Below are positions 1 through 64,000 of a stretch of 64,000 nt of DNA, one piece after another; position 1 is the stretch's first letter; every line of letters begins with the position of its first letter. This stretch comes from Candidatus Staskawiczbacteria bacterium. GTDB lineage: Bacteria > Patescibacteriota > Minisyncoccia > Minisyncoccales > Staskawiczbacteraceae. The position numbers were made by a program, and so were the translations under genes. The stretch is from positions 3,115 to 67,114 of the forward strand of contig JAPLZF010000019.1 of NCBI GenBank assembly GCA_026395175.1. The letters run 5' to 3'. The notes beneath the pieces were generated by a model. That model worked only from the letters and a program-made list of their open reading frames with translations. It did no database searches and was not told the DNA's origin.

Positions 1-62
1 TCCATATTTTATGATTTTATATTCTAATTATAATCCTACAAAAAATGCTGTCAAATTTTTTG

Positions 63-1097
63 TTAATATTCTTTGGTCTTTTTGATTACGACCAGCTCGC
101 CCTTCATAACTTCATCTTTTATGGCTTTTACAACCTCGGGATGTTCTTTTAAATAGGTTTTTGCTCCTTCTGTTCCTTGACCCATTTTTTCTCCGTTATA
201 AGAGAAATAACTGCCAGATTGTTTTATTAGGCCACGGTCTATGGCAACTCTTAAAGCATCTCCAACTTTTGAAATTCCCTCGTTGTAATAAATATCAAAT
301 TCGGCAATTTTAAAGGGAGCCGCCACTTTATTTTTTACAATTTTGGCTTTTACTCTATTTCCAATAATTTCATCTCCAGATTTTATTTGAGCTGTTCTTG
401 CCAAGTTAACTCTTACCGAAGCATAAAATTTTAAAGCCATTCCGCCCGGAGTTGTTTCCGGATTTCCAAAAACCATTCCAATTTTCATTCTTGTCTGGTT
501 TAAAAATATAACCATTGTGTTTGTTTTAGACATCATCCCTGAAAGTTTTCTGCAGGCCTGGCTCATCAAACGCGCCTGAAGCCCCATGTGCTGATCACCA
601 ATTTCTCCTTCAATTTCCACACGCGGAGTTAAAGCTGCAACAGAATCAACCACAATAACTGCAATGCTTTCTGATTTTACAAGGGTTTCTACAATTTGCA
701 AGCCTTGCTCGCCAGAATCTGGCTGGGAGATTAAAAGATTATCTACATCAACGCCAATGCGCCTGGCGTAATCCGGGTCCATTGCGTGCTCGGCATCAAC
801 AAAAGCGCAGGTACCGCCCTTTTTTTGCGCCTCAGCTATCACGTGAAGCGATAATGTGGTTTTACCGGAAGATTCAGCGCCATATATTTCAATAATTCTG
901 CCTCTTGGCATTCCGCCAACTCCCAAAGCCAAATCCATGGCAATAGAACCAGTTGGCACAACATCAACATCAACAGCATGAATCTCGCGCATTGTCATAA
1001 TTGCGCCTTCCCCAAAGCGTTCTTTAATTTCACTAACCACGTTATTTAACGCCTTATTTTCCTTTTTATTTTCTTTTTCTTTCTTTTCTTTTACCAT
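63..1097 (-). CDS. recA: Recombinase RecA
   Basis: 344-aa ORF; Walker [37 protein letters not shown] loop region typical of bacterial RecA. Confidence 0.96.
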
Positions 1098-1130
1098 GTT
1101 TAAATTATTTTAATAATTACAAAATTAAAA

Positions 1131-3371
1131 TTAAACTTTTTTCCAGTCAGAGTCTTCTTCGGATTCATCTAAACCTCCACCGGGAACTAATTTTACATTG
1201 CCTGCATTGTTTGGGCTTCCAAAAACTTCGCGCGGTTTGGCTCCGTCGGCAGGGCCAACAAGTCCCTGTTCTTCAAGCATATCAATCAGTCTTGCAGCCC
1301 TTGAATAGCCAATTCGCAGCCTTCTTTGCAAAAATGAAGCAGATGCTTTTTTGGTTTCCAAAACAATGGATTTCACTTCTTCAAACAAAGGGTCATTGTC
1401 TGCTCCGCCAAAAAATTCTCCGCCTTCACCGCCCTTGCCATTTGCTACAGCTTCAGACCTCTCCAAACTTTCTGCCAAGCTTTGGCTTAAGGCTGTCTGC
1501 GGGTCTTCCATTTTTTTGCCCTGGTCTATAATATAGTTGGCAACTTTTTGAACTTCTTTTTCTGTAATATACGGACCCTGCACCCTGATAATTTTTGAAG
1601 ATTTTGAAGATAAGAAAAGCATATCTCCAGAACCAATTAACTTTTCAGCTCCAGAGGTGTCAATAACTGTTCTTGAATCAATTTGCGAAGAAACTTGAAA
1701 TGTAATTCTGGTTGGCACATTGGCTTTAATCAAGCCGGTAATAACTTCAACCGACGGCCTCTGCGTTGCCAGCACTAAATGGATGCCGGTTGCCCTTGCC
1801 ATTTGCGCCAATCTTACAACTCCAGCCTCAATTTCTCTTCCTTTTGCCGCCATCAAGTCTGCCAATTCATCAACCACAAAAACAATGTAGGGCAGTTGCA
1901 AACCCGAAGCAATAATAGATTTATTCTGGTTATATGTGGCAAGATTTCTTGCAGGCACTTCTGAAAATACCTCAAAACGCCTTTCCATTTCTCTTGTCAG
2001 CCACTGCAAGGCATTTATTGTTTTTGTGGCGTCATAAATTACCGGGCACAGCAAATGCGGAATGTCATTGTAGTGCTGGAATTCAACTCTTTTCGGGTCA
2101 ACCATAATCAAGCGCAAATTTTCCGGAGTGCATTTATATAACAAGCTCAAAATTAAAGTATTCAAAAAAATTGTTTTTCCTGTTCCAGTTGCTCCGGCAA
2201 CCAGCAAGTGCGGGCCATCAACAATATCTGTATAAACCGGCGCGCCGGAAACATTTCTGCCCAAAGCAATCATTAAAGGGCTTGTGGCATTTTGAAAAGC
2301 TGTTTGCGACATTAAATTTCTTAATGTTACAGTAGACCTCACTTTGTTAGGCACTTCAATTCCCACCAAAGATTTGCCCGGAATTGGAGCTTCAATTCTA
2401 ATAGGATGTGCAGCAAGTGCGAGCGCGAGATTATTAGATAAGGTTGTAATTTTTGAAAGTTTTACCCCTTCGGCAGGCTTGAAAGCATATTGGGTAACCG
2501 TAGGTCCCACATTAACTTCTGCCATTTCAACAGGAATTCCAAAATTTTCCAGCGTACTCTTAATTATCATTGAGTTTTCTTTTATATTTCCGGAAGTTGG
2601 AGCTGCCTCATTTTTATTAAGCAAATCCAAAGGCGGTAAAACATAATTATTTTTGTTTGCTGAAGGTTTTCTAATTTCTGCCTTCTCTGCTCCATCATCG
2701 CCCTTTTTAAACAATGTCATTTTTGAATTTGCAGGTTTTGCAGATGGTTTTTCCTGTATGCCTTTAATTTTTACTTCCTCTTCTTGTTTGTTTATTGCAA
2801 AAGTTGGTTTGTCTTCTTTTTCTTTTTCCTTCTTTTCTCCCCATGGAATAAATTGCAGGAAAATAAACAATCCAATCAACAAAACAACCGCAAAAACAAT
2901 GTTGGCAACAATAATTCCAAAAAATTTAAAAAGTAAAAGCCCCAACAAATATCCTATCCAGTTGCCGTTGTGAACCGGCAAATCTTTAACTGCCAAAATT
3001 CCAGATATTCCAATAACAGAAATTATAACTGCCAATCCCATTGCCAAATCTTTACCTTTTTTTCTGGTTTTTAAAAATATTAATCCCGAAACAAACAAAA
3101 ATAAGGGTATTGTGTAAAATGCCTTTCCAATTAAAAAGTCGCAAACCTTTACGAAAAGCTCGCCGGCATATCCTGCCTTATCAAAATATGGAAAAGACAA
3201 AACCACAATTACGGCAACTAAAAAAAGCAAAGTTGCTTTTATCCAGCGTTTTGTCCAATTGCTTAAAAGGGAATTTTTTACCTTCTCATCTTTTCCATTT
3301 CTGCCATTCTTTCCATTTCCATTATTCCTATTTTTATTATATTTTTTATCTTCTTTATCTCTTTTCGCCAT
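1131..3371 (-). CDS. ftsK: DNA translocase FtsK/SpoIIIE
   Basis: 746-aa ORF; N-terminal TM helices, linker, motor domain with Walker A GATGTGKT, DELADLM, and C-terminal winged-helix gamma domain (ASASFLQRRLRIGYSRAARLIDMLEE). Confidence 0.92.
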   Translation of the reverse strand: MAKRDKEDKKYNKNRNNGNGKNGRNGKDEKVKNSLLSNWTKRWIKATLLFLVAVIVVLSFPYFDKAGYAGELFVKVCDFLIGKAFYTIPLFLFVSGLIFLKTRKKGKDLAMGLAVIISVIGISGILAVKDLPVHNGNWIGYLLGLLLFKFFGIIVANIVFAVVLLIGLFIFLQFIPWGEKKEKEKEDKPTFAINKQEEEVKIKGIQEKPSAKPANSKMTLFKKGDDGAEKAEIRKPSANKNNYVLPPLDLLNKNEAAPTSGNIKENSMIIKSTLENFGIPVEMAEVNVGPTVTQYAFKPAEGVKLSKITTLSNNLALALAAHPIRIEAPIPGKSLVGIEVPNKVRSTVTLRNLMSQTAFQNATSPLMIALGRNVSGAPVYTDIVDGPHLLVAGATGTGKTIFLNTLILSLLYKCTPENLRLIMVDPKRVEFQHYNDIPHLLCPVIYDATKTINALQWLTREMERRFEVFSEVPARNLATYNQNKSIIASGLQLPYIVFVVDELADLMAAKGREIEAGVVRLAQMARATGIHLVLATQRPSVEVITGLIKANVPTRITFQVSSQIDSRTVIDTSGAEKLIGSGDMLFLSSKSSKIIRVQGPYITEKEVQKVANYIIDQGKKMEDPQTALSQSLAESLERSEAVANGKGGEGGEFFGGADNDPLFEEVKSIVLETKKASASFLQRRLRIGYSRAARLIDMLEEQGLVGPADGAKPREVFGSPNNAGNVKLVPGGGLDESEEDSDWKKV

Positions 3372-3640
3372 GTGATTTTATAGAGCGTAGCGAATAAAAT
3401 CATCCCGAGTCCCTACGGGACGAGGGAATGCCTTATCAAAAAATTAAACTCTAAATTACTTCATTATATCACTTCAGCATTTTCATTCAAGTTCACCCTG
3501 TTAAATAATTTTGCTTTGCAAAATTAAAATCCAAAGGATTTTATTTAACATGGTAAATTTTTGCACAATAAAAAAGGCCTCCAGTCCACCGAAGCGAACC
3601 ATTGGCCTCAACGCCATTCATATCAGAACGGGCGTATCAA

Positions 3641-4072
3641 CTACACACGGAAAATCTCCTTTGTTCGGCAGTCGATATCCAATCCCGTCCCTTTAGGAAC
3701 GGTAAGATACGGTAACCTGACATTCAGATGTGTCTTCCCAAACCATTTTGGAAAAAGCTCTACTTGAACGTGGGCGACTACCACCACGGTTTCAGCTTGA
3801 TTTGTATGGGCAGAAATTAGTGAGACCAATTTCTGGTTATCCCACTCGTCATAGAGAAACCTGTGGCTTTCAAAAGTTGTGCTAAATTTCTCGGCGATGA
3901 TCATGGCGCTGTCAATTGCGCGCGGCGCAGTAGAAGAAAGAACCAGCATTGAACTCCCATTAATATTATCGGCGAGTACCTCTGCTAATTCTACAATCTG
4001 TTGCCGCCCCGTATCGGATAGATGGCCGTCAAGACCATAATCTCCGTGCCTAACCAAAACTAGTCTTTCCAT
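3641..4072 (-). CDS. Histidine phosphatase family protein (SixA/phosphoglycerate-mutase-like)
   Basis: 143-aa ORF starting MERLVLVRHGDY (RHG motif) with later VVAHV; GGAG RBS upstream; visibly GC-richer than flanks. Confidence 0.6.
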   Translation of the reverse strand: MERLVLVRHGDYGLDGHLSDTGRQQIVELAEVLADNINGSSMLVLSSTAPRAIDSAMIIAEKFSTTFESHRFLYDEWDNQKLVSLISAHTNQAETVVVVAHVQVELFPKWFGKTHLNVRLPYLTVPKGTGLDIDCRTKEIFRV

Positions 4073-4160
4073 GTTATATCTCCTTTTTTGATATCAAGGT
4101 TCGGGTTTGCATTTATATAATATCATTATAAAATAATTATGTCAAGAGGTTAGCAACAAA

Positions 4161-4190
4161 AATACCCCACCGGGTTAGGGTGAAGTATTT
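4161..4190 (-). terminator. Hairpin plus U-run downstream of the 4230..4772 gene
   Basis: minus strand AUACUUCACC-loop-GGUGGGGUAU (two G-U pairs) followed by UUUUUG. Confidence 0.45.
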
Positions 4191-4195
4191 TTGAA

Positions 4196-4233
4196 ATAGT
4201 AGGTTTTTTGGCTCGAGCCAAAAAACCTACTAT
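4196..4233. repeat. 38-bp perfect palindrome, family 2 copy 1 (ATAGTAGGTTTTTTGGCTCGAGCCAAAAAACCTACTAT)
   Basis: read directly; centred on CTCGAG; overlaps stop codon of the 4230..4772 gene. Confidence 0.9.
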
Positions 4234-4772
4234 AATCCGAACTTTAATTTAATTTTGTCCTGATTGTCTATAAAATCTAACAGCCCAAATCTGACATATT
4301 TTTCAAGCTTAAATAATTTTACAAAGTCATCAACTTCCTTTTTACAATCATATGGGTGCAAAAAAATGCTTTCTTGTAACTCATAAAACCCTCCCATTTT
4401 TAACCTATAATTAAGAGCATTCCTGCCCTTTCTGCATTCGTTAGGTATATCAAAAGCTACCATGCGCCACTTGCCATCCCATTTTTCTTTTTTGTTGTTA
4501 AGTCTTCTAAATCTAAAATTGATCGCTCGAAGTAATCCCCTCTCAGTTAAAGAAACCAAAACAGCCCCTTCGTAATTTTTCTTTTTCTCAATTAACTTTT
4601 CCTTTTTAAGGTCGTAAACCGCAGTGCTTAATTGTTTTGAGCTAAAATTATGTATGTCTTTAAGCACATCATTCAAAAGAAAAAATCTGGCATCATCACG
4701 CCCACCAACTCGACACTGTTCGGTTTGATAATATATGTTCCACAATATTTCTTCTATAATTTGATTCTTCAT
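4230..4772 (-). CDS. PaaX-family / Cas2-fold (VapD-like) domain protein
   Basis: 180-aa ORF; segment WDGKWRMVAFDIPNECRKGRNALNYRLKMGGFYELQESIFLHPY resembles the Cas2-like ferredoxin fold found in PaaX C-terminal regions; assignment by eye only. Confidence 0.5.
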   Translation of the reverse strand: MKNQIIEEILWNIYYQTEQCRVGGRDDARFFLLNDVLKDIHNFSSKQLSTAVYDLKKEKLIEKKKNYEGAVLVSLTERGLLRAINFRFRRLNNKKEKWDGKWRMVAFDIPNECRKGRNALNYRLKMGGFYELQESIFLHPYDCKKEVDDFVKLFKLEKYVRFGLLDFIDNQDKIKLKFGL

Positions 4773-4821
4773 GTTTAGATGTCTTTATATGTTTTATTAT
4801 ACCAAAATTCTTTTCTTTCAT

Positions 4822-4859
4822 ATAGTAGATTTTTTGGCTCGAGCCAAAAAACCTACTAT
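4822..4859. repeat. Palindrome family 2 copy 2 (one mismatch)
   Basis: ATAGTAGATTTTTTGGCTCGAGCCAAAAAACCTACTAT, 50 nt upstream of the 4230..4772 gene start. Confidence 0.9.
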
Positions 4860-5003
4860 TCTCTGTTCCTTTTATTTTTTATGTCAGCTATTTTCTATCT
4901 CACGTAAAAAAAAAATACAAAAAAAGAGCGCTGGGCGAACCATGCGCTATGTGATGCTGTATCGCCTGATTTTCGCGCTTACGCGCAATTATCATTTGAT
5001 GGG

Positions 5004-5234
5004 TCAGCGTCCAGTTCCTTCATTGTCGTCCTTAGTTGTAGTTCCCCAAATCATTATCTGAGAGAAAGTGGGAAGTAAGAGGAACCATAACACGACAAGT
5101 TCTGAACTGACTCGCTTCTTCGCCAGAGCTTTCTCCGCTGGGCTAAGTATTTTGTAGGATTCTATTCCCACATTTATACAATAGCCCGCTACACACCAAA
5201 GAAAAAACCCTAAAGCTAGTATGAAATATACCAT
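5004..5234 (-). CDS. Small hypothetical membrane protein (76 aa)
   Basis: two hydrophobic helices; strong SD GGAGGTG 7 nt upstream of ATG; lies in a GC-richer patch; hairpin plus T-run downstream (about 4921..4950). Confidence 0.4.
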   Translation of the reverse strand: MVYFILALGFFLWCVAGYCINVGIESYKILSPAEKALAKKRVSSELVVLWFLLLPTFSQIMIWGTTTKDDNEGTGR

Positions 5235-5346
5235 GGCAATTCACCTCCCTTCAGAAGTTTAGCTTGCCTGCCGTCCCACGATGCGGGAATTATTGTCAAG
5301 TTACACACGTCAATCGTATAATTTATTTCATATATTGTCAATTTTT

Positions 5347-5383
5347 ACAACAAAATACCCCACTTTTTTGAAGTGGGGTATTT
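5347..5383 (-). terminator. rpoC intrinsic terminator
   Basis: AAATACCCCACTT-loop-AAGTGGGGTATTT perfect stem followed by T-run on minus strand, 10 nt after rpoC stop. Confidence 0.75.
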
Positions 5384-5393
5384 GCTAATTTTT

Positions 5394-8300
5394 TTATTCC
5401 TCTTCGTCTTTGACTTTTGGAATAAAGCCTGTGCCTACTGGAATTAATTTTCCAATAATTACGTTTTCTTTTAATCCGCGAAGTTTGTCTTCTTTGCCTT
5501 CAAGACATGCTTTAATTAAAACTCTTGAGGTTTGCTGAAAGGAAGCCGCTGACAAGAATGATTCTGAGTTTAAGGCAACTTCAGAAATTCCAAGCAATAT
5601 TTGCACGCCGGTTGGCGGAATTTTTTTGTCTTTCTTCAACCTGTCGCATTCTTCGTTGAAAATTTCTCTTTCAACAACTTCTCCCCTTATCCAGTCAGAT
5701 TCGCCCTCTTCTTTAACTTTCACTCTTGAAAACATCTTTTGGATAATTACTTCAATGTGTTTGTCGTTAATATCAACACCCTGTGAAGAATAAATTTTCT
5801 GCACTTCCTGCAAAATATATCTTTGGGTTGGTTCAACGCCGGCAGATTTGTAAAGCTTTTTTAAATCCAAACTTCCTTCGCACAATGGTTGGTTTTCCTT
5901 AATTTCCTGGCCTTTTTCAACAATAATTGCAATTCTGCCGGGAATTTTGTATTCCATTGTTTCTTTTTTCAAAGCTGATTTCTTGCCTTCTTTTTCTTGT
6001 GCCACGGGCTGAATTCTAATAATTCTGTTTTCTTCATCAATTGAAAGAACTTTTCCTGCTGTCAAAGACATTATTGCTTCTCCTTTTGGCGCTCTGCATT
6101 CAAAAATTTCTTCAATTCTTGGCAAACCTTGCGTAATGTCGCCTGCTCCCACAATTCCTCCCAAATGGTGAGTTCTTAAAGTAAGCTGTGTGCCAGGTTC
6201 TCCAATTGCTTGAGCTGCAACAATTCCAACTGCCTCTCCCAATTTAATTGAAGCATTTCTGCCCAAATCCCAGCCATAACATTTTTGACAAACTCTCTGA
6301 GAAGATTTGCAGGTTAATGGTGAAGCAACAATTACTCTTTCTATTTTTTCATCAACTGCAATTGCTTTGGCAGCCTGCCAATTTATAATTTCGCCTTTCT
6401 TTACTGAAATATCTCCTGATTGGACTGATTCTAAAGCAGTTCTGCCGACAATTTTGAAAACAAAATCTTGTTCAATTAAGTCTGCGTCTTTTTTGTAAAC
6501 AACCAAGCCTGCTTTGTCTCCGCAGTCTTCGTCGGTAATAATTACGTCGTGAGCCACGTCAACCAATCTTCTTGTTAAATATCCTGCAGAAGAAGTTCTT
6601 AAGGCTGTGTCGGCTGTTCCTTTTCTGGCTCCGTGAGTTGAAATGAAATATTCCAATACATTAAAGCCTTCGGTAAAAGATGATTTCACCGGAAGCTCAA
6701 TAATATCTCCTGAAGGATTGTTCACCAAACCTTTCATTCCTGCCATCTGGACGGGTTGGGCCCAAGTGGCTCTGGCGCCGGCTGTAATAATTGACATAAC
6801 CGGACCATCTGGCGGTAAAGTGGTTTTCAACAAGGCTTCAAGTTTTGTTTTGACTGTCTGCCAAATTAAAATCTTCTGAGATGTTTTTTCATCTGGGCTC
6901 AAAAGTCCTTTTTCAAAGTGGCTGTCAATTTTTCTTACTTCATCTTCTGCTGCGTCAACCAATTCTTTCTTTTCTTTTGGAACAATCAAGTCATCCATTC
7001 CCCATGAAACGCCAGATAACGTGCAATATTCAAATCCCAATGTTTTAATTCTGTCTATAATTACAACTGCTTCCTCATTTGGATATTTTTCAATAATTTC
7101 TCGGACAATGCCTTTTAATTGTTTGTTATCAACCAATCTGTTCACAAAAGGATAGTCATACGGCAAAACATCATTCAAAATTAATCTGCCCACGGTTGTC
7201 TCAATCATTTCAATCTTTTCAACGTTTTTTGGACTTGGAACTTTTATCAAATCGTTTTGGCCCAAAAATCCATATTCAAAAGCTGTTGTGGCTTCCGAAG
7301 CGCTTGAGTATGTTTTTATTTTTTTTGTGTCTGAAACATCCTGCAATCTGTTTAGTTTTGTCAAAAAGTAGCAACCCAAAGCAATGTCGCGGAATGGTCC
7401 AATTACCGGCATTCCGGTTGCAGGCCTTAAAAGATTTAATGTTGAAAGCATAATTTCTCTGGCTTCTTTTTGAGCCTCGTCTGACAAAGGCAAATAAACC
7501 GCCATTTGGTCGCCGTCAAAGTCAGAGTTGAAGGCTTCGCAAACCAACGGATGTAATTTTATTGTTTCTCCTTCTGTCAAAATTGGTCTAAATGCTTGAA
7601 TGCCAAGCCTGTGCAAAGTTGGAGCCCTGTTCAACAGAACCAACTTGTCTTTGATAATTTCTTCTAAAATTGCCCAGACATCCGGGGTTTTTTCTTCAAC
7701 CAATCTGGCAGCTCCCCTAATGTTGTAAGCCAATTCTTTGTCTAAAATTCTTTTGATTACAAATGGTTTGAAAATTTCCAAAGCCAATGTTTTTGGCAAA
7801 CCGCATTGAGAAAATTTTAATTCTGGCCCCACCGCAATAACAGATCTGCCAGAATAGTCCACACGTTTTCCCAAAAGGTTTTGTCTGAATCTTCCCTGTT
7901 TTCCTGCCAAAATGGCGGCCAAAGATTTTAACAATCTTTTGCCTCCTGTGGTTGCGGTTGTCGTGACTCCTTTTCTCATTTCGTTGTCAATTAAGGCGTC
8001 AACAGCTTCCTGCAACATTCTTTTTTCGTTACGCACAATTACCGGCGGAGCTTTTATTTCCTGCAAATATTTTAACCTGTTGTTTCTGTTGATGACTCTT
8101 CTGTACAAATCGTTTAAGTCAGAAGAAGCGTATCTTCCGCCGTCCAACTGAACCATTGGTCTTAAATCTGGCGGCAAAACAGGCAAAACATCCAGAAACA
8201 TCCATTCTGGCTTAACTCCCGCTTTCAGCATTCCCTGAAAAAGTTTTAACCTTCGTAAAATTTTCTTTTTTGTTGCCGGCGGAGCATTTCTGGCTTCCTC

Positions 8301-8996
8301 GGCAATTAATTCTGTTTCCTTTTTTAAATCAATTTTTTCAAAAATCTTTTTCACAACTTCAGCTCCTGTTCCCGCCTCAAAAACTTCTCCATATTTCATG
8401 GACAAAGTATGATAAACAACTTCAGACAAAATTCTCATTTCCTTAATTTCTAAAACTTCTTCCTTGGCTTTTTCTCTTGCCTGTTTTAAGTCATTTTTGG
8501 CGGCTTCTGTTTTTTCTTTCTTCACTTTTGACTTGTATTCTGATTCAATTGCATCCAAAATTCCGTCTCTGGCTTTTTCGTCAACTTTTGTAATAATATA
8601 TGAAGAAAAATAAATAACTTTTTCCAGTTGCTGAGATGATTTATCCAAAACCAAACCCATTCTTGAAGGAACTCCCCTTAAAAACCAAATGTGAGATACC
8701 GGAGTATATAATTTAATGTGCCCCATTCTTTCTCTTCTTACAGATGACTTTGTAACTTCAACTCCGCATCTGTCGCAGACAACCCCTTTGTATCTTATTC
8801 TTTTATATTTTCCGCAAGCGCATTCGTAATCTTTTTCAGGACCGAAAATTCTTTCATCAAAAAGCCCGTCCTTTTCAGGCTTTTGAGTTCTATAATTAAT
8901 TGTTTCCGGTTTAATTACTTCTCCGTGAGACCAGGACATTACATCCTCGGGAGAGGCAATTTTGATTCTTATTGATTCTAAGTCTAATACTCGCAT
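5394..8996 (-). CDS. rpoC: DNA-directed RNA polymerase subunit beta'
   Basis: 1200-aa ORF; zinc-binding CxxC motifs near N-terminus, NADFDGDQM catalytic motif (here NSDFDGDQMAV). Confidence 0.98.
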   Translation of the reverse strand: MRVLDLESIRIKIASPEDVMSWSHGEVIKPETINYRTQKPEKDGLFDERIFGPEKDYECACGKYKRIRYKGVVCDRCGVEVTKSSVRRERMGHIKLYTPVSHIWFLRGVPSRMGLVLDKSSQQLEKVIYFSSYIITKVDEKARDGILDAIESEYKSKVKKEKTEAAKNDLKQAREKAKEEVLEIKEMRILSEVVYHTLSMKYGEVFEAGTGAEVVKKIFEKIDLKKETELIAEEARNAPPATKKKILRRLKLFQGMLKAGVKPEWMFLDVLPVLPPDLRPMVQLDGGRYASSDLNDLYRRVINRNNRLKYLQEIKAPPVIVRNEKRMLQEAVDALIDNEMRKGVTTTATTGGKRLLKSLAAILAGKQGRFRQNLLGKRVDYSGRSVIAVGPELKFSQCGLPKTLALEIFKPFVIKRILDKELAYNIRGAARLVEEKTPDVWAILEEIIKDKLVLLNRAPTLHRLGIQAFRPILTEGETIKLHPLVCEAFNSDFDGDQMAVYLPLSDEAQKEAREIMLSTLNLLRPATGMPVIGPFRDIALGCYFLTKLNRLQDVSDTKKIKTYSSASEATTAFEYGFLGQNDLIKVPSPKNVEKIEMIETTVGRLILNDVLPYDYPFVNRLVDNKQLKGIVREIIEKYPNEEAVVIIDRIKTLGFEYCTLSGVSWGMDDLIVPKEKKELVDAAEDEVRKIDSHFEKGLLSPDEKTSQKILIWQTVKTKLEALLKTTLPPDGPVMSIITAGARATWAQPVQMAGMKGLVNNPSGDIIELPVKSSFTEGFNVLEYFISTHGARKGTADTALRTSSAGYLTRRLVDVAHDVIITDEDCGDKAGLVVYKKDADLIEQDFVFKIVGRTALESVQSGDISVKKGEIINWQAAKAIAVDEKIERVIVASPLTCKSSQRVCQKCYGWDLGRNASIKLGEAVGIVAAQAIGEPGTQLTLRTHHLGGIVGAGDITQGLPRIEEIFECRAPKGEAIMSLTAGKVLSIDEENRIIRIQPVAQEKEGKKSALKKETMEYKIPGRIAIIVEKGQEIKENQPLCEGSLDLKKLYKSAGVEPTQRYILQEVQKIYSSQGVDINDKHIEVIIQKMFSRVKVKEEGESDWIRGEVVEREIFNEECDRLKKDKKIPPTGVQILLGISEVALNSESFLSAASFQQTSRVLIKACLEGKEDKLRGLKENVIIGKLIPVGTGFIPKVKDEEE

Positions 8997-9094
8997 AATT
9001 TTCGAGCGAAGCGAGGAAATTACACTGAGCTTTAGATGGATATATCGGTTTCATTATCTAAAGCGAAGTGTATGCCTTGCTAGTTTTTAATTTT

Positions 9095-9670
9095 TTATTT
9101 CGCAAATTTAAAAGTGGAAAGTATTTGAGACACGTCGCTATTAAAAGAAAAAATATCAATAACATAAACTAAATTATTTTTTTCTAAAATATACGTAGCA
9201 CTAGTGTCCGTTTTTGGGTCCCTGCCAAAATAAAACTTTTCAGCTCGAAGTCCATTTATATAAACTGTTTCTCTTGTATGAGTTGCCTTATTACTTAACC
9301 ATGAATCTATATTTCCGCTTTGGATATACAAATCTAGACCAATAGGCACACCATTCGGCTCGCCAATTGCTGATATTTGCATCCAATGAAGAGTTTTTCC
9401 CTCAGGAGTTTCAACAAATAAGCTCCACTTATCAGCTGGATATTTTATAGAAAATCCATACTGAGAATTTGTATATGTTTTCCAACCAGCAGTTTGGGTT
9501 TGGATTTGGTTGGTTTTTTGGCTCGAGCCAAAAAACTTACTATTTTGTTGTGCTTTTGTTGCAAATGTTGCAAAATATTGCCAAGCAAAAACTCCGCCGA
9601 AAAGAATAATTGCTATGGCGATGATAATTATGATGCCGACTAACGTTGAAATTCCTTTTTGTTTTTGCAT
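9095..9670 (-). CDS. Hypothetical membrane-anchored protein inserted between rpoB and rpoC
   Basis: 191-aa ORF; N-terminal TM helix (LVGIIIIIAIAIILFGGVFAW) then soluble domain; contains palindrome family 2 copy 3 in frame. Confidence 0.5.
   Translation of the reverse strand: MQKQKGISTLVGIIIIIAIAIILFGGVFAWQYFATFATKAQQNSKFFGSSQKTNQIQTQTAGWKTYTNSQYGFSIKYPADKWSLFVETPEGKTLHWMQISAIGEPNGVPIGLDLYIQSGNIDSWLSNKATHTRETVYINGLRAEKFYFGRDPKTDTSATYILEKNNLVYVIDIFSFNSDVSQILSTFKFAK
9507..9543. repeat. Palindrome family 2 copy 3 (degenerate arms) inside a CDS
   Basis: GGTTTTTTGGCTCGAGCCAAAAAAC core identical to copies 1 and 2; encodes KFFGSSQKT in the 191-aa ORF. Confidence 0.8.
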
Positions 9671-9974
9671 ATTTTTATGTTTTTTAATAATAATTTTTAA
9701 TTTTAACTAACTATTGACAAGGGTGTTTAATCTGATATACTTAATATAGTTATCAGGTTTTCGAACTCCGTTCGAAAGAATCCGCAAAAAACAATCTCTA
9801 ACTGGGGTTGTTTTTTGTTGTTTCTTTTTCTGATATAATTGAATTGCGGGGGTGGAGGGCATAGTTGCACGGTTGCAACCCTAACCTGATAACTTATGGA
9901 TTCTTTAATTAGAATGGAGTTCAACTCTCCTACCCTCCGCACAAGGAATTCGCAGAAATGCGGATTTTTTGTTG

Positions 9975-12900
9975 CTATTTTTTGTCGTCGCGGTTGTCGC
10001 GTCTGTTTTCTCGGTCATCTCGTTCCATACGAGGTCTTTCTTTAACTTCCACCGCCATGCCAAGTGATTTTAACTCGGCAACAAGCAAGTTAAAGGATGC
10101 TGGAATATTTGGATTTCTAATTGGCTCGCCTTTCAAAATTGATTCATAAGCTGCAGCCCTTCCTTGCACGTCGTCAGATTTTATGGTCAACATTTCTTGC
10201 AAAGTGTGTGCAACTCCGTAACCTTCCAAAGCCCAGACTTCCATTTCTCCAAATCTCTGGCCTCCAAACTGGGCTTTTCCTCCTAATGGCTGTTGAGTAA
10301 TTAATGAATAAGGACCAATTGACCTTGCATGGACTTTGTCGTCAACCATGTGAATCAATTTCATCACATACATATATCCCACTGTAATTGGCGTTGGAAA
10401 AGGTAATCCTGTTCTGCCGTCATAAACTGTAACCTGTCCAGACTCGGGCAAACCTGCCAATTTTAATTCTTCTTTCACGTCTTCCTGATTGGCTCCCAAT
10501 AATGCGGGAGAAATTGCAATGTAATTTAATTTATGGGCTGCCCAGCCTAAGTGAGTTTCCAAAATTTGTCCCAAATTCATACGAGAAGGAACAGACAATG
10601 GCGAGACTACCAAGTCAATTGGAGTTCCATCGGCCAAGAATGGCATTTCGTGCTCAGCCAAAATTTTTGAAACAACTCCTTTGTTTCCGTGCCTTCCCAC
10701 AAGCTTGTCTCCAACTTTTGCTTTTCTGGTTTCGGCGATTTCAACTTTAATTCTTTTTATAACTCCAGGCTCTAATTTGTGCCCAAGTTCTCTTGAAAAT
10801 ATTTTTACGTTGACAACTTTTCCTTTTTTTCCATGTTCCATTCTCAAAGAAGAATCTTTTACGTCTTTTGCCTTGTCTCCAAAAATTGCGCGAAGCAATC
10901 TTTCTTCCGGAGTCAGTTCTGCTTCTCCTTTTGGCGAAATTTTTCCAACCAAAATGTCATTTGGTCCAACTTCCGCCCCAACTCTTATAATTCCTTCTTC
11001 GTCCAAATCTTTCAATTTTTCTTCTCCAACATTTGGAATGTCTGAAGTTGTAACTTCAGGCCCAAGTTTTGTTTCCCGGACATCGCAAGTAAAATCTTCA
11101 ATGTGGATTGACGTAAATTCGTCTTCCTTTGTCAATCTTTCTGAAATGGTGATTGAGTCTTCAAACCCTCCTCCTCTTAAAGGCAAAAAGCAAACCAAAA
11201 CATTTCTGCCCAAGGCCAATCTGCCCTGTGAAATTGCAGCGCCGTCAGCCAACACATCGCCTTTCTTAACTTCTTCTCCCTTATAAACAATTGGTTTTTG
11301 ATGAAAGCATGAATATTGGTTTGTCCTAACAAAAGTCTGCAATTCGTAATCTTCCTCCCGCTTTTTTCCAGAAATATTATACTCAACTTTAATATGCTGT
11401 GCGTCAACCTCTTTTATAACTCCGGACGCTTGGGCCAAAATTACCTGCCCAGAATCGCGGGCAACATTTCTTTCTGTTCCTGTTCCAACCAATGGAGCTT
11501 CCGGTCTTATCAGCGGGACTGCCTGTCTTTGCATGTTTGAACCCATCAATGCCCTTGAAGCGTCGTCATGATTTAAAAACGGAATCAGCGAAGTGGCAAC
11601 CGAAATAAACTGCTTTGAAGAAACATCGCAATAATCAATTTCATCTATTTCAACTTCTTCCGGCTCGCCTTTTACTCTGGCTTCAACTTTGTTTGGTTCA
11701 ATTTCTGGAAGAATTTTTAATGCGTCTGTTAACGGCACCGATGCCGGCGCTATATTGTGCCTTTCTTCTTCCTGAGCTGACAAATAGTCAACTTGTTCGG
11801 TTACTTTGCCGTTTTTTACTTTAAAATATGGAGCCTCAATAAAGCCATAAGGATTTATTTTAGCAAAAGATGCCAAATGTCCCACCAGTCCAACGTTAGG
11901 ACCTTCCGGCGTTTCAATAGGACAAATCCTTCCATAGTGAGATGGCTGGACGTCCCTAACTTCAAATCCTGCTCTTTCCCGAGTCAAACCGCCAGGCCCG
12001 GTTGTTGTCAGACGTCTTTTGTGCTCCAATTCTGCCAATGGATTTTCGTTATCCATAAATTGGGAAAATGTCGAAGCAGTAAAAAATTCTTTTACAACAG
12101 CTATCAGCGGTCTTGGATTTATTAACTGAATAGGAGTTACTGTGTCGGCTTCCAAAGTGGACATTTTGTCTTTAATAATTCTTTCCATTCTCATCAAGCC
12201 AACTCTCAACCTGTTCTGCAAAAGCTCAGACAATGTCCTAACCCTTCTGTTTCCCAAATGGTCAACTTGGTCAGCTTTTGCGTCGGGGTCGTTATTCAAC
12301 CGAATAACTTCTTTAACAACTTCAACAATGTCATTTATGCTTAATATCCTGTCTTCTTTTGTAATTTCTTTATTTAAATTTTTCGGAGCCAAACCAGGCA
12401 GTCTCAGCCAAGTTTTCCATCTGCCGACTTTAGACAAGTCATACCTGTCAAAATTAAAAAACATTGAAAATATCAAATCTTGCGCCGTGTCCGGAGTAAC
12501 CAAATCGCCTGGCCTTAATCTTCTGTAAACTTCAACCAATGCTTCTTTCTGGTCTTTACAGGTGTCGCGTTTTAAAGTTTCTTTTATGTATTTTATTTCT
12601 CCTGTGTCAACATCTTTAAATGCTTTTTCAACCTTATCAACTCCGTCCAAGCCCAAAGCCATAAGCAAAGTTGTTGCCGGAACTTTTCTTTTTCTGTTTA
12701 TTTTTACTCCAATGAATCCAGATTCTTCTGTTTCAAATTCAAGCCAGGCTCCTCGGTTTGGAATAATTTTTGAGCCAAAATAATTTCTGCCACGAAATGT
12801 GCGGTTTGTAAAAAACGCTCCGGGGCTTCTGATAAGCTGTGAAACAACCACTCTTTCCACTCCGTTTACAACAAAAGTTCCCCTTTCTGTCATAACAGGG

Positions 12901-13235
12901 AAATCGGCAAGATATACTTCCTGCTCTTTAACTTCTTTTGTTTTTAAGTTTACAAGCTTAATTTTTACCCTTAAAGCAGCTTCCAAAGAATCGTTGTTCT
13001 TTTTGGCTTCCAGACCGTTTTTGTAATTCGGCTTTGCCAGTTTGTAATCGCCAAACCAAAGCTCGAATTCTTTTCCGGTATAGTCGCGAATTGGAGAAAT
13101 TTCTTCTAAAAGTTCTTTTACCCTGACTTTCCAAAAATCTTCCCATGTTTCCTTTTGCATCGTCAAAAGGTGGGGAGTTGAAAACTGAAGTTTAGATTTT
13201 GAAAAGTTCTTTACTTTGCTTATAATTTCTACCAT
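9975..13235 (-). CDS. rpoB: DNA-directed RNA polymerase subunit beta
   Basis: 1086-aa ORF; conserved RpoB blocks (GRHGNKGVVSKI, FGEMEVWALEGYGVAHTLQEMLT); TAG stop. Confidence 0.98.
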   Translation of the reverse strand: MVEIISKVKNFSKSKLQFSTPHLLTMQKETWEDFWKVRVKELLEEISPIRDYTGKEFELWFGDYKLAKPNYKNGLEAKKNNDSLEAALRVKIKLVNLKTKEVKEQEVYLADFPVMTERGTFVVNGVERVVVSQLIRSPGAFFTNRTFRGRNYFGSKIIPNRGAWLEFETEESGFIGVKINRKRKVPATTLLMALGLDGVDKVEKAFKDVDTGEIKYIKETLKRDTCKDQKEALVEVYRRLRPGDLVTPDTAQDLIFSMFFNFDRYDLSKVGRWKTWLRLPGLAPKNLNKEITKEDRILSINDIVEVVKEVIRLNNDPDAKADQVDHLGNRRVRTLSELLQNRLRVGLMRMERIIKDKMSTLEADTVTPIQLINPRPLIAVVKEFFTASTFSQFMDNENPLAELEHKRRLTTTGPGGLTRERAGFEVRDVQPSHYGRICPIETPEGPNVGLVGHLASFAKINPYGFIEAPYFKVKNGKVTEQVDYLSAQEEERHNIAPASVPLTDALKILPEIEPNKVEARVKGEPEEVEIDEIDYCDVSSKQFISVATSLIPFLNHDDASRALMGSNMQRQAVPLIRPEAPLVGTGTERNVARDSGQVILAQASGVIKEVDAQHIKVEYNISGKKREEDYELQTFVRTNQYSCFHQKPIVYKGEEVKKGDVLADGAAISQGRLALGRNVLVCFLPLRGGGFEDSITISERLTKEDEFTSIHIEDFTCDVRETKLGPEVTTSDIPNVGEEKLKDLDEEGIIRVGAEVGPNDILVGKISPKGEAELTPEERLLRAIFGDKAKDVKDSSLRMEHGKKGKVVNVKIFSRELGHKLEPGVIKRIKVEIAETRKAKVGDKLVGRHGNKGVVSKILAEHEMPFLADGTPIDLVVSPLSVPSRMNLGQILETHLGWAAHKLNYIAISPALLGANQEDVKEELKLAGLPESGQVTVYDGRTGLPFPTPITVGYMYVMKLIHMVDDKVHARSIGPYSLITQQPLGGKAQFGGQRFGEMEVWALEGYGVAHTLQEMLTIKSDDVQGRAAAYESILKGEPIRNPNIPASFNLLVAELKSLGMAVEVKERPRMERDDRENRRDNRDDKK

Positions 13236-13417
13236 TATAAATTTTTTGTAGAAAGAGTTCGATTCTACAGATTAAAATGTTTTAATAAAAAAAATTCCGA
13301 ACGCAATAAAAAATCGCCGGACGAGGTTTTTATTTTTTCTCTAGAGTAAAGTAGCCACTTCTTTTTATATAACTATATCTTATTCTATTTAATATAAGGT
13401 GTCAAGGGGTTAATATC

Positions 13418-14509
13418 CTATCGCCTGATTTTGATGCTTTGGAGGATGCCAAGGCAAATAAAGTTGCCGATTAAGCCCGAGCCTCCATAACTGATAAACG
13501 GCAAATAAATTCCCACAACCGGCAACAAAGAAAGGTTCATTCCAATGTTAATAAAAAACTGGGCGGTCAAAATTATTGCAAAGCCCGAAGCAAAAAGCCG
13601 GGGAAAATTAGACTTTGACATAATTGCAATTTTTAAAACTCGCCAAACCAAAAACCCATAAATTGCAAACAAAAATATAACTCCGATTATTCCCCACTCT
13701 TCGGCAATTACAGAAAAAATAAAATCTGTGTGAGGCTCGGGCAAAAATCCGTATTGCACCTGGCTCCCCTTTGCCATTCCCTGCCCTAAAATTTGACCAG
13801 AACCAATTGAAATTTTTGTTTGGTTTTGACTCCACGAAGCGCCCAAATAATCATAGGGAAACAAAAAAGATGTAATGCGTTGTTTTTGATAATCGTGAAG
13901 CAAAAAACCCCAGGCAAACCCGGCCACCAGCAAAAAACATAAAGACAAAATTAAAAAGTGTTTTAGCTTAATCCCTGAAACCAGTAAAATTCCCAGCCAA
14001 ATCAGCAGTAAAACCATGGTTCCGCCCAAATCCGGTTTTATGAAAACCAGCAAGGCAGGAGTTAAAACATATAAGCCGGAAAAAATAATGTTCCTAAATT
14101 TATACATTTCAACGTGACGCATTGAAAAATATTTTGCCAGCAGAACAACCAAAACAATTTTTGTCGGCTCAATCGGGTCTAAAGACAAAATTCCAACTTT
14201 GTACCAGCCCCTGGTGCCTCTTATCACCGGCGCAAAAAAATGAAGTCCCGCCAGCATCAACAAGCAAATTGCGTATAAAATTAAAATTAAATAAGAATTG
14301 TTTCTTAAAATTCTGTAGTCAAAAAAACTGAACAAAATCATCAGTAAAAACCCTATAACAAAAAAAACAATCTGCTTCTCAAAATTAGAAAAATTGTTTT
14401 TTGCCACGCAGGTTGACCAAATTCCAGCTAATCCAAAACAAACCAGCAAAATTGCCGGTATTATTATCCCCCAATCAAGTTTTCTCAACTGACTTGTTAA
14501 AATCCCCAT
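13418..14509 (-). CDS. SEDS-family peptidoglycan polymerase (FtsW/RodA)
   Basis: 363-aa polytopic membrane ORF; PEPHTDFIFSVIAEEWG and LPFISYGGS motifs typical of FtsW/RodA/SpoVE. Confidence 0.85.
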   Translation of the reverse strand: MGILTSQLRKLDWGIIIPAILLVCFGLAGIWSTCVAKNNFSNFEKQIVFFVIGFLLMILFSFFDYRILRNNSYLILILYAICLLMLAGLHFFAPVIRGTRGWYKVGILSLDPIEPTKIVLVVLLAKYFSMRHVEMYKFRNIIFSGLYVLTPALLVFIKPDLGGTMVLLLIWLGILLVSGIKLKHFLILSLCFLLVAGFAWGFLLHDYQKQRITSFLFPYDYLGASWSQNQTKISIGSGQILGQGMAKGSQVQYGFLPEPHTDFIFSVIAEEWGIIGVIFLFAIYGFLVWRVLKIAIMSKSNFPRLFASGFAIILTAQFFINIGMNLSLLPVVGIYLPFISYGGSGLIGNFICLGILQSIKIRR

Positions 14510-16521
14510 TATTTTACTAATTTCAAAAATTCTTTTTCAGAAAGCGTTTTTACTCCAAGTTTTTTGGCCTTATCTGCCTTGCTTCCTGGTTCTAACCCTA
14601 CCACAACATAACTTGTTTTTGAAGATACAGATTCAGAAATATCCCCGCCCAATTCCCTAATTTTTGCTTTTGCTTCGTCACGACTCATTGATTCTAAAGT
14701 TCCGGTCAAAACAAAACTTGACCCGCTCAACTTTTGGGTTTTGGGTTTTGGGTTTTGAGTTTTAACAAATTTTTGGAGTTTCTCTAAAAATTTGACATTG
14801 TCTTTTTCTTCAAACCACTCATAAATAGACTTTGAAACAATTGGCCCAATATCTGAAATTTTATCAAAATCCTCCAGTTTTGCTTCTTTAATTTTTTTGA
14901 TGCTTCCAAAATGTTTTGCCAGGTCAATTGCTGTTTCTTCTCCAACGTTGCGAATTCCCAAGGCATAAATAAATCTCGATAAAGCAATTTCCCGTTTTTC
15001 CTGAATTGATTTTATTAAGTTTTCAGCTGACTTTTCCGCAAATCTCTCCAAACCTTTTAAATCACCTTCTTTTAACTCAAATAAGTCTGCCGGCGTCTGC
15101 ACCAGTCCTTCATCCAGCAACTTGTCTATAATTTTTGGCCCCAAGCCGTCCATGTTAAAAGCAGCGCGAGAAACAAAATGGTAGAAATTCCTTCTTTTCT
15201 GCGCAAAGCAGTTTTTGTTGGGACAACGCAAAAGCACTTCTCCCTCAACTTTTTCTAATTTTGTTCCGCAGGAAGGACATTTTTCCGGCATTTTAAAATT
15301 TTTCTCGTGGCCGGTTCGCAATTCCGGCAAAACTTTTATAATATCCGGAATTACGTCGCCTGCTCTACCAACAATCACCGTGTCGCCAATTTTCAGGCCC
15401 AGTCTTTTTATTTCGTCTTCATTGTGCAAAGTTGCCCTTGAAATTGTAATTCCTGTAACTTGCACAGGTTCTAAAATTGCCACCGGTGTCATGGCTCCTG
15501 TTCTGCCAACCTGCACTATTACGTCTAAAACTTTTGTGGTTGACTGCGCCTGAGGAAATTTATAGGCAATGGCGCCCCGCGGAGCTTTGCCCACAAAACC
15601 CAATTTTTCAAAAATTTCATTATTGTTTATTATCACAACAATTCCGTCAATTTCGTAATCCAGCTTTTCCCTTCCTTTTATCCAGTGTTCTCTGAAATGC
15701 AAAACTTCCTCTAAACTTTTACAATATTTGTTGTGCTTATTTGTTTTAAAGCCTAAATCTTTTAAAATTTTGTGAGTTTGCTCGTGGGTTGCCTGGCTAA
15801 AATTAGTTTTTAAGTCATATATAAAAGAATCCAGTTTTCTTAAAGCAGTAATTTTGGGGTCTAATTGCCTCACAGAACCTGCTGCAATATTTCTTGGATT
15901 TGCATAAACTGCCAAGCCTTTTTCTTTTTGTTCTTTGTTTATTCTTTTAAATTCTTTTTTAGTAATAAAAACTTCCCCCCGCACAACTAAAGTTTTGGGG
16001 ACGTCCGACGTCCCACCGGACGTCGGACGTCCTAAGACTAATGGGATTGCTTCAACTGTTTTTAGGTTTTGTGTAATATCTTCTCCAATATTTCCATCTC
16101 CCCTTGTAGAACCTGTTTGTAAAAATCCGTCTTTATAAATTAATTCAATTGCCAGGCCGTCAATTTTTAATTCGCAATAATAATTTATTTTATTTTTGTC
16201 TTTTTCAGGAACTAATTTTATAAATCTTTCCTGCCAATCTGTAATATCGTCTTTTGAAAATGCGTCGTTAAAAGAAAGCATTCTTTGGCTATGCCTTATT
16301 TTTTTAAACTCTTTTAAGGGCTGGCCTCCCACTCTTTGCGTTGGCGAATCTTGTGTAATTAAATCTGGAAATTGGTTTTCCAAATCAAAAAGTTCCTTTT
16401 TTAAAGAATCCAAAGCAGAATCGGAAATTTCCTGTCGGTCTTGTACATGATAAAGATAACGATGATGATTTATCGTTTTTCTTAATTTTTCAATTCTTTG
16501 TTTTATTTCTTGCTTATCCAT
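14509..16521 (-). CDS. ligA: NAD-dependent DNA ligase LigA
   Basis: 670-aa ORF; adenylation motif CELKIDG, Zn finger CPSCGTKLEKVEGEVLLRCPNKNC, HhH and C-terminal BRCT (FVLTGTLESMSRDEAK). Confidence 0.96.
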   Translation of the reverse strand: MDKQEIKQRIEKLRKTINHHRYLYHVQDRQEISDSALDSLKKELFDLENQFPDLITQDSPTQRVGGQPLKEFKKIRHSQRMLSFNDAFSKDDITDWQERFIKLVPEKDKNKINYYCELKIDGLAIELIYKDGFLQTGSTRGDGNIGEDITQNLKTVEAIPLVLGRPTSGGTSDVPKTLVVRGEVFITKKEFKRINKEQKEKGLAVYANPRNIAAGSVRQLDPKITALRKLDSFIYDLKTNFSQATHEQTHKILKDLGFKTNKHNKYCKSLEEVLHFREHWIKGREKLDYEIDGIVVIINNNEIFEKLGFVGKAPRGAIAYKFPQAQSTTKVLDVIVQVGRTGAMTPVAILEPVQVTGITISRATLHNEDEIKRLGLKIGDTVIVGRAGDVIPDIIKVLPELRTGHEKNFKMPEKCPSCGTKLEKVEGEVLLRCPNKNCFAQKRRNFYHFVSRAAFNMDGLGPKIIDKLLDEGLVQTPADLFELKEGDLKGLERFAEKSAENLIKSIQEKREIALSRFIYALGIRNVGEETAIDLAKHFGSIKKIKEAKLEDFDKISDIGPIVSKSIYEWFEEKDNVKFLEKLQKFVKTQNPKPKTQKLSGSSFVLTGTLESMSRDEAKAKIRELGGDISESVSSKTSYVVVGLEPGSKADKAKKLGVKTLSEKEFLKLVK
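14732..14766. repeat. Heptanucleotide tandem repeat (TTTTGGG x3 then TTTTGAG, TTTTAAC) inside ligA
   Basis: read directly; encodes KTQNPKPKTQK linker just before the BRCT domain. Confidence 0.85.
15997..16032. repeat. GC-rich palindrome family 1 (REP-like) doublet inside ligA
   Basis: GGGGACGTCCGACGTCCCACCGGACGTCGGACGTCC; encodes GRPTSGGTSDVP in frame. Confidence 0.9.
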
Positions 16522-16530
16522 ATTTAAGAA

Positions 16531-17334
16531 TTATTCAGGAATAGCAGCAATGCTTGTGCAATAACCATTATTGTTATTAACAGCGGCAATGCTTACATAA
16601 TAAGTTACTCCTATTGTTCCTTCTTGCCACACCTTTTTATAATGGCCCTGCCCTTGAGCCGTAAGTTGCACCGTATCTACAAGAGTTCCGTCTTGATATT
16701 GTACATAGGCTGTAACTGTCACATCATTACCATACGGACTAACAGTAGCTGAAATGGTTATTTTCCCGTTATTGCTGACAACGCTAACCGCATTTGTTAT
16801 GCTCGGGCCCAAATCGGCTCTGACTTCTCTTGTGATATTTAAATTCACAGCCCTGTTTGCATCTGCATAAGTCCCGTATGATTGCAGATACCCTCCGGAC
16901 AGTTTGCAGAATTCTCCGGAAAGCAAAGAAATATTGACAACCTCATTATAATATTTTTGCGGATCAGAATTCATATTAGTTTTAAAAACAATACGGCAAT
17001 CTGTGCAGTTTGCGCAACCGTCTGCAGAATTAGGAGTGGCAGAACAAGTATCGCATCCTGTTGTGAAAATATCTGACGCGCAGTAATTCAATGCCGCGCA
17101 AATATTGCAAACACCTCTTGACGCGCCGTCCGGTATAACTTGCCTGTCGTAATAAAGAACTTTTTCAGCTCCGCTGTCGGCTACATAAAAAGCTATTGTG
17201 GAATTGCCTATATTTCTTGCAATTTTTATCTCGCTGTATAAAAGAGCGCTTACAGACAAAACCACAGATAGGATAATTACCATTATGAAAAAAATGATTA
17301 TTAATGATACCCCTTTTTGCAAATTATTCAACAT
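16531..17334 (-). CDS. Putative PilX-like minor pilin / pilus-associated protein
   Basis: 267-aa ORF; N-terminal hydrophobic helix (GVSLIIIFFIMVIILSVVLSV) as in the PilX N-terminal domain, Cys-rich C-terminal part; last gene of minor-pilin run. Confidence 0.5.
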   Translation of the reverse strand: MLNNLQKGVSLIIIFFIMVIILSVVLSVSALLYSEIKIARNIGNSTIAFYVADSGAEKVLYYDRQVIPDGASRGVCNICAALNYCASDIFTTGCDTCSATPNSADGCANCTDCRIVFKTNMNSDPQKYYNEVVNISLLSGEFCKLSGGYLQSYGTYADANRAVNLNITREVRADLGPSITNAVSVVSNNGKITISATVSPYGNDVTVTAYVQYQDGTLVDTVQLTAQGQGHYKKVWQEGTIGVTYYVSIAAVNNNNGYCTSIAAIPE

Positions 17335-17345
17335 TTATAAAATTA

Positions 17346-17975
17346 TTACTTAACATTAAGATTTCTTTGCGAAACCGTTATTTGAACCGGCATAGCCGAC
17401 TCGCCCAAAACATTGATATTAAAAAATATAGTCAATCGGGGCTGGACATTATCTGCATTTGAAACTCCATCACTCAGACCTCCGTTAAAATAAACATTGG
17501 CAGAAGTTATCTGCAAGTTGCCAGAAATAATAGGCGCGGCGTCATCATCATTGCCATTGCTGACGCCATTGGCGCCTTTCAATTCTTTCAAAACCATTGG
17601 AGAATTCAAATCTCCGTGGATGTAATTATCAAAGAAAAATTCCTGGCAGTAGCCGTTTGACTGGTTTATAAATTTTATGCCTCCCGATGCGCTGGTGCGG
17701 GTAAGCAGATAAATGTATCCCATATGGTCTTCTCCCAAACAGTTTCCTGAAACATCTGTTGTTGCCATTCTCAAAGCTTTTGACATATATTCTTCAGCAT
17801 AACTGACTTGGTTTAGAAGCTGCTGTTGCGCCAAAACTTTTTTCTGCTGGCCGACAATAGAAAGAAAAATGCCAATAGCCACTCCGACAATAAACAAAAA
17901 CACAGCCATAACCACAATAAGCTCAACAATGGTAAACCCCTTATTATTCTTAAATTTTAAATTATAAATTGTCAT
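17346..17975 (-). CDS. Type IV minor pilin (PilW-like), prepilin-type N-terminal methylation motif
   Basis: NNKGFTIVELIVVMAV class III signal peptide. Confidence 0.75.
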   Translation of the reverse strand: MTIYNLKFKNNKGFTIVELIVVMAVFLFIVGVAIGIFLSIVGQQKKVLAQQQLLNQVSYAEEYMSKALRMATTDVSGNCLGEDHMGYIYLLTRTSASGGIKFINQSNGYCQEFFFDNYIHGDLNSPMVLKELKGANGVSNGNDDDAAPIISGNLQITSANVYFNGGLSDGVSNADNVQPRLTIFFNINVLGESAMPVQITVSQRNLNVK

Positions 17976-18643
17976 TAGTGGTTTATATAATTATACCAGT
18001 CATATAATGTTCCTTCTGTTGAAATGCAATTAGATGGGCCGCAACCATCGCTTTGAGCTGTAACTCCGGGACTTAAAATAGTTGATTTTTTATCCCAAAA
18101 AACTTCTACAGTAACTTTTATGATATGGTCTGACTTTCCATCAATATCTTCAACCGGAGAAATTATAATTTTTCTTTGAAACTTGGTAATTGTGGCATTG
18201 TTTTGATTATATCCATAAAAACCATTTTCATTATTTATATAAAGATATTCTCCTGAATTGCCGGACATGCTTGTTTTAGAAGTATAATCTGCCTCGCATC
18301 CTGTATTAATATTGCTGCAGGCGCTAATTTCGCTAAACCCGTCCAACCAAGAAGCCGGGCACGACACGCCGTCAGGAAGAGGAGTAACGCCCGAAGCGCA
18401 AATATCCATATGTAGCCAATTCGTGTCTCTTATGTTTCTGACTATTTCCATTCCCTCTTGCGCCAAATAAGTTGCCGTAAGCCTGTCCGATGAATCTGAA
18501 GTCAAAACAACAACCATTGAAAAAATGCTGAAAATTCCTATGACGCCCACAGACAAAACAAAAATAGAAATAATCAATTCTATTATTGTAAATCCCGTTT
18601 CTTCTTTGAAATTAAAATTCATAAAGTAAAATTTATGGGACAA
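17975..18643 (-). CDS. Type IV minor pilin (PilV-like)
   Basis: EETGFTIIELIISIFVLSVG prepilin motif. Confidence 0.75.
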   Translation of the reverse strand: MSHKFYFMNFNFKEETGFTIIELIISIFVLSVGVIGIFSIFSMVVVLTSDSSDRLTATYLAQEGMEIVRNIRDTNWLHMDICASGVTPLPDGVSCPASWLDGFSEISACSNINTGCEADYTSKTSMSGNSGEYLYINNENGFYGYNQNNATITKFQRKIIISPVEDIDGKSDHIIKVTVEVFWDKKSTILSPGVTAQSDGCGPSNCISTEGTLYDWYNYINH

Positions 18644-19280
18644 TATTTATAAGTCCCGATGTATTTACAAAAACTTTTCTGGCTGACAATCCGTTGTTCA
18701 AGACAATGTTAATTCCAGATTGCCCTAAATTAAGAGTATCTATTGTTGTAATCGGGTCTGGCGGAGTGAAATTTACGCTGGCATAACTACCCATAATATT
18801 TTCAATGCCTTCAATGTATAAACTTGGATTTTCCTTGCTCACATCAATTTCGTCTATAACGCAATCGGTCGCAAGCGGATATATAATTGGGTTTCCCTGG
18901 TCGGCTTCATCGCAAAAAGGATATGACAGGTCGCCACTATATTTTTTATCTCCGTTTACATCGGCATATATCACATATTTTATATTTTCGCGCGGGTTTG
19001 TATTGCTGACATCAAAATAAATTCCGTATCCTTCCACTGTTATCGGCTGGCCGTTTGTGTCATTCAATTTAATTCCGGACAATCCCAAATCCTGAGTTCT
19101 TCTCAAATCCTGCGCCAGCTTATAAGCAGCTCTGGAAAGCGCATATTGCTTTTGAATTCTGGGAAAATCAGAAATTACAATAAGCGAAAACAAAGCAATT
19201 ATAAAAATCATAACAACGATTTCGACGAGAGTAATTCCTTTGCTATATTTTTTTAAATTTGAAAAAAATTTAGATACCAT
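18633..19280 (-). CDS. Type IV minor pilin (GspH/FimT-like)
   Basis: SKGITLVEIVVMIFIIALFS prepilin motif. Confidence 0.7.
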   Translation of the reverse strand: MVSKFFSNLKKYSKGITLVEIVVMIFIIALFSLIVISDFPRIQKQYALSRAAYKLAQDLRRTQDLGLSGIKLNDTNGQPITVEGYGIYFDVSNTNPRENIKYVIYADVNGDKKYSGDLSYPFCDEADQGNPIIYPLATDCVIDEIDVSKENPSLYIEGIENIMGSYASVNFTPPDPITTIDTLNLGQSGINIVLNNGLSARKVFVNTSGLINIVP

Positions 19281-20041
19281 TGAATTATTTGACTTCCATA
19301 AAGCAGCGCCAAAAAAGTTCCCGCAATCAAAAATGGTCCAAAAGGTATTTCGCTTTTCAAACCTTTTTTCTCAAAAACCATCAATATTATTCCTATTATA
19401 GCACCAAAAAAGAATGCTAAAAACAGAGCAGTTAAAATATTCGGAAAGCCCAGCAAAAGTCCCATCAAAACAGCTAGTTTTACGTCTCCAAAACCCATCC
19501 ACCGCCCTTTTGAGATTAAAAATATAAACAAGAAAAAACCGGCTGCGATGATTAGCGCAATAAAAACATTTAATATGTTCTGCCAATTGGTTAAATTATA
19601 AATTAAGGAAATTACTATTGCCGGGAATAAAACTTTGTCGGGAATCAAATAATGCTTCAAATCATAAACAAAAATTACAATTAAGGAGCTGGCAATATAA
19701 AATAAAAAAGCAAGGTTTAAAAATTGAAAAATTTCGATTTGATTCGAAATTCGAAATTCGAAATTCGAAATTAGCAGGAATATGATTCCTGCGGCAAGTT
19801 CGACTAACGGATATTGCAATGATATTTTTGCTTTGCAATACCTGCATTTTCCGCGCAGAAATAAAAAGCTTAAAACAGGAAATAAATCATACCAAAATAA
19901 AGTGTGTTTGCAATGCGGACAAAATGACCGGCCTTTTAAGCTTTTTTCTTCTTCTAACCTGTAAATTAGGCAATTCAAAAAACTGCCGATACAAACCCCG
20001 AACAAAAAAACAAAAAAACTTATTATATAACTGATAAACAT
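19253..20041 (-). CDS. pilD: Prepilin peptidase (A24 family) PilD
   Basis: 262-aa polytopic ORF; N-terminal CxxC...CxxC (CPHCKH, CRYCK), GFGDVKL aspartyl-protease motif. Confidence 0.9.
   Translation of the reverse strand: MFISYIISFFVFLFGVCIGSFLNCLIYRLEEEKSLKGRSFCPHCKHTLFWYDLFPVLSFLFLRGKCRYCKAKISLQYPLVELAAGIIFLLISNFEFRISNQIEIFQFLNLAFLFYIASSLIVIFVYDLKHYLIPDKVLFPAIVISLIYNLTNWQNILNVFIALIIAAGFFLFIFLISKGRWMGFGDVKLAVLMGLLLGFPNILTALFLAFFFGAIIGIILMVFEKKGLKSEIPFGPFLIAGTFLALLYGSQIIQWYLNFFQI
19733..19772. repeat. Heptanucleotide tandem repeat (TTCGAAA x4) inside pilD
   Basis: read directly; encodes NFEFRISN segment. Confidence 0.85.
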
Positions 20042-20065
20042 TAAATTATTTTACCATTTTTATAA

Positions 20066-20092
20066 TAAAAAAACACCTTTTGCAAAAAGATG
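20066..20092 (-). terminator. Hairpin plus T-run after the AbiEii-like gene
   Basis: minus strand ACATCTTTT-tgc-AAAAGGTGT followed by TTTTTTT. Confidence 0.5.
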
Positions 20093-20109
20093 TTTGTTTG
20101 CTTCCTGTT

Positions 20110-20760
20110 TTATTTTAAAATTCTTCCTCGTAATTCTTTAGCTGTTTTTTCGAAAAATTCTTTAAGCTCATCAATTGTTATTTTTTTTATCATTCTTGGC
20201 AACGCTTCTATCCTCTTTACTTTTGCCAACTCCCCGCCAAGAAAAATATCTTCAATTTTAATGCCGAATTTAATCTCTGCATCTTCGCGTATTTCGTCCA
20301 AACTAAATTTACTGAGCAAAAAATAAATATCAACAAAATCTTTTGGATCAAATCGGTCAAGCAAAGTCATTAGTTTATTGGCCGCGATATCTCTTAAGCT
20401 GTCTGTTTTTATATTTTTCCATTCGGTTGGTTTTTCTAATTGCTTGAAAGGATATCTTGTAAATTCAACTTTTAATTCTTCTTTTCCAATTTCAAAATAA
20501 AACTGGCTTCTGTCATAAATTTTTTCATAATTAATTTCGTTTGCTCCGATTATGCCTTTCAGTTTTTCCGCAAAGCTATGCAAGAAAGCTCTGTCGGGCT
20601 CTTCAAAAATAAAAAAATCTAAATCATCAGAAAAACGATGCTGCAGATAGCAAACTGCCAGCGCCGTTCCGCCGGATAAATAAAAACCTTCTAAATTTGG
20701 TTCTTGCCCTACTGCGCTGATAACCTTTTCCTGAATATTTGTTAAAATTTCTTGTCCCAT
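20110..20760 (-). CDS. Nucleotidyltransferase AbiEii/AbiGii toxin-family protein
   Basis: 216-aa ORF; GGTALAVCYLQHRFSDDLDFF nucleotidyltransferase motif characteristic of AbiEii (type IV TA toxin). Confidence 0.75.
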   Translation of the reverse strand: MGQEILTNIQEKVISAVGQEPNLEGFYLSGGTALAVCYLQHRFSDDLDFFIFEEPDRAFLHSFAEKLKGIIGANEINYEKIYDRSQFYFEIGKEELKVEFTRYPFKQLEKPTEWKNIKTDSLRDIAANKLMTLLDRFDPKDFVDIYFLLSKFSLDEIREDAEIKFGIKIEDIFLGGELAKVKRIEALPRMIKKITIDELKEFFEKTAKELRGRILK

Positions 20761-20942
20761 AGAAGCAATTCCAAAAATGCCCGTCGATTTTCAGGAATTT
20801 TTAGTTTATGAATATACTTTTCTAAAAGCTCGCGGTCTATTTTTTCTTTGCCCAAGCCGAAATTGATAAGGCGTTCTAGCCCCCAAATTGGGTCTTTCTC
20901 CATTTGCTTTGCATATTCTCTTTTATTATAATCCCATGCCAT
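20742..20942 (-). CDS. Small hypothetical protein, possible partner of AbiEii-like gene
   Basis: 66-aa ORF overlapping the AbiEii-like start by 19 nt (translational coupling geometry); no recognisable AbiEi domain. Confidence 0.4.
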   Translation of the reverse strand: MAWDYNKREYAKQMEKDPIWGLERLINFGLGKEKIDRELLEKYIHKLKIPENRRAFLELLLWDKKF

Positions 20943-21046
20943 ATATCATCAATTTCATTATACACAAATTATAATAAAAAAACAGAGCTCAACAAAGAGC
21001 CCTGCTTTTAATTCCAACTTTACAAAAACTTTTTTTGCGTTGATAT

Positions 21047-21514
21047 TTATGGACAAGCTCCTGTGGCGCAAGTCGCGCTAGCAGTTGCTGCCTCTACTTT
21101 TTTGCCGGAAGAATCAACGCAAAAACTTTTTGTTGCATCGTTTTTTAATACTACGCTGGCGCACCATTTAGTAGATGGGTCGGTGCATGTATTAGTGGCG
21201 CCTGAATCGCAGGCACAGGTCATGGTATATCCTGCGGCCGTTAAAGCTGTATTGATAGAGGCTCCGCCAGTTGTTGCTGTACAGAAGGTATTATACTTGC
21301 CGTTGTTCGCAGGGGTATCAATATATACAGTGCCCCTAGTCATCATACTTGCCAAATTACCTCTTGCTGCCGCGTCTTTGCCTTTGTTGATGTATTGGGT
21401 GACGTTAACCAACACAATGGCGGCTAATACCGCGATGATTGCGATAACGACGATTAATTCAATGATTGTAAAACCCTTCGATTGGCTCAGGGCTAAGCCT
21501 TTTGATTTATTCAT
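21047..21514 (-). CDS. Type IV major pilin paralog 1
   Basis: MNKSKGLALSQSKGFTIIELIVVIAIIAVLAAIVLVNVTQYINKGKDAA; Cys-rich variable C-terminus. Confidence 0.88.
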   Translation of the reverse strand: MNKSKGLALSQSKGFTIIELIVVIAIIAVLAAIVLVNVTQYINKGKDAAARGNLASMMTRGTVYIDTPANNGKYNTFCTATTGGASINTALTAAGYTMTCACDSGATNTCTDPSTKWCASVVLKNDATKSFCVDSSGKKVEAATASATCATGACP

Positions 21515-21558
21515 TTTGTTGTTATATAAAAGTTTTTATTAATTTATTATATTTACTT

Positions 21559-21605
21559 ATTATATTCTTTAACAAAATAGCAAGCAACATATAGGGTGTG
21601 GATAA
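21559..21605 (-). promoter_or_regulatory. Promoter of pilin paralog 1 with upstream TTATCCACA box
   Basis: minus strand TTATCCACA (21597..21605) - 9 nt - TTGCTT - 17 nt - TATAAT. Confidence 0.6.
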
Positions 21606-21678
21606 CTCAAAAAAAACAGAGCTCAATAAAGAACTCTGTTTTTAATTTTAATTTCGCAAAACAATTCTTGCTTTATAA

Positions 21679-22137
21679 TTACAAGCAAGTTCCTGTTGCA
21701 ACTAGACATGTCCCGCTAGCTTTACTCAACTTGTTTCCAGTAGAATCCACGCAATACGTGTTCGTGGACGATTTCAAGGTAACTTGCGCACACCAATTTG
21801 TAGATGGATCAGCACAAGCAGCAACATTGCAAGTGGCTGTAACTGTGTAACCAGCGGCAACTAATGCGTTATAAACAGAAACATAACCAGCTGCGCCAGT
21901 TCCAGTACCCGTAATAAAACCATTATAAGTGCCCGGTTTAGCATTGACGGGTGTAGTATCACCCGCAAACCATGTGGCTCCGTTTGTTATTAAAGAAGCC
22001 AAGTTGCCTTGTGCTGCTGCGTCTTTGCCTTTGTTGATGTAGCCGGTGACGTTAACCAACACAATGGCGGCTAATACCGCGATGATTGCGATAACGACGA
22101 TTAATTCAATAATTGTAAAACCTTTTGATTTATTCAT
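21679..22137 (-). CDS. Type IV major pilin paralog 2
   Basis: MNKSKGFTIIELIVVIAIIAVLAAIVLVNVTGYINKGKDAA; divergent C-terminus. Confidence 0.88.
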   Translation of the reverse strand: MNKSKGFTIIELIVVIAIIAVLAAIVLVNVTGYINKGKDAAAQGNLASLITNGATWFAGDTTPVNAKPGTYNGFITGTGTGAAGYVSVYNALVAAGYTVTATCNVAACADPSTNWCAQVTLKSSTNTYCVDSTGNKLSKASGTCLVATGTCL

Positions 22138-22179
22138 TTTGTTATTATTTTATTTTTTAAGCTCGACCTTTCTTAAATA

Positions 22180-22587
22180 TTATGGACAAACTGTGGCATC
22201 AAAATCGGCGCAAGCGGCAGTAACTGATTTCTTGGTTCCAGAACTGTCAACGCACCAATAATTTGCGGCTGTTGTAAGCAATTGAGAACAAGCGGCCCAT
22301 TCTGTAGCGCTTTCGACGCATACTTTGTCTGCTGTTGCTGATGGGTCTTGGTCAAAGATAGGTTTTCCGGCGGCAAAATTGGCAGCGCAGAATCCTGTGT
22401 AAGTATGATTTGTATCGTAGAATGTGGCTCCGTTTGTAAGCAAGGTTGCCATGTTTCCTTCTATTGCCGCGTCTTTGCCCTTGTTGATGTATTGGGTGAC
22501 ATTAACCAACACTATGGCGGCCAATACCGCGATAATTGCGATAACGACGATTAATTCAATAATTGTAAAACCTTTTGATTTATTCAT
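22180..22587 (-). CDS. Type IV major pilin paralog 3
   Basis: MNKSKGFTIIELIVVIAIIAVLAAIVLVNVTQYINKGKDAA; divergent C-terminus. Confidence 0.88.
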   Translation of the reverse strand: MNKSKGFTIIELIVVIAIIAVLAAIVLVNVTQYINKGKDAAIEGNMATLLTNGATFYDTNHTYTGFCAANFAAGKPIFDQDPSATADKVCVESATEWAACSQLLTTAANYWCVDSSGTKKSVTAACADFDATVCP

Positions 22588-22628
22588 TTTATTTTTTAAG
22601 TTTAAATTGTTTAATTTATTAGATTTTC

Positions 22629-22679
22629 TATACTTCGCCTTACGGCTCAGTATCTCGCCCCGTCAAACGGGACTCGACC
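22629..22679 (-). promoter_or_regulatory. Conserved two-hairpin 5' leader element, copy 1
   Basis: minus strand GGTCGAG-TCCCG-loop-CGGGG-CGAGATACTGAGCC-GTAA-GGCGAAGTAT; near-identical copy at 46751..46805 with compensatory stem changes. Confidence 0.5.
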
Positions 22680-22697
22680 TTTTTTATATTTTACTTC

Positions 22698-22743
22698 ATT
22701 TTACAGAATTAAAGATATTGACGCAATAGCAAGATGTGGATAA
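22698..22743 (-). promoter_or_regulatory. Promoter of pilin paralog 3 with upstream TTATCCACA box
   Basis: minus strand TTATCCACA (22735..22743) - 8 nt - TTGCGT - 17 nt - TAAAAT. Confidence 0.55.
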
Positions 22744-22805
22744 CTTCGTAGCGAGCAAGGCGAGCGGAGATCCTGACGCCCGAAGGCGGAAGGATAATAA
22801 CTGAT

Positions 22806-23279
22806 TTAATCAGGGCAGTGCGTTATATCCTCTCCGTCTGGACAAATGGTAATATCGCCAACGCAATGGTTATAGCATATTTCTTTTTTCATTCCCCTGC
22901 TGTCAACACAAAAAGCCAAATTCGGATTTGTAAATTCCCTGGCGCAGGCAGCCCATGCTTGGGAAATGGCGCCGCAACAAGCTCCGGTGGGATTCGAATT
23001 TTCGTCGTAGCATATAGTTGAAGGATTTGCCGGCGCTTGGGAAGCGATATTTGCAACAACAGGGGAAGTGCAAAAACTGACTCCTTCTTTGTTATAGCTG
23101 TTGCCGTTGTTGTTATAAAAAACTTCTCCGGCAGGAATTAAAATAGCCAAACTGCCGGAAACATTAGCGTCTTTACCCCTGCTGATGTATTGAGTAACCG
23201 AAAACAAAATAATTCCGGACAAAACAGCGGTTATCGCAATAACAACAACTAATTCTATAATTGTGAATCCTTTATCCAT
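22806..23279 (-). CDS. Type IV pilin paralog 4 (more divergent)
   Basis: start moved to MDKGFTIIELVVVIAITAVLSG (internal Met of the 172-aa track ORF, avoiding overlap with pilC); Cys-rich C-terminus. Confidence 0.8.
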   Translation of the reverse strand: MDKGFTIIELVVVIAITAVLSGIILFSVTQYISRGKDANVSGSLAILIPAGEVFYNNNGNSYNKEGVSFCTSPVVANIASQAPANPSTICYDENSNPTGACCGAISQAWAACAREFTNPNLAFCVDSRGMKKEICYNHCVGDITICPDGEDITHCPD

Positions 23280-23301
23280 AAATAATTTAAAATTTAAAAT
23301 T

Positions 23302-24510
23302 TTAGATGGTTCCCAAAGCTCCATACAACGGCTCTAAAATGGAAACCGCCACCAAAGCCACGCCTGCTCCTAAAAAAATTATCAGTATGGGCTCCAAAAG
23401 CGCTGTAAATGTTTCCACTGCTCTTTTTATTTCTTTATTGTAAAAATTAACTATCTCCATTAAATTCTTGTCCAACGTTCCTGTTTCTTCGCCAACTTGA
23501 ATCATCTGCACCACAAACGGCGGGGCATAATCGGGATATCTTACCAACACCGAGCTTATTTTTTCTCCTTGTGAAACTCTTTCTTCAGTTTCAGTCAGAA
23601 TTTTTTTATAAACAGAATTGCCCACCGTGTCTTTGGTGATTTTCAGCGCGTTGTTGATTGAAAGCCCGGCTCCCACTAAAGTGGAAACACTTTCGGCAAA
23701 CCTGACAAGAAATGTTTTTTTGAAAAATCCTCCTATAAACGGCACTTTTAAAGACCATTCATCATATCTTTTTTTGCCTTCTTTGGTTGTAAAATAATAA
23801 ATTATAAATCCGACCAAGATAAAAAATCCGACCAGCAAAATCCAGCCGTAATTCGCCAGAAAACCATAAAAGCTAATCATAAGCTGGGTAAATAACGGAG
23901 GCTTTGCCGTGGTCTGCTTCAATAAATCAACCAATTTAGGCATGACGAAAAATATGATAATTGGAACCACCACCAACAAAACCGATATGACGAAAATAGG
24001 ATAAATCATAGCTCCTTTTATTTGGGACGATATGTCCGATTCTCTTTCTAAATGGTCTGAAAGGAAATAAAGCGATTCGGAAATTTTTCCTGACGCCTCC
24101 CCTGTTTTTATCAAGCTGACGTAAAAAACATTGAAAACATCGGGAAATTCAGCGAATGCGTCCGACAGGGAATTCCCTTCTTCCACTAATTGGGAAATCT
24201 TTAAAATTTTTTCCTTAAAGTTCTGATTTTTTATTTGGAGAGCCAAACTTTTCAAACTCTGGGTAACAGGAACCCGCGACTGCACCATCACGGCCAATTG
24301 CCTGGAAAATATCGCCAAGTCTTTCTTGGAAACTTTGTTCAAAAATTCTATATTTCCAGTCTGAAAAATCAGAGGAGATTGCTCCTTTATAGATGTGACA
24401 AAAATATTATATTTTTGCAGAAGAAGGACTGCCGCTTCTTTGGAAGATGCCTCAACCGCGCCTGTTTCAATCTTGCCCTCCTTGGACCTGGCTTGATAAA
24501 AATATTTCAT
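23302..24510 (-). CDS. pilC: Type IV pilus platform protein PilC (T2SS F family)
   Basis: 402-aa ORF, duplicated T2SSF domains, three TM segments. Confidence 0.9.
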   Translation of the reverse strand: MKYFYQARSKEGKIETGAVEASSKEAAVLLLQKYNIFVTSIKEQSPLIFQTGNIEFLNKVSKKDLAIFSRQLAVMVQSRVPVTQSLKSLALQIKNQNFKEKILKISQLVEEGNSLSDAFAEFPDVFNVFYVSLIKTGEASGKISESLYFLSDHLERESDISSQIKGAMIYPIFVISVLLVVVPIIIFFVMPKLVDLLKQTTAKPPLFTQLMISFYGFLANYGWILLVGFFILVGFIIYYFTTKEGKKRYDEWSLKVPFIGGFFKKTFLVRFAESVSTLVGAGLSINNALKITKDTVGNSVYKKILTETEERVSQGEKISSVLVRYPDYAPPFVVQMIQVGEETGTLDKNLMEIVNFYNKEIKRAVETFTALLEPILIIFLGAGVALVAVSILEPLYGALGTI

Positions 24511-24517
24511 TTAAAAG

Positions 24518-25582
24518 TTATCGCAATAAGTTTCTTATTTCAGAAGGGTCCAGCGAGTAATCTGTCGCATTCTTCAAAGATATTTCTTTTTTCCTTACCA
24601 AGTCCACCATTGCCCTGTTGAAAGAAATCATTCCTTCTTTCGCCGATGTTTCTATGACAGCCGGAATTTCGTGTATTTTGTTTTCTCTTATCAGGTTGGA
24701 AATGGCATTATTGCAAATCAGCACTTCGCAGACAGGTATGAATCCTCCTTTAATTCTGGGAATCAATCTTTGAGAAATTATGCCCAAAAGAGAGCTCGAC
24801 AGCTGAAATCTTATTTGGCTCTGCTGGTCGGCCGGAAAAACATCAACTATTCTGTGGATTGTCTGGGCCGCTGAATTGGTGTGCAAAGTTGCAAAAACTA
24901 AATGTCCTGTTTCAGCCGCCGTAATTGTCGTGGCAATTGTTTCTAAATCCCTCATTTCGCCAACCATAATCACATCAGGATTTTGGCGCAGGCTGGCGCG
25001 CAAAGCATTGTTAAAATTCAAGGTGTCTGTTACAACCTCTCTTTGGTCGATAATCGCCCGGTCAATAGGATAAGTATATTCAATCGGGTCTTCAACCGTA
25101 ATTATATGAACCGACCTGGTATGATTTATTTCGTCTATCATTGCTGCCAAAGTGGTTGATTTTCCCTGGCTGGTGGCTCCAGTCACCAGAATAAGCCCTT
25201 GGGGACGCGATGTAAAATCGTGCAAAACCGGAGGAAGATTCAGCTCTTCTATTGTCCTTACTTTTGACGGGATAAAACGCAACGCCAAGCTGATTGAGCC
25301 CCTCTGGAAAAAAATATTGATTCTAAACCTGCCCCTATCTTCATACTGGTAAGAAAAATCAATTTCTTTGTCTTCTAAAAATTTCTTGCGCTGGACTTCC
25401 GACATTATGGAAAACGCCAATTCCTCGGAATCTTTTGCCATAATTATCTTTTCCTGGCTAAGGGGAATGAGCTGGCCGGTAATGCGTATATTGGGCGCAT
25501 GACCGACGGAAATATCCAAGTCAGAGGCTTCTTCTCTAACTGCTATGTCTAAAAGTTTTTTAAGATAATTTAAATAATCCAT
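24518..25582 (-). CDS. pilT: Twitching-motility retraction ATPase PilT
   Basis: 354-aa ORF; Walker A GATSQGKSTT, VGEMRD, HLVFATLHT motifs. Confidence 0.9.
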   Translation of the reverse strand: MDYLNYLKKLLDIAVREEASDLDISVGHAPNIRITGQLIPLSQEKIIMAKDSEELAFSIMSEVQRKKFLEDKEIDFSYQYEDRGRFRINIFFQRGSISLALRFIPSKVRTIEELNLPPVLHDFTSRPQGLILVTGATSQGKSTTLAAMIDEINHTRSVHIITVEDPIEYTYPIDRAIIDQREVVTDTLNFNNALRASLRQNPDVIMVGEMRDLETIATTITAAETGHLVFATLHTNSAAQTIHRIVDVFPADQQSQIRFQLSSSLLGIISQRLIPRIKGGFIPVCEVLICNNAISNLIRENKIHEIPAVIETSAKEGMISFNRAMVDLVRKKEISLKNATDYSLDPSEIRNLLR

Positions 25583-25609
25583 AACACAAAAATTTTAAAT
25601 TTTAAATTT

Positions 25610-27331
25610 TTATTTTTCTTCCGTTGCCCTGATAACTTCTTCAATTGTTGTCTGGCCGTTTAAAACTTTCAATATTCCTTCCTGCTCCATGGTAAGCATG
25701 CCTTGTTTCTGAGCCACCTTAAAAATCATGCTTTCCAAAAGGCTGGTTTGCATCAATTCAGCCAGCTCGTCTGACATCGATAAAACTTCAAAAAGTCCCA
25801 TTCTGCCTGAATATCCCAAAAATCCGCAAACTTCGCATCCCTTTGCCGCATATATAAACAATGGCTCTTCTATTTTCACCTCGCTTTTGGCTGAAGCCGG
25901 CATATTTTTTATTTTTTCCAAAATATAACTTTTTATTTTTTCCGAAGGCCTTACTTTTATTTTGCAATGCGGACATAAAACCCTAATTAATCTCTGAGAT
26001 ATGACAACTTTCAGGGTAGACGGAATCAAAAATGGCCTCACTCCCATATCTATCAATCTGGGAATCACGCCGACGGAAGAATTGGTGTGCAAAGTAGACA
26101 GCACAATGTGTCCGGTTAGAGCGGCGTTTATAACCAAGCTGGCTGTTTCTTCGTCTCTGACTTCTCCAACCATTATAATGTTCGGGTCCTGCCTTAAAAT
26201 TTGACGAAGTCCTCTGGCAAAAGTGTATCCTATTTCGGGCTTCACCTGCGACTGGTTGATGCCGGCGATGGAATATTCTATCGGGTCTTCAACCGTAACA
26301 ATGTTGACCGAGTCTTGGTTTAAAATGCGCAAGATGGCATACTGGGTTGTTGTTTTTCCAGAGCCGGTCGGACCGGTGAATAAAATCATTCCGTATGGCT
26401 TTTTTATCGCCGCTTTTACAACTTCCAGGCTTCTTCCCGTCATTCCCAAATCTTCAAAAGACCTCGCTCCAGTTGACGGATCTAACACTCTAATCTCAAC
26501 TTTTTCTCCGTAAAGAGTGGGAAATGTGGAAACCCTGAAATCAACGTCTGAATTATTTATTTTCACGGAAAATCTTCCATCCTGGGGCATTCTGTTTTCA
26601 TCTATTTTAAGCGCTGAAAGAATTTTAATCCTGGCAACAATGGCAGGGTGCACTTTCAAAGGCAAAGACAGGCTCAAATATAAAATTCCATTCAATCGGA
26701 ACCGCACATTCAATTTGTCCCTGCCCGGCTCTATGTGGATATCTGAGGCATTGCCTTCAAGAGCATGCCTCAAAATAACCAAAACCATTTTTATGATTGG
26801 CGCGTCTTCTGTTATTGTTTCGGCTGCAAATTTTTTCTTCGGCGCATCGAAAATTTTTCCGCTTTCTTCGCTCAGGCTTTCCAAAGCTTTTTTCGTCTCA
26901 GAAGATATATTTTTGCGCTGTTTTGAAAGATTTGCCAAGTTTCCCGGAGTTATCAGGCAGATTTGGTAAGTGAAATTTTCCTGATTTGCCAGAAATCTTA
27001 AAGCATTTTGGGCCGCTATATCTTCGGGATAAACCATTCCAATTAAAACAGATTTTCCGTCTTTTTCGACAGAAGCCATTTTATAATTGACAGACGCTTC
27101 TTCGGGTATCAATTCCAAAACATCAGAAGACACTTTCTCCGCATCAATTTTTTTTAAAGGAACGCCGGAAATTTTGCTCTTCAAACCGAAAAGAAAATCT
27201 TCGGAAACAATATTTTTAGATAAAATAATTTCTTCCTCGGTTTTACCGAGTTTTGCTGACTGCGTTTTCAAATCATTAAGCATTTTCTCAGTCAGGAATC
27301 CTTGTGCGAATAATTCTTGCAATAATTTCAT
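25610..27331 (-). CDS. pilB: Type IV pilus assembly ATPase PilB (GspE family)
   Basis: 573-aa ORF; Walker A GPTGSGKTTT, tetracysteine CPHC...CEVC, VGEVRD. Confidence 0.92.
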   Translation of the reverse strand: MKLLQELFAQGFLTEKMLNDLKTQSAKLGKTEEEIILSKNIVSEDFLFGLKSKISGVPLKKIDAEKVSSDVLELIPEEASVNYKMASVEKDGKSVLIGMVYPEDIAAQNALRFLANQENFTYQICLITPGNLANLSKQRKNISSETKKALESLSEESGKIFDAPKKKFAAETITEDAPIIKMVLVILRHALEGNASDIHIEPGRDKLNVRFRLNGILYLSLSLPLKVHPAIVARIKILSALKIDENRMPQDGRFSVKINNSDVDFRVSTFPTLYGEKVEIRVLDPSTGARSFEDLGMTGRSLEVVKAAIKKPYGMILFTGPTGSGKTTTQYAILRILNQDSVNIVTVEDPIEYSIAGINQSQVKPEIGYTFARGLRQILRQDPNIIMVGEVRDEETASLVINAALTGHIVLSTLHTNSSVGVIPRLIDMGVRPFLIPSTLKVVISQRLIRVLCPHCKIKVRPSEKIKSYILEKIKNMPASAKSEVKIEEPLFIYAAKGCEVCGFLGYSGRMGLFEVLSMSDELAELMQTSLLESMIFKVAQKQGMLTMEQEGILKVLNGQTTIEEVIRATEEK

Positions 27332-27356
27332 ATAAATTTTTTATTTTGCGCCGTAT

Positions 27357-27755
27357 TTATTGATAATATGGGATAAAAGGATTGTCTCTGCCGATTTGCA
27401 CTTCCTCCAATTTAGACACGGTCAAGCCCATGTCTTGCAGAATTTTTTGGGCTTCTTCTTTCGAAACAGCAGATATAAAACCTGTTTCTATCTGGCGGTC
27501 GCTGGTAGAAGCCGTATAGGTATATTGCGTTTGCATCGGAGAAAATGTTTGGAGATTTTTGAATTGCTCCGAATCAAAAATACCCATATCAACGTTGACT
27601 TTCGGCTTGTTGAAAACCAAGGATGAGGAAACTTCTTTTGGCTCGGACAAAAAAACTCCAAGAGAAACAATAGTTAAAAACAGCAGGAAAACTATTGTAA
27701 TTCCCATAAAAAATACTTTTTGCCGTTTTTTTGGTGATATGAATACTACTGCCAT
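27357..27755 (-). CDS. Hypothetical membrane-anchored protein in pilus cluster
   Basis: 132-aa ORF with one N-terminal TM helix, position between pilO-like and pilB. Confidence 0.45.
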   Translation of the reverse strand: MAVVFISPKKRQKVFFMGITIVFLLFLTIVSLGVFLSEPKEVSSSLVFNKPKVNVDMGIFDSEQFKNLQTFSPMQTQYTYTASTSDRQIETGFISAVSKEEAQKILQDMGLTVSKLEEVQIGRDNPFIPYYQ

Positions 27756-27757
27756 AA

Positions 27758-28300
27758 TTAGTAGGAATGTGTTTTTATTTGCAAACTGAAATTATACGGC
27801 GGACCTGATTCAGAGCCGAAAGAAATGCTGGTAACTTCAAAAATACGCGATGAATTTTCCAATGAAACGATGAAATTTTCCAATGACTCATAATCTCCCG
27901 ACAGGCTCATTGAAAAAAATATGTCTTTAATATTATTGCCGGCAGTGCCGGCATTGGCATTTACGCCAATCAAGGAAGATTTGGACAAAAATAAATTTTT
28001 GACTATAAGCCCGTTTTCGTTGGCTGTTTCCTGGAGAAAATAAATAGTATTGCCCAAATCGGCGTTTTTCGGCAGGGCATCATCAATTTTCTGGACATCA
28101 TCCTGGCGACTCTGCAGGTCAAAATAAGTTTTAGTTATGGCTGCGTAGTAATCAAATTCCGCGTTAAACTCCGCTTTTTTTTCGCCAAATTCTGTCCGCA
28201 ATTGTTTAAATGTATTATATTCCGGCACTGCCAAAAAGAATATCAACAATAAAATGATGAAAAAAGTTACGGCTATGGCAATGGGACGGTCTATTTGCAT
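27758..28300 (-). CDS. PilO-like pilus alignment protein
   Basis: 180-aa ORF; N-terminal TM helix then coiled-coil-like segment, synteny after pilM/pilN-like. Confidence 0.55.
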   Translation of the reverse strand: MQIDRPIAIAVTFFIILLLIFFLAVPEYNTFKQLRTEFGEKKAEFNAEFDYYAAITKTYFDLQSRQDDVQKIDDALPKNADLGNTIYFLQETANENGLIVKNLFLSKSSLIGVNANAGTAGNNIKDIFFSMSLSGDYESLENFIVSLENSSRIFEVTSISFGSESGPPYNFSLQIKTHSY

Positions 28301-28313
28301 TGAATAAATTATT

Positions 28314-28913
28314 TTATTGCGCCGGCAGTTGGTCTGACGGCGTCGTGGTTTCCAAAATTGGAAGCGTATCAGAAATGTAATCGAATATATTCTGGTTCAA
28401 CACAAGGTCTATGTTGAAAGATATTCTTGCAGATTCTCCCAGTGTAGAATTCAGGGTTCCTATGCTCTTGATATATTTTTTATTGCCTTCATTTTCAAAT
28501 ATTGCCACTTGCCTGGAAAAAGAATCCATGTCGTCAGCCTCGCCGGATAATTGCACAGCACTATTTTTTTCATCCAGGCTAAACTGCTTAAACCAGACAT
28601 TCTGCATAGTCTGCTTTTGCGCAAAAACAAACACATTTGAGGCAAATTCATGATTTTTAAACAGCTCGGAAAAATCATTAATCTTATTCCGGTAATCAAT
28701 GACATTTTTTTCATATTCATTCTGCTGGTAAGTTCCCACTGTCTGCAGAGCTAAAGTTTCTTTTTTTATATCTTCTCTCTGCAAATTGTTCTTAATCAGA
28801 AAAATAAGATAGCAAAGCACGGTGGCTATCAGCAAAGATATCACAAAATAAAATATCACATCCATCCACCAGAATTTTTTATTTCTTAATTGGAATATTG
28901 CAGAAAAATCCAT
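28314..28913 (-). CDS. PilN-like pilus alignment protein
   Basis: 199-aa ORF; single TM helix, synteny immediately after pilM. Confidence 0.5.
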   Translation of the reverse strand: MDFSAIFQLRNKKFWWMDVIFYFVISLLIATVLCYLIFLIKNNLQREDIKKETLALQTVGTYQQNEYEKNVIDYRNKINDFSELFKNHEFASNVFVFAQKQTMQNVWFKQFSLDEKNSAVQLSGEADDMDSFSRQVAIFENEGNKKYIKSIGTLNSTLGESARISFNIDLVLNQNIFDYISDTLPILETTTPSDQLPAQ

Positions 28914-28952
28914 CTTATTATTATATTATACAACAAATTAAATTATAACGCA

Positions 28953-30068
28953 TTATGTTTCCAATCCTCCCAACGCGACTCCCGTTGCCACAGAAAAACT
29001 TGGCGCCATTTTTTCAAGATTTTGTTCCAATATGGGAGGGTATAAAAGTTCGGAAAAGCAATTGGGAATTTCAACTTTCTTTTTTAAAACCTCTGCAAAA
29101 TATTCTTTAAGCCCGGGCAGGCTGGACGTTCCGCCGGTCAGATAAATTACATCTGCTTCTTTACCCTCCTGCTGATAAAAATCAGATAATATTTTTTTCA
29201 CTTCAATTATCAAAGGGTCAATCAGCAGATACAGCGTTTTGGAAATTTCTTCTTTTGAAGAAACCAGCCCTTCTTTATTTTTCAATTCTTCGGCTTCAAC
29301 ATGGCCCAAACCCAAAGCCGAAGATATGTTATAAGTGAGTTGTCTGCCGGCAAAATTAAAGCTATAGCTTTTTTTCAGGCTTTTTTTGTCAATCATACTG
29401 ATAGTCGTGCTTTGGACTCCTATGTCTATCAAGCAAACGCAATTTTTGTTTTCTCTAACCAAAGATCTCACCAGCCCCATTGTTTCAGCTTCAACGGCAT
29501 AAAGCTCCACGCCGGCCAATTGGGCGACTTTCTGATAATCCTGTATAATCTGATTCGGAATGGCAACTAAAAATATTTTCAAAGCCGATTGCTTTTCGCC
29601 GGGAGTTCCTCCTATCAATTTCCAATCCAAAGTTGTTTCTGTTATTGGCAAAGGAATATATTGTGAAGCATTGTAATAAACTGCTTCTTTTAATTCATTG
29701 GCGCCCATGGGCGGCAATTCAAAAGATGTGCAGAAAGTCGAAAAATCAGGAATTGAAAATATGACTGCTTTTGTTTTTATCCTTGCCTCGTCTAAAATTG
29801 CCCTTATTGCCCTGGAAACAAAATAATTGGAAAGCAGATAGCTTCCTTTTTCAATATTACGGAACGGCTCTTTATAAAGAGAGCTTGACTTTATTTCTCC
29901 GTAGTTTTCCAATGCTTTTCCCTGACCCCACCTTGATAATTCAACAACTTTGATTGACGAAGTGCCAACATCGATTCCCACCATTTTTTTAGGAAAAAAC
30001 ATTTTCAAAGGATTGGAAAAAATATTCAACTTTTCTATATTAAAATTTTCCAAAGGATTTGGACTCAT
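28953..30068 (-). CDS. pilM: Type IV pilus assembly protein PilM (actin-like ATPase fold)
   Basis: 371-aa ORF; GIDVGTSSIKVVEL phosphate-1 motif, LTGGTSSLPGL. Confidence 0.85.
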   Translation of the reverse strand: MSPNPLENFNIEKLNIFSNPLKMFFPKKMVGIDVGTSSIKVVELSRWGQGKALENYGEIKSSSLYKEPFRNIEKGSYLLSNYFVSRAIRAILDEARIKTKAVIFSIPDFSTFCTSFELPPMGANELKEAVYYNASQYIPLPITETTLDWKLIGGTPGEKQSALKIFLVAIPNQIIQDYQKVAQLAGVELYAVEAETMGLVRSLVRENKNCVCLIDIGVQSTTISMIDKKSLKKSYSFNFAGRQLTYNISSALGLGHVEAEELKNKEGLVSSKEEISKTLYLLIDPLIIEVKKILSDFYQQEGKEADVIYLTGGTSSLPGLKEYFAEVLKKKVEIPNCFSELLYPPILEQNLEKMAPSFSVATGVALGGLET

Positions 30069-30078
30069 AATTGATTTT

Positions 30079-30116
30079 ATTATACAATAAAATCAATAAA
30101 ACAACCCTGTGGATAA
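30079..30116 (-). promoter_or_regulatory. pilM upstream region with TTATCCACA box and TATAAT
   Basis: minus strand TTATCCACA (30108..30116) ... TATAAT (30079..30084) 10 nt before the pilM ATG; -35 not convincing. Confidence 0.4.
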
Positions 30117-30222
30117 CATAACGCCAAAAACCAAAGAGTTTCTCCTTGATTTGTTTTTCCCGAAGTTTTGTCTGGGATGCCAAAAAGAAGGAACATATTT
30201 ATGCGACGACTGCCGGTAGCTT

Positions 30223-30864
30223 TTGGATATTTCTGAATATAATTATTGCCTTTGCGACAAGCCTGCCAGAATTTTATCAGACTCGAAATTGGGCAAGTGC
30301 AGCCAATGCCAAAAAAAAGAACTTTCCGGTCTTTATTTTGCGCTTCCCTACAAAGAAAAAAACATTACCAGGAAATTAATTTATCAATTCAAATACAAGC
30401 CATATTTGAAAGATTTGGCAAAGACTTTAGCAAGCATTTTAATTGAGCATTTTGTGCTTTCAAAAAATAATACAAATGAAATCTGGGAAAACTCTGTTTT
30501 AATTCCGGTTCCGCTGGATAAGAAGAAAATAAAAATACGCGGTTACAACCAATCTGAAGAGCTGGCAAAAGAATTGTCAAAAGTTCTGCAAATTCCTGTG
30601 ATTTCCAATGTTTTGGTCAAAACAAAATCCACCAAGCCGCAAATGGAACTGAAAAAGGAAGAAAGAGAAAAAAATCTTCTCGGTGCTTTTGTAATAAAAA
30701 AATCCCTGCCTACCGGCGGGCAGGCCGAAAAAATTTCGGGTACAAAAGTATTTTTAGTTGACGATGTTTACACTACCGGCTCTACAATGGCAGAATGCGC
30801 CAAAGTTTTACGCCATGCCGGCGCGAAGCAAGTTTGGGGTATAACTATCGCCCGCGAAGGATAA
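30223..30864 (+). CDS. comF: ComF-family phosphoribosyltransferase-domain protein (open part downstream of an in-frame TAG)
   Basis: 213-aa ORF (TTG start in track); VFLVDDVYTTGSTMAECA PRT motif; the ComF zinc-finger N-terminus is encoded upstream in the same frame from GTG 30109 but separated by TAG at 30217..30219. Confidence 0.75.
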   Translation: MDISEYNYCLCDKPARILSDSKLGKCSQCQKKELSGLYFALPYKEKNITRKLIYQFKYKPYLKDLAKTLASILIEHFVLSKNNTNEIWENSVLIPVPLDKKKIKIRGYNQSEELAKELSKVLQIPVISNVLVKTKSTKPQMELKKEEREKNLLGAFVIKKSLPTGGQAEKISGTKVFLVDDVYTTGSTMAECAKVLRHAGAKQVWGITIAREG

Positions 30865-30867
30865 AAA

Positions 30868-31236
30868 TTACTTCAGCAAGGTTTTTACTTTTTCAACAAT
30901 TTCTTCCGGAGTCAGCTGGGCTTTTACCAGAAAATCTGCGGCTCCCAACTTCAACCCTTTGCTGATTTCCTCCTGCTGTCCAAGGTTAGACAAAATAATA
31001 ACAGGAATCGAGCCTGTTTCGCTGTCTGCTTTTATTTTTGACAAAACCTCAAAGCCGTCCATAGTCGGCAAAACTAAGTCAAGCAAAATTAAATCTGGCA
31101 TTATTTTTTTTGCTTCTTTAACGCCGTCTGCGCCGTCGACTGCCAAAGAAACATCAAATCCTTCCGACGACATTTTTTTGCTTATCAGCTGCCTCAAAAA
31201 GATATCGTCTTCCACAATTAAAATTTTTTTTGCCAT
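30868..31236 (-). CDS. Stand-alone response-regulator receiver domain (CheY/PilH-like)
   Basis: 122-aa ORF; ILIVEDD, phospho-acceptor LILLDLVLP, conserved K in FLVKAQL. Confidence 0.85.
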   Translation of the reverse strand: MAKKILIVEDDIFLRQLISKKMSSEGFDVSLAVDGADGVKEAKKIMPDLILLDLVLPTMDGFEVLSKIKADSETGSIPVIILSNLGQQEEISKGLKLGAADFLVKAQLTPEEIVEKVKTLLK

Positions 31237-31268
31237 GTCTTTTTATTTTGTTATTATATATTATTTTA

Positions 31269-31664
31269 TTATACTACTCTTTCAACAGTCTGCCAATCGC
31301 CATCAACCCACAACATAACAACTTCAATTGGAAATCCGAATGATTCAATTATTCCTTTGCATTTTTTAAGCTGTTCTATTTGCTCTTCTTTTGGAGCCGG
31401 ATTTCCCGCGCACCCGAAATGCCCCACAATGGCAACTGCTTTTGAACCATAGTGATTTACCGAAATTTCAATTCTTTTTTTAATGTCGTCGATAACTGAA
31501 ATATCGCAGTCTTTTCCTTCGCACAAAATCTTGTTTGGTCCGGGCTCGGTAACCATGTCCACATAATCTGCGCCATAATTTTTCTGCATATAAATCTTTA
31601 CAGCATCTTGGACTCTGCCGTCCATACAATTTATTGCGCACGCAAATGTTTTTGTATTTTCCAT
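31269..31664 (-). CDS. Small protein with beta-carbonic-anhydrase-like CxDxR / HxxC motifs
   Basis: 131-aa ORF; INCMDGRVQ and GHFGCAG; assignment tentative. Confidence 0.35.
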   Translation of the reverse strand: MENTKTFACAINCMDGRVQDAVKIYMQKNYGADYVDMVTEPGPNKILCEGKDCDISVIDDIKKRIEISVNHYGSKAVAIVGHFGCAGNPAPKEEQIEQLKKCKGIIESFGFPIEVVMLWVDGDWQTVERVV

Positions 31665-31686
31665 ATTATTTTATTTTTTAGCAAAG

Positions 31687-31771
31687 CGGAGGAGGTGAGA
31701 CTCGAACTCACGAATCCCCTAAGGGATTACGGTTTTCAAGACCGTTGCAATAGCCGCTATGCGACTCCTCC
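31687..31771 (-). tRNA. tRNA-Ser (anticodon UGA)
   Basis: hand-folded cloverleaf: acceptor GGAGGAG/CTCCTCC, anticodon stem ACGGT/ACCGT loop CTTGAAA, long variable arm, T-loop TTCGAGT. Confidence 0.9.
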
Positions 31772-31797
31772 AATAATAATATAACACATTTTTTAAC

Positions 31798-32508
31798 TTA
31801 TGACAATCCTAAACTTTTCAAAAGTTCTGAAAGTTCGTAGCCTTTTATTTCTCGAAAATCCCCTGCCTGCAAGCTTCCCAGCTTAATGTTCATAATTCTT
31901 CTTCTTTCCAAATTTACTATTCCATAACCTAAAGCGTCGCACATTCTTCTTATTTGATGTTTTTTCCCCTCTGTTAAAATTATTGAAAACCTGTCTGAGC
32001 TAATTTTTGTAACACTGCATTTTTTTGTAACATATCCGTCGTCAAGTTTTACCCCATCGGCCATTCTTCTAAAAAATAAATTTTCCAATTTTTTATTTGC
32101 TTTTATTATATATTCTTTTTGGTGGTTATATTCTGGATTTAAAAGCTTGTCTGTCAGCCTGCCGTCGTTGGTTAAAATAATAAGGCCGGAAGAATTTTTG
32201 TCCAATCTGCCCACCGGAAAAACACCTTTGCCAAAATTTACTATATCTTTTATTTCTTTTTCGCCCAATTGTGGGCTGTGCGTGATAACTCCTTTTGGCT
32301 TGTTAAATGCCAAATAAACCAACTTCTTTGTGGCATTATCGGCAACAACCACTTTGTCGTTTTCATTGACTTTATCTCCCAAAACAGCAATTTTTCCGTT
32401 GATTCTAACTTTTTTTTGTATAATTAATTCGTCTGCCTCGCGTCTGGCGCAGATTTTTTTGTAAGCTAAATATTTATTTATCCTCACCGGATATTTAATT
32501 TCTTCCAT
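31798..32508 (-). CDS. Pseudouridine synthase, RsuA/RluB family with S4 domain
   Basis: 236-aa ORF; GRLDKNSSGLIILTNDG catalytic Asp motif. Confidence 0.85.
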   Translation of the reverse strand: MEEIKYPVRINKYLAYKKICARREADELIIQKKVRINGKIAVLGDKVNENDKVVVADNATKKLVYLAFNKPKGVITHSPQLGEKEIKDIVNFGKGVFPVGRLDKNSSGLIILTNDGRLTDKLLNPEYNHQKEYIIKANKKLENLFFRRMADGVKLDDGYVTKKCSVTKISSDRFSIILTEGKKHQIRRMCDALGYGIVNLERRRIMNIKLGSLQAGDFREIKGYELSELLKSLGLS

Positions 32509-32511
32509 AGA

Positions 32512-33285
32512 TTATGCCAAGACTGTATTTATAATTTGCAAAATATCATGTTTATGACTATCAGATAAAATGCCAAACATTTTTAGCATTTCTAGAAATA
32601 CTTTAATGTTATTTTCCGTTATTTCAAAATGGGCAATTTCTTTTGTTTCGGCGGTTCGCCCGATTAAACTAGTTATAGCTTTTAGCTCTGTAATCGGGAA
32701 ACATAAATATAACATCGGCTGTGTACCAACTGCATATTGTTTTTCGGTAATTTTTATCTCAGTAACTATTTCATATCCATTAAATTTATGGATTAAAAGT
32801 GGATATTTAACTTGAGTATATTCAAAATCAAATCCATTTATATTTTTTTCTATTGGGTGGCTGCGATCAATTTGCAACTCAGAATTGTTAGCAATCAAAT
32901 CGTGGCTTTGTATTGAATTAAGATAAGTGATAACACCTTCTAATTCTTCTCTCGACACTATGTTCCATTTATAAAAATACCAAATATACTCCGATAATTC
33001 ATAAAGCGCTTTAATTTTTCCATTTGCGCCAGTGAATTCGGTTTCTGGCAATGATGACTCTGCGAGTTTTTCGATTTCCTTTTTAACAACGTCATAACCG
33101 ATTTGCCATTCAACATAATTACTCAAAGCAAATCCGTCGCGTTTAACAGCTACGGGCGTTCCATATTCATTTACAATCGAACGATTTTTAACGCGAATTT
33201 TTCCGCTGACAGCGGTTAATAAAATTGGCACTTCAATTTTATGTTCCTGCTCGTTAACTAAAATTTTTGGCATATTTTTCTCCAA
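32512..33285 (-). CDS. Hypothetical protein, candidate cognate restriction endonuclease
   Basis: 257-aa ORF directly downstream of and overlapping the methyltransferase gene; no motif recognised, call rests on position only. Confidence 0.3.
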   Translation of the reverse strand: MEKNMPKILVNEQEHKIEVPILLTAVSGKIRVKNRSIVNEYGTPVAVKRDGFALSNYVEWQIGYDVVKKEIEKLAESSLPETEFTGANGKIKALYELSEYIWYFYKWNIVSREELEGVITYLNSIQSHDLIANNSELQIDRSHPIEKNINGFDFEYTQVKYPLLIHKFNGYEIVTEIKITEKQYAVGTQPMLYLCFPITELKAITSLIGRTAETKEIAHFEITENNIKVFLEMLKMFGILSDSHKHDILQIINTVLA

Positions 33286-34426
33286 ATTTAGCTCCTAATA
33301 ATTCTTTAAAATAATTTTCTATTTTTAGTTTAGCATTAGGAATTTCTCTAAATTTAAATTTATTTTTTAAAATAGGATTTGTGTGAACGCTCTGAGCAAT
33401 AAAACATTCTTTTATCTCATTAAATTTTTTATTATCAATTATCACATCACAATTTCCGATAAAATACGGCATCTTATCTGCGTATTGTTTAAAGACATCA
33501 ATATAACAATAGTATGGGAGCTTTTCCATAAATATATAAACAGTGTTATAAGTATCAGAATCGATAAAAGTACGATTACGTTTAAGCGCATTTATATCCC
33601 TTAAAGTCCAAAACTTTGCCACTGGTTTGTCATTTTTATTTAAATATTTTTTATTTGGATATTTTTGAACATAATGAACTATTGTGTCAAAATCTTTTAA
33701 ACGAAAAAGTCCGTCATCTTTTACTCTAAATTGATAATCTTGAATATAATCATAAGTCATCCCATCTTGATCTCTTTTATAAAGAGATATTAAGATGGGA
33801 AAAGCCATTCCGCGAGAAGTATCAGAAAATTCATGACTGCTTATTATTAATCCGTCAATTAATTTATAGTTTTCGGCAAATTTTGAGAGCAAAGCAAAAT
33901 TCGCTTTCTTTATTAGATAGGACAGCGGATGCAAAACACAAACGTAATCCGCTTGAAGTTTATTGTAAGAAAGCAAAAAAGACATCCCTAAATCTCTGGT
34001 TTTTATATCCGGGTCAATTTTATCTTGAACGGAAGCATCTTTTATAGAATTGCGGATTATAGAAGTTGTATCATTATACGGCGGATTACCTATGACTATA
34101 AGTTTTTCATTATTTCCAATCGTCAAGTTTTTCCGAAAAACACTTAAGAGTGAATTTTGATAAATAAAATCTACATCATCGATTCTTTTTTTTGCTTCAG
34201 AGATAGCTTTCTCATCGATATCAGCGCCGATCAATCTTTTTGCAATATTTTTTTTTGTTAAAAATGAACCATAGCCACAAGACGAATCTAAAATTGTAAA
34301 ATCTTTGATACTTTGAATGTTTTTTTGCAAAATAGAATAAGCCAAATCAACAATAACCTCCGGCGTATAATAAGAGCCAAGATTAACCGTGTCCGTATGA
34401 TTTAAATGTTCCTGATTTCTATTCAT
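33254..34426 (-). CDS. N6-adenine DNA methyltransferase (gamma-class, TaqI/Eco57I-like)
   Basis: 390-aa ORF; motif I LDSSCGYGSFL and motif IV VIGNPPYN. Confidence 0.85.
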   Translation of the reverse strand: MNRNQEHLNHTDTVNLGSYYTPEVIVDLAYSILQKNIQSIKDFTILDSSCGYGSFLTKKNIAKRLIGADIDEKAISEAKKRIDDVDFIYQNSLLSVFRKNLTIGNNEKLIVIGNPPYNDTTSIIRNSIKDASVQDKIDPDIKTRDLGMSFLLSYNKLQADYVCVLHPLSYLIKKANFALLSKFAENYKLIDGLIISSHEFSDTSRGMAFPILISLYKRDQDGMTYDYIQDYQFRVKDDGLFRLKDFDTIVHYVQKYPNKKYLNKNDKPVAKFWTLRDINALKRNRTFIDSDTYNTVYIFMEKLPYYCYIDVFKQYADKMPYFIGNCDVIIDNKKFNEIKECFIAQSVHTNPILKNKFKFREIPNAKLKIENYFKELLGAKFGEKYAKNFS

Positions 34427-34456
34427 AACTTTATTATATCAGTTTTTCATAATATT

Positions 34457-34543
34457 TGGCGGAGGAGGTGGGAGTCGAACCCACAAGCCCCCGAAGGGGC
34501 AGAGATTAGCAATCTCTTGCAATAACCATTATGCGACTCCTCC
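34457..34543 (-). tRNA. tRNA-Ser (anticodon GCU), CCA encoded
   Basis: same acceptor stem as the other tRNA-Ser; anticodon stem AGAGA/TCTCT loop TTGCTAA; long variable arm. Confidence 0.9.
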
Positions 34544-34656
34544 CAATTGTTTTTTATTCTACCTTCAAAAACACTTTAAGTCAATTTGAAATTTTTGTGT
34601 TTGTTCATTCGGATAGATTATAGTATAATTAATCAATATGATTTGTACGAATCAAA

Positions 34657-35352
34657 ATGCGAGGAAAAAGTTATTCAGCGGGAGACAAAGAAAAAGTTAA
34701 AAGATTAATATTGAGTGGCAAAAGTTATAATGAAATAACCAAAATTTTGGGTACACCTAAAAGCACAATCAGCGTTTGGTTTGGAAAGACATTGAAAAAA
34801 CCTGTAAGTCGTAGGGCGATGCTTAATCATTTAAAAGAGGCTCGTAAGATTGCTGTAACAAAATTAAAAATTAAATGGGATAAAATTAGAAATGACGAAA
34901 ATAAATTAATATCAGAAATAGTTGAAAAAGAATTGCCTACCTACCCTTTGGACAATATCGGATTTTACAAAGCCATGCTTTCAATGCTATATTGGGCAGA
35001 GGGAGCAAAACGTAAGGGTATGTCCGGTATGAAATTAGCAAATAGCGATCCTAAACTAATAAAATTATTTATAGCATTAATGAGAAAATGTTATAATATA
35101 GATGAAAGAAAATTTAAGGTAGGATTATATTTACATTACTATCATTCGATTAAAAAGGTAAAAAATTTCTGGTCTGACTTGTTGGGCATTCCCCTATCTC
35201 AATTTCACAAAGTTTATATTAAAAAAAGAAGCAAAACAAAAAGATACAGAAAAAATTTTGTTGGCGTCTGTTTTTTATATTATTCAGATAATAAGATAAG
35301 AAAAGAGTTATTAGAATTGGGAAACCAGTTACAAATGTATTTTTCAAAATAA
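34657..35352 (+). CDS. HTH plus LAGLIDADG-like domain protein, paralog 1
   Basis: 231-aa ORF; N-terminal HTH-like GKSYNEITKILGTPKSTISVW; MLYWAEGAK...LANSDPKLIKLF resembling a LAGLIDADG helix plus following strand; paralogs at 59193 and 61755. Confidence 0.45.
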   Translation: MRGKSYSAGDKEKVKRLILSGKSYNEITKILGTPKSTISVWFGKTLKKPVSRRAMLNHLKEARKIAVTKLKIKWDKIRNDENKLISEIVEKELPTYPLDNIGFYKAMLSMLYWAEGAKRKGMSGMKLANSDPKLIKLFIALMRKCYNIDERKFKVGLYLHYYHSIKKVKNFWSDLLGIPLSQFHKVYIKKRSKTKRYRKNFVGVCFLYYSDNKIRKELLELGNQLQMYFSK

Positions 35353-35359
35353 AAACAAT

Positions 35360-35431
35360 GCCCTCGTGGTCTAATGGATAAGACGCAACGTTGCGGACGT
35401 TGTAATGCAGGTTCGAATCCTACCGAGGGCA
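35360..35431 (+). tRNA. tRNA-Arg (anticodon GCG)
   Basis: acceptor GCCCTCG/CGAGGGC, anticodon stem CAACG/CGTTG loop TTGCGGA; one mismatch in T stem. Confidence 0.8.
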
Positions 35432-35449
35432 CAATTAAAAATAAAAAAT

Positions 35450-36184
35450 ATGAAAAAAACAAAATTAATTTTATTAATAATTTTACTAGCTATAATTGGA
35501 ACTTGTTTTTTACTTTATAAAATTACTATTAAAAAAGACATTGAGCCAGTAAATAAAACTTCCGAAATTTCTATTCAAGACCAAAAAATAACAGACAACA
35601 CAAAACCTTTTAAAATAGACATCACCTACCCGCAAATAACCGGGCTAGATGATTTTAACCAAAAATCAAAAGCAATTATTGATAAAGAATTAGCTGATTT
35701 TAAAACAAACTCTTTGGCAAACGACGAAGCTGTAAAAAAAGTTGACCCAGTAGATTATGCAAAATTTCCAAGAGAATATGACTTGAATATTGGCTATGAT
35801 AAAGGCGAAATTGATGAAAACATTGTCAGCGTAATTTTTAATGTTTATAATTTTGAAGGCGGAGCTCATGGAGCCAGTTATTTTGTGCCGTTAAATTATA
35901 ACCCAAAAACAAAGCAAGAAATAAAATTAGCCGACTTATTTGCCGGTCAGCCAGACTATCTTCAAAAAATTTCTGATTTTTGCATTAAAGATTTAACAAA
36001 ACAATTAACCGACTCTGGCGGAATTGAAATGACAGACTCAAGCTGGATACAAAGAGGAGCCGGCCCCACAGCAGAAAATTTCCAGTTTTTCCTAATTAAT
36101 ACAAATAATATTGTATTTTACTTCCCACAATATCAAGTAGCCGCCGGCGCAGCTGGTGATTTCAAAGTCACAATGCCAAAATAA
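35450..36184 (+). CDS. DUF3298/DUF4163-type (RsiV/PdaC-like) membrane-anchored protein
   Basis: start moved to MKKTKLILLIILL (track ORF start lies inside the tRNA); FEGGAHGASYF motif typical of DUF3298. Confidence 0.65.
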   Translation: MKKTKLILLIILLAIIGTCFLLYKITIKKDIEPVNKTSEISIQDQKITDNTKPFKIDITYPQITGLDDFNQKSKAIIDKELADFKTNSLANDEAVKKVDPVDYAKFPREYDLNIGYDKGEIDENIVSVIFNVYNFEGGAHGASYFVPLNYNPKTKQEIKLADLFAGQPDYLQKISDFCIKDLTKQLTDSGGIEMTDSSWIQRGAGPTAENFQFFLINTNNIVFYFPQYQVAAGAAGDFKVTMPK

Positions 36185-36188
36185 AAAA

Positions 36189-38402
36189 ATGATTTCGCTG
36201 AGTACAAAAGTTGAGGAAATACCGAAGATTGGAACGGTTTATGCAAAAAGATTGAAAAAGTTCGGCATAAAAACAGTGCAGGACCTGCTTTTTTATTTCC
36301 CGGCAAGATACGACGACTTTTCAGAAATAATTTCAATTAGTCGGGCCCGCCAAAGGTTAAACGATGTTGTTTGCGTGCAGGGGCAAATTACAGAAATTGA
36401 AAATTCTAATAGTTTTAAAAAGTTTATGTCGCTTACAGAAGCGACAATTCAAGATAATAGCGGAGAAATAAAAATTATTTGGTTTAACCAGCCATATTTG
36501 TCAAAAAATTTAAAAGAAGATGATTTTGTGTGCTTGGCGGGAAAAATAAGCTTGGGAAAAGATGGAGTTTATTTTAACAGCCCAAGCTATGAAAGAATAA
36601 ATGAAATTGGAGAAAATGAAGAGCTGACTCACACGGGCAGAATTGTGCCGGTTTATTCAGAAACAAAAGGTGTGACGAGCCGCTGGCTAAGATATGTAAT
36701 AAAACCTTTGCTTTATCGCTTTTGCGAACAAATTCAGGAATCTTTGCCAGAAGAAATTATTAAAAAATACAAATTTTTGCCAATACAAGAAGCTGTTTGG
36801 CAATTGCATTTTCCAAATTCTTTTGAGCACGCAGACGCAGCCAAAGCCCGCTTTTCTTTTGAAGAATTATTTTTAATCCAACTTAATGTTTTAAAAGAAA
36901 AAATAAAGTTGATGGTAAAAAAAGCTCATGCCTGCCCAATGGATTCAGATTTAATGAAAAGTTTTACCGATTCTTTGCCATTTTGCCTGACAGACTCGCA
37001 AAAAAAATGCGCATATGCAATTTTAAAGGATTTAGAAAAAACAGTTCCAATGTCCCGGCTTTTAGAGGGTGATGTTGGCTCTGGAAAAACTGTTGTCGCC
37101 ACGTTGGCGACACTGAACGTAGTGAAGTGTGGCCACCAAGTAGCCCTCATGGCACCAACGGAAATTTTGGCAAAACAACATTTTAAAACCGTTTCAGAAT
37201 TGTTAAAAGATTTTGACGTAAAAATTGGAATGCTGACTGGTAAAGATGCAAGAATTTTTAAAGAACAAAACACATATGAGGTTTCTAAAAAAAGTTTTCT
37301 TGGAGACTTGGAAAACGGGCAAATTGATATTGCTATCGGCACACATTCATTAATTCAAAAAGGAGTAGATTTTAAAGATTTGGCTTTGGTAATTTTAGAC
37401 GAACAGCACCGTTTTGGAGTAGAGCAAAGAGACCATTTAATAAAAAACAAAAAACTGGTTCCACATTTGCTTTCAATGACAGCAACTCCAATTCCAAGAA
37501 CTTTGGCTTTGACAGCTTATGGCGACTTAGATTTGTCTTTAATTGACGAAATGCCAGCCAACAGAAAAAAAGTAAAAACAATTATTGTTGAACCTAGCCA
37601 AAGAAAAGAAGCTTACAATTTTATTGACAAAGAAGTTAAAGAAGGCAAAGGAGTTTTTGTTATTTTCCCAAAAATTGACTCTGCGGCGACAAAACAAAAA
37701 GAATTGGAAGCAAAAGGACGTCCGACATCCCGCGGGATGTCGGACGTCCCAATAACTGGTTCTTTTGTGCCACAAAATTATGGCCCAATGTCTTTAGCGT
37801 CTTTAGCGGTCAACGAAGTTAAAGCTCTAAAAGAAGAATATGAAAAATTATCAAAAGAAGTTTTTCCCGATTTAAGAATTACAATGCTACACGGGAAAAT
37901 GAAGGCGCCTGAAAAAGAAAGAATAATGCTGGACTTTAAAAAAGGAGAAATTGATATTTTGCTTTCAACTTCTGTTGTTGAAGTTGGAGTTGATGTTCCA
38001 CGAGCAACTATAATGATGATTGAGGGAGCCGAGCGTTTTGGGCTGTCCCAGCTTCACCAGTTCAGAGGACGTGTTGGAAGGTCAGATATGCAGTCTTATT
38101 GCTTTTTGTTCACCACAGACCCAAGTATGCTTAATAGAAAGCGCCTAAAAGCCTTGGTTGAGTCAAACAACGGGTTTGAGCTTGCCGAAAAAGATTTAGA
38201 AATTAGGGGCCCGGGTAGTTTATATGGCACTCAGCAATGGGGAATTCCCGACATGGCAATGCAAGGCTTAACAAACATATTTTTAGTTGAAAAAACTCGC
38301 GCCGCCGCCAAAGAGCTTTTAGAAAAAGATCCTTCTTTGGAAAAACATCCTCAATTGAAAGAGCGCTTAAAAGAATTTGAAAAGCGCATCCACTTTGAGT
38401 AA
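36189..38402 (+). CDS. recG: ATP-dependent DNA helicase RecG
   Basis: wedge domain, helicase motifs GDVGSGKT, DEQHRFG, SMTATPIPRT, QLHQFRGRVGRS; start moved to MISLSTKVEE. Confidence 0.93.
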   Translation: MISLSTKVEEIPKIGTVYAKRLKKFGIKTVQDLLFYFPARYDDFSEIISISRARQRLNDVVCVQGQITEIENSNSFKKFMSLTEATIQDNSGEIKIIWFNQPYLSKNLKEDDFVCLAGKISLGKDGVYFNSPSYERINEIGENEELTHTGRIVPVYSETKGVTSRWLRYVIKPLLYRFCEQIQESLPEEIIKKYKFLPIQEAVWQLHFPNSFEHADAAKARFSFEELFLIQLNVLKEKIKLMVKKAHACPMDSDLMKSFTDSLPFCLTDSQKKCAYAILKDLEKTVPMSRLLEGDVGSGKTVVATLATLNVVKCGHQVALMAPTEILAKQHFKTVSELLKDFDVKIGMLTGKDARIFKEQNTYEVSKKSFLGDLENGQIDIAIGTHSLIQKGVDFKDLALVILDEQHRFGVEQRDHLIKNKKLVPHLLSMTATPIPRTLALTAYGDLDLSLIDEMPANRKKVKTIIVEPSQRKEAYNFIDKEVKEGKGVFVIFPKIDSAATKQKELEAKGRPTSRGMSDVPITGSFVPQNYGPMSLASLAVNEVKALKEEYEKLSKEVFPDLRITMLHGKMKAPEKERIMLDFKKGEIDILLSTSVVEVGVDVPRATIMMIEGAERFGLSQLHQFRGRVGRSDMQSYCFLFTTDPSMLNRKRLKALVESNNGFELAEKDLEIRGPGSLYGTQQWGIPDMAMQGLTNIFLVEKTRAAAKELLEKDPSLEKHPQLKERLKEFEKRIHFE
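37716..37750. repeat. GC-rich palindrome family 1 doublet inside recG
   Basis: GGACGTCCGACATCCCGCGGGATGTCGGACGTCCC; encodes GRPTSRGMSDVP in frame. Confidence 0.9.
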
Positions 38403-38483
38403 TTAAAAAACCGCCTCTCGGCGATTTTTTAATTTATTTTTATTTTAGTTTACCCCCCCGCAAGCTGTTTGTCAACAGCACAA

Positions 38484-38505
38484 ACAAAAAACCGGCTTAC
38501 GCCGG
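38484..38505 (-). terminator. Hairpin CCGGC-ttac-GCCGG with T-run on minus strand
   Basis: downstream of the 38542..38886 ORF. Confidence 0.5.
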
Positions 38506-38541
38506 AATTCATTTAAAAAATAATTATTTTTATTTTTTTAT

Positions 38542-38886
38542 TTAAAACACACTGGATTTAGAAATTTGTACTACCTCTTCGTCCGTTAAAATTTTATTCC
38601 TCCTTAAAGCATCATTATGAATTTCCAAAACTTTTTTCTGTCTTTTATCTTGAGCGTCTTTAACTACTTTTTCGTCTTTCAAAGATTTCAGTTCATCCAA
38701 TATTTTATCTAATTTTGACAAAGATGTATTTTTAAATTTATTAAAATCTTTTTTTACCACAAATGTTTCATGCAAATAAGGAAACAAAATTTCCTTATCA
38801 TATTCAATAAGTCCATCTAGTGTCAAGGGAGTTTTTTTATTTTTTGCCATACCTTTATTGTTTATAGTCTTATTATAATCTTTCAA
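38542..38886 (-). CDS. Hypothetical protein (114 aa)
   Basis: ORF only; Lys-rich, no motif recognised. Confidence 0.35.
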   Translation of the reverse strand: MKDYNKTINNKGMAKNKKTPLTLDGLIEYDKEILFPYLHETFVVKKDFNKFKNTSLSKLDKILDELKSLKDEKVVKDAQDKRQKKVLEIHNDALRRNKILTDEEVVQISKSSVF

Positions 38887-38903
38887 AAGTGCTTGTCAAA
38901 TTT

Positions 38904-40442
38904 TTATTTGCGGATTTTTTCGGTTACCCAAAATCCCATGTATTTGCCCAGCATTAAGCGTATTTGAGCGTCTAAGGCCGGCAAAGAACCAAATAAAATT
39001 AAGGTAACCGGCAAAAATACCCACTGCACAAAAACAGTGGATTTTTTAAACCACCTTACATACCATTTCATAGTTTTTGGAACCGGTGGCAAAAGCATTG
39101 TGCTTAAAATTGCCGACACAAACATTCCGGTCATCCCAACAGTCATAATTTGGCCGGTTAGAATTGGCAGGTTAAAAGACAAAACCGTAAAGTTGAATTT
39201 TTGTCCGCCCAAAAGTATTGGCAACCAGCCCAGCAAAAACATTAAAAGAGCTGCTGTTGCCCAAGACCAATATCCGTCTAGAATTGTAAAAAGATGCCCT
39301 GCTTTATGCCAAACGGCTATTTTCTTATTGTTTAAAAATCCAAACATTATATAAGGAATTTCGGCGCATCCCCAAGCCCAGCGTTTTTGCTGTGTGTATT
39401 GATTTAAAGCTGTACGCCAAAAACTTTTTGCTTGCACAGCATCCATAGAAACCAAATAATAAATGGGCACAACCCGGTAATTTCCGTCATAATATAAATA
39501 TGCCCGCCAAAAAATTCGCGAGTCGTCCTGCACAACATTTGCAGGATATCCAACTTCAAAAAAAACTTTAGCCGGGGTTGAATGTGAAGAATAGGTTGTG
39601 AGTTTTTCTGCCCTTTCCTGCTGAATCATTTGCCAAAAAGTGTTTGAAGTTGAGACAACTCGGGAAAAAAAGTTAGCCGACCAGATATTATTATTATAAA
39701 CCGGCACCGGCTGATAGCTGGCTTTCTCGGGATTTTTTTCTGTTAAATAATACCACGTCAAACAGGCAAAATATTGAGGGAAAATTTTTGTATCAATGTC
39801 AAAAGTTGAAATTAGAATATTTTCGTAAGGAATTTTTAGTTGGTCAATAATTTTTTCTTTCACTTCTTTCCCGGCATATGCAGTGTTTGACCCCTTACCT
39901 CCAATTTCTCCCGCAACATTGTCCGGATGAACAAAAACTAAAAATTTATAAAATTTGCCGGAATATTTTTTTGCAATATTGTTGGCTTGTTCTTCAAAAA
40001 TTTTTCCTGCCCGAGCCTCTACAGCCAAAACAACAATCATTTTTTCTTTAGGATAGTCCGATTCTATTAGGGTTTCTATGCTTTCTTCAATAATTTCTTT
40101 TCCCTCTTTGTATGTCGGCAGAATAATTACATGATAAATATTTTTCCAATCTTTGCCTTTTAATTCTTTCAACCAATTTCTTTTCATGTGGCTTTTCACT
40201 CTGAAATATCCGACAATCTGCTGTATAGAAAAATAAAATATTCTGAAAAGGTAATAAAAGCAGAAGCAAATAATGAATATTGCCACATAGCTTGGTAGCA
40301 TCCACGAAAAAATAAGCACGCCAAAAAGCGTGCCTAAGCTTAAAAATGCAGGGATTATTTCAAAAAATCTATATAGCCGCCTCTCTTTAGAATTTTTCAA
40401 ATCCGAAGCTTTTGAGATATCTAAATAGTCTTTTTTATCCAT
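38904..40442 (-). CDS. Membrane-embedded family 2 glycosyltransferase (processive, cellulose/chitin-synthase-like)
   Basis: 512-aa ORF; N- and C-terminal TM helices, ILPTYKEG, QDDSRIFWRA and QQKRWAWG (QxxRW) motifs. Confidence 0.75.
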   Translation of the reverse strand: MDKKDYLDISKASDLKNSKERRLYRFFEIIPAFLSLGTLFGVLIFSWMLPSYVAIFIICFCFYYLFRIFYFSIQQIVGYFRVKSHMKRNWLKELKGKDWKNIYHVIILPTYKEGKEIIEESIETLIESDYPKEKMIVVLAVEARAGKIFEEQANNIAKKYSGKFYKFLVFVHPDNVAGEIGGKGSNTAYAGKEVKEKIIDQLKIPYENILISTFDIDTKIFPQYFACLTWYYLTEKNPEKASYQPVPVYNNNIWSANFFSRVVSTSNTFWQMIQQERAEKLTTYSSHSTPAKVFFEVGYPANVVQDDSRIFWRAYLYYDGNYRVVPIYYLVSMDAVQAKSFWRTALNQYTQQKRWAWGCAEIPYIMFGFLNNKKIAVWHKAGHLFTILDGYWSWATAALLMFLLGWLPILLGGQKFNFTVLSFNLPILTGQIMTVGMTGMFVSAILSTMLLPPVPKTMKWYVRWFKKSTVFVQWVFLPVTLILFGSLPALDAQIRLMLGKYMGFWVTEKIRK

Positions 40443-40453
40443 AGAAATAAATG

Positions 40454-40528
40454 TGGCCCTACCGGGATTTGAACCCGGGTTCTCAGCTTGAAAAGCTGGT
40501 GTCCTAGACCAGGCTAGACGATAGGGCC
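40454..40528 (-). tRNA. tRNA-Glu (anticodon UUC)
   Basis: GGCCCTATCGTCTAGCCTGGTCTAGGACACCAGCTTTTCAAGCTGA...; loop TTTTCAA. Confidence 0.85.
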
Positions 40529-40590
40529 ATTTACTTCTATATCCTACATCAAAAATTGATTTTTTTCAAGTTTTAGGTTAAAAACAACAT

Positions 40591-41775
40591 ATGAAAATAC
40601 TTGCCATAGAAACATCCTGCGACGACACGGGAATTGCCATTTTGGAGGTCTCAAAGACTGGAGATTTTGCTGTTAAGGCAAATGTTATTGCTTCACAAGT
40701 AAAAATTGGCAAAAAATACGGCGGAGTTTATCCAATGATGGCAAAACGCGAGCACCAAAAAAATATTCTGCCGGCCTTAATTAGCGCTTTGGAAAAAGCC
40801 AGGATGCTGAAAAAACCCGACAAAAGCCCAAAGGAGCATTTTGACGGGCCCGCCACAATCTCGCTAGAAGCGAGTTTGGGCGCGGTTTTAGAGAGAGAAC
40901 CGGAGTTGCTGAAAAAAATAATTCCATTCTTTAAGAAATATGAAAAACCAGATGTAGATTTAATTTCTGTCACAAATGGACCCGGTTTAGAGCCGTGTTT
41001 GTGGGTTGGAATAAATTTTGCAAAATGTTTGTCTTACTTTTGGAATATTCCGATTGTGCCGGTAAATCATACTGAATCTCACATTTTGGTAAATACTTTA
41101 GAAAATAAAAATATTAAATTCCCTGCCATTGCCTTAGTTGTTTCTGGCGGGCATACGCAAATTATTTTAGTGAAAGGCAAACCCCACTTCGCTAAAGCTT
41201 CGCGGGGCGCGTACAAAATTTTGGGTGAAACCAGAGACGATGCAGCAGGAGAATGCTTTGACAAATGCGCAAAAATTTTAGGTTTAGGCTACCCTGGCGG
41301 ACCAATTATTTCCAAATTAGCAGTAAAGTCGGTGGGATGTCGGACGTCCCACCGACTTCCGAGACCAATGATGGGCTCGGGTGATTATGATTTTAGTTTT
41401 TCAGGGCTGAAAACAGCTGTTTTGTATCAAGTGAAGAAAGACAAGAACAATTCTATGGAATTGTTCAATAAAGAATATAAAATGAAAATGGCGGCAGAAA
41501 TTCAGCAGGCAATAATTGATGTCTTAATTAAAAAAACAATAAAAGCCGGCACAGATTATAAAGCAAAAACAATAATTCTTGGAGGGGGAGTTTCTGCAAA
41601 CCAAGAATTAAGAAAACAATTTCTAGAATTTTCCAACGAATTTAAAATAATTTTTCCAAAACCAGAATTATCAACCGACAACGGTTTAATGATTGCTATT
41701 GCCGGGTTTTATCACAAAAATAAAATTACAAATTGGAAAAAGATATCTGCCAACGGCAATTTACGAATAAACTAA
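40591..41775 (+). CDS. tsaD: tRNA N6-adenosine threonylcarbamoyltransferase TsaD (with lineage-specific inserts)
   Basis: MKILAIETSCDDTGIAIL, VSGGHTQ, DDAAGECFDK, GGVSAN motifs; 394 aa versus about 340 typical. Confidence 0.92.
   Translation: MKILAIETSCDDTGIAILEVSKTGDFAVKANVIASQVKIGKKYGGVYPMMAKREHQKNILPALISALEKARMLKKPDKSPKEHFDGPATISLEASLGAVLEREPELLKKIIPFFKKYEKPDVDLISVTNGPGLEPCLWVGINFAKCLSYFWNIPIVPVNHTESHILVNTLENKNIKFPAIALVVSGGHTQIILVKGKPHFAKASRGAYKILGETRDDAAGECFDKCAKILGLGYPGGPIISKLAVKSVGCRTSHRLPRPMMGSGDYDFSFSGLKTAVLYQVKKDKNNSMELFNKEYKMKMAAEIQQAIIDVLIKKTIKAGTDYKAKTIILGGGVSANQELRKQFLEFSNEFKIIFPKPELSTDNGLMIAIAGFYHKNKITNWKKISANGNLRIN
41328..41356. repeat. GC-rich palindrome family 1 single unit inside tsaD
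   Basis: GTCGGTGGGATGTCGGACGTCCCACCGAC; encodes SVGCRTSHRLP in frame. Confidence 0.9.
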
Positions 41776-41796
41776 AAAATGTTAAGATAATTAAAT

Positions 41797-43863
41797 ATGG
41801 AACTGCCTTCTCAATACAACGCAAAAGAGGTTGAGGATAAAATTTACCAGCTTTGGGAAAAAAGCGGTTTTTTTAATCCCGACAATTTACCCACCCGCCA
41901 CAAAAAACCGTTTTGCATAATAATGCCTCCGCCAAATTCTAATGGCAGTCTGCACATTGGACACGCGCTTTTTGTGACTTTAGAAGATGTAATGACAAGA
42001 TACCAAAGAATGCAAGGGAAAAAAGCTTTGTGGCTACCGGGAGCCGACCACGCTGGTTTTGAAACCCAGGTTGTTTATGACAAAAAGTTGGAAAAGGAAG
42101 GCAGAAATAGATTTCAAATTCCAAAAGACCAATTATATCAAGAAATTTTGGAATTTACTTTGGCAAATAAAAAAGTGATGGAGCGCCAACTAAAAAAATT
42201 AGGAGCTTCCTGTGACTGGTCGCGTGAAAAATTTACCTTAGATGAGAATATAATAAAAGTTGTTTATGAAACTTTTGAAAAATTAAAAAAAGACGAATTG
42301 GTTTACAAGGGAAAAAGAATTGTAAACTGGTGCGTAAAACACCAGACTTCCCTTTCAGAATTGGAATTAAAATATGAAGACAGAACAAGCCCTCTTTATT
42401 ATATAAAATATCCCTTTTCAGATAAAAATGGCTTTTTAATCGTTGCCACAACAAGGCCTGAAACAATGCTGGGAGACACAGCTGTTGCTGTTAATCCAAA
42501 AGATGAGAAGTATAAGGGTTTAATTGGCAGAAAAATTATTTTGCCTCTGACGGGCAGGGAAATTGAGATTATTTCAGATGATGCAATTGATAAGGAATTC
42601 GGCACGGGAGCTGTAAAAGTGACACCGGCTCACGACATGGTTGATTTTGAAATAGGACAAAAGCATAAATTAGAAACAATTCAAATTATCAGCAACAGAG
42701 GAAAAATTATAAATTCGCCAGAAAAATATAACGGACTGAATGTTGAAGAAGCAAGAAAAAAAATAGTTGAAGATTTGCAGGCTGAAGGATTGCTGGAAAA
42801 AGTTGATTCTGATTATAAAAACCGGGTTAGTTTATGCTATAAGTGCGCAAGAGTGATAGAACCAATGCCTTTAGACAACCAATGGTTTGTGAGAATGACT
42901 GCCAAACCGAAATCTGGAAAATTATCTTTGAGAGATTCTGCAGTAAAAGCAGTAAAAGATAAAAAAATTGTTTTTGTTCCCAAAAGAATGGAAAAAATAT
43001 TTTTGCACTGGATGAAAAATCTGCGGGACTGGAACATTTCCAGGCAGATTACCTGGGGAATTCCAATTCCGGGCGACGAAAACGGCCAGGTTTTTGATAC
43101 TTGGTTTTCATCCGGGCAATGGCCGTTTGCTACTTTAAAATCAACAAAAAAAGGCGACTTTGAAAAATTTTATCCGACAGATGTAATGGAAACCGGCTGG
43201 GACATTTTATTTTTCTGGGTAGCCCGTATGACTATGCTTGGCATTTATGCAACAGGAGAAGTTCCTTTTAAAAATGTTTATTTGCACGGATTAGTTCGCG
43301 ATAAAGACAAACAAAAAATGTCAAAATCTAAGGGAAATGTTATTGACCCCTTGGGAGTTATGGATATTTATGGCACAGATGCTTTGAGAATGGCGCTGGT
43401 TGTTGGCAACACTCCGGGGAATGACTTGGCAATATCGGAAGAAAAAATAAAAGGATACAGAAATTTTGCCACAAAAATTTGGAATGCAAGCCGGTTTGTA
43501 ATGATGCAAACCGGAAATTCGAAATTCGAAATCCGAAATCCGAAACAAACTCTAAATTCTAAAGACAAAAAATTAATAAAAGATTTTAAAAAAATTGCAA
43601 AAGAAGTCACAAAAGAAATGGACGAATTTAAATTTTACGTAGCCTCTGAAAAAATTTACCATTATTTTTGGCACACATTCTGTGATAAAATTATTGAAGA
43701 TTATAAAGAAAAAAGGGTAAGCCAATATGTTTTGCTAACTTTGCTTTCTGAATCGTTAAAGCTTTTGCATCCTTTTATGCCTTTTGTAACCGAAGAAATC
43801 TACCAGCAATTGCCCATCAAAAAGAAACAGAAATGTTTGATGGTTGAAAGCTGGCCGAAATAA
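41797..43863 (+). CDS. valS: Valine--tRNA ligase (short form lacking C-terminal coiled coil)
   Basis: 688-aa ORF; PPPNSNGSLHIGHA (HIGH) and KMSKSKGN (KMSKS) motifs, ValRS-type N-terminus. Confidence 0.9.
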   Translation: MELPSQYNAKEVEDKIYQLWEKSGFFNPDNLPTRHKKPFCIIMPPPNSNGSLHIGHALFVTLEDVMTRYQRMQGKKALWLPGADHAGFETQVVYDKKLEKEGRNRFQIPKDQLYQEILEFTLANKKVMERQLKKLGASCDWSREKFTLDENIIKVVYETFEKLKKDELVYKGKRIVNWCVKHQTSLSELELKYEDRTSPLYYIKYPFSDKNGFLIVATTRPETMLGDTAVAVNPKDEKYKGLIGRKIILPLTGREIEIISDDAIDKEFGTGAVKVTPAHDMVDFEIGQKHKLETIQIISNRGKIINSPEKYNGLNVEEARKKIVEDLQAEGLLEKVDSDYKNRVSLCYKCARVIEPMPLDNQWFVRMTAKPKSGKLSLRDSAVKAVKDKKIVFVPKRMEKIFLHWMKNLRDWNISRQITWGIPIPGDENGQVFDTWFSSGQWPFATLKSTKKGDFEKFYPTDVMETGWDILFFWVARMTMLGIYATGEVPFKNVYLHGLVRDKDKQKMSKSKGNVIDPLGVMDIYGTDALRMALVVGNTPGNDLAISEEKIKGYRNFATKIWNASRFVMMQTGNSKFEIRNPKQTLNSKDKKLIKDFKKIAKEVTKEMDEFKFYVASEKIYHYFWHTFCDKIIEDYKEKRVSQYVLLTLLSESLKLLHPFMPFVTEEIYQQLPIKKKQKCLMVESWPK
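43514..43546. repeat. Heptanucleotide tandem repeat (GAAATTC x2, GAAATCC x2) inside valS
   Basis: read directly; reverse complement of the pilD repeat unit; encodes NSKFEIRNPKQ. Confidence 0.85.
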
Positions 43864-43868
43864 ATAAA

Positions 43869-44600
43869 ATGGACTACAGCATAATAGTTTATATAATTTT
43901 CGGCGTATTGCCCAGCCTGATTTGGCTTGGTTATTACCTAAGAAAAGACGCTCATCCAGAACCAAAAAAAATGATAGTAAGGATATTTTTGTGGGGAGCA
44001 TTGATAACTTTGCCGGTATTTTTGGTGCAGATAGGATTAAAATTTCTTTTAGATAAAATAAGTATTGATTTGTTTATTTATGATTTGATATACTGGTTTT
44101 TAATAATAGCTTTTTCGGAAGAATTTTTTAAATATTTGGTGATAAAAATAAAAGTAGTCAACAGCCCGCATTTGGACGAACCGCTGGACATAATGCTTTA
44201 CATGGTGGTTGCAGCTTTGGGTTTTGCAGCAGTTGAAAATATTTTATATCTTTTTTCTCCATCCGGGCAAATGTCTTTCAACCAATTGGTGAACAGGGCT
44301 TTAGTTATAGATATTGTGAGATTCATCGGCGCCACATTTTTGCACACTTTATGCTCGGCAGTCATCGGCTACTCACTGGCAATTTCCTTTTGCGAGGTAA
44401 AAACAAAGTATATATCCGCTGTTTTTGGCATATTTGTAGCCGTGCTCTTGCATGGCCTGTATGATTTCTCTATAATAAAGTTAAGCGGATATGCAAAATT
44501 TGCTATTCCTGTAATTATCATACTAACGCTTGCTTTCCTTGTTTTTTCAGGGTTTAATAAATTAAAGAAGATGAAAAGCATTTGCAAATTAAATAATTAA
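43869..44600 (+). CDS. PrsW-family intramembrane metalloprotease
   Basis: 243-aa polytopic ORF; EEFFKY and HGLYD motifs. Confidence 0.8.
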   Translation: MDYSIIVYIIFGVLPSLIWLGYYLRKDAHPEPKKMIVRIFLWGALITLPVFLVQIGLKFLLDKISIDLFIYDLIYWFLIIAFSEEFFKYLVIKIKVVNSPHLDEPLDIMLYMVVAALGFAAVENILYLFSPSGQMSFNQLVNRALVIDIVRFIGATFLHTLCSAVIGYSLAISFCEVKTKYISAVFGIFVAVLLHGLYDFSIIKLSGYAKFAIPVIIILTLAFLVFSGFNKLKKMKSICKLNN

Positions 44601-44611
44601 AAAATAAAAAA

Positions 44612-45100
44612 ATGGCAAGAAAAACAAAACAAGCAAAATTAGAAGAAAGGGTAGAAGAAGTAATTATACCGCCCGAACCAGAAAACATAGAAAAAGACGA
44701 GCCCGTTACTCAGAGCACTTTTGCCACAGCCGAGGCGAGCAAAGATAAACCGGCTAGCGGAATTTTTGACGAAGTTGGCGAGCTTGTTGTAGATGTTTTT
44801 GAAACAAGCGCTGATTTTGTGGTGTCAGCTGCAATTGCCGGCATACAAATAAAAGATTTGGATATTTCTCTTGAAAAAGATATGATGGTAATTAAAGGCG
44901 ACAGATGCAACCCACACTCAGACCCTGACAAAAAATATTTCTACCAGGAATGCTATTGGGGCCCGTTTTCCAGAAAAATTATTTTGCCCGAAAACATTGA
45001 CATAGACAAAGCAGATGCCCAAATTGACAAGGGAATTCTGACAGTTAAAATTCCAAAAAATGAACCCAGCAACGGCAAAATTGGAGTAAAAATTTCTTAG
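44612..45100 (+). CDS. Hsp20/alpha-crystallin family small heat-shock protein
   Basis: 162-aa ORF; alpha-crystallin domain with C-terminal GILTVKIPK. Confidence 0.85.
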   Translation: MARKTKQAKLEERVEEVIIPPEPENIEKDEPVTQSTFATAEASKDKPASGIFDEVGELVVDVFETSADFVVSAAIAGIQIKDLDISLEKDMMVIKGDRCNPHSDPDKKYFYQECYWGPFSRKIILPENIDIDKADAQIDKGILTVKIPKNEPSNGKIGVKIS

Positions 45101-45104
45101 TCGT

Positions 45105-45144
45105 CACAAAAACAAAAACTGCCTTAAGGCAGTTTTTGTTTTTG
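45105..45144. terminator. Bidirectional hairpin terminator between hsp20 and tRNA-Leu
   Basis: CACAAAAACAAAAACTGCC-ttaa-GGCAGTTTTTGTTTTTGTG perfect 19-bp stem. Confidence 0.75.
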
Positions 45145-45226
45145 TGCTCCCGAGAGGACTCGAACCTCTAACCCTTGCGGGACTGCGTCCTAAGCGCAGT
45201 GCGTATTCCAATTCCGCCACGGGAGC
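45145..45226 (-). tRNA. tRNA-Leu (anticodon UAG)
   Basis: acceptor GCTCCCG/CGGGAGC; anticodon stem CTGCG/CGCAG loop CTTAGGA; long variable arm. Confidence 0.9.
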
Positions 45227-45315
45227 ATAATAATGCTATCTTCGAGTATAACAAAAAATGGCGAAAAAAACCAGTTTCCGCCATTTTAAAATCCTACTAT
45301 TAAAAAGCATTTAAT

Positions 45316-45624
45316 TTAGAGAGAAGCAGGAATACCGAATGTGGTTCTCACAAGCGAGATGGCAACGCCAGACAATACTATTAACAATGTTCCAATAACA
45401 GCTGCTATCAAGGCCTTTTTGGCAGTTCCCGTTTTTTCTGGGCTACCGGCTGAAGTAAGATATAAAATTCCGGCAATAACCCAGCCAACAACTATAAGTG
45501 GCACGCCTACATTAACGACAGCCGTTTGAACCGAGCCTGCTATACTCCCGACATCTGCTGCATATGCGAAGCCAGGCAATACTAAAATTCCTAATAATAC
45601 TAAAAATAGCGTTTTCTTATTCAT
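45316..45624 (-). CDS. VirB2/TrbC-like (T4SS-pilin-like) small membrane protein, paralog a
   Basis: signal peptide MNKKTLFLVLLGILVLPGFAYA then two TM helices joined by LTSAGSPEKTGTAKKA loop. Confidence 0.6.
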   Translation of the reverse strand: MNKKTLFLVLLGILVLPGFAYAADVGSIAGSVQTAVVNVGVPLIVVGWVIAGILYLTSAGSPEKTGTAKKALIAAVIGTLLIVLSGVAISLVRTTFGIPASL

Positions 45625-45649
45625 ATATTTTTATCTATAAAATTATACA

Positions 45650-45997
45650 TTAAAGACCGAAAGAATTTGCCACAAATGACATGGCCCCATTAGCTAAAAT
45701 AATTAAAATTGTGCCTCCTATTGCCGAAAACAGAGCTATTTTAGCAGAATTTAATTTACTAGGGTCTCCTTGGGCTATCAAAAACAGAATGCCTGTCATA
45801 ACCCACATAATGACAACTATCCAAGTACCCACAATAACAACCACTCCCGCGATAGCTTGAGCCATACCTCCAACAGTTGCTCCACCGCCCCCGCTCCCAC
45901 CGCCGGAACAGGGAACATCACCGCATGGTCCTGCCAATGCTAAAGTAGGTGAAGCTAAAACAACCAATAAAATTAAAAATAATATTTTTTTATTCAT
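45650..45997 (-). CDS. VirB2/TrbC-like small membrane protein, paralog b (Gly-rich insert)
   Basis: same architecture; loop IAQGDPSKLNSAKIA. Confidence 0.55.
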   Translation of the reverse strand: MNKKILFLILLVVLASPTLALAGPCGDVPCSGGGSGGGGATVGGMAQAIAGVVVIVGTWIVVIMWVMTGILFLIAQGDPSKLNSAKIALFSAIGGTILIILANGAMSFVANSFGL

Positions 45998-46008
45998 ATT
46001 CTTATTTT

Positions 46009-46311
46009 CTAAGTTAATGCGGTAGTTACGATATTAATTATTGAAAAAGCTAATATAGCAACTATTATTCCTGCTATTCCCCATATTAAAGATGCTCTTG
46101 CTGTGCCAAGTTTTTCTGGAGCTCCTCCGGCAGTTAAAAACATAATACCAGCTATTATAAAACAAATAACGGCAATGCCTGTAAATACTACCCAAACAAC
46201 GTTTGCAACTGCCACGCTCAATGTTTGTATACTGTTAACCAAAGCGTGTGCTGTAATTGGCAATGTAAAAACCACTGCCAAAAGAACCAAAAATGCTGTT
46301 TTTTTATTCAT
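46009..46311 (-). CDS. VirB2/TrbC-like small membrane protein, paralog c
   Basis: same architecture; loop LTAGGAPEKLGTARAS. Confidence 0.6.
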   Translation of the reverse strand: MNKKTAFLVLLAVVFTLPITAHALVNSIQTLSVAVANVVWVVFTGIAVICFIIAGIMFLTAGGAPEKLGTARASLIWGIAGIIVAILAFSIINIVTTALT

Positions 46312-46372
46312 AAACAGGATTTTAGTTTTGCTCCGCCCGAAAGCGGAGCAAAACTAAATATATATGATTTGC

Positions 46373-46705
46373 CTAAACATGCATAGCTGTACCCACTATC
46401 GCAAGTATCGAATAAGCAAGAATACCAACTACTATACCTGCTATTCCCCAAATCGCGGCTGTCCTCGCTGTTGCAACTTTTTCTGGAGCTCCTCCTGCTG
46501 TTAAAAACAAAATACCGGCTACCACAAAAGAGATTACAGCTATTGCCCCGAATATCATCCATACAAAAGTTTCAATAGATGTTATTAAATTACCTATATT
46601 TCCAATTCCTCCCACTGTTGGGGGTGTATTTGCATCTAGAGCAAATACCACAACTGGCAAAAGCAAAGCGCCGAGTGAAGCTAAAGTTATTTTAATTTTT
46701 TTCAT
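46373..46705 (-). CDS. VirB2/TrbC-like small membrane protein, paralog d
   Basis: same architecture; loop LTAGGAPEKVATARTA. Confidence 0.6.
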   Translation of the reverse strand: MKKIKITLASLGALLLPVVVFALDANTPPTVGGIGNIGNLITSIETFVWMIFGAIAVISFVVAGILFLTAGGAPEKVATARTAAIWGIAGIVVGILAYSILAIVGTAMHV

Positions 46706-46750
46706 TTTTTTATTTATTTAATTTTTTTAATCATCATTAATCATTGAATC

Positions 46751-46805
46751 GATACTTCGCCCTGAGGCTCAGTATCTCGACCCCGCTCATGCGGAGTTCT
46801 CGACC
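46751..46805 (-). promoter_or_regulatory. Conserved two-hairpin leader element, copy 2
   Basis: minus strand GGTCGAG-AACTCCGC-atga-GCGGGGT-CGAGATACTGAGCC-TCAG-GGCGAAGTATC. Confidence 0.5.
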
Positions 46806-46816
46806 TTTATAAATTT

Positions 46817-47194
46817 TTAAAAGAAATTTTTGAAATAAGTTAATGCTGCGCTTGCCCCAGGTTGTGCTTGCACACCAATAATTCCTTGTATAATTCCAAC
46901 TATTGTTTTTGCCGCTAACCCTATGGCTATTCCAATTATAGCATATACTAAAGCTTTTTTGGCTGTGCCCATTCTTTCAGGACTGCCTGCTGAAGTAAGA
47001 TACAGAATTCCTGCAACCACAATCATCATACCTCCCAAAACTGCGATAAGGTCTCCAACTGCACCGGCAATGCCCAAAAGAAGAGCGGAAAAGTCATTAT
47101 ATTTTAATGGATTTGTTAAACCTTGAGCTGAAACAAAGCTTGCCAAGCAGAATAAATCTACAAATACGACTAAAAAAATTATTTTTTTATTCAT
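46817..47194 (-). CDS. VirB2/TrbC-like small membrane protein, paralog e
   Basis: start moved to MNKKIIFLVV because TATAAT overlaps the track start; loop LTSAGSPERMGTAKKA. Confidence 0.6.
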   Translation of the reverse strand: MNKKIIFLVVFVDLFCLASFVSAQGLTNPLKYNDFSALLLGIAGAVGDLIAVLGGMMIVVAGILYLTSAGSPERMGTAKKALVYAIIGIAIGLAAKTIVGIIQGIIGVQAQPGASAALTYFKNFF

Positions 47195-47201
47195 TAAAGT
47201 C

Positions 47202-47249
47202 ATTATACAACTTTACACAAAATATATGCAACACTCTGCTTGTGGATAA
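47202..47249 (-). promoter_or_regulatory. Promoter of the VirB2-like gene array with upstream TTATCCACA box
   Basis: minus strand TTATCCACA (47241..47249) - 9 nt - TTGCAT - 18 nt - TATAAT, then 7 nt to ATG (near-leaderless geometry). Confidence 0.55.
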
Positions 47250-47334
47250 TTCATAAACTACAAAATTACTAATCTATACGAATATACTAATAATTCTGTA
47301 TTCGTATATTAGTATTTATTCGTAATTTAGTAGT

Positions 47335-49854
47335 TTACTCTTTTAGGCATGCTCCCGAGGCAACTTTGTCGCCGTCTTCCAACCGCATTATTCTTACCCC
47401 TTGCGTTGCCCTGCCCAACAAAGATATTGATTTTACGCTTGTTCTTATAACCTGGCCTTTTCTGGAAATAACAATCAAATCTTCTTCTTCGGCTGAATCT
47501 TCCAAGATAGATGAAAGTATTGCGTGTCCGGTTTTGCTTGTAATTTTTGCCGCTTTAACTCCAGACCCTCCTCTGCCCTGAATTTTGTACTGGGAAATTT
47601 CTGTGCGCTTTCCATATCCGTTTTCCATAACCATCAACAAATACTGCTTTGCCTTATTTTTGTCTATGACATCCATTCCAATAACTTCGTCTCCGCCCTT
47701 CAAGCGCAAACCTTTTACTCCGGCAGCTCCTCTGCCCATAGGCCTTATATCTTTCTCTTTAAATCTGATAGAAATTCCGTTTTTGGTTGCCAAAATTATG
47801 TCATTTTCGCCTGTTGTTTTAACAACTTTTTTCAAGGCATCTCCTTTTTCAAGCTTTATGGCAATAATTCCGGATTTTCTGACATTTTCAAATTCCGACA
47901 AATCTGTCTTTTTAATTCTGCCGTTTTTTGTAATCATTACCAAATATTTCTCTTTACTGACAGCTTCTTTGCCGGGAGCCGGTTTTTCCATTGGCACTAA
48001 CGACAAAACCTTTTCTTCGTTGGAAAGCTCCAAAAAGTTTAAAAGTCCTCGGCCTCTGGCGACCCTGTTGCCTTCCGGAATTTCGTAAACCTGTGTTTGG
48101 AAAACTTTTCCGGAATCTGTAAAAAACATTAAATTGTCATGCGTTGAGGCGGTCAAAAAATGCTCAACAATGTCGTCTTGCATTGTTTTCATTCCCATAA
48201 TTCCTTTTCCGCCTCGTTTTTGAATTTTGTAAGTTGCAGGATTTATGCGTTTTATGTATCCGCCGGTTGTTAAAGTAACAATTGTTTCTTCTAAAGGAAC
48301 CAAGTCAACTTCGGTAATTTCTCCCAGCTTTCCTTTGACAACTTTTGTTCTTCTTTTATCTCCAAATTTTTCTTTCAGTTCTAAAAACTCTTTTTTGATA
48401 ATAGATTTCAGTCTTTCCGGGCTCTTCAAAATTGCCATCAAGTCTTTTATTTGCTCTAAAATTGCTTTCAGCTCGTCTTCTATCTTTTTTCTTTCCAATC
48501 CTGCCAGTGTTTGAAGCCTCATTTCCAAAATTGCCACTGCCTGTCTTTCGGTAAGCTTAAATTTTTTAATTAAATTGACTCGGGCTTCTTCCTTATCTGC
48601 TGATTTTTTAATTGTTTGAATAACCGCGTCAATATTTTTTAAAGCAACCATTAAGCCCTCTAAAATGTGCGCCCGCTCTTTGGCTTTTTCTAAGTCATAT
48701 TTTGTTCTGCGGGTTACAACCTCTTCTCTGTGCTTGATAAAATATTTTAAAACATCTGACAAAGACAAAATTTCAGGCTGAATGCCGTCAACCAAAGCCA
48801 GCAAATTCAAGTGGAAAGTTTTTTGCAAACTTGTAAATTTATAAAGCCTGTTTAATGTCCTTTGAGGCTGAAATCCTCTTTTTATATCAATAACAATTCT
48901 CATTCCTTCCCTGTCTGACAAATCGCGAATGTCTTTTATTCCTTCAATTTTCTTTTCAGAAACCAATTCCGCCATTTGCTCAACCAAAGTTGACTTTAAA
49001 ACCTGGTAGGGGATTTCTGTAATTATAATTTGTTCAGAACCGTCTTTTTTTTCTACAACATCTGCTTTGCCTCTCATCAAAATAGCTCCCTTGCCTTGAG
49101 AATAAGCAGAAATTATTTCTTTTTGGTCGTAAATTATTCCGCCGGTTGGAAAATCTGGGCCTTGAATAAATTCAAATAAATCTTCTGTTTCTGCTTTTGG
49201 ATGGTCTAGCAAATGTATAGAAGCATCTAAAACTTCTGTTATGTTGTGGGGCGGAATATTTGTTGCCATCCCAACTGCAATTCCCAAACTTCCATTTAGA
49301 AGCAATTGTGGCAAAGGCGAGGGCAAAACAGTTGGTTCTTGCGTTGAGCCGTCATAGTTATCAATAAACTTAACAGTGTCTCTTTCAATGTCGCGCAGCA
49401 TTTCGTCTCCAATTTTTGACAATCTACACTCTGTATAACGGGCAGCGGCAGCACCATCGCCGTCTATACTGCCAAAGTTTCCTTGGCCGTCAACCAAAGT
49501 GTAGCGCATGTTAAAATCTTGCGCCATTCTGACCAAAGACTCATAAACTGCTGTATCTCCGTGCGGGTGATAACTTTTTAAAACTTCTCCAACAACCGCC
49601 ATAGACTTTCTGTGCTTTGTGTTTGACCGCAATCCAGAATCCATCATTGCATACAAAATCCTTCTGTGGACTGGCTTTAACCCATCTCTGACATCGGGAA
49701 GAGCGCGCGCCACAATAACTGACATTGCATAATCAATGTATGATTCTTTAAGCTCTGTTACCATTTCCCTTTGGCTCACATTTCCTCTGTTGCTGTCTCC
49801 TTGCTTCCCGTCTTCTTGAGCGTGGGCTCTTGATTTTTTATCTTCTTCAGCCAT
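47335..49854 (-). CDS. gyrA: DNA gyrase subunit A
   Basis: 839-aa ORF; active-site region [10 protein letters not shown], GyrA-box-type C-terminal beta-pinwheel repeats. Confidence 0.96.
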
Positions 49855-49863
49855 TTAAATTAT

Positions 49864-50013
49864 TTATTTTATTTTTGACAAACTATTCATTGCGCTTACA
49901 ATCCAAAAATATCCCATTATCACAGCCAGAATAACAACAATTGTCCAAAGAATAATCTTTTTTTTCTGTTCTGGCAAATTCTGAAGTTTTATAATAAATT
50001 CTCTAATTTTCAT
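49864..50013 (-). CDS. Small hypothetical membrane protein (49 aa, below ORF-track cutoff)
   Basis: hand translation MKIREFIIKLQNLPEQKKKIILWTIVVILAVIMGYFWIVSAMNSLSKIK; one TM helix; fills the gyrA upstream gap. Confidence 0.3.
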   Translation of the reverse strand: MKIREFIIKLQNLPEQKKKIILWTIVVILAVIMGYFWIVSAMNSLSKIK

Positions 50014-50019
50014 TTAAAA

Positions 50020-50679
50020 TTACGGCTGTAAAACTACTATTTCCATTCCGTCTTTCGACAATGTTGAATCTTTAACAATTAATTTGTCCTGCGGGACAAT
50101 AGAGGGCTTGCCCATTGTTTTTAAAAATTTTGAAACTTCGTCAAGCTTTATTTTGTTTTTTGGCAACGCATAATGCATAGGAATTACAATTCTTGGTTCA
50201 ATTTGCGCAATTATTTTTTGCGCAGCCTGCGAGTCAATTGTGTATCCTTCACCGCCAACAGGAATCATCAAAACATCAACTGCGTCAATTTTTTCCAATT
50301 GTTCGTCTGTTAATTCTTTTTGGCCCAAGTCTCCCAAATGGCAAAATCTTAAATCTTCTGCTTCAATTAAATAAATTGTGTTCTGTCCTTTTTCTTTGCC
50401 TTGTTTGTCGTCATGAAAAGACGGAATGCCTCTTATAAAAACTTCCTTTACTTCATATTCTCCAGGTCCATTTATTACAAAAGGCTCGCCCTTTACAGAT
50501 TTTACATCATTGTGGTCGTAATGGTCGTGAGTAACCAAAACAATGTCAGCTGAAAGATTTGGAAGTTTTAGCCCAATTTTTTCATCATACGGGTCTATTA
50601 CAATGTCAGCCGAGTGATCTCTGGAATTTGAAACTTCAATTTGAAAGCAGGATTGCCCTGCCCAATATATCTTTGCCAT
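50020..50679 (-). CDS. MBL-fold metallo-hydrolase (UPF0173-like)
   Basis: 219-aa ORF; VTHDHYDHND metal-binding motif. Confidence 0.8.
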   Translation of the reverse strand: MAKIYWAGQSCFQIEVSNSRDHSADIVIDPYDEKIGLKLPNLSADIVLVTHDHYDHNDVKSVKGEPFVINGPGEYEVKEVFIRGIPSFHDDKQGKEKGQNTIYLIEAEDLRFCHLGDLGQKELTDEQLEKIDAVDVLMIPVGGEGYTIDSQAAQKIIAQIEPRIVIPMHYALPKNKIKLDEVSKFLKTMGKPSIVPQDKLIVKDSTLSKDGMEIVVLQP

Positions 50680-50691
50680 TTTTAAAAAATT

Positions 50692-51063
50692 TTAAACTAA
50701 TTTGTTTATTTTTAACTCTTTTAACAAACCTGCCATTTTTTCTTTTAGTTCTGGAATATCTTCTTTTATAGTTTTCCAAACCACTTTTATATTTACTCCA
50801 AAATATTCGTGTATCAATTTATTCCTCATCCCCTTTACCTTTGCCCACTTTATTTCGCTGTTTATTTTTTTTATTGATGTGGGAACATTTTTTGTTGCTT
50901 CTCCAATAATTTCTATTGCGCGGACAACTGCATAAATCGTTTTTTTGTCGTTTTGGAACTCTTCAAAACTAAAACCTTCAACAAATTTTTCTATCTCTTC
51001 TATTGAATTATAGATATCTAGAATATAATCCTTATATTCTCTCTTCGACGAATTCTTTTTCAT
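50692..51063 (-). CDS. hepT: HepT-like (DUF86) ribonuclease toxin
   Basis: 123-aa ORF; RNKLIHEY = Rx4HxY motif. Confidence 0.8.
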   Translation of the reverse strand: MKKNSSKREYKDYILDIYNSIEEIEKFVEGFSFEEFQNDKKTIYAVVRAIEIIGEATKNVPTSIKKINSEIKWAKVKGMRNKLIHEYFGVNIKVVWKTIKEDIPELKEKMAGLLKELKINKLV

Positions 51064-51362
51064 ATATAAATTACTTCTTCTAAAATATGCTTTCCAATGT
51101 ATGGCTTCAGAGAATCTTTCATCACCAAATCAATTTTAGTTCCCAAAAGTTTTTTCAAATAATCCTCCAAATCCATAAGTTTAAAAAGGCTTGGCTCATC
51201 AATAAACTCAACCAAGATATCAATATCGCTTCCTTTCCTTTGTTCGCCACGTGAATACGAACCAAAAACGCCGATTTTTTTTACCAAAAATTGTTCTTTC
51301 AAAAATTGCTCGGAATTCTTCAATTCTTCTTTTACATTTTTAAGTTTCGCCAAATTTTTCAT
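51060..51362 (-). CDS. mntA: MntA-like nucleotidyltransferase antitoxin
   Basis: 100-aa ORF; GVFGSYSRGEQRKGSDIDILV (GSx10DxD) motif; 4-nt overlap with hepT. Confidence 0.8.
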   Translation of the reverse strand: MKNLAKLKNVKEELKNSEQFLKEQFLVKKIGVFGSYSRGEQRKGSDIDILVEFIDEPSLFKLMDLEDYLKKLLGTKIDLVMKDSLKPYIGKHILEEVIYI

Positions 51363-51428
51363 AATTTATTATATCTTATTTTATCACAAAACAAATTTCA
51401 CTTCAAGTCCATTAAATGTGCCGATCAA

Positions 51429-51456
51429 GTCGGTGGGACGTCGGACGTCCCACCAC
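51429..51456. repeat. GC-rich palindrome family 1, copy flanking the RAYT gene 3' end
   Basis: GTCGGTGGGACGTCGGACGTCCCACCAC, 9 nt after the stop codon. Confidence 0.9.
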
Positions 51457-51464
51457 TATCAATG

Positions 51465-52199
51465 TTATTCTAACGCCAATTTTTCAAGATCTGGTAGCTT
51501 ATTCTTATTTTTTATCCAGCCGTCAATTCCAGCTCTACATCCTACTGGACCACCCATAAACTCCAAAAAGAAATCTCTTTGCGTTACCGAAGGAAAAGTT
51601 TTTTTACCTAAATAATCAACATAACTGTGGCGCTTATTGTTTTCCAAAAATTCTTTGACTTTTTTGGGATTTTTTATCCCTTTTTCCTTCCAGCCGGGCT
51701 CAATTATAGAAATTAGATTAGCGTGCACATATAAAAATGCATTTCTCAATTGGTCGTCGTCCTTAATATGAACTGCACGAAATTTATTAAAAAGATGCCC
51801 CATACGCTGATATTTCTTGTTAAAATATTTAGCGTATCCGCCATTAACTTTTTTCATGAATTCAGTTATACCATTGTCCTCTAACTGCTTTACAATTAAA
51901 TGTAAATGATTGGGCATAAAGGAAAAAGCAAGCACATCCACTAATTTATCTCTCTCGTCAATATATTCAGAAAGGTGGGATGTCGGACGTCCCACCGACT
52001 CTCTTTCTTGCTTCTTAAATCTATTACGAGCCCTTCTCCGTTCCCAAATTTCTACCTTTTTACTATTATTAAATTCGTAAATAGAAAAAATACCGCGATA
52101 AAAATCACTCTCGTCAACAAAAATAACTGTGTCTCCGACGGCCCTGCTCACGACATGATAAATTTCGTCGTTAACTAAAAGAGGTTTGATATAACTCAT
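51465..52199 (-). CDS. IS200/IS605-family Y1 (HUH) transposase, RAYT-like
   Basis: start moved to MSYIKPLLVNDEIYHVVSRAV; HUH motif MPNHLHLIV; later FLYVHANL Tyr region; the track ORF N-terminal extension runs through a repeat and overlaps the next gene. Confidence 0.7.
   Translation of the reverse strand: MSYIKPLLVNDEIYHVVSRAVGDTVIFVDESDFYRGIFSIYEFNNSKKVEIWERRRARNRFKKQERESVGRPTSHLSEYIDERDKLVDVLAFSFMPNHLHLIVKQLEDNGITEFMKKVNGGYAKYFNKKYQRMGHLFNKFRAVHIKDDDQLRNAFLYVHANLISIIEPGWKEKGIKNPKKVKEFLENNKRHSYVDYLGKKTFPSVTQRDFFLEFMGGPVGCRAGIDGWIKNKNKLPDLEKLALE
51974..51999. repeat. GC-rich palindrome family 1 copy inside the RAYT CDS
   Basis: GGTGGGATGTCGGACGTCCCACCGAC; encodes SVGRPTSHLS in frame. Confidence 0.9.
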
Positions 52200-52249
52200 T
52201 TTTTTTATTTTATTTATTATATTATTTATTATACCAAAAATAATTAAAA

Positions 52250-52275
52250 GGTGGGATGTCGGACGTCCCACCGAC
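52250..52275. repeat. GC-rich palindrome family 1 copy upstream of the RAYT gene
   Basis: GGTGGGATGTCGGACGTCCCACCGAC, 51 nt upstream of the ATG. Confidence 0.9.
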
Positions 52276-52297
52276 TCGCTAAACTGTTTTCTGCAAA

Positions 52298-52330
52298 AAA
52301 AATCCCCACCTATGCTAGCGTGGGGCCTTG
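52298..52330 (-). terminator. Hairpin CCCCAC-loop-GTGGGG plus T-run after the 52357.. gene
   Basis: minus strand GGCCCCACGCTAGCATAGGTGGGGATTTTTTTT. Confidence 0.6.
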
Positions 52331-52356
52331 CCTGAAAAAACGGAAAGTGAGCGTTG

Positions 52357-52767
52357 CTACGCTCGGGAAGCGAGCTCTCTGATGTTGGCAAACTCTCGAC
52401 TGGACGCCAGCTTTTTCTTTGAGATACCAACTTTGAGAGATGGATTGTCTGCTAGAATTCGGTCAGTCTGTAAGGCGAGTTTCTCCAAGCTCGTTGCAGC
52501 TACCTGATATTCGGGAAGACTGGCGCTTGGTTTTGGCATATGCATTTCCGCAGTATCACACAGCCGCAGACATTCAGCAACGAGCGTGTAAAAAGGCTCC
52601 CCCAACTCCGGTTTAACCGCTCGCAATTCGTTCACGCCCTCCCATGCTGCAACCCGTAAACAGTACTTCTTCGATTTGGCATCTGGGGTAGCCAAATACG
52701 CCAACGCCATATCCAAGACGCTCATCAGTATTTCATTCACCTCCGAAAAATCACCCAATCTACACAT
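52357..52767 (-). CDS. Hypothetical protein in GC-rich island
   Basis: start moved to MCRLGDFSEV (AAGGA 8 nt upstream); GC-rich; no motif recognised. Confidence 0.45.
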   Translation of the reverse strand: MCRLGDFSEVNEILMSVLDMALAYLATPDAKSKKYCLRVAAWEGVNELRAVKPELGEPFYTLVAECLRLCDTAEMHMPKPSASLPEYQVAATSLEKLALQTDRILADNPSLKVGISKKKLASSREFANIRELASRA

Positions 52768-52833
52768 ATTGTTTTCCTTAAAGGTTGCATTCCCATTCCA
52801 ATCAATACTTACTCTCCTTGTCTTCAAATAGAA

Positions 52834-53325
52834 TCACCTACTATTAACGAGCCAGATGTGACGGCCGGTGTCCAGGGTAGAGCAATCCCAGCATAAGCCA
52901 GTTTCGCCCATGTGGTCCACGAAGGGGAAATAATTGAAGCTATCCCCTTGTTTAAGGAACGAGTTGTCGGGAATCCCGATAAACCCTCCACAATGGGGAA
53001 AGATTGTCTGGAGAAGTTCTTGAAGGCGACCATAATCCAAAAACGCCGCCACCCACTGTCCGGAAATCTGGCCATATTCCTCCTCCAACGCCTCTGTGGC
53101 ATTAGCACCATTAGCCATACCGGCTCCCCAACCACACTCGACCAGTGCAAACCTCTGGGTGATTGCACTTTCTACTGCAACTGGTTCAGCGTTGTCCCGC
53201 CTTCTCCGTCCTCTCCATTCAAAGCGAGGAGATAGCCTGCTTGCGACAGCAAGCGGGGAATTCTCGGGAGCAACGCCGTCAAGCGTCAACTCGATGGGTT
53301 CCCATTTCAATGTTATCAATTGCAT
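52834..53325 (-). CDS. Possible SMI1/KNR4 (SUKH)-family immunity-like protein in GC-rich island
   Basis: 163-aa ORF; LEEEYGQISGQWVAAFLDYG and FPFVDHMGETGLCWDCS...GRHIWLV resemble the two conserved SUKH-1 blocks; by eye only. Confidence 0.4.
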   Translation of the reverse strand: MQLITLKWEPIELTLDGVAPENSPLAVASRLSPRFEWRGRRRRDNAEPVAVESAITQRFALVECGWGAGMANGANATEALEEEYGQISGQWVAAFLDYGRLQELLQTIFPHCGGFIGIPDNSFLKQGDSFNYFPFVDHMGETGLCWDCSTLDTGRHIWLVNSR

Positions 53326-53483
53326 GACATACCCTTTCTCTGTTATGTTCCCATTCCAATGCTTACACGCTTTAAATTACAAGATTTTGCAATCTAAAGC
53401 GTGCAAGCATAAATTTTATTAACAAAGAACTATTAATCACTTTGTCCTGGATTATATAAAATCTACATAATTATGTCAACAGC

Positions 53484-53512
53484 TTGCAAAAATTAAACTA
53501 ATGGTGTATATT
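53484..53512 (+). promoter_or_regulatory. Candidate rpsA promoter
   Basis: TTGCAA - 17 nt - (TGt)TATATT; would give a leader of about 200 nt. Confidence 0.4.
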
Positions 53513-53726
53513 TGATATATTAATTAGTAACACTGCTGACCCTTCAACTTCATTCAGGGTAGACCTGCAGCAGGATCCTTCGGCTCGCTCATTTGAGCTC
53601 GCTCAGGAGAGAAAAATAAACAGGGAATTTTTTATTGAAAAATTATAGAAATTGCTAACACAATTTATATAATTTATCGCTCGGTCGATATGAAAATAAA
53701 TTTTCATATCTTCCTCACTCAAAATT

Positions 53727-54806
53727 ATGATAAAAGATATAATTAAAAAAGTAGACACAGCTTCTCCACAGCTTTCGGTTGGTTCAACAGTTGAAGGAAA
53801 AGTTGTTGCCAGAGATCGCTCGTCTCTTTTCATTGATTTGGGCATTCATGGAACCGGCATCATATATGGAAGGGAGTTTTACAATGTCAAAGAAATTGCA
53901 AAAAGCCTTGAAATTGGCGACAAAGTTCATGCCAAAATTGTGGAAATGGAAAACGATGAAGGATACAAAGAACTTTCATTGAAAGATGCCACAAAAGAAA
54001 TCAGCTGGCAAAGATTGAAAGAATTAAGAGATTCAGAGCAGGTTTTAAGCGTAAGAGTTATGGGAGTCAACAAAGGCGGACTTTTGACATCTTTAGACGG
54101 CATTCAGGCTTTCTTGCCTGTTTCGCAACTGGCTCCAGAGCACTACCCTCGAGTGGCAGATGCAGACAAATCAAAAATTCTAAAAGAATTGCAAAAATTT
54201 ATTGGTAAAACTTTGGAAGTAAAAATTCTTGACTTGCTGGCTTCAGAGAATAAACTAATTTTGTCTGAAAAAGCAAAGTCTGAAGAAAAAACCAAAGAAA
54301 CTTTGAAAAACTACAAAAGAGGAGACATTATTGACGGAGAAATAACCGGAATTGCCGACTTTGGAGCTTTTATTAAATTTCCTGTTGATGTTGAAGACAA
54401 AAACGACCAAATTGAAGGCTTAATTCACATTTCAGAGCTTGATTGGCAATTGGTTGAAAATCCTGCAGAAGTTGTGAAAGTTGGAGAAGCAGTCAAAGCT
54501 CAAATTATCAACATAAACAACAACCAGGTTTTTCTTTCTTTAAAATCATTAAAGAAAAATCCTTGGGAAGAAATTGAAAAAGAATACAAAAAAGACGACG
54601 TAATAAAAGGAAAAGTAACCAAATTTTCAACTTTTGGGGCTTTTGTGGAATTGGCTCCAAAAATTAGAGGACTTTGCCACATTTCTGAATTTGAGTCAAA
54701 AGAAGAAATGGAAAAGCAATTGGAAATTGGCAAAACCTATGATTTTAAAGTTTTGTTGATAGAACCAAAAGAACACAGAATGAGCTTGAAATTAGTTAAG
54801 GAATAA
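53727..54806 (+). CDS. rpsA: 30S ribosomal protein S1 (four S1 domains)
   Basis: 359-aa ORF with four repeats of the S1 OB-fold pattern (G..V.G.V....G.F..L....G..H.SE). Confidence 0.85.
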   Translation: MIKDIIKKVDTASPQLSVGSTVEGKVVARDRSSLFIDLGIHGTGIIYGREFYNVKEIAKSLEIGDKVHAKIVEMENDEGYKELSLKDATKEISWQRLKELRDSEQVLSVRVMGVNKGGLLTSLDGIQAFLPVSQLAPEHYPRVADADKSKILKELQKFIGKTLEVKILDLLASENKLILSEKAKSEEKTKETLKNYKRGDIIDGEITGIADFGAFIKFPVDVEDKNDQIEGLIHISELDWQLVENPAEVVKVGEAVKAQIININNNQVFLSLKSLKKNPWEEIEKEYKKDDVIKGKVTKFSTFGAFVELAPKIRGLCHISEFESKEEMEKQLEIGKTYDFKVLLIEPKEHRMSLKLVKE

Positions 54807-54821
54807 AAAAACAAACAAAAA

Positions 54822-54846
54822 AGCTGGGTCCGACCTAGCTTTTTTG
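54822..54846 (+). terminator. rpsA terminator
   Basis: AGCTGGGT-ccg-ACCTAGCT followed by TTTTTTG. Confidence 0.65.
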
Positions 54847-54857
54847 TTTTAGAAAAC

Positions 54858-54886
54858 TTGACAAATACGGCATTGTTTTATAGAAT
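54858..54886 (+). promoter_or_regulatory. Promoter of the NYN-domain gene
   Basis: TTGACA - 17 nt - TAGAAT. Confidence 0.6.
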
Positions 54887-54945
54887 AACATTGCGGGAAA
54901 AGGCTCATTAACATTAACATTTTATAAGTTACAAGGAGTTGTGTG

Positions 54946-55482
54946 ATGCCAACGAATAAGATAAAAATGAAAGATAAAAAAGTCCTTGTCTTGATCGACT
55001 GGGACAATCTCTTTATATGCTTGTGCAATAGATTCGGGGCAGAAATACGCCTTGAATACCGAATACAAAAGTTATTGGAATGGGTGCAAAGCCAAATAGG
55101 AGAAATCCTCAAGGGGTATGGATTTGTTTTTGCTCCCGAACACTTGGCTGATTTTTATCAGAAATTGTGTACAGAGAATAATCTTAGGCTGATGATTTGC
55201 CCTAAACGGCAAACTGATGGAAAAGAAGAAGACACAGTGGACGCAACGCTAATCTGGTTTGCCAGGCTTATGATGAGGCATCCTGATGTTGGGTACATCT
55301 GCCTTGTCGCCGGCGACGATGATTACGTGGCAATGATGAAAGAAGCAGGACTGTGCGGAATCAAAAGGGTTCTTGCTCCGCCAACCATTGGCTCTTTGTC
55401 CAAAAACAAAAAACTGGTGGCAACGGCCGACAAACACCCTACAACATTGAAGAAAATGCTCTTAAGGATAGACACCTTATAG
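54946..55482 (+). CDS. NYN-domain (LabA/DUF88-like) putative ribonuclease
   Basis: VLVLIDWDNL near the N-terminus, VDATLI, CLVAGDDDY: acidic residues arranged as in PIN-like NYN nucleases; AAGGAG RBS before ATG 54946. Confidence 0.65.
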   Translation: MPTNKIKMKDKKVLVLIDWDNLFICLCNRFGAEIRLEYRIQKLLEWVQSQIGEILKGYGFVFAPEHLADFYQKLCTENNLRLMICPKRQTDGKEEDTVDATLIWFARLMMRHPDVGYICLVAGDDDYVAMMKEAGLCGIKRVLAPPTIGSLSKNKKLVATADKHPTTLKKMLLRIDTL

Positions 55483-55488
55483 AGATAT

Positions 55489-55513
55489 GCAGAGCTGACA
55501 ACTCTGCTTTTTT
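55489..55513 (+). terminator. Terminator after the NYN gene
   Basis: GCAGAG-ctgacaa-CTCTGC followed by TTTTTTATTTT. Confidence 0.7.
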
Positions 55514-55526
55514 ATTTTAAATAAGC

Positions 55527-55554
55527 TTGACAACAATTTGTTTTTGAGTATAAT
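55527..55554 (+). promoter_or_regulatory. Promoter of the 468-aa GC-rich gene
   Basis: TTGACA - 16 nt - TATAAT, about 65 nt before an AAAGGAG RBS. Confidence 0.65.
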
Positions 55555-55619
55555 ATAGGCAGTTCTTTGATTCGCTAAATTTTGCAGATTACACAACGCT
55601 CTAAGAAAGGAGCAACGAA

Positions 55620-57026
55620 ATGAGTACTCTCACGGAAAAGCCGGCAAAGAAGCCGACGACAAGGAAAGAGAAAACTGGGCTCGCGCAACTCGGCGACGTG
55701 GTCAAAGGGACTGTGCTGGCAATACCGAAGCTTCGGTCACTGCCCAACCTGAATGGTCTGACGACGACCGTCGAGGAGAAAATGAAATTGGCACGCCAAA
55801 TTGAAGAAGATGTGACGACCGCGGTGAAGTTTCTCGGCGACGCGCGATGCCGGCTCGAGGCGTGCCAAGACCACCTCGAGCGCAAGATAGTGAACTCCGA
55901 AGTGGCGCAACCGATGACCGAAATGAGAGAATACCTTAAGGGCGTACTCGCCCTCGAGGACTTGATTTATCGGTCAACCGCAGCAATGGCATACATGAAG
56001 GCAAGTTTCAGCCAGCAGTTCGCAAGCGAAGAAGAGGCTATCGAGATGCTGACTGGCTTGGTCAACCGCGGTCTCCTTGTTCATGGAAGCGTCAGTAGCG
56101 CCATTACCGTCGGATACAAACACTACGACATCTCGCGGGAATTCGGGCTGGACGAAACCGACATCGCCGATGTCAAGGATGTCATCGCGAAGTTCGCTCG
56201 CGTCCTGAAGACGTTGGTTCGCCTTCAGCGTCAAGCCGAGGTAAAGAAGGCGTTGAAAAACGCCGAAATCACCCTGGACCAAGCGCTGGACGGCGCCAAC
56301 GGCACATGCCTACTGGATATTCCAGCCGAGCAGTACGAGAAAAACGGAGAGACCTTATGGCGCGGTGGCGGACAAATGCTGGTGCGATTCACCAACGAGG
56401 AGGTGATACCCATTCAGGGCATCGGCTCCATTGAACAGAACGTAAAGGAAATGGTGGAGACAGACGTCCGTCTCAGGTGCAACACTCTTTTGTGGGATGT
56501 GCCTCCTGGAAGCGGTGAAACTGCTTTCGAGAAAGTCCGCACCGGAGTGATGCGGAGCATGGACCTCAGCTCCGGCGAGGCGAAGACCTACGTCAGCAAG
56601 ATGAGGATTCTGTGGTACTTTGTCCGCCGGGCAGTGAATGCCGCAAAAGACAAGGAAGCCACGGACAAACTCAAGGACGAGTTTCGTGGCAGGGCAACCA
56701 TCTCGGCAACGGAATTCTTCGGACTTAACGGCAACGGCGGACAACCCTGCCAAGGCACCGCGCTACTGGAGTTCGAGGGTTCGTTTATTGTGAAAGGTGG
56801 CGGAACGGTCCAACACCTTTTCCTCCTGGCGAAAAACTTGGAGGATGACGGCGAAATGGTCGTCGAGGTTGCGGAGGTGCCCGAGCATCTTCAGAAAATT
56901 CTCGGCGAGTTCGTCGGCAAGAAGTACTCCGCGAGAGATGACTTCGCCAGCTGCCCCGAGCAGTTGCGGAGAATCCTCCGAGGAATCCGAGGCCATGCGG
57001 ACATGGCACACGCGACCGCCGAGTAA
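55620..57026 (+). CDS. Hypothetical 468-aa protein, strongly GC-rich orphan
   Basis: long ORF with good RBS, own promoter and terminator; basic N-terminus (KPAKKPTTRKEK); no NTPase, nuclease or RT motif recognised by eye. Confidence 0.7.
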   Translation: MSTLTEKPAKKPTTRKEKTGLAQLGDVVKGTVLAIPKLRSLPNLNGLTTTVEEKMKLARQIEEDVTTAVKFLGDARCRLEACQDHLERKIVNSEVAQPMTEMREYLKGVLALEDLIYRSTAAMAYMKASFSQQFASEEEAIEMLTGLVNRGLLVHGSVSSAITVGYKHYDISREFGLDETDIADVKDVIAKFARVLKTLVRLQRQAEVKKALKNAEITLDQALDGANGTCLLDIPAEQYEKNGETLWRGGGQMLVRFTNEEVIPIQGIGSIEQNVKEMVETDVRLRCNTLLWDVPPGSGETAFEKVRTGVMRSMDLSSGEAKTYVSKMRILWYFVRRAVNAAKDKEATDKLKDEFRGRATISATEFFGLNGNGGQPCQGTALLEFEGSFIVKGGGTVQHLFLLAKNLEDDGEMVVEVAEVPEHLQKILGEFVGKKYSARDDFASCPEQLRRILRGIRGHADMAHATAE

Positions 57027-57060
57027 TCGGCGGAACACAATCTGCAAAGTTAGCGAGTAA

Positions 57061-57112
57061 AGGGCATCGTGATTCATACCTGTTGTGTGATAACGATGCC
57101 CTCTTTTATTTT
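57061..57112 (+). terminator. Terminator after the 468-aa gene
   Basis: AGGGCATCGT-22 nt-ACGATGCCCT followed by CTTTTATTTT. Confidence 0.7.
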
Positions 57113-57138
57113 GCAAGAAAATATGTTAAATTATTTAT

Positions 57139-58971
57139 ATGAACCCACTAATCAAAAATTTTATATTTGTAATATTAATCCTGCTTATTGTCGGCGGAAT
57201 TTTTAGCTTGCTTTATTTTCCAGCTACAACTCCCAATGTGATATCCACCACTCAATTGGTTTCCGATATAAATGCAAGCAAGGTTAAAAAAATTGTTGTT
57301 TCTGGAGACACTTTGAATATAACCTACACAGATAATAAAACTGCCACTTCAATGAAGGAAGCCGGCACAGGTTTGACTGACTTGCTGATAAATTTGGGAG
57401 TTGCCAAGGACAATTTGCAAAAAGTTGATGTTACAAATCAAACAGCCAAAGAGGATTTGTGGTCATGGCTCACTCCGCTTTTGGTGTTTGGAGTTTTGCC
57501 ATTAATTGTTTTTGGATTTTTCTTTTGGACCATGATAAAGCAGGCAAAAACCGGAGCTATGCAGGCGTTTGACTTTACAAAAGCCAAAGCTCGCCTTTTT
57601 GGAGCCGAAGGCCACGGAAAAGAAAGAATAACTTTTAAAGATGTAGCTGGCCTTAAAGAAGCTAAAGAAGAACTGGTTGAAATTGTGGACTTTTTAAAAT
57701 TTCCAAAAAAATATTTGGCAATGGGAGCCAAAATACCAAGAGGAGTTTTGCTTGTTGGAGCAGCCGGAGTTGGAAAAACTTTGCTGGCAAGAGCTGTCGC
57801 CGGCGAAGCCAATGTTCCTTTTTTATCTGTTTCAGGTTCTGAATTCGTTGAAATGTTTGTTGGTGTGGGTTCTGCCCGCGTAAGAGATTTATTTGCCACT
57901 GCTAAAAAATCGGCTCCGTCAATAATTTTTATTGATGAATTAGACGCAATTGGAAGACACAGAGGAAGTGGCTATGGCGGAGGGCACGACGAAAGAGAAC
58001 AGACTTTGAACCAAATTTTGGTTGAAATGGACGGCTTTGAAAAAGAAACAGGAGTTATTATTTTAGCTGCCACAAACAGGCCGGATATTTTAGACCCAGC
58101 TTTATTAAGACCTGGAAGATTCGACAGGAAAATTGTTTTAGATCCGCCCGATGTACACGACCGAGAAGAAATTTTAAAAATTCACTCAAAGGACAAGCCA
58201 TTGGGGGAAGACGTTAAATTTCAAGAAACAGCCGAAAGAACTCCAGGATTTTCCGGAGCTGATTTGGCCAACGTTGCCAACGAAGCTGCCTTGCTGGCAG
58301 CCCGCCAAAACAAAACGCAAGTTGACCAAAAAGAATTTTTGGAAGCAATTGAAAAAGTTTTATTGGGGCCTGAAAGAAAATCGCATATACTTTCTAAAAA
58401 AGAAAAGGAAATTGCAGCTTACCACGAAGCAGGACATGCTTTGGTTTCCACATTTATGCCAGAAACAGAGCCTGTAAGAAAAATTTCTATTATTGCAAGA
58501 GGCATGGCAGCAGGATATACTTTGCAAGTGCCTTCGGAAAGAAAAATGAAAACCAAAACCGGCTTCATTTCTGAAATTGCAACTTTGCTGGGCGGATGCA
58601 CGGCTGAAAAAATAAAATTTGGAGAAATGACAACCGGCGCTTCAAACGACTTGAGCCGGGCTTCAGACATGGCAAGAAGGCTGGTTAAGGAATATGGAAT
58701 GTCTTCTTTGGGACTTATAGCATTCGGTGAAAAAGATGAAATGGTGTTTTTGGGAAAAGAAATTTCAGAACAAAGAAATTACTCTGAAAAAATTGCCGAA
58801 AGAATTGACGAGGAAGTGGACATAATTATAAAAGGCGCGCAGAAAAAAGCAGAAGTGATTTTGATAAAACACACTAATTTATTGGACAAAGTTGCAAAAG
58901 ACTTAGTTGAGAAAGAAACAATTGAAAGAGAAGAATTTGAAAAACTGATTGGAAAAGTTAGCAAAAAATAA
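57139..58971 (+). CDS. ftsH: ATP-dependent zinc metalloprotease FtsH
   Basis: 610-aa ORF; Walker [12 protein letters not shown] region, HEAGHA zinc motif. Confidence 0.97.
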
Positions 58972-59039
58972 AAAATTATAAAAAAAATTCCCGATACCCT
59001 AATTATCACGATAGCGAAAATTAGAGTATCGGTAATGAG

Positions 59040-59111
59040 GGCCTGTAGCTCAGTGGTAGAGCACGTCTCTTATAAAGACGGGGTCGAAGGTCCGATCCCT
59101 TCCAGGCCCAC
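59040..59111 (+). tRNA. tRNA-Ile (anticodon UAU)
   Basis: acceptor GGGCCTG/CAGGCCC; anticodon stem CGTCT/AGACG loop CTTATAA. Confidence 0.85.
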
Positions 59112-59124
59112 AAAAGCAAAAAGT

Positions 59125-59133
59125 TATCCACTT
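59125..59133 (+). promoter_or_regulatory. TTATCCAC(T) box (8 of 9) upstream of HTH/LAGLIDADG-like paralog 2
   Basis: followed by TTGTCT - 17 nt - TAAAAT. Confidence 0.35.
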
Positions 59134-59192
59134 GTCTAATTTGCTTATGTACCTTAAAATAACAATATAAGTATAGTAATTCTTTGGTTTGT

Positions 59193-59879
59193 ATGCTAAC
59201 AGATTTAATAAAAAAAGAGTCAGCAATTAAACTCCGTAAAAAAGGAAAAAGCTATCGCGACATCGAAAATATTTTGAGCGTAAACCGTTCCACATTGAAT
59301 GGATGGCTAAAAAAGATTAAACTGACCAAAGAACAAAAAAATAAACTTCATAATAATTGGCTTAATGCGTTAGTCACTGCCAGAAAAAAAGCTGTTTTAT
59401 GGCATAACAAAGGCAGAAACGAAAGAAGGGAAAAAGCCAGAGAAGAAGTGGAAAAATTTGTTTCTAATATAGACATAGATAAAAATATACAGGAAATAAT
59501 ATTAGCCACGCTTTATTTAGCGGAGGGCGGAAAAACAGAGGATAGTTTTGCCTTAGCAAATTCAAACCCAGAAATATTATTAGGCGTCGTAAATCTTTTA
59601 AGAAAAGTATTTATCATCGACGAATCAAAATTTAGATGTTGTCTTCATTTGAGAAAAGATCAAGACGAAAAAATATTGAAAATTTTTTGGTCAAAAGCCC
59701 TAGATATTCCACTAGCTAAATTTTATAAAACCCAGTTCGATAAAAGAACAGTCAAAAAAACCTATACACATTATAAGGGCGTTTGCGTAGTTAATTATCT
59801 CGACATGGCGCTTCAAAGGAGAGTTCTTTATCTTGGAGAAAAATTATTAAAAATTATAAATAACAATACGGGCGATTAG
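59193..59879 (+). CDS. HTH plus LAGLIDADG-like domain protein, paralog 2
   Basis: ATG at 59193 (track uses TTG 59184); GKSYRDIENILSVNRSTLNGW; LYLAEGGKTEDSFALANSNPEIL; last 10 nt overlap tRNA-Val. Confidence 0.45.
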   Translation: MLTDLIKKESAIKLRKKGKSYRDIENILSVNRSTLNGWLKKIKLTKEQKNKLHNNWLNALVTARKKAVLWHNKGRNERREKAREEVEKFVSNIDIDKNIQEIILATLYLAEGGKTEDSFALANSNPEILLGVVNLLRKVFIIDESKFRCCLHLRKDQDEKILKIFWSKALDIPLAKFYKTQFDKRTVKKTYTHYKGVCVVNYLDMALQRRVLYLGEKLLKIINNNTGD

Positions 59880-59943
59880 CTCAGCCTGGGAGAGCGTTTC
59901 ATTGACATTGAAAAGGTCACAGGTTCAAACCCTGTATCGCCCA
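59870..59943 (+). tRNA. tRNA-Val (anticodon GAC)
   Basis: acceptor GGGCGAT/ATCGCCC; anticodon stem TTTCA/TGAAA loop TTGACAT. Confidence 0.88.
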
Positions 59944-59971
59944 CAAGTTTAATAAAATTAAATCTAAAAAT

Positions 59972-60184
59972 ATGGAAGGAGGATATACAATAGGCGCAGT
60001 AATAACGGGCATAATTGTTTTTATTGGTGTTTGGATTTATGCCATCGCTTCATGGGGATTTCTTATCGGGATCGCCATTGGTTGGCTTCCTGCTATTATC
60101 GCCGCACTCATCGCTGGCTTATTGTGGCCACTAATTGTTTTCGTTATCGTTATTTTTATTTTTTTAATAATGGCAAATTCCTAA
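59972..60184 (+). CDS. Small hypothetical membrane protein (70 aa)
   Basis: three hydrophobic segments; AGGAGG-like RBS (GGAAGGAGG within start region). Confidence 0.4.
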   Translation: MEGGYTIGAVITGIIVFIGVWIYAIASWGFLIGIAIGWLPAIIAALIAGLLWPLIVFVIVIFIFLIMANS

Positions 60185-60193
60185 TTGATTATT

Positions 60194-60901
60194 ATGGAAA
60201 TAAAAATAATATATCAAGACAAGGACGTATTGGTTGTTGACAAGCCAACTGGTTTAGTAGTGTTTCCCGAGGGAGAAAGTTTGAAAAGTGGTGAAAAAAC
60301 ATTAATTGATTATTTGATAGAGCAAAAACCAGAATTGGCGGACATCGGAAGTCCACCAAGGTATGGAATTGTACACAGGCTAGACAAAGACACTTCAGGA
60401 GTTTTATTGGTGGCAAAGAGCACAGAGGCCTTGATTTTTTTGCAAAATAGGTTTAAAAATAGAGAGGTAGAGAAACAATACGTTTGCTTGGTTGAAGGCA
60501 ACATGGAAAACGACTCTGGAATAATTGAAACTTTGATTGCCAGGGCAAAAGGAGACCCAAGAAAACAAAAAGCTTATTCTGCAATAAATGCTCCCAAGTC
60601 TGCCAGAGAAGCAGTTACAGAATATAAAGTTTTAGAACGCTATAAAGATTATACGCTTTTGGAAGTAAAAATAAAAACAGGCAGGCGACACCAAATAAGG
60701 TGCCATTTATCTTATTTACAGCACCCAATTGCAGGAGACAAATTATACGCTTTCAAGAATTCTAAAATACCCGAAGGACTGACAAGGCAATTCCTGCACG
60801 CGCAAAAACTTAAAATCCAATTACCAGGCGGAGAGACAAAAGAATTTTTGTCAGAACTGCCGGAAGAATTACAAAAAATACTTAATAATATAGCGAGATA
60901 A
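60194..60901 (+). CDS. RluA-family pseudouridine synthase
   Basis: HRLDKDTSGVLLVAK catalytic motif; TGRRHQIR; ATG at 60194. Confidence 0.88.
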   Translation: MEIKIIYQDKDVLVVDKPTGLVVFPEGESLKSGEKTLIDYLIEQKPELADIGSPPRYGIVHRLDKDTSGVLLVAKSTEALIFLQNRFKNREVEKQYVCLVEGNMENDSGIIETLIARAKGDPRKQKAYSAINAPKSAREAVTEYKVLERYKDYTLLEVKIKTGRRHQIRCHLSYLQHPIAGDKLYAFKNSKIPEGLTRQFLHAQKLKIQLPGGETKEFLSELPEELQKILNNIAR

Positions 60902-60980
60902 TGAATTTTTTCGAGGCGAAGGGTCCCTCCTGAAAGAGAAGGCTGAGCCGCAGGAAAAATTTATTGCCGAGCGATAAAAC

Positions 60981-61418
60981 ATGACAACATTATTAGAAAA
61001 ATTTAATAAAGAGCAAGAAAAAAAATTGCCAGATTTACGGCCAGGCGATACAATTAAGGTACACCAAAAAATCAAAGAGGGCGACAAAGAAAGAATCCAG
61101 ATTTTTGAAGGAATAATTATTGGCAAGAAGCACGGCTCGGGCATTTCAGCCACAATAACTGTCAGAAAAGTTGTTGACGGAGTTGGAGTGGAAAGAGTTT
61201 TCCCCATACATTCGCCATCCTTAGATAAAATAGAGGTTGTAAGACATGGAAAAGTTAGAAGGTCAAAACTTTACTATTTGAGGACAGCAAAAGGCAAAAA
61301 AGCCAGGCTTAAAAAGAAAGACTTTGCAGCAGCTATCGCCCCGGAACCCGCCTCCGAAGAGGCGAGCCTCGCCCCAGAAGGGCGGGAGCCAGAAGTTTCA
61401 ACTGAAGTAGCAGAATAA
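60981..61418 (+). CDS. rplS: 50S ribosomal protein L19 with acidic/Pro-rich C-terminal extension
   Basis: [35 protein letters not shown] typical L19; about 30 extra C-terminal residues. Confidence 0.93.
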
Positions 61419-61425
61419 ATTCTGC

Positions 61426-61509
61426 GCGCGGGTGGCGAAATGGCAGACGCACTACCTTGAGGTGGTAGCGCCGCAAGGCATGCAGGTTCGACTCCTGTCC
61501 CGCGCACCA
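61426..61509 (+). tRNA. tRNA-Leu (anticodon GAG), CCA encoded
   Basis: acceptor GCGCGGG/CCCGCGC; loop TTGAGGT; long variable arm. Confidence 0.9.
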
Positions 61510-61514
61510 GCTTT

Positions 61515-61587
61515 GGACGATTAGCTCAGTTGGCAGAGCGTCTCATTTACACTGAGAAGGTCGCAGGTTCGAGCCCTGCATCGTCCA
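61515..61587 (+). tRNA. tRNA-Val (anticodon UAC)
   Basis: acceptor GGACGAT/ATCGTCC; anticodon stem TCTCA/TGAGA loop TTTACAC. Confidence 0.9.
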
Positions 61588-61607
61588 CATTTAAATAATA
61601 AAAACAT

Positions 61608-61684
61608 GCCGCGATAGCTCAGGTAGTTAGAGCGCCGGTCTGAAAAACCGTAGGTGGCCAGTGCAAGTCTGGCTCGCGGCACCA
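61608..61684 (+). tRNA. tRNA-Phe (anticodon GAA), CCA encoded
   Basis: acceptor GCCGCGA/TCGCGGC; loop CTGAAAA; atypical T-loop TGCAAGT. Confidence 0.85.
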
Positions 61685-61754
61685 AAAAATTATGCACATT
61701 GACTCAAATATAGACACTGGTATAATAGAATAAAAGATACAATACAATGTTTAT

Positions 61755-62424
61755 ATGACAAAGAAAGAAACTGCTATAAGTTTAAGGCAGAAAGGTAAAA
61801 CCTGCGGAGAAATCGTAACTATTTTGAATACTCCAAAAAGCACAATCTGGTCTTGGATTAAAAAATGCTTGCCTCTCCGAAAAAATCAGAAAAGAAATCT
61901 TAAATAAGAACAAAGGAAAATCCCGAAAAAACATACTTGATTATAATACAAAAGTTCGTCCTGCAGAGGCTGCAAAAATTAGAGACAATTGGACGAACCA
62001 AGCAAGAGAAGATATAAAAAATATTTCTCAAAAGGAGCTTAAATTAATTGGCAGTGCCCTTTATTGGGCGGAAGGAAACACTAAAAATAGAAACAGACTT
62101 CAGTTTAGCAATTGCAACCCACTTTTGATAAAGGTCGCTATTAAATTTTTCAGAGAAATTTGTAAAGTTCAGGATGATAAAATTTGCGCGAGGGTGCATA
62201 TTTACCCAGGACTAAACTATGGGAAAACACTAAAATTTTGGTCACAAATTACAAATTTACCAAAGAAAAATTTTTATCCGCCACAAATTCAAGTAAGCAG
62301 AGCAAGCAAAGGGAAAATGCCCAGAAATACGCTTCCTTATGGAACATTACATTTGACCGTATGCAATACAGAATTATCCAGTAGAGTAAAGGGTTGGATT
62401 CAGGGAATTTCAGAAAAAATTTAA
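61755..62424 (+). pseudogene. HTH plus LAGLIDADG-like paralog 3, interrupted by a +1 frameshift in an A6 run
   Basis: frame 1 MTKKETAISLRQKGKTCGEIVTILNTPKSTIWSWIKK stops 12 codons later; next frame continues ACLSEKIRKEIL...LYWAEGNTKNRNRLQFSNCNPLLIKV... to stop at 62424; shift at 61860..61865. Confidence 0.6.
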
Positions 62425-62427
62425 TCT

Positions 62428-62501
62428 GCGGGTGTAGCACAATGGTAGTGCATTTGGTTGCCAATCAAAGTACGTGGGTCCGATTCCCATCACCCGCTCC
62501 A
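62428..62501 (+). tRNA. tRNA-Gly (anticodon GCC), CCA encoded
   Basis: acceptor GCGGGTG/CACCCGC; loop TTGCCAA. Confidence 0.88.
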
Positions 62502-62639
62502 ATAAAAAACAGCAAAAATTTGCTGTTTTTTTGCGCGTTTTTCCATTTTTTAGCTGGCCATTTTTTTGAGCTTTAACCATTGACCTTGACCCCTAAAAGT
62601 GATATTATAATCAGTATACTTCTGCAAAGGAGTTTTTTT

Positions 62640-63131
62640 ATGAATACACTAAAAAGCTTAAAAAATAGCATCATTTTAACAGGGAAAATCCCTTTTGCCG
62701 GCGCCATATTTGCAGGCATTTTAGTCGGCATCTGCCTCTTTTCAGTGGCTATGCCTCGGGTAATTAATGCTGATTATGCCAATGCAACAAATGCCACATA
62801 TGTGGCTAAAGCTGCAAATGAGGCCAGAAAGGTTGTCAAGACAATTAGAGTTGTGGTTACAGCTTATTCAAGTGCTGAAAACCAGACAGACGAAACTCCG
62901 TTTATAACTGCTTCCAATAAGTATGTGAGAGACGGCATAATTGCAAACAATATGCTGCCCTTTGGGACAAAAGTCAGGATACCGAAATTATACGGAAATA
63001 AGGTTTTCGTAGTGGAAGACAGAATGAATAAAAAGAAAAGCGATTACCATATAGATATATGGATGCCGGAAGAACTTTTGGCAGTAAACTTTGGAGTGAA
63101 AACAGCTGAAATAGAAATATTGGAAAACTAA
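62640..63131 (+). CDS. 3D-domain (RlpA-like double-psi beta-barrel) cell-wall-associated protein
   Basis: start moved to MNTLKSLKN; TM helix; VVTAYSSAENQTDETPFITAS...VEDRMNKK...IDIWM. Confidence 0.7.
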   Translation: MNTLKSLKNSIILTGKIPFAGAIFAGILVGICLFSVAMPRVINADYANATNATYVAKAANEARKVVKTIRVVVTAYSSAENQTDETPFITASNKYVRDGIIANNMLPFGTKVRIPKLYGNKVFVVEDRMNKKKSDYHIDIWMPEELLAVNFGVKTAEIEILEN

Positions 63132-63143
63132 ACAAACAAAAAA

Positions 63144-63171
63144 ACACCCCCGCTAAGCGGGGGTGTTTTTT
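63144..63171 (+). terminator. Terminator after the 3D-domain gene
   Basis: ACACCCCCGC-taa-GCGGGGGTGT followed by TTTTTT. Confidence 0.8.
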
Positions 63172-63309
63172 ATTTACTTTGTGCTCAACATTTCCCCATT
63201 ACCGAACTATTGAAAATATATCCACTGGCCAAACTGAGCATGGAACGAATGGAGAGAATGACCTTTTTCTCAAGATTATCACAAGAAACAGCAAAAATCA
63301 ATTAATACT

Positions 63310-63549
63310 ATGGCAGAACAAAAAACAATTTCAATTACAGCCGAGATCAAAAAGAAACTGCATGAGATCCCGGAGGGCCAGCAAAAAACATACCTTGAGC
63401 TCTTGGTTAACCGGATTATAAAACAGGCAGTGGTGGACGGTAACGAGGAAATGATAATGCAAATCTGGAGTTATATTTATAGCCCGCCAGGGCCAGAGGC
63501 GCCGGCCTCGCCGGTGGTTAATATAGATGTTTTAGGCAAAAATGGATAG
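63310..63549 (+). CDS. Hypothetical protein (79 aa)
   Basis: ORF only; GC-richer Pro/Ala C-terminal tail. Confidence 0.3.
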   Translation: MAEQKTISITAEIKKKLHEIPEGQQKTYLELLVNRIIKQAVVDGNEEMIMQIWSYIYSPPGPEAPASPVVNIDVLGKNG

Positions 63550-63821
63550 AAATCCGAAGTTCGCCTTGACTTGTGAAACCCTTTCGCGCACCCTTTTGAC
63601 AGACAGTTGAAAAATGGCAAGCGTGGGTTCAAAATGAGGCAGTTGGATGGAATAAAGCATTTTACTGGCTGTTGCAAAGGAAAAATCGGATATAATCTGA
63701 CACAATCGTACATAGCTGGCATAATACATATATGCCGTTGTTTTGTTGCCATAATAAAATTGGCATATTCAATGTTTACAAGAAGCACTTTTTTCTATAA
63801 AATGACTTAAAGAATAAGTTT

Positions 63822-64000
63822 ATGCAGAATCCAAGCCCAGAGCATCAAAAATTAGTAGCGGCGCTTATTGAACATTTCAAATCTAAACTTGGATATGTTA
63901 TTTTAAGTGCTTCTCACAGCGGATATAATGATCCAGAAAAACACGGCAGGCATGAACCAGATATAGTAGCTAAGGATTCCAGGGGAGTTCTTCATTTAGC
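63822..64000 (+). CDS. Hypothetical protein, 5' partial at window end
   Basis: hand translation MQNPSPEHQKLVAALIEHFKSKLGYVILSASHSGYNDPEKHGRHEPDIVAKDSRGVLHL; open to the window edge; EPDIVAKD could be a PD-(D/E)xK-like motif. Confidence 0.35.
   Translation, partial: MQNPSPEHQKLVAALIEHFKSKLGYVILSASHSGYNDPEKHGRHEPDIVAKDSRGVLHL

Follow-up and report, generated by a model that had tools for sequence, protein, structure and literature searches.

PaaX, a GntR-type phenylacetate repressor, autorepresses Px via steric hindrance, and its operator is a 39-bp inverted repeat that in E. coli reads TGATTC-N27-GAATCA (PMC9493321). The Cas2-like central domain of PaaX-type proteins has been described in a review as a dimerisation motif (PMC9493321). 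In PaaX (PDB 8A39, 3L09 and 3KFW) a winged helix is followed by this Cas2-like domain, and the same order is found in the product of the gene described here, which we call X.

Several other systems share single traits with X. The Ter sites of Tus and of RTP, a winged-helix protein of B. subtilis, adjoin the proteins' own genes. As is proposed for X, RTP and the MarR/PadR-type autoregulators combine a dimeric winged helix with a palindrome by the protein's own promoter and a handful of further chromosomal sites; X differs from them in its dimerisation domain and its much longer putative sites, and to our knowledge a systematic second site at the gene 3′ end is undescribed for the MarR, PadR, RTP and Tus families. 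In REP/RAYT systems, as at X, a single-copy, vertically inherited gene has its own genome's palindrome on either side, each paralogue goes with a different palindrome, and extra copies lie at gene 3′ ends. Unlike RAYTs, X has no HUH or catalytic-Tyr domain, and its palindromes differ from REPs in being longer, AT-flanked and present in small numbers in each genome. Cas2 and VapD, which are ribonucleases, share the ferredoxin-like fold, but in X this domain is fused to a winged helix and is accompanied by neither Cas1 nor a CRISPR array nor VapX. Finally, the palindromic elements of Rickettsia are in-frame palindromes inside protein genes; here, too, palindromes are tolerated in the linkers of a PsbP-like protein and of UvrC, and REP-type ones in LigA, RecG and TsaD. 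In contrast to the Rickettsia elements, the present ones are far shorter (22–42 nt), are tied to a specific protein family and can have a core conserved at the DNA level across orthologues 39% identical in protein.

X lies on the minus strand at 4230..4772 of the window, i.e. the whole 64-kb stretch of DNA analysed, and the ORF, Pfam and a structure model define a 180-aa protein with a winged helix and a Cas2-like PaaX_M domain. A sequence-only reading of the window had described the gene as a discrete unit, with a perfect 38-bp palindrome over the stop codon, a one-mismatch copy upstream of the start and a third copy of the core in frame in an unrelated CDS; each of these features was recovered. 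The palindrome ATAGTAGGTTTTTTGGCTCGAGCCAAAAAACCTACTAT (38 nt, 0 mismatches) occupies 4196..4233 and contains the TAG stop of X (4230–4232). It recurs at 4822..4859 with one mismatch (G to A at 4829), 49 nt from the ATG (4770–4772), and X is the sole long ORF between the two copies. From 100 dinucleotide-preserving shuffles, 0 matches to this sequence were expected. The third copy, found by sequence match, retains the exact 22-nt core TTTTTTGGCTCGAGCCAAAAAA at 9514–9535 within a palindromic part at 9513..9536, its outer arms having decayed; no strand is assigned to any of the three. On both strands ATAGTAGGTTTTTTGGCTCGAGCCAAAAAACCTACTAT runs from a T-run through a GC core to an A-run, the opposite of the order in intrinsic terminators of the same genome (A-run, GC stem, T-run). 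When folded as RNA, each copy forms a stem of 17 bp with an energy between −22 and −25 kcal/mol and a z-score near −8. Avoidance of CTCGAG as a restriction site was not apparent, the 7 sites per 64 kb being roughly the expectation.

The upstream copy is followed by an extended −10 element, TGGTATAAT, at 4796..4804 on the minus strand (TGG at 4804–4802, TATAAT at 4801–4796; sequence reading and script), 20 nt past the palindrome and 23 nt ahead of the ATG. The centre of this copy is 39 nt ahead of the −10 hexamer and at ∼−51 from the likely transcription start. The downstream copy is unphased to any promoter. Just past it, a terminator scan located a separate intrinsic-terminator-like hairpin with a T-tail (4164..4181, minus strand), beyond which lies the promoter of the next gene (TTGACA-17-TATTAT, 4145–4117). 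Canonical terminators distinct from the palindromes were found 3′ of both rpoC and X, and the scan of the window flagged none of the palindrome copies. The neighbours of X are rpoB, rpoC, a histidine phosphatase gene, ftsK and recA; no paa catabolic genes lie near X, no cas genes are among its neighbours, and the 64-kb window is free of CRISPR arrays, as the sequence-only reading had stated.

The PaaX/Cas2 fold claimed for X was borne out by a Pfam PaaX_M match (PF20803, residues 96–166; E 2e-19 and 69.8 bits, with the cut-off at 24) and by the structure model (pLDDT 87.7 overall, above 90 in the Cas2-like domain), whose closest PDB match was E. coli PaaX over 178 columns. Further structural matches were the winged helices of MarR, MepR, SarA and RTP, then Cas2; VapD was also present. 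The model comprises an N-terminal winged helix (helices 2–19, 33–38 and 45–57; β-hairpin wing 61–75), a linker helix (77–92) and the Cas2-like domain (102–178), arranged β-α-β-β-α-β. By sequence alone the winged helix is weakly supported (HTH_27, 15.5 bits, under its cut-off), and residues 42–79 weakly resemble the recognition helix and wing of MarR in sequence. Orthology to PaaX is ruled out by the score against the full-length equivalog TIGR02277 (35.8 bits against a cut-off of 264.55), by the missing PaaX_C match in a protein that stops at residue 180, and by the lack of paa linkage; the C-terminal phenylacetyl-CoA-binding domain of PaaX is absent. Likewise, X is not a Cas2: the profiles stayed below threshold (TIGR01573, 20 bits against 24.5; PADLOC Cas2, weak, E 1.6e-4; PHROGs and PADLOC profiles gave weak Cas2 matches or nothing), and there is neither Cas1 nor a CRISPR array. 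X is a PaaX-like protein reduced to the first two-thirds, winged helix plus Cas2-like domain. The CRISPR interest once attached to the fold falls away, since the domain is the PaaX-type central one. The Cas2-like half shares with Cas2 and VapD an Asp that closes β1 ('FDIP') and a 'QES.F' motif. At least 90% of members keep D108, the Asp that corresponds to the catalytic position of Cas2, so that nuclease activity of X is possible. No Y1_Tnp match was found in X.

The X family is large, with 2,212 clusters (50% identity) matching at an E of 1e-10 or better. From 405 confirmed relatives we analysed the loci of the 80 closest, which left 68, drawn from Staskawiczbacteria and other metagenomes, after redundancy removal. 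A matching upstream/downstream pair was present at 54 of these 68 loci, so that the discrete unit seen in the window is shared by most relatives examined. Palindrome identity had a median of 91% within a locus versus 50% between loci, and the 54 bracketed loci used 29 core types (central 10/11-mers). Among the 117 palindromes of this architecture in the 530 kb of DNA examined, 97 bracket an X gene. The bracket is apparently an undescribed, family-wide arrangement with a new palindrome each time; literature searches that combined PaaX with Cas2 or CPR, or that targeted palindromic operators in Parcubacteria, returned nothing.

The two copies differ in their relation to the promoter. At 40 of the 54 loci, the upstream copy had an extended −10 element on its gene-facing side, 30–43 nt from the palindrome centre (peak at 36 nt), as against 2/54 with an element facing away from the gene and 0/54 with one at that distance on either side of the downstream copy. 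The spacing was tighter when taken from the palindrome centre (SD 3.3) than from its end (SD 4.6). The downstream copy began within −13 to +10 nt of the stop codon in 35/54 loci and was also present at L016, although the next gene there is convergent. The two sites showed no helical phasing relative to each other (Rayleigh p about 0.6). A T-rich tail followed the downstream copy at 13 and the upstream copy at 16 of the 54 loci. A strict DNA detector, which allows no G:T pairs, returned no terminator past any of the 54 downstream copies, a count that is uninformative because the detector also misses the window's own terminator.

Within the X family the Cas2-like half is nearly invariant, whereas the winged-helix half is variable, and its N-terminal sequence clusters follow the half-site classes. 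Two paralogues in one genome (JAPLYZ) carry different palindromes, GGCTCGAGCC and CACGTGGCGTG. This co-variation of palindrome and DNA-binding half, together with the promoter phasing of the upstream copy, points to cognate protein-binding sites rather than recombination ends.

Judging from these sequence patterns, we put at roughly 60% the probability that the palindromes serve X as its cognate DNA sites, the upstream copy being an autoregulatory operator and the downstream copy a second site. The symmetry of the site suits an X dimer with two-fold symmetry, which would read it. The site's span of 34–40 bp is comparable to the 39 bp of the PaaX operator; unlike the latter, it is a continuous palindrome of T-run, GC core and A-run. 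The upstream copy lies directly ahead of the extended −10 promoter, its outer arm covering the −35 region, and when occupied should control X transcription, most likely by steric hindrance and autorepression as for PaaX at Px. The downstream copy could be an auxiliary operator through which the gene, of roughly 630 bp, is looped; alternatively, as a roadblock or insulator, it could keep transcription from reading through between X and neighbouring genes. Site, promoter, gene and site would form a stable, vertically inherited chromosomal module in which protein specificity and all sites drift together. Some observations fit the operator reading poorly. A simple operator model does not predict how tightly the downstream copy is apposed to the stop codon; a second copy there, the rule across the family, also sets X apart from PaaX. 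There is no promoter for this copy to regulate, yet it is present even if the next gene is convergent. Solo copies, described below, have neither a phased promoter nor neighbours of coherent function.

The genomes of CPR/Patescibacteria are tiny, and hardly any of their regulators have been characterised. With a probable site written twice at each gene, the X family would offer dozens of protein/site pairs for a winged-helix recognition code and for the design of orthogonal repressors. Textbook autoregulation explains neither the second site that is constantly present at the stop codon nor the copies maintained in CDSs under DNA-level constraint; a mechanism of the roadblock, looping or REP-like kind may lie behind them.

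Copies away from X are few: the window has three in all, one of them solo, and the richest MAG has at most eight; the JAPLYZ MAG has six solo copies. Solo copies sit at gene 3′ ends or in frame within CDSs. The third copy of the window is of the latter kind and encodes NSKFFGSSQKTN in a 191-aa ORF (9095–9670, minus strand). Its host is a PsbP-like protein whose gene lies between rpoB and rpoC, with the copy in the linker after the membrane anchor, and DNA-level conservation of the core extends to orthologues that share just 39% protein identity. A reading of the solo copies as a regulon was not supported, as no phased promoter was found at them and the functions next to them are unrelated (H+-PPase, NUDIX, GroEL, rhodanese, histidine phosphatase, rpoC). 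Copies in JAPLYZ share the outer arms ATAGTAAG..CTTACTAT, except for the uvrC copy (GTAAC..GTTAC) and a decayed copy beside the X stop. Across species, the uvrC linker carries X-type palindromes with four different cores or REP-type palindromes. In a back-translation test for UvrC linkers compatible with a palindrome, arms of ≥ 9 were non-discriminating (control positive in 113/120), and the test is usable at arms of ≥ 17 only.

These dispersed copies bring the REP/RAYT parallel into focus, and the window itself contains a genuine example. An IS200-like/RAYT gene lies at 51465–52199 on the minus strand, in an ORF (51465–52430) with a Pfam Y1_Tnp match, and spans 51432–52272 together with its flanking REPs. 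Its upstream REP is followed 16 nt on by TGGTATAAT, as at X, and its downstream REP lies 10 nt past the stop; further REP copies are in frame inside ligA, recG, tsaD and the RAYT gene itself. It is because this genuine RAYT has the same layout that a partnership of the REP/RAYT kind has to be entertained for X. The X-type palindromes would then be low-copy dispersed elements, and X their dedicated partner, a non-HUH counterpart of the REP-associated transposase. X would bind the elements, possibly in hairpin form, and use its Cas2-like domain to copy, homogenise or maintain them. Unless a copying mechanism exists, it is difficult to account for perfect long palindromes at new positions, and X-type copies are found alone both at gene 3′ ends and, in frame, within CDSs. 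In the same direction point the outer arms shared within JAPLYZ, the asymmetric centres, which are flipped between flanking copies about half the time (10 flipped, 12 in the same orientation), and the conserved D108. The uvrC linker, host to both kinds of palindrome in different species, favours a REP-like reading as well.

Nonetheless, we regard this alternative as rather unlikely. The copy number is small (at most eight per MAG, as above), in about 330 kb around 80 X genes just 2 solo copies matched the type of their own locus, and no recent insertion was found between close genomes. X lacks HUH/Tyr transposase chemistry, and we know of no transposition chemistry of PaaX_M or Cas2-like domains. 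The tight phasing of the upstream copy indicates a regulatory role, though one compatible with a REP-like model. In its fullest form, which we hold to be just as doubtful, X and its palindromes would be a new CPR protein/palindrome partnership, parallel to RAYT/REP and built on a PaaX/Cas2-like scaffold: X would recognise a 30–45 bp palindrome and then either propagate and homogenise the copies, possibly as a nuclease at the extruded palindrome, or use them as roadblocks or insulators at gene ends and inside housekeeping genes (uvrC, the rpoB–rpoC spacer gene). If so, a DNA site would dictate part of the sequence of the host proteins. With a true RAYT/REP unit beside X in one window, the comparison is directly testable.

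It is improbable that the palindromes act at the RNA level, as transcript hairpins for processing, stabilisation or attenuation that are cut by RNase III or by X as a Cas2/VapD-like RNase, with the X mRNA trimmed from read-through. In favour of this reading, each copy folds into the stem given above, the downstream, solo and in-frame copies lie within transcribed DNA, and X does give weak, sub-threshold Cas2 profile matches. However, the upstream copy precedes the X promoter at a fixed distance, and the arms show no excess of G:T over A:C mismatches, i.e. no G:U-type bias and hence no sign that an RNA hairpin is under selection. Moreover, the 'loop' bases (CTCGAG and others) are conserved as much as the stem, and the site classes follow the winged helix, a reader of duplex DNA.

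Still less probable is a recently mobile single-gene cassette of the transposon, integron or homing type with the palindromes as recombination ends, as the sequence-only reading had suggested from near-identical repeats that bound X exactly. The rpoC–ftsK interval does vary between genomes, with an IS30-like gene in JAPLYZ and other small ORFs in L099. X orthologues nevertheless hold the rpoC-X-ftsK-recA slot down to 57% identity, from which it follows that the unit has been passed on vertically and has not moved recently, and each paralogue lineage retains its own neighbourhood. No transposase, integrase or recombinase was found at the unit, and no target-site duplication is evident beyond the palindromes. 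Multiple identical cassettes were absent, the paralogues being about 76% identical or less and having different palindromes. Phage records held no X homologues and plasmid records true PaaX genes only. A sister locus with a single palindrome left behind had been proposed as a check; L099, which has no X at the slot, has no relic palindrome either. An apparent empty site with one palindrome in JAPLYZ (L011) was discarded, as the contig ends L009 and L011 both break inside the IS30-like gene; the JAPLYZ slot has X with both palindromes. What may have survived of the earlier suspicion is copying of the palindrome itself to new places, given its solo and in-frame copies.

That the palindromes are generic bidirectional terminators or ordinary repeats unrelated to X is hardly credible: intergenic copies do lie near stop codons, but the X sites are not terminators, given their reversed T-run/A-run order, the separate terminators present and T-tails no commoner downstream than upstream, and such palindromes mostly flank X genes (the 97/117 above) and change in sequence with the protein.

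A perfect 38-nt palindrome, ATAGTAGGTTTTTTGGCTCGAGCCAAAAAACCTACTAT, lies at 4196-4233 and recurs with one mismatch at 4822-4859; re-checking the window sequence showed these coordinates, proposed in the sequence-only reading, to be exact, and zero matches would be expected in shuffled sequence. The sole ORF between the two palindromes (4230-4772, minus strand) encodes a 180-aa protein, X, with its TAG stop inside the downstream copy (4196-4233) and its ATG 49 nt from the upstream copy (4822-4859). The 22-nt core, TTTTTTGGCTCGAGCCAAAAAA, has one further occurrence, at 9514-9535, where it is indeed in frame within an unrelated CDS (a 191-aa ORF) and encodes KFFGSSQKT. Along the minus strand come, in order, rpoB, a gene for a PsbP-like membrane protein (which holds the third copy), rpoC, the rpoC terminator, a 76-aa hydrophobic ORF, palindrome, promoter, X, palindrome, terminator, a histidine-phosphatase gene, ftsK and recA.

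What lies between rpoC and ftsK varies: JAPLYZ, a related MAG with two X paralogues, has an IS30-like gene and a 91-aa ORF there, and L099, from a relative that lacks X at this slot, has three other small ORFs. In the window, the 76-aa ORF (5004-5234, minus strand), which gave no family matches, is contained in a 44% GC patch (4860-5352) reaching from the upstream palindrome to the rpoC terminator (5353-5383). Downstream of the X unit, the histidine-phosphatase ORF (3641-4072, minus strand; a 44-47% GC patch) is 143 aa long, compared with 232 aa for its JAPLYZ homologue, after which a solo palindrome is found; the window ORF may be truncated or recently acquired.

A hypothetical protein from a MAG of Candidatus Staskawiczbacteria (CPR/Parcubacteria) has exactly the sequence of X. 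Residues 96-166 of X match Pfam PaaX_M (2e-19), which represents the Cas2-like domain in the centre of PaaX. A structure model based on 79 homologues (mean pLDDT 87.7) predicts an N-terminal winged helix (helices 2-19, 33-38 and 45-57; wing 61-75), which a long linker helix joins to a beta-alpha-beta-beta-alpha-beta domain (102-178). The best PDB match was E. coli PaaX (178 columns), followed by winged helices of the MarR, SarA and RTP types and then by Cas2 and VapD. X is not a PaaX orthologue, as it scored 35.8 bits with TIGR02277 (cut-off 264.55) and lacks both the C-terminal ligand domain and a paa neighbourhood; nor is it Cas2 (TIGR01573, 20 vs 24.5 bits). The PaaX/Cas2 similarity noticed at the outset holds at the level of fold; its CRISPR-flavoured interpretation is not supported. 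Our search, like the sequence-only reading, found no CRISPR array in the window; RNA-family matches were to tRNAs only. The X family comprises 2,212 representatives at E ≤ 1e-10, each standing for a cluster at 50% identity; of the 150 best matches, nearly all are 170-210 aa long. Among homologues, the winged-helix half is variable and the Cas2-like half almost invariant, as is its Asp in 'FDIP', which occupies the catalytic position of Cas2.

Among 185,579 species represented by one genome each, the 22-nt core was confined to 14 exact sites in six MAGs of the CPR, of which five bear the label Staskawiczbacteria; the outer arms varied between these genomes via matched changes on both sides, and in three of the MAGs the palindrome again flanked an X orthologue. 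A metagenome scan with the X protein alignment added 80 loci of 45-85% identity, the closest of 405 confirmed relatives. Matching upstream and downstream palindromes were present in 54 of the 68 non-redundant loci whose flanks were long enough on either side, and some of the apparent exceptions, e.g. L017, have imperfect copies. The median copy-to-copy identity was 0.91 within a locus vs 0.50 between loci, and the 54 pairs comprised 29 different types of central 10/11-mer within a common architecture (variable outer arm, T5-6 or A3T4, GC-rich core of 8-11 nt, A5-6, outer arm). Judged from these sequences, the bracket is a family-wide arrangement of which the window is one instance. We found no literature description of palindrome-bracketed PaaX-like genes.

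We consider the palindromes to be probable cognate sites (probability roughly 0.6, on comparative sequence evidence) of a dimeric, truncated PaaX-like protein with a winged-helix and a Cas2-like domain; in the upstream copy we see a putative autoregulatory operator, in the downstream copy a putative second site. N-terminal sequence clusters of the protein coincided with half-site classes, and the two X paralogues of one genome had different palindromes. In same-slot orthologues both copies had changed in parallel, examples being GGCTCGAGCC in the window, GCCTCGAGGC in L019 and, with the A and T runs swapped, GCTCCAGC in L015. A G:T bias would be expected if an RNA stem were under selection, and the arm mismatches showed none; the matched changes can be explained by a two-fold symmetric dimer, without need of a hairpin.

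The upstream copy is followed by a -10 element in 52 of the 54 paired loci, 40 of these being extended (TGnTATAAT); in the window this element, TGGTATAAT, is at 4804-4796 (minus strand). The distance from palindrome centre to -10 peaked at 36 nt (32-42 nt in 38/52) and was tighter than that taken from the palindrome end. Phased -10 elements faced the gene in 40/54 loci and away from it in 2/54, and none (0/54) accompanied the downstream copy on either side. Because of this spacing, the upstream palindrome extends from about -67 to about -29, over the -35 region; when occupied, it would act as an autoregulatory operator of the X promoter. PaaX represses its own promoter, Px, through hindrance of RNA polymerase, and its operator, TGATTC-N27-GAATCA, has a 39-bp span (PMC9493321). 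About a third of the X genes (18 loci) look leaderless, with only 6-7 nt between the -10 and the ATG. The promoters in the window (4796-4804) and in L003, L019, L025, L032, L045 and other loci appear to have an extended -10 without a recognizable -35.

The downstream copy begins -13 to +10 nt from the stop-codon end in 35/54 loci and is found ahead of a convergent gene as well (L016). It does not qualify as a canonical terminator: its run order is reversed, and a separate terminator follows it in the window; T-tails were no more frequent after it than after the upstream copy. The two copies are 568-746 bp apart (centre to centre), with no helical periodicity in this distance. Looping or a roadblock/insulator function could be envisaged for it.

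The main rival, a REP/RAYT-like partnership with X as the palindrome-associated, non-HUH protein, gains from a genuine RAYT gene of the same layout in the same window. This IS200-like/RAYT Y1 transposase gene (51465-52199, minus strand; Y1_Tnp match, HUH motif 'NHLHLIV') is bracketed (51432-52272) by a GC-rich 23-nt palindrome, GGTGGGAYGTCGGACGTCCCACC, with one copy upstream (52250-52272; TGGTATAAT follows 16 nt later), one 10 nt past the stop (51432-51454) and one in frame in its own CDS (51974-51996). Copies of this type (GC ∼70% vs 38% for the genome) are also in frame in ligA (15999-16032; GRPTSGGTSDVP), recG (37716-37749; GRPTSRGMSDVP) and tsaD (41326-41358), so that these housekeeping proteins bear REP-encoded peptide inserts. 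Against this partnership, X-type palindromes are low in copy number and no recent insertion of them was observed, and we regard it as less likely than the cognate-site reading.

The proposal of a recently mobile cassette was not borne out: the rpoC-X-ftsK-recA order is retained down to 57% identity, X paralogue lineages keep their own neighbourhoods (thrS/dnaE, type IV pilus cluster or T4SS-like region), a relative with the order rpoB, PsbP-like gene, rpoC, ftsK but no X has no relic palindrome in that interval, and phage records held no X homologues and plasmid records only true PaaX. In L017, from another species, an X paralogue with its own palindromes lies between pilins and prepilin peptidase; it is absent there in the window, where four tandem paralogous pilin-like genes (21047-23324) with repeated 5′ regions (family D1, 62-87% identity) adjoin a type IV pilus gene cluster.

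X genes are flanked by 97 of the 117 palindromes of X-type architecture in the fetched DNA (530 kb). Solo copies sit after genes for H+-PPase, NUDIX, histidine phosphatase, GroEL, rhodanese and rpoC, with neither a phased promoter nor a shared function of their neighbours. Besides the X pair, L011 (231-266) and L021 (2337-2364) each have one more copy of their genome's palindrome, 42 nt past the rpoC stop. A second hairpin family, (C)AGGTTAnC..GnTAACCT(G), occurs 25-45 nt from several solo palindromes (L001, L004, L005, L010); its L001 copies (about 5810-5835 and 6590-6615) are part of a repeated ∼130-nt intergenic unit.

The PsbP-like membrane-anchored protein gene in the rpoB-rpoC spacer (9095-9670, minus strand; others at L100 931-1563, L102 30-701 and L099 3583-4140) is fast-evolving and inserted in some Staskawiczbacteria, being absent in JAPLYZ and L015. 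Its in-frame core is conserved in orthologues from other genomes with proteins only 39% identical. Members with the FFGSSQKT peptide show zero synonymous changes in the 22-nt core, and about half of the synonymous sites differ in the adjoining conserved codons.

In JAPLYZ a palindrome, not an insertion, is also present in the linker that joins the UVR and RNase H-like domains of UvrC. Three further orthologues were chosen because their linker peptides predicted a palindrome, and each has one in the corresponding position with the same architecture. Four core types were verified in DNA, JAPLYZ included (GGCTCGAGCC, GCCTCGAGGC, GACGGCCGTC and GCGGCCGC; L002 4124-4165, L103 2293-2316 and, around residue 263, L104, uvrC 10001-11305, and L105, uvrC 1297-2613). 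Protein sequences pointed to two other linker types, VGGTSDVPPT, the translation of the RAYT gene's GC-rich palindrome (GGTGGGAYGTCGGACGTCCCACC), and KDFVKSDLTKS. Palindrome-compatible linkers with potential arms of at least 17 nt numbered 19/120, vs 2-4/120 after shuffling. These copies may be sites co-evolving with the protein; alternatively, palindromes may use the linker as a landing pad, a reading supported by the VGGTSDVPPT linkers and the enrichment of long palindrome-compatible ones. A palindrome is found in the UvrC linker of many Staskawiczbacteria.

Follow-up and report, generated by a model that had tools for sequence, protein, structure and literature searches.

How short GC-rich palindromes come to lie in frame inside conserved genes of a bacterium of the Candidate Phyla Radiation (CPR), and whether a nearby transposase gene is connected with them, are the questions raised by this locus. 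The window, i.e. the whole 64 kb stretch of DNA analysed here (37% GC), carries the motif GGGAYGTCGGACGTCCC at 7 sites (9 units), which are distributed as inverted doublets in ligA and recG, a single unit in tsaD and three units around and inside a gene for a Y1/HUH transposase (Table 1). These 7 sites represent 4 loci; all three dispersed loci are intragenic, and 3 of the 7 sites belong to the transposase locus. The 14 strand matches at the 7 sites are to be compared with 0.00 expected from 100 dinucleotide-preserving shuffles. Moreover, the window has 9 GC-rich palindromes with a length of 9 bp or more, and 6 of these are members of the GGGAYGTCGGACGTCCC family; the remaining three are no commoner than in shuffled sequence. 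The element family is real, occurs far beyond chance and is physically linked to the transposase gene. Using Rfam at gathering thresholds, 11 tRNAs only were predicted in the window and no known RNA family at any of the palindromes.

The original prediction had located palindromes in ligA, recG, tsaD and the transposase gene, and its coordinates and sequences agree with ours within 1-2 nt; the two copies that bracket the transposase gene had been overlooked.

Table 1. Genes and REP copies in the window
Feature	Position	Strand	Details
ligA, NAD-dependent DNA ligase, 670 aa	14509..16521	-	Pfam DNA_ligase_aden match spans the insert (residues 70-323)
Inverted REP doublet (REPIN-like, 34 nt) in ligA	15999-16032		GGACGTCCGACGTCCCACCGGACGTCGGACGTCC; minus-strand reading GRPTSGGTSDVP
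recG, 737 aa from ATG at 36189	36189..38402	+	Pfam RecG_wedge, DEAD, Helicase_C and RecG_dom3_C, flanking the insert
Inverted REP doublet (34 nt) in recG	37716-37749		GGACGTCCGACATCCCGCGGGATGTCGGACGTCC; reading GRPTSRGMSDVP
tsaD, 394 aa	40591..41775	+	Pfam TsaD, 258 bits
Single full-form REP unit (33-nt palindrome) in tsaD	41326-41358, core 41334-41350		AAGTCGGTGGGATGTCGGACGTCCCACCGACTT; reading (K)SVGCRTSHRL; encoded peptide SVGCRTSHRLP
RAYT-like Y1/HUH transposase gene, 244 aa	51465..52199	-	Pfam Y1_Tnp, 32.9 bits (cut-off 23)
3'-flanking REP copy	51429..51457		7 nt downstream of the stop codon (51465); only the outer side has the GTCGG head
Internal REP copy, in frame	51971..51999 (unit 51974-51999)		residues 68-75, SVGRPTSH; variable linker before the HUH strand
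5'-flanking REP copy	52247..52275		~50 nt upstream of the start; family D5

Structure, coding properties and spread of the element

Each unit forms a hairpin whose tip (GGACGTC-S-GACGTCC) is conserved and whose lower stem (GGTGGG/CCCACC) is variable, and carries the head (A)GTCGG; two units in inverted orientation give one 15-bp hairpin. The tip is invariant across distant CPR lineages and the lower stem is variable; in relatives the head appears as GTTGG/GCTGG, and the gene-flanking copies combine the palindrome with an unpaired head. The GTCGG head may be a variant of the GTAG head. The folding z-scores range between -5.4 and -7.2 for 5 of the 6 units folded, with the internal and 5'-flanking copies being weak on the coding strand (z ~ -1.8), while as mRNA the hairpins reach -26 to -33 kcal/mol. 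Among 84 distinct variants, 9 of the 14 stem pairs were changed on both sides, and 89% of the cells were paired vs 28-47% with the partners slid; none of 500 shuffles reached the observed covariation.

The units are 29-36 nt long, encode 9-12 residues and lack stop codons in all six frames, which is true for 1.4% of random 29-mers of genome composition. That this reflects special selection was rejected: 28-40% of sequences having the same composition as the element are also stop-free, and the property is largely a consequence of its GC content. Depending on the frame the encoded peptide is GGTSDVP, VGRPTSH or WDVRRPT, all rich in Gly, Pro, Ser and Thr; across hosts the same element DNA is read in all three frames, and it is also present in non-coding DNA.

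Scanning genome contigs with a 15-mer gave predominantly chance matches in high-GC genomes, with approximately 15 useful low-GC CPR loci among the matches listed, and for the metagenomes we therefore used the exact 21-mer GTGGGAYGTCGGACGTCCCAC, which was detected on 83 contigs. Roughly a third of the metagenome copies (34 of ~98) are found in ORFs of 150 codons or more, at a depth of 15 codons or more. The identified intragenic hosts are AlaRS, LeuRS, PheRS-beta, TrmD, Sua5, UvrC, HhH-GPD, Pol III delta' and YchF, together with a ROK-family protein, ComEA-like and ComF-like proteins, RecG and TsaD, and identical 21-mers with zero synonymous variation are carried by unrelated genes. Independent assemblies, obtained from JGI, ENA, NCBI and Logan, also have the same element at identical codon positions.

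Intragenic copies in ligA, recG and tsaD

As single-stranded DNA the ligA doublet gives a hairpin of 15 bp that is closed by a loop of 4 nt (-21.1 kcal/mol, z = -6.8). In the protein the insert occupies a loop of the adenylation domain, residues 164-175, where the alignment to E. coli LigA (2OWO) has a 6-residue gap. Most of 120 close homologs have a short loop, IPLxIx-E-KK-DLIVRGEVF, and no insert; DNA alignment identified an empty site in L204, relative to which the window copy shows a net gain of 27 nt. A doublet of another REP type, that of the L208 transposase lineage (see below), is present in the same loop of LigA P0072. The AF2 model hints that the insert may be a coil between strands, with pLDDT <50 at residues 168-171, in a model that as a whole is mediocre (mean pLDDT 69) as a result of the shallow alignment of close homologs.

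The recG doublet (-19.0 kcal/mol, z = -7.2) is located between the two helicase lobes, in a linker of ~40 aa that is specific to the lineage and unaligned vs the T. maritima RecG structure 1GM5. An ortholog with 93% identity (P0242/L206) is without the 10 codons (net +30 nt in the window copy), and among 120 homologs this linker is a hot spot with several insert types. The LigA and RecG inserts correspond to a nearly identical 12-residue peptide, read in the same frame.

For tsaD, the hairpin of the single unit has a predicted stability of -15.7 kcal/mol as DNA and -25.9 as RNA. The insert precedes the conserved LPRPM motif and, in alignments with PDB structures, the loop exceeds that of the Aquifex and E. 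coli enzymes by 2-3 residues. Most of 120 homologs have the common loop form E-G-IK-TK, and compared to its closest orthologs the window copy is 9 nt longer (net). Copies of the VGRPTSH type, intact or decayed, are present in ~25 of the 120 TsaD homologs and the other frame (GTSDV/IP) in 2. In other Staskawiczbacteria these loops are occupied by a different palindrome, by a decayed copy or by the element in a frame other than that of the window.

At all intragenic sites the net change in length is divisible by three, and the net gains (LigA +27, RecG +30 and TsaD +9 nt) are smaller than the lengths of the elements (34, 34 and 29-33 nt, respectively), a few original loop codons having been replaced at each event. 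The junctions are thus not clean; no exact insertion junction, target motif or duplication could be defined from the filled and empty pairs, and since the flanks are too diverged or replaced we claim no target site. Taken together, the alignments show each intragenic copy to be a lineage-specific gain in a loop that is of variable length among orthologs. Conservation of frame suggests that the inserts are translated as short peptides, and the predicted junction-spanning peptides are ...IPLVLGRPTSGGTSDVPK..., ...GRPTSRGMSDVPITG... and ...SVGCRTSHR....

The proposal that these residues are insertions in intact genes with open frames agrees with our data: the closest orthologs of LigA, RecG and TsaD are without them, and the Pfam domains of the three proteins, and Y1_Tnp in the transposase, span or flank each insert. 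To describe the elements as simply inserted is, however, too simple given the replaced loop codons, and the designation of the hosts as essential genes is too wide, RecG not being generally essential.

The transposase and its three REP copies

The transposase has the HUH motif NHLHL (H98, H100) and a candidate catalytic tyrosine, Y157; H98, N127 and Y157 are invariant among 85 homologs, and 7987 cluster representatives were recovered at E<=1e-3 and 1,633 at E<=1e-10. Its AF2 model has a pLDDT of 92, and a Foldseek search against the PDB gave as top match 4ER8, the E. coli RAYT with a REP hairpin (E = 1e-5), followed by the IS200/IS605 TnpA structures of ISDra2 and IS608; a sequence search against the PDB gave marginal matches only (E ~0.16). 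The NCBIfam model REP_Tyr_transpos scores 32.8 bits, below its cut-off of 80. The RAYT signature has two parts, an N-terminal Thr that is conserved and, beside the Tyr, the motif NP(L/V)(R/K)xG (Nunvar et al. 2010, PMC2817692). The latter motif is missing from the window protein (YVHANLISII), and the family consensus, YIHLNPLxL, contains NP(L) and is without (R/K)xG; no conserved N-terminal Thr is present in the window protein, where the N-terminal strand is YHVVSR. There is no tnpB in the window and the transposase gene is single-copy there. A link between the palindromes and a RAYT-type transposase, as had been suggested, is supported by the bracketing of the gene, the HUH motif together with the invariant Tyr, and the best PDB fold match.

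The 5'-flanking and internal REP copies are 97% identical over 34 nt, the hairpin of the 3'-flanking copy has a stability of -13.1 kcal/mol, and the GTCGG/CCGAC heads of the two flanking copies point outward from the gene. The internal copy is situated in the sole loop modelled with low confidence (residues 71-80; mean pLDDT 58).

RAYT homologs located beside REPs with the same tip were identified at 13 other loci, including Saccharibacteria and other Patescibacteria, and the flanking-REP layout is also seen in L130, L135, L139, L145, L151, L053, L097, L183 and L208-L211. Six REP types go with six transposase lineages, i.e. that of the window and those of L208 (58% identity), L210 (46%), L209 (45%), L211 (41%) and L053 (37%), and several of these REP types differ by compensatory changes in the stem. 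Several orthologs (58% to 37% identity) have their own REP type three times, in the 5' flank, in the 3' flank and in frame in the disordered linker, and the position of the internal REP is kept in spite of its different sequence. Comparison of the loci shows that the transposase and the REP sequence vary together between lineages. No GC-rich palindrome was found in L212 (38% identity). That the internal REP is universal was ruled out; in L183 and L097 the copies are confined to the flanks, and many linkers in the family are too short to accommodate one.

A wider proposal, which we put forward tentatively and regard as rather doubtful, is that CPR/Patescibacteria have a distinct three-REP REPtron, in which the third REP, in frame in the disordered linker that precedes the HUH strand, stays matched to the flanking REPs as these evolve. 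Such matching would suggest that the internal hairpin is a working cis-element and not a passenger, one that could serve the enzyme in sensing, limiting or processing its own gene or mRNA. As a corollary, REP-driven variation in loop length would be regular in core proteins of gene-dense genomes (LigA, RecG, TsaD and tRNA synthetases).

Known systems and the origin of the elements

Our data make it highly probable that the palindromes are miniature mobile elements of the REP/REPIN type and that their cognate enzyme is the RAYT-like Y1/HUH transposase, whose gene they bracket. They resemble the REP/REPIN-RAYT systems (REPtrons) of Proteobacteria (E. coli TnpA(REP)/YafM and the Pseudomonas REPINs), whose REPs are 20-40 nt long, in being short GC-rich imperfect palindromes with, in the gene-flanking copies, an unpaired head, and also in that inverted doublets form one hairpin, the Y1/HUH gene is flanked by its own REPs, REP and transposase covary, and 4ER8 is the best structural match. 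They differ from REPtrons in the head (GTCGG in the window, canonically GT(A/G)G), in the longer protein, which scores under the curated RAYT HMM cut-off, in the CPR/Patescibacteria host and in the third, positionally conserved REP in frame inside the transposase ORF. Moreover, dispersed copies in REPtrons are numerous and predominantly extragenic, whereas all dispersed copies in the window are intragenic.

The original prediction named Rickettsia for in-frame palindromic elements, and while that analogy is fair, such elements are not confined to Rickettsia: intragenic REPs of the GTAG and CGTC kinds have been catalogued in several phyla (Di Nocera, De Gregorio and Rocco 2013, PMC3733652). In that catalogue the hosts are concentrated among DNA replication and repair genes (including DNA ligase), tRNA synthetases and tRNA-modification enzymes, and orthologs with different REPs at one site were noted for recB in Xanthomonas. 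The cases come from Proteobacteria, Opitutus and Rickettsia, the inserts are usually 20-30 aa, and the intragenic copies are a small minority in each family (PMC3733652). As in the window, whole REPs and dimers are in frame inside ORFs and missing from shorter homologs, with similar host classes, but the window units are shorter. Membership in the CGTC-tagged REP superfamily was rejected because the tag of that superfamily is an unpaired terminal motif; in the window CGTC occurs twice, inside the stem, and the unpaired end is GTCGG.

By description, the palindromic elements of Rickettsia are likewise in-frame palindromic repeats in housekeeping genes of a reduced genome, tolerated as surface peptides. 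RPE-1 is approximately 100-150 bp, encodes 30-50 residues and has, to our knowledge, no identified transposase. The size thus sets the window units apart, and RPE-1 has been termed 'longer' (PMC3733652).

The IS200/IS605 family shares with the present system a Y1/HUH TnpA recognising subterminal hairpins in single-stranded DNA; in the family the whole unit (tnpA with or without tnpB, plus left and right hairpins that are distinct) is multi-copy. The absence of tnpB from the 64 kb, the one gene copy there and a flanking hairpin that is a short repeat dispersed without the gene may set the present system apart. Yeast mitochondrial GC clusters and byp elements are also GC-rich palindromes that invade coding sequence of an AT-rich compact genome. 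The ribosome bypasses byp elements and the frame need not be kept, whereas the frame is always preserved in the window elements.

This likeness to the mitochondrial GC clusters, and the presence of very stable GC-rich hairpins in AT-rich coding sequence, raise the alternative that the elements are cut from the mRNA or skipped by the ribosome, such that the proteins are unaltered. Skipping or excision would need neither open frames nor lengths in multiples of three, but each of the intragenic copies examined, including the 34 metagenome cases, keeps the frame and is free of stop codons, and decayed copies persist in orthologs as ordinary coding sequence; we consider this explanation very unlikely. 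The same low probability is given to selection of a peptide module (GRPTS...SDVP or VGRPTSH) at the protein level with palindromy being incidental. The shared LigA and RecG peptide, which is hydrophilic and loop-like, would fit this, but what stays conserved is the nucleotide sequence, down to the identical 21-mers in unrelated genes; the stem covariation keeps pairing and not amino acids, most orthologs work without the insert, and non-coding copies exist. The use of all three frames led us to reject a conserved peptide.

More weight, albeit still at a low probability, is given to the possibility that the hairpins are nucleic-acid signals selected by the host, e.g. DNA-uptake or regulator-binding sites or intragenic signals for pausing or mRNA stability, recruited into genes as there is almost no intergenic space. 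The strong mRNA hairpins and a tip that is invariant where the lower stem varies are in keeping with this, as is the leaning of the host genes to DNA repair, competence and tRNA enzymes, a bias similar to that reported for DNA-uptake sequences; the catalogue of intragenic REPs (PMC3733652) likewise shows it. A conserved tip is, however, equally expected of a recognition determinant for the transposase. Against such signals argue the low density (three of the few sites in 64 kb being at the transposase locus), presence and absence varying between 93%-identical orthologs, the decayed copies in orthologs and the tight physical and evolutionary coupling to the Y1 transposase, which is what a mobile element predicts. 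Finally, an assembly or polishing artefact, raised only because the source is a metagenome-assembled genome, has a negligible probability: the same element is present at the same RecG and TsaD sites in independently assembled contigs (L136, L181 and L190; proteins P0122 and P0254), the ortholog copies are diverged, and the copies are always in frame.

With the palindromes seen as REP-type mobile elements, the transposase would bind the hairpin in single-stranded DNA, cut beside it and move or copy it, in the manner of E. coli TnpA(REP) in vitro, with copies landing in many places. In a genome that is ~88% coding, the genic copies that survive would be those that keep the frame and lie in permissive surface loops, and these would be translated as short peptides rich in Gly, Pro, Ser and Thr. 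The same loops would be hit, or retain copies, repeatedly and so become hot spots, which could result from survivorship alone and not targeting.

We conclude that a CPR bacterium carries a REP/RAYT system with dispersed copies that are largely intragenic and presumably translated. With respect to novelty, which had been suggested, no description of REP/RAYT systems in CPR was found by full-text searching of the literature or by keyword in two RAYT surveys, while intragenic REPs as such have been known since 2013; what appears to be new is the occurrence in CPR together with the conserved internal REP. Mechanisms of REP spread are described as still poorly understood in a 2021 paper on TnpA(REP) (PMC8266576), and a short defined hairpin together with a small enzyme would represent a compact system for studying this spread. 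The three-REP layout makes the interplay between a domesticated hairpin transposase and its own gene amenable to concrete tests. The range of REP/RAYT is hereby extended to the Candidate Phyla Radiation. In a genome poor in intergenic space the elements persist largely in genes, leaving the peptides GGTSDVP, VGRPTSH and WDVRRPT in core enzymes, and this has a bearing on annotation, on CPR marker-gene alignments and phylogenies, and on how proteins gain loop length.

REP-type elements and other repeats in the window

The window has a GC content of approximately 37%, and the source names of identical proteins assign it to Candidatus Staskawiczbacteria (CPR/Patescibacteria). Scanning for the motif GGGAYGTCGGACGTCCC with at most two mismatches gave seven sites (14 strand matches), where 100 dinucleotide-preserving shuffles predict none by chance. 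A general palindrome scan identified nine GC-rich palindromes in the 64 kb; six are members of this REP family, and the remaining three match the level of shuffled sequence. The original prediction placed copies within ligA, recG, tsaD and the transposase gene, and the translated ORFs confirm these together with the peptides given for them; two further copies, which bracket the transposase gene, had been missed. Pfam domain matches are present on either side of the insert in all four ORFs.

Positions of REP elements and other features in the window
Feature	Position	ORF (strand)	Pfam match or context	T-for-C variant
Inverted REP doublet	15999-16032	within 14509..16521 (-)	LigA	
Inverted REP doublet	37716-37749	within 36189..38402 (+)	RecG	37716-37749
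Single REP, 33-nt palindrome	41326-41358	within 40591..41775 (+)	TsaD	41334-41350
Single REP unit	51429-51457	51465..52199 (-)	3' flank of transposase ORF	
Single REP unit	51971-51999	inside 51465..52199 (-)	Y1_Tnp	51977-51993
Single REP unit	52247-52275	51465..52199 (-)	5' flank of transposase ORF	52253-52269
AATAGTAGGTTTTTTGGCTCGAGCCAAAAAACCTACTATA palindrome	4195-4234	4230..4772 (-)	brackets ORF, PaaX_M	
AATAGTAGGTTTTTTGGCTCGAGCCAAAAAACCTACTATA palindrome	4821-4860	4230..4772 (-)	brackets ORF, PaaX_M	
AATAGTAGGTTTTTTGGCTCGAGCCAAAAAACCTACTATA palindrome	9509-9545	within 9095..9670 (-)	weak PsbP_2	
7-mer repeats (family D20)	19742-19770	within 19253..20041 (-)		
7-mer repeats (family D20)	43503-43545	within 41797..43863 (+)		
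Paralogous gene array	21325-23294		repeat families D1, D16, D8	
Paralogous gene array	45390-47200		repeat families D2, D6, D7, D11, D15	
HepT-like RNase/MNT nucleotidyltransferase pair	50692-51362		directly downstream of transposase locus	
GC-richer region	52290-52420		upstream of 5' REP	

The AATAGTAGGTTTTTTGGCTCGAGCCAAAAAACCTACTATA palindromes constitute a second, unrelated family, of which two copies bracket a gene for a 180-aa protein with a Cas2-like domain, while the third encodes NSKFFGSSQKTNQ directly after an N-terminal membrane helix and is a second case of an in-frame palindrome in the window. Other features are short tandem repeats of ATTCGAA / TCCGAAA, far apart and both intragenic, two arrays of small paralogous genes whose 5' ends are conserved, and a toxin-antitoxin pair. 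The GC-richer region upstream of the 5' REP (ccccacctatgctagcgtggggcc...gagcgttgctacgctcgggaagcgagc) carries short inverted repeats and gave no Rfam match at the gathering threshold; ORF 52357..52827, located there, has no Pfam match.

Insertions at recurrent loops

Alignments with LigA, RecG and TsaD homologs, in which the corresponding loops are shorter or empty, show that the residues are insertions, as had been proposed. Most of the 120 LigA homologs (76-90% identity) have the short loop IPLxIx-E-KK-DLIVRGEVF; the window loop is IPLVLGRPTSGGTSDVPKTLVVRGEVF, longer by a net 27 nt, and E. coli LigA has an alignment gap at this site. In a RecG homolog that is 93% identical and derives from an independent ENA assembly (P0242), ten codons are missing exactly at the insert site (AAA GGC GAA ATT versus AAA GGA CGT CCG ... 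GTC CCA ATA in the window). For TsaD, the usual loop E-G-IK-TK-xxLPRPM is replaced by VKSVGCRTSHRLPRPM, with a net gain of 9 nt. Since a few original codons have been displaced by the element in each gene, no clean junctions, target motif or duplication could be defined at the three sites.

The same loops carry different repeats in other genomes. Among other Staskawiczbacteria the LigA loop holds different GC-rich palindromes, e.g. nested GCGATGCCGG/CCGGCATCGC arms in P0002 (locus L203) and a GGGGTGTCCGACACCCC doublet in P0072 (L205:1980-2030), P0074, P0080 and P0082, where the differences from the window unit are compensatory stem changes. LigA of P0114 has PSLRGGQKPDEAIQSESTGSLAMT at the same or an adjacent loop. 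VGRPTSH-type peptides, intact or decayed, occupy the TsaD loop in about 25 of 120 homologs, and in two the same DNA is read in the other frame (GATSDVAP, IGTSDIP), which requires independent events. Besides single units (GGTSDVPQ), the RecG linker carries the same doublet as in the window (P0254) or doublets that have decayed; a few residues downstream lies at least one further repeat family, which is unrelated (PSASLRAG). The peptide PSASLRAG / PSISFGAGG recurs just downstream in repeat-bearing RecG homologs (P0257, P0265, P0271, P0292, P0330).

Hairpin structure and the REP-bearing transposase gene

As single-stranded DNA, single units fold into 13-15-bp hairpins, and each doublet forms a single hairpin of 15 bp closed by a 4-nt loop (-19 to -21 kcal/mol). 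Of the six units folded, five have z-scores between -5.4 and -7.2, and in mRNA the stable hairpins are predicted at -26 to -33 kcal/mol. The recurrent T-for-C variant (GGGATGTC for GGGACGTC) pairs as a T·G wobble in one strand and leaves a C·A mismatch in the opposite one, an asymmetry that may mark the strand used by the enzyme. The transposase-internal and 5'-flank copies, folded on the coding strand with its C·A mismatch, reach only -6.7 kcal/mol (z about -1.8). In the REP at L208, a locus with a distant transposase, the next position outward holds an A·C mismatch. Among 84 distinct variants from the window and low-GC loci, the tip GTC-S-GAC and the adjoining GG/CC never vary; the lower stem does, with its pairing kept, and both sides change in 9 of 14 pairs. 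Paired cells amount to 89% compared with 28-47% when partners are slid, and none of 500 shuffles reached the observed covariation; as the inner eight pairs were used in variant selection, the unbiased test comprises the outer six only.

All six frames of the element are free of stop codons. The same is true of 1.4% of random 29-mers of genome composition and of 28-40% of sequences with the element's own composition, so the property is largely explained by GC-richness. Its three frames read VGG(T/M)SDVPP, SVG(R/C)(P/R)TSHR and RWDV(R/G)RPTD, and either orientation gives nearly alike peptides.

The 244-aa transposase passes Pfam Y1_Tnp and scores 32.8 bits with NCBIfam REP_Tyr_transpos, under the model cut-off of 80. 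It has 7,987 relatives at cluster level (E≤1e-3); when 85 of these are aligned, H98 (of NHLHL), N127 and Y157 show no variation, and the consensus around the tyrosine reads YIHLNPL. The AlphaFold model (mean pLDDT 92) best matches 4ER8, the E. coli REP-associated tyrosine transposase with a REP hairpin, followed by ISDra2 and IS608 TnpA structures. The motifs that Nunvar et al. (PMC2817692) give as specific to RAYTs are only partly present. We therefore refer to the protein as RAYT-like on the basis of its fold, its catalytic residues and its genomic context; by curated sequence signature it is not a member.

The internal REP encodes residues 68-75, located in the sole low-confidence loop of the model, in a linker of hypervariable length across the family. 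Some distant members (P0478, P0483, P0379, P0381) have RGPTS or GSPTS in this linker, where the window has REP-encoded GRPTS; these may be decayed internal REPs or a native motif resembling the REP product. Close orthologs (L130, L135, L139, L145, L151) share the arrangement of 5'-flank, in-frame internal and 3'-flank REPs, and in L160 the 5'-flank and internal copies were seen. Distant orthologs also have it, each with a different REP: CGGGGGATGTCCGACACCCCCCG (L208, 58% identity to the window transposase), CGAGGACWGTCCTCGAACTGG (L210, 46%), AGGACSGCCSGGCSGTCCT (L209, 45%), AGGAAGTCSGACTTCCT (L211, 41%) and TATAAGGACGTCGGACGTCCTTATA (L053, 37%). Not all orthologs share the arrangement: L212 (38%) has no such palindrome, and L183 and L097 have flanking REPs with no internal copy. 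Because the internal copy matches the flanking copies within each lineage while the sequence differs between lineages, it has either been re-acquired, homogenised with the flanks, or selected. We found no description of this layout in the literature searched.

Distribution, known systems and interpretation

Exact matches to the 21-mer GTGGGAYGTCGGACGTCCCAC occur on 83 metagenome contigs, with about 98 copies in all. Among these, 34 (32 unique ORFs) are deep intragenic, i.e. at least 15 codons inside an ORF of at least 150 codons, and all three reading frames are used. According to Pfam the hosts are TsaD, AlaRS, LeuRS, PheRS-beta, TrmD, Sua5/TsaC, RecG, UvrC, an HhH-GPD glycosylase, DNA Pol III delta', a nuclease, YchF, a ROK-family protein, ComEA-like and ComF-like proteins, a DUF4015 hydrolase and also the Y1 transposase. 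About two thirds of the copies lie in short ORFs or none; at a coding density of roughly 88%, the family taken as a whole is thus still over-represented outside genes. Combined with other lower stems, the tip motif occurs in Paceibacterota, Parcubacteria, Saccharibacteria and other Patescibacteria genomes. On contigs with a GC content of 54-59% (L127, L138, L159, L161, L170, L202), the exact 21-mer is likewise in frame in TrmD, an HhH-GPD glycosylase, Pol III delta' and PheRS-beta. These organisms are far from the window in base composition, a hint that the system has spread horizontally or that its recognition tip is very conserved.

Rickettsial palindromic elements (RPEs) are the classic case of in-frame palindromes. 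The original prediction was right in citing Rickettsia and too narrow in range, since Di Nocera et al. 2013 (PMC3733652) report intragenic GTAG and CGTC REPs from Opitutus, Rickettsia, Xanthomonas, Thauera and others. Those REPs cluster in genes for DNA repair (a DNA ligase among them), for tRNA synthetases and for tRNA modification, and the hosts of our family are biased towards the same functions. A non-exhaustive search for RAYTs, REPs or palindromic repeats in the candidate phyla radiation, Patescibacteria and Parcubacteria found no relevant literature, and the portions of large RAYT/Y1 surveys reached by keyword mention neither CPR lineages nor a REP inside the transposase gene.

Our data reveal a REP family that is linked to, and covaries with, its transposase, with lineage-specific gains and conserved frames. 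Less likely, the elements could be host-selected nucleic-acid signals or encode a selected peptide, or the inserts might be bypassed by the ribosome or excised, or be assembly artefacts. None of these four explanations covers together the three-frame usage, the polymorphism between near-identical orthologs and the coupling to the transposase. The evidence best supports an element of REP/REPIN type that is mobilised by the neighbouring Y1 transposase, which, by analogy, would act as E. coli TnpA(REP). Intragenic copies would survive since they are stop-free, keep the frame and lie in permissive loops; they are probably translated, and the recurrent loops may reflect targeting or survivorship. 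The REP-transposase system as such is already known; this one differs in its phylum, in having a non-GTAG head and a very small unit, in the high share of intragenic copies and in the conservation of the internal REP.

Follow-up and report, generated by a model that had tools for sequence, protein, structure and literature searches.

Background

[quoted passage not shown] This consensus is said to stem from work of Schaper and Messer in 1995, and the E. coli form of it tolerates changes at position 5 and A or T at position 3, but not changes at position 9. DnaA is known both as an activator and as a repressor, it stabilises RNA polymerase at high-affinity boxes such as those of nrdAB, and genes for nucleotide supply are under its control (PMC8203912). 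DnaA regulons have a link to DNA-precursor supply (PMC8203912). The putative targets described here are pilus and pilin genes, and a review of the DnaA regulon published in 2021 makes no mention of pili or competence genes (PMC8203912). The promoters described here also differ from the known DnaA promoters in having one box, with strict orientation and helical phasing, and in belonging to a CPR lineage.

Several other systems offer partial parallels. CRP-type regulators act from class I and class II sites, at about -41.5 and farther upstream in register, and the present promoters likewise show two positions one helical turn apart on the RNA polymerase face, the proximal class having no -35 hexamer; CRP-type sites, however, are dyads of about 22 bp for dimers, whereas the element found here is an asymmetric single 9-mer. 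The 0A box of Spo0A in Bacillus (TGTCGAA) is a short asymmetric response-regulator box located near or upstream of the -35 hexamer, similar to the DnaA box when that is read as its reverse complement, TGTGNATAA, and at oriC the two kinds of box overlap. Its sequence is not identical to that of the present element, and a Spo0A-type output domain was not found in the window, whose sole response regulator is receiver-only. In Pseudomonas, control of pilA by PilS-PilR and sigma-54 also bears on type IV pilin expression, with -24/-12 elements as against the sigma-70-like -35/-10 elements seen here. The DUS and USS of Neisseria and Haemophilus serve in DNA uptake and occur genome-wide at about one copy per kb, in contrast to the few promoters that carry the 9-mer here.

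CPR bacteria (Patescibacteria) are mostly uncultured, with genomes of about 0.7 Mb and few transcription factors, and to our knowledge almost nothing is known about their gene regulation. Full-text searches rendered no literature linking the DnaA box to pili or to the CPR, and a CPR pilus preprint of 2026 deals with a different, chaperone-usher-like pilus. Promoter-proximal operators and DnaA as a transcription factor are familiar subjects; the novelty here lies in the regulon, in the lineage concerned and in an architecture of single boxes locked in phase.

Results and discussion

An exact 9-mer at pilus and pilin promoters

The DNA analysed, here called the window, is a stretch of 64 kb from a Staskawiczbacteria genome; its PilM protein shows 100% identity to a PilM annotated from Candidatus Staskawiczbacteria. 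The initial annotation had reported in it four exact copies of TTATCCACA on the minus strand, each oriented with a downstream minus-strand unit, and had considered this number unlikely by chance. A count over the window rendered the same four positions (boxes 1 to 4, Table 1), co-oriented with the downstream unit in every case, against a chance expectation of 0.53; the maximum in 100 dinucleotide-preserving shuffles of the window was 3, none of them (0/100) reaching 4. One-mismatch variants were not enriched (20 observed in the window versus 16.3 expected), and the excess is therefore confined to the perfect match. Each of the four exact copies lies between genes, which is true of no other ATCCACA-containing site of the window.

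Three of the boxes had been described as lying 8-9 nt upstream of a TTGNNN hexamer that is followed at 17-18 nt by TATAAT or TAAAAT, and the minus-strand sequence bears this out: box 1 is followed by 9 nt, TTGCTT, 17 nt and TATAAT; box 2 by 8 nt, TTGCGT, 17 nt and TAAAAT; and box 4 by 9 nt, TTGCAT, 18 nt and TATAAT. Box 3 does precede pilM, as annotated and as the Pfam match to PilM confirms, with a geometry unlike that of the other three, since a TATAAT hexamer (30084-30079) follows it after 23 nt and a credible -35 hexamer is absent. A generic sigma-70 scan of the window did not report the TTGCNT hexamers of the box promoters, because only 3-4 of their 6 positions match TTGACA. At box 1, an alternative promoter (TTGTTA-18-TATAAT) is located 13 nt downstream of TTGCTT-17-TATAAT, and the exact promoter there is therefore ambiguous. 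This box lies 6 nt past the T-tract of an intrinsic terminator (hairpin at 21612-21643), which makes the pilin gene downstream of it a separate transcription unit.

Pfam matches agree with the assignment of the downstream units to type IV pilins (N_methyl) and to a VirB2-like array (T4SS_pilin/TrbC-like). The pilin gene at 21679-22137, next after the pilin gene of box 2, is without a box of its own. In the pilM operon, whose genes are separated by gaps of at most 39 nt, matches to PilM_2, PilO, T2SSE (twice), T2SSF and N_methyl were found; pilM occupies 28953-30068, the ORF in the pilN position has no Pfam assignment, and a divergent ComF-like gene adjoins pilM. The first ATG of the leading VirB2-like ORF (47203) overlaps the -10 hexamer. 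The true start is probably the ATG at 47194, 8 nt past this hexamer, to judge from the sequence, and the mRNA would then be leaderless; the NCBI product P0121 has 125 aa, versus 128 aa for the ORF. The distance from the -10 hexamer to the start codon is of only 8-10 nt both at pilM (30079-30068, minus strand) and at the first VirB2-like pilin gene (47207-47192, minus strand), which argues for leaderless or nearly leaderless mRNAs. The box is absent from the promoter of the prepilin-peptidase/minor-pilin operon (start at 20041), which would thus lie outside the regulon. Within the pilus cluster, Pfam revealed no transcription factor equipped to bind DNA, and the response regulator next to the cluster (30868-31236) is receiver-only.

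Table 1. Positions of the boxes, promoters, genes and leader elements in the window
Feature	Coordinates	Strand	Basis or remark
Box 1, TTATCCACA	21597-21605	-	Exact match; predicted operator, promoter of pilin gene 21047-21514
Box 2, TTATCCACA	22735-22743	-	Exact match; predicted operator, promoter of major-like pilin gene 22180-22587
Box 3, TTATCCACA	30108-30116	-	Exact match; predicted operator of the pilM operon promoter
Box 4, TTATCCACA	47241-47249	-	Exact match; predicted operator at the promoter of the VirB2-like array, which follows gyrA directly
Sigma-70-type promoter (TTGCTT 21587-21582, TATAAT 21564-21559)	21559-21587	-	Sequence read
Promoter (TTGCGT 22726-22721, TAAAAT 22703-22698)	22698-22726	-	Sequence read
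Promoter (TTGCAT 47231-47226, TATAAT 47207-47202)	47202-47231	-	Sequence read
Type IV pilin paralog, 155 aa	21047-21514	-	Pfam N_methyl, E=6.6e-07
Type IV pilin, 135 aa	22180-22587	-	Pfam N_methyl, E=5e-09
pilM operon (pilM, ORF 28314-28913, pilO, 132-aa ORF, pilB, pilT, pilC, pilin)	22806-30068	-	
Five T4SS_pilin/TrbC (VirB2)-like genes	45316-47194 (ORF to 47203)	-	Pfam PF18895, PF04956
AAAGGTCG leader element, followed by two GC hairpins	22675-22682	-	
Further AAAGGTCG copies	22164-22171, 46801-46808	-	
Box-like TTATCCACT (8/9)	59124-59132	+	22 nt upstream of TAAAAT
Box-like TTATGCACA	61690-61698	+	Abuts TTGACT-16 nt-TATAAT

Conservation and specificity of the box

The orthologous pilM loci sampled comprised 31 from species-representative genomes and 80 from metagenomes, the latter with PilM identities of 61-90%. 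The window PilM has hundreds of metagenome relatives at 78-91% identity, and the profile-based scan of metagenomes rendered only relatives at least 61% identical, which is the range that the conservation of the box covers. In 97 of the 101 non-redundant orthologous loci, down to a PilM identity of 61%, the pilM promoter carries TTAT[C/T/A]CACA, as TTATCCACA in 75 upstream regions, TTATTCACA in 21 and TTATACACA in one, so position 5 is the only freely varying one (C 75, T 21, A 1). Two other loci (2/101) differ at one further position (TTACTCACA and ATATTCACA), and two (L116 and L120) have lost the box. With regard to the flanks, position -1 is A in about 73%, a G at +1 is partly conserved within the pilM class alone, and the bases of the spacer vary. 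The flanking bases differ between promoter classes, and the common core is the 9-mer with a weak purine-A preference upstream.

A box was found before 25 of 98 type IV pilin genes, typically at one or two stand-alone pilin genes per locus; most species keep it at stand-alone pilin genes with a promoter of their own, and the arrangement box-8/9 nt-(cta)TTGCNT-17 nt-TAAAAT recurs in many species, with a box that is degenerate or missing in a few. For the VirB2-like array, whose synteny with gyrA is conserved among orthologous loci, 5 of 6 other independent loci carry the box (L032/33, L034/35, L036-38, L039 and L043/44) and L041/42 does not; it reads TTATTCACA in L036-38 and, overlapping the -35 hexamer, TTATTCACT in L043/44. 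Conservation in orthologous promoters therefore extends to the three kinds of units, and the cis element that the initial annotation had proposed as common to type IV pilus and VirB2-like pilin promoters is borne out by the comparison of orthologous loci. On the basis of these comparisons, TTATCCACA is a predicted promoter element conserved in more than 100 genomes of related uncultured Staskawiczbacteria, members of the CPR, and one regulator appears to control both the type IV pilus and the VirB2-like pilin systems.

It could have been that the 9-mer is equally frequent at other intergenic or coding positions. This is not so in the 1.41 Mb of Staskawiczbacteria DNA searched, a sample centred on pilus, gyrA and ftsH regions, in which exact boxes away from PilM, type IV pilin and VirB2-like pilin genes are few and mostly located within ORFs, with a frequency of about chance that is similar to that of permuted control 9-mers.

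In two of the loci, the conserved pilM promoter and the pilM start codon are separated by an inserted MITE-like sequence (L002:9746-10000 and L023:1337-1657), about 200-280 bp in size and bounded by long terminal inverted repeats.

Geometry of the box promoters

Measured from the end of the box, the distances at which the -10 hexamer follows fall into two classes, 21-25 nt (n=98) and 31-34 nt (n=44), which are one helical turn apart with almost no intermediates (26-30 nt, n=6). Within the pilM lineage, the spacing is of 23 nt (±1) in the shallow clades and of 33-34 nt in part of the deepest clade. Boxes of pilM, pilin and VirB2-like promoters are all co-oriented with the gene; inversion was encountered only in an additional copy next to the pilin box of L020 and at the HTH site of L129. 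Second boxes are rare, amounting to a handful of 143 promoters, and the few two-box promoters (L026:2845-2871, L004:17964-17989, L020:14887-14911) show either a tandem with starts 17-18 nt apart or two boxes in inverted orientation at a distance of 7 nt. Additional weak boxes that would accompany the strong one in an 11-bp register were looked for, and no enrichment was found.

With two spacings that differ by one turn, the bound factor would have to keep to the same side of the helix with respect to RNA polymerase, and an asymmetric single 9-mer implies a monomeric binder. From the phased geometry we infer activation by direct contact with RNA polymerase, though this geometry would also be compatible with repression. 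The box is thus probably, as far as its arrangement indicates, the operator of an asymmetric, monomer-type protein that would contact RNA polymerase as an activator. In Staskawiczbacteria, TTATCCACA would then serve as the operator for a small group of genes, a 'filament regulon' made up of the pilM-pilC assembly operon, the stand-alone pilin genes with a promoter of their own and the VirB2-like array, and a single box would be occupied by one such protein with its orientation and helix face fixed. In one class of promoters, exemplified by pilM with no -35 hexamer, the box would lie at about -44 to -36, overlapping or replacing the -35 region; in the other, that of the pilin and VirB2-like promoters, it would lie at about -54 to -45, with 8-9 nt between it and the TTGCNT -35 hexamer that follows. 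In both, the bound protein would recruit or stabilise RNA polymerase and so activate transcription.

That the box is read by RNA polymerase itself, be it by the alpha C-terminal domain, as an UP-like element, or by an alternative sigma factor, as its -35 element, seems very improbable in spite of its location within the -36 to -54 zone, of the 4/6 positions that its last six bases (TCCACA) share with TTGACA, and of the TATnTT-like words found 16-18 nt downstream of the window boxes. A sigma factor tolerates about 1-2 nt of spacing variation, whereas the distance from box to -10 hexamer is bimodal (21-25 and 31-34 nt), and a separate TTGCNT -35 hexamer, 17-18 nt from the -10, is present at the pilin and VirB2-like promoters; an alternative-sigma -35 element paired with TATnTT as the -10 was rejected on these grounds. 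UP elements are degenerate A/T tracts contacted at -40 to -60 by the alpha C-terminal domain, unlike the box, which is an invariant 9-mer of mixed composition with four G/C bases and no A/T tract, and the 'UP-like module' that the initial annotation had allowed for was accordingly given up. A role outside transcription (pilin recombination or phase variation, an uptake sequence, DnaA titration) or a mere chance cluster is scarcely credible. Direct repeats flank the tandem pilin paralogs and the genes involved are DNA-uptake genes, as such roles might require, but the box is phase-locked to the -10 hexamer, more than 100 genomes keep it at the single-copy promoters of pilM and of the unit next to gyrA, and there is no recombinase gene nearby, which led us to discard a recombination site; its occurrence at about chance outside pilus promoters, rather than genome-wide, likewise led us to discard an uptake sequence. 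Chance is excluded by the shuffles and by the conservation at pilM.

Box-like sites upstream of HTH/LAGLIDADG-like genes

A copy matching 8/9 positions had been annotated at 59125, before an HTH/LAGLIDADG-like gene. The copy exists, with the coordinate corrected to that given in Table 1, on the plus strand; it reads TTATCCACT and is located between tRNA-Ile(TAT) and the gene at 59184-59879. A second box-like site, TTATGCACA, comes after tRNA-Phe and before a degenerate paralog of the same gene, and both sites are at the 22-nt spacing. The box of the HTH gene is kept in orthologs 85% and 78% identical, inverted at 65% and absent at 59%. Both sites are regarded as possible weak members of the regulon.

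The HTH/LAGLIDADG-like family, of about 230 aa, is represented in the window by 59184-59879, 34657-35352 and 61755-62292 (all on the plus strand), each adjoining a tRNA gene. Its members have an HTH at the N-terminus, together with a long helix and an alpha/beta domain of LAGLIDADG-like type; the third copy is degenerate. The paralogs share 35% identity, and the family, located between ftsH and rluD/rplS, is widespread and conserved among Patescibacteria. An AlphaFold model of the 59184-59879 protein (pLDDT 92.6) shows the N-terminal HTH followed by an alpha-beta-beta-alpha-beta-beta-alpha domain, for which Foldseek rendered weak matches to I-DmoI, and a PDB sequence search with the protein gave no match.

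Nature of the binding protein

The protein bound to the box would most likely be DnaA, the replication initiator serving as a transcription factor, which would tie the production of filaments for DNA uptake and attachment to replication status in an organism presumed incapable of de novo nucleotide synthesis. We give a probability of about 0.5 to this explanation, a 'filament regulon' with DnaA as its most likely binder; for the occupancy of the box as such, DnaA is the best candidate, at roughly even odds. That the DnaA of a CPR lineage has been co-opted as a master activator of the pilus machinery, the major pilins and the VirB2-like arrays, by way of one consensus box in helical register with RNA polymerase, is conceivable, with the odds slightly against it. 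The conserved core is a strong DnaA box both in sequence and in boundaries, and TTATNCACA is matched by 97/101 orthologous pilM sites, 75 of them being exactly TTATCCACA. At pilM, the confinement of the variation to position 5, the N of TTATNCACA, would favour recognition of the DnaA type, and T at position 9, found at some other sites, speaks against it. A site that is asymmetric and single is also what a monomeric contact of the domain-IV type would lead one to expect. Such an identity is subject to selection bias, as the motif was flagged precisely for equalling the DnaA box.

Box clustering is not a defining feature of E. coli high-affinity DnaA sites. For DnaA of B. subtilis, the density of boxes nearby matters to stable binding in addition to their affinity (PMC2533591); clustering of this kind is not observed here, where boxes are almost always single. 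No dnaA gene was found with Pfam in the window (about 70 ORFs), nor with a DnaA-signature regular expression in a six-frame translation of 0.68 Mb of loci. From the physiological side, CPR bacteria are without nucleotide synthesis, and their Com system and type IV pilus have been proposed to serve in nucleotide acquisition (PMC10187176). The finding that comEC is dispensable for growth in a Saccharibacterium (PMC10187176) weakens the rationale of nucleotide scavenging.

It can also be the case that the box is the operator of a dedicated, lineage-specific factor and that its identity with the DnaA box is a coincidence or mimicry, a reading that we consider somewhat less probable but a rival of weight; tentative candidates are a response regulator with an output domain encoded elsewhere and the HTH and LAGLIDADG-like protein 59184-59879, of which only the latter was seen. 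Ordinary activators typically have one site, placed as the box is here, whereas B. subtilis DnaA needs box clusters to bind stably (PMC2533591), and A-to-T changes at position 9 are present in several of the pilin and HTH sites, TTATCCACT-type variants that fit DnaA less well. The box of the HTH gene, at 22-nt spacing in the window and in the 85% and 78% identical orthologs, is as expected of autoregulation, and the modelled protein would be a plausible asymmetric sequence-specific DNA binder. This box is, on the other hand, lost or inverted in distant orthologs while that of pilM persists, and no dedicated factor is encoded near the pilus genes. Moreover, the core matches the DnaA 9-mer together with its N position, which would be a coincidence of about 1 in 100,000 before selection bias, and a perfect DnaA box would be occupied by canonical DnaA anyway.

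Whichever protein is the binder, the box offers a clean, testable definition of a regulon from sequence alone, it connects the type IV pilus with the VirB2-like pilin arrays, whose function is obscure, and it may be useful for promoter prediction and for the design of expression tools in CPR bacteria. Should DnaA be the binder, replication control would be connected to DNA uptake and host attachment in presumed nucleotide scavengers, and no cis-regulatory regulon would have been defined earlier in CPR bacteria of the Parcubacteria type.

A second motif common to both pilin classes

The word AAAGGTCG(A) is located on the sense strand of type IV pilin leaders in many loci (for instance at L034:4574 and L039:5337). 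As many as 55 of its 80 non-redundant occurrences lie at most 260 nt upstream of a pilin ATG, versus 0-5 for control words. Just past the leading gene of the VirB2-like array it is present as well, both in the window and in all of the other arrays (6/6). Its presence in both pilin classes provides independent support for their co-regulation, probably at the RNA level, and AAAGGTCG is, from its placement, a candidate signal for RNA processing, stability or the binding of a regulator. The core of the motif is unstructured, GC-rich double hairpins often being inserted just downstream, and a search of Rfam identified no known RNA family in the pilin leader.

The leaders at 22620-22683 and 46745-46806 (both on the minus strand) are alike, with the succession GGTCGAG, hairpin, CGAGATACTGAGCC, loop and GGCGAAGTAT, and with compensatory changes in the stem. 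The paired hairpins of other species resemble REP-type insertions at the GGTCG site.

Other features of the window

REP-like repeats are present in the window as GGGACGTCCGAC-type palindromes (8 copies) and as GGCTCGAGCCAAAAAA (6 copies), and an IS200/Y1-transposase-like gene at 51465-52430 (minus strand) is possibly REP-associated. The cumulative GC skew has its minimum at about 53.5 kb (53300-53730), at a switch of gene orientation in the divergent region between the gyrA side and rpsA. No cluster of DnaA boxes was found at this turn in the window or in four orthologous loci, and the region is probably not oriC. The rpsA leader contains a hairpin (ACTGCTG, a variable loop and CAGCAG, at 53500-53560 on the plus strand) that is found in five genomes (the window, L125, L041, L043 and L126) and is possibly an S1 autoregulatory structure.

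Defence and addiction modules are interleaved with core genes in the window. They include an AbiEii toxin with a small ORF between the pilin genes and pilD (20110-20942), an R.Pab1-like restriction enzyme with an N6 methylase (32512-34426) and a HepT/MNT pair (50692-51362), all on the minus strand.
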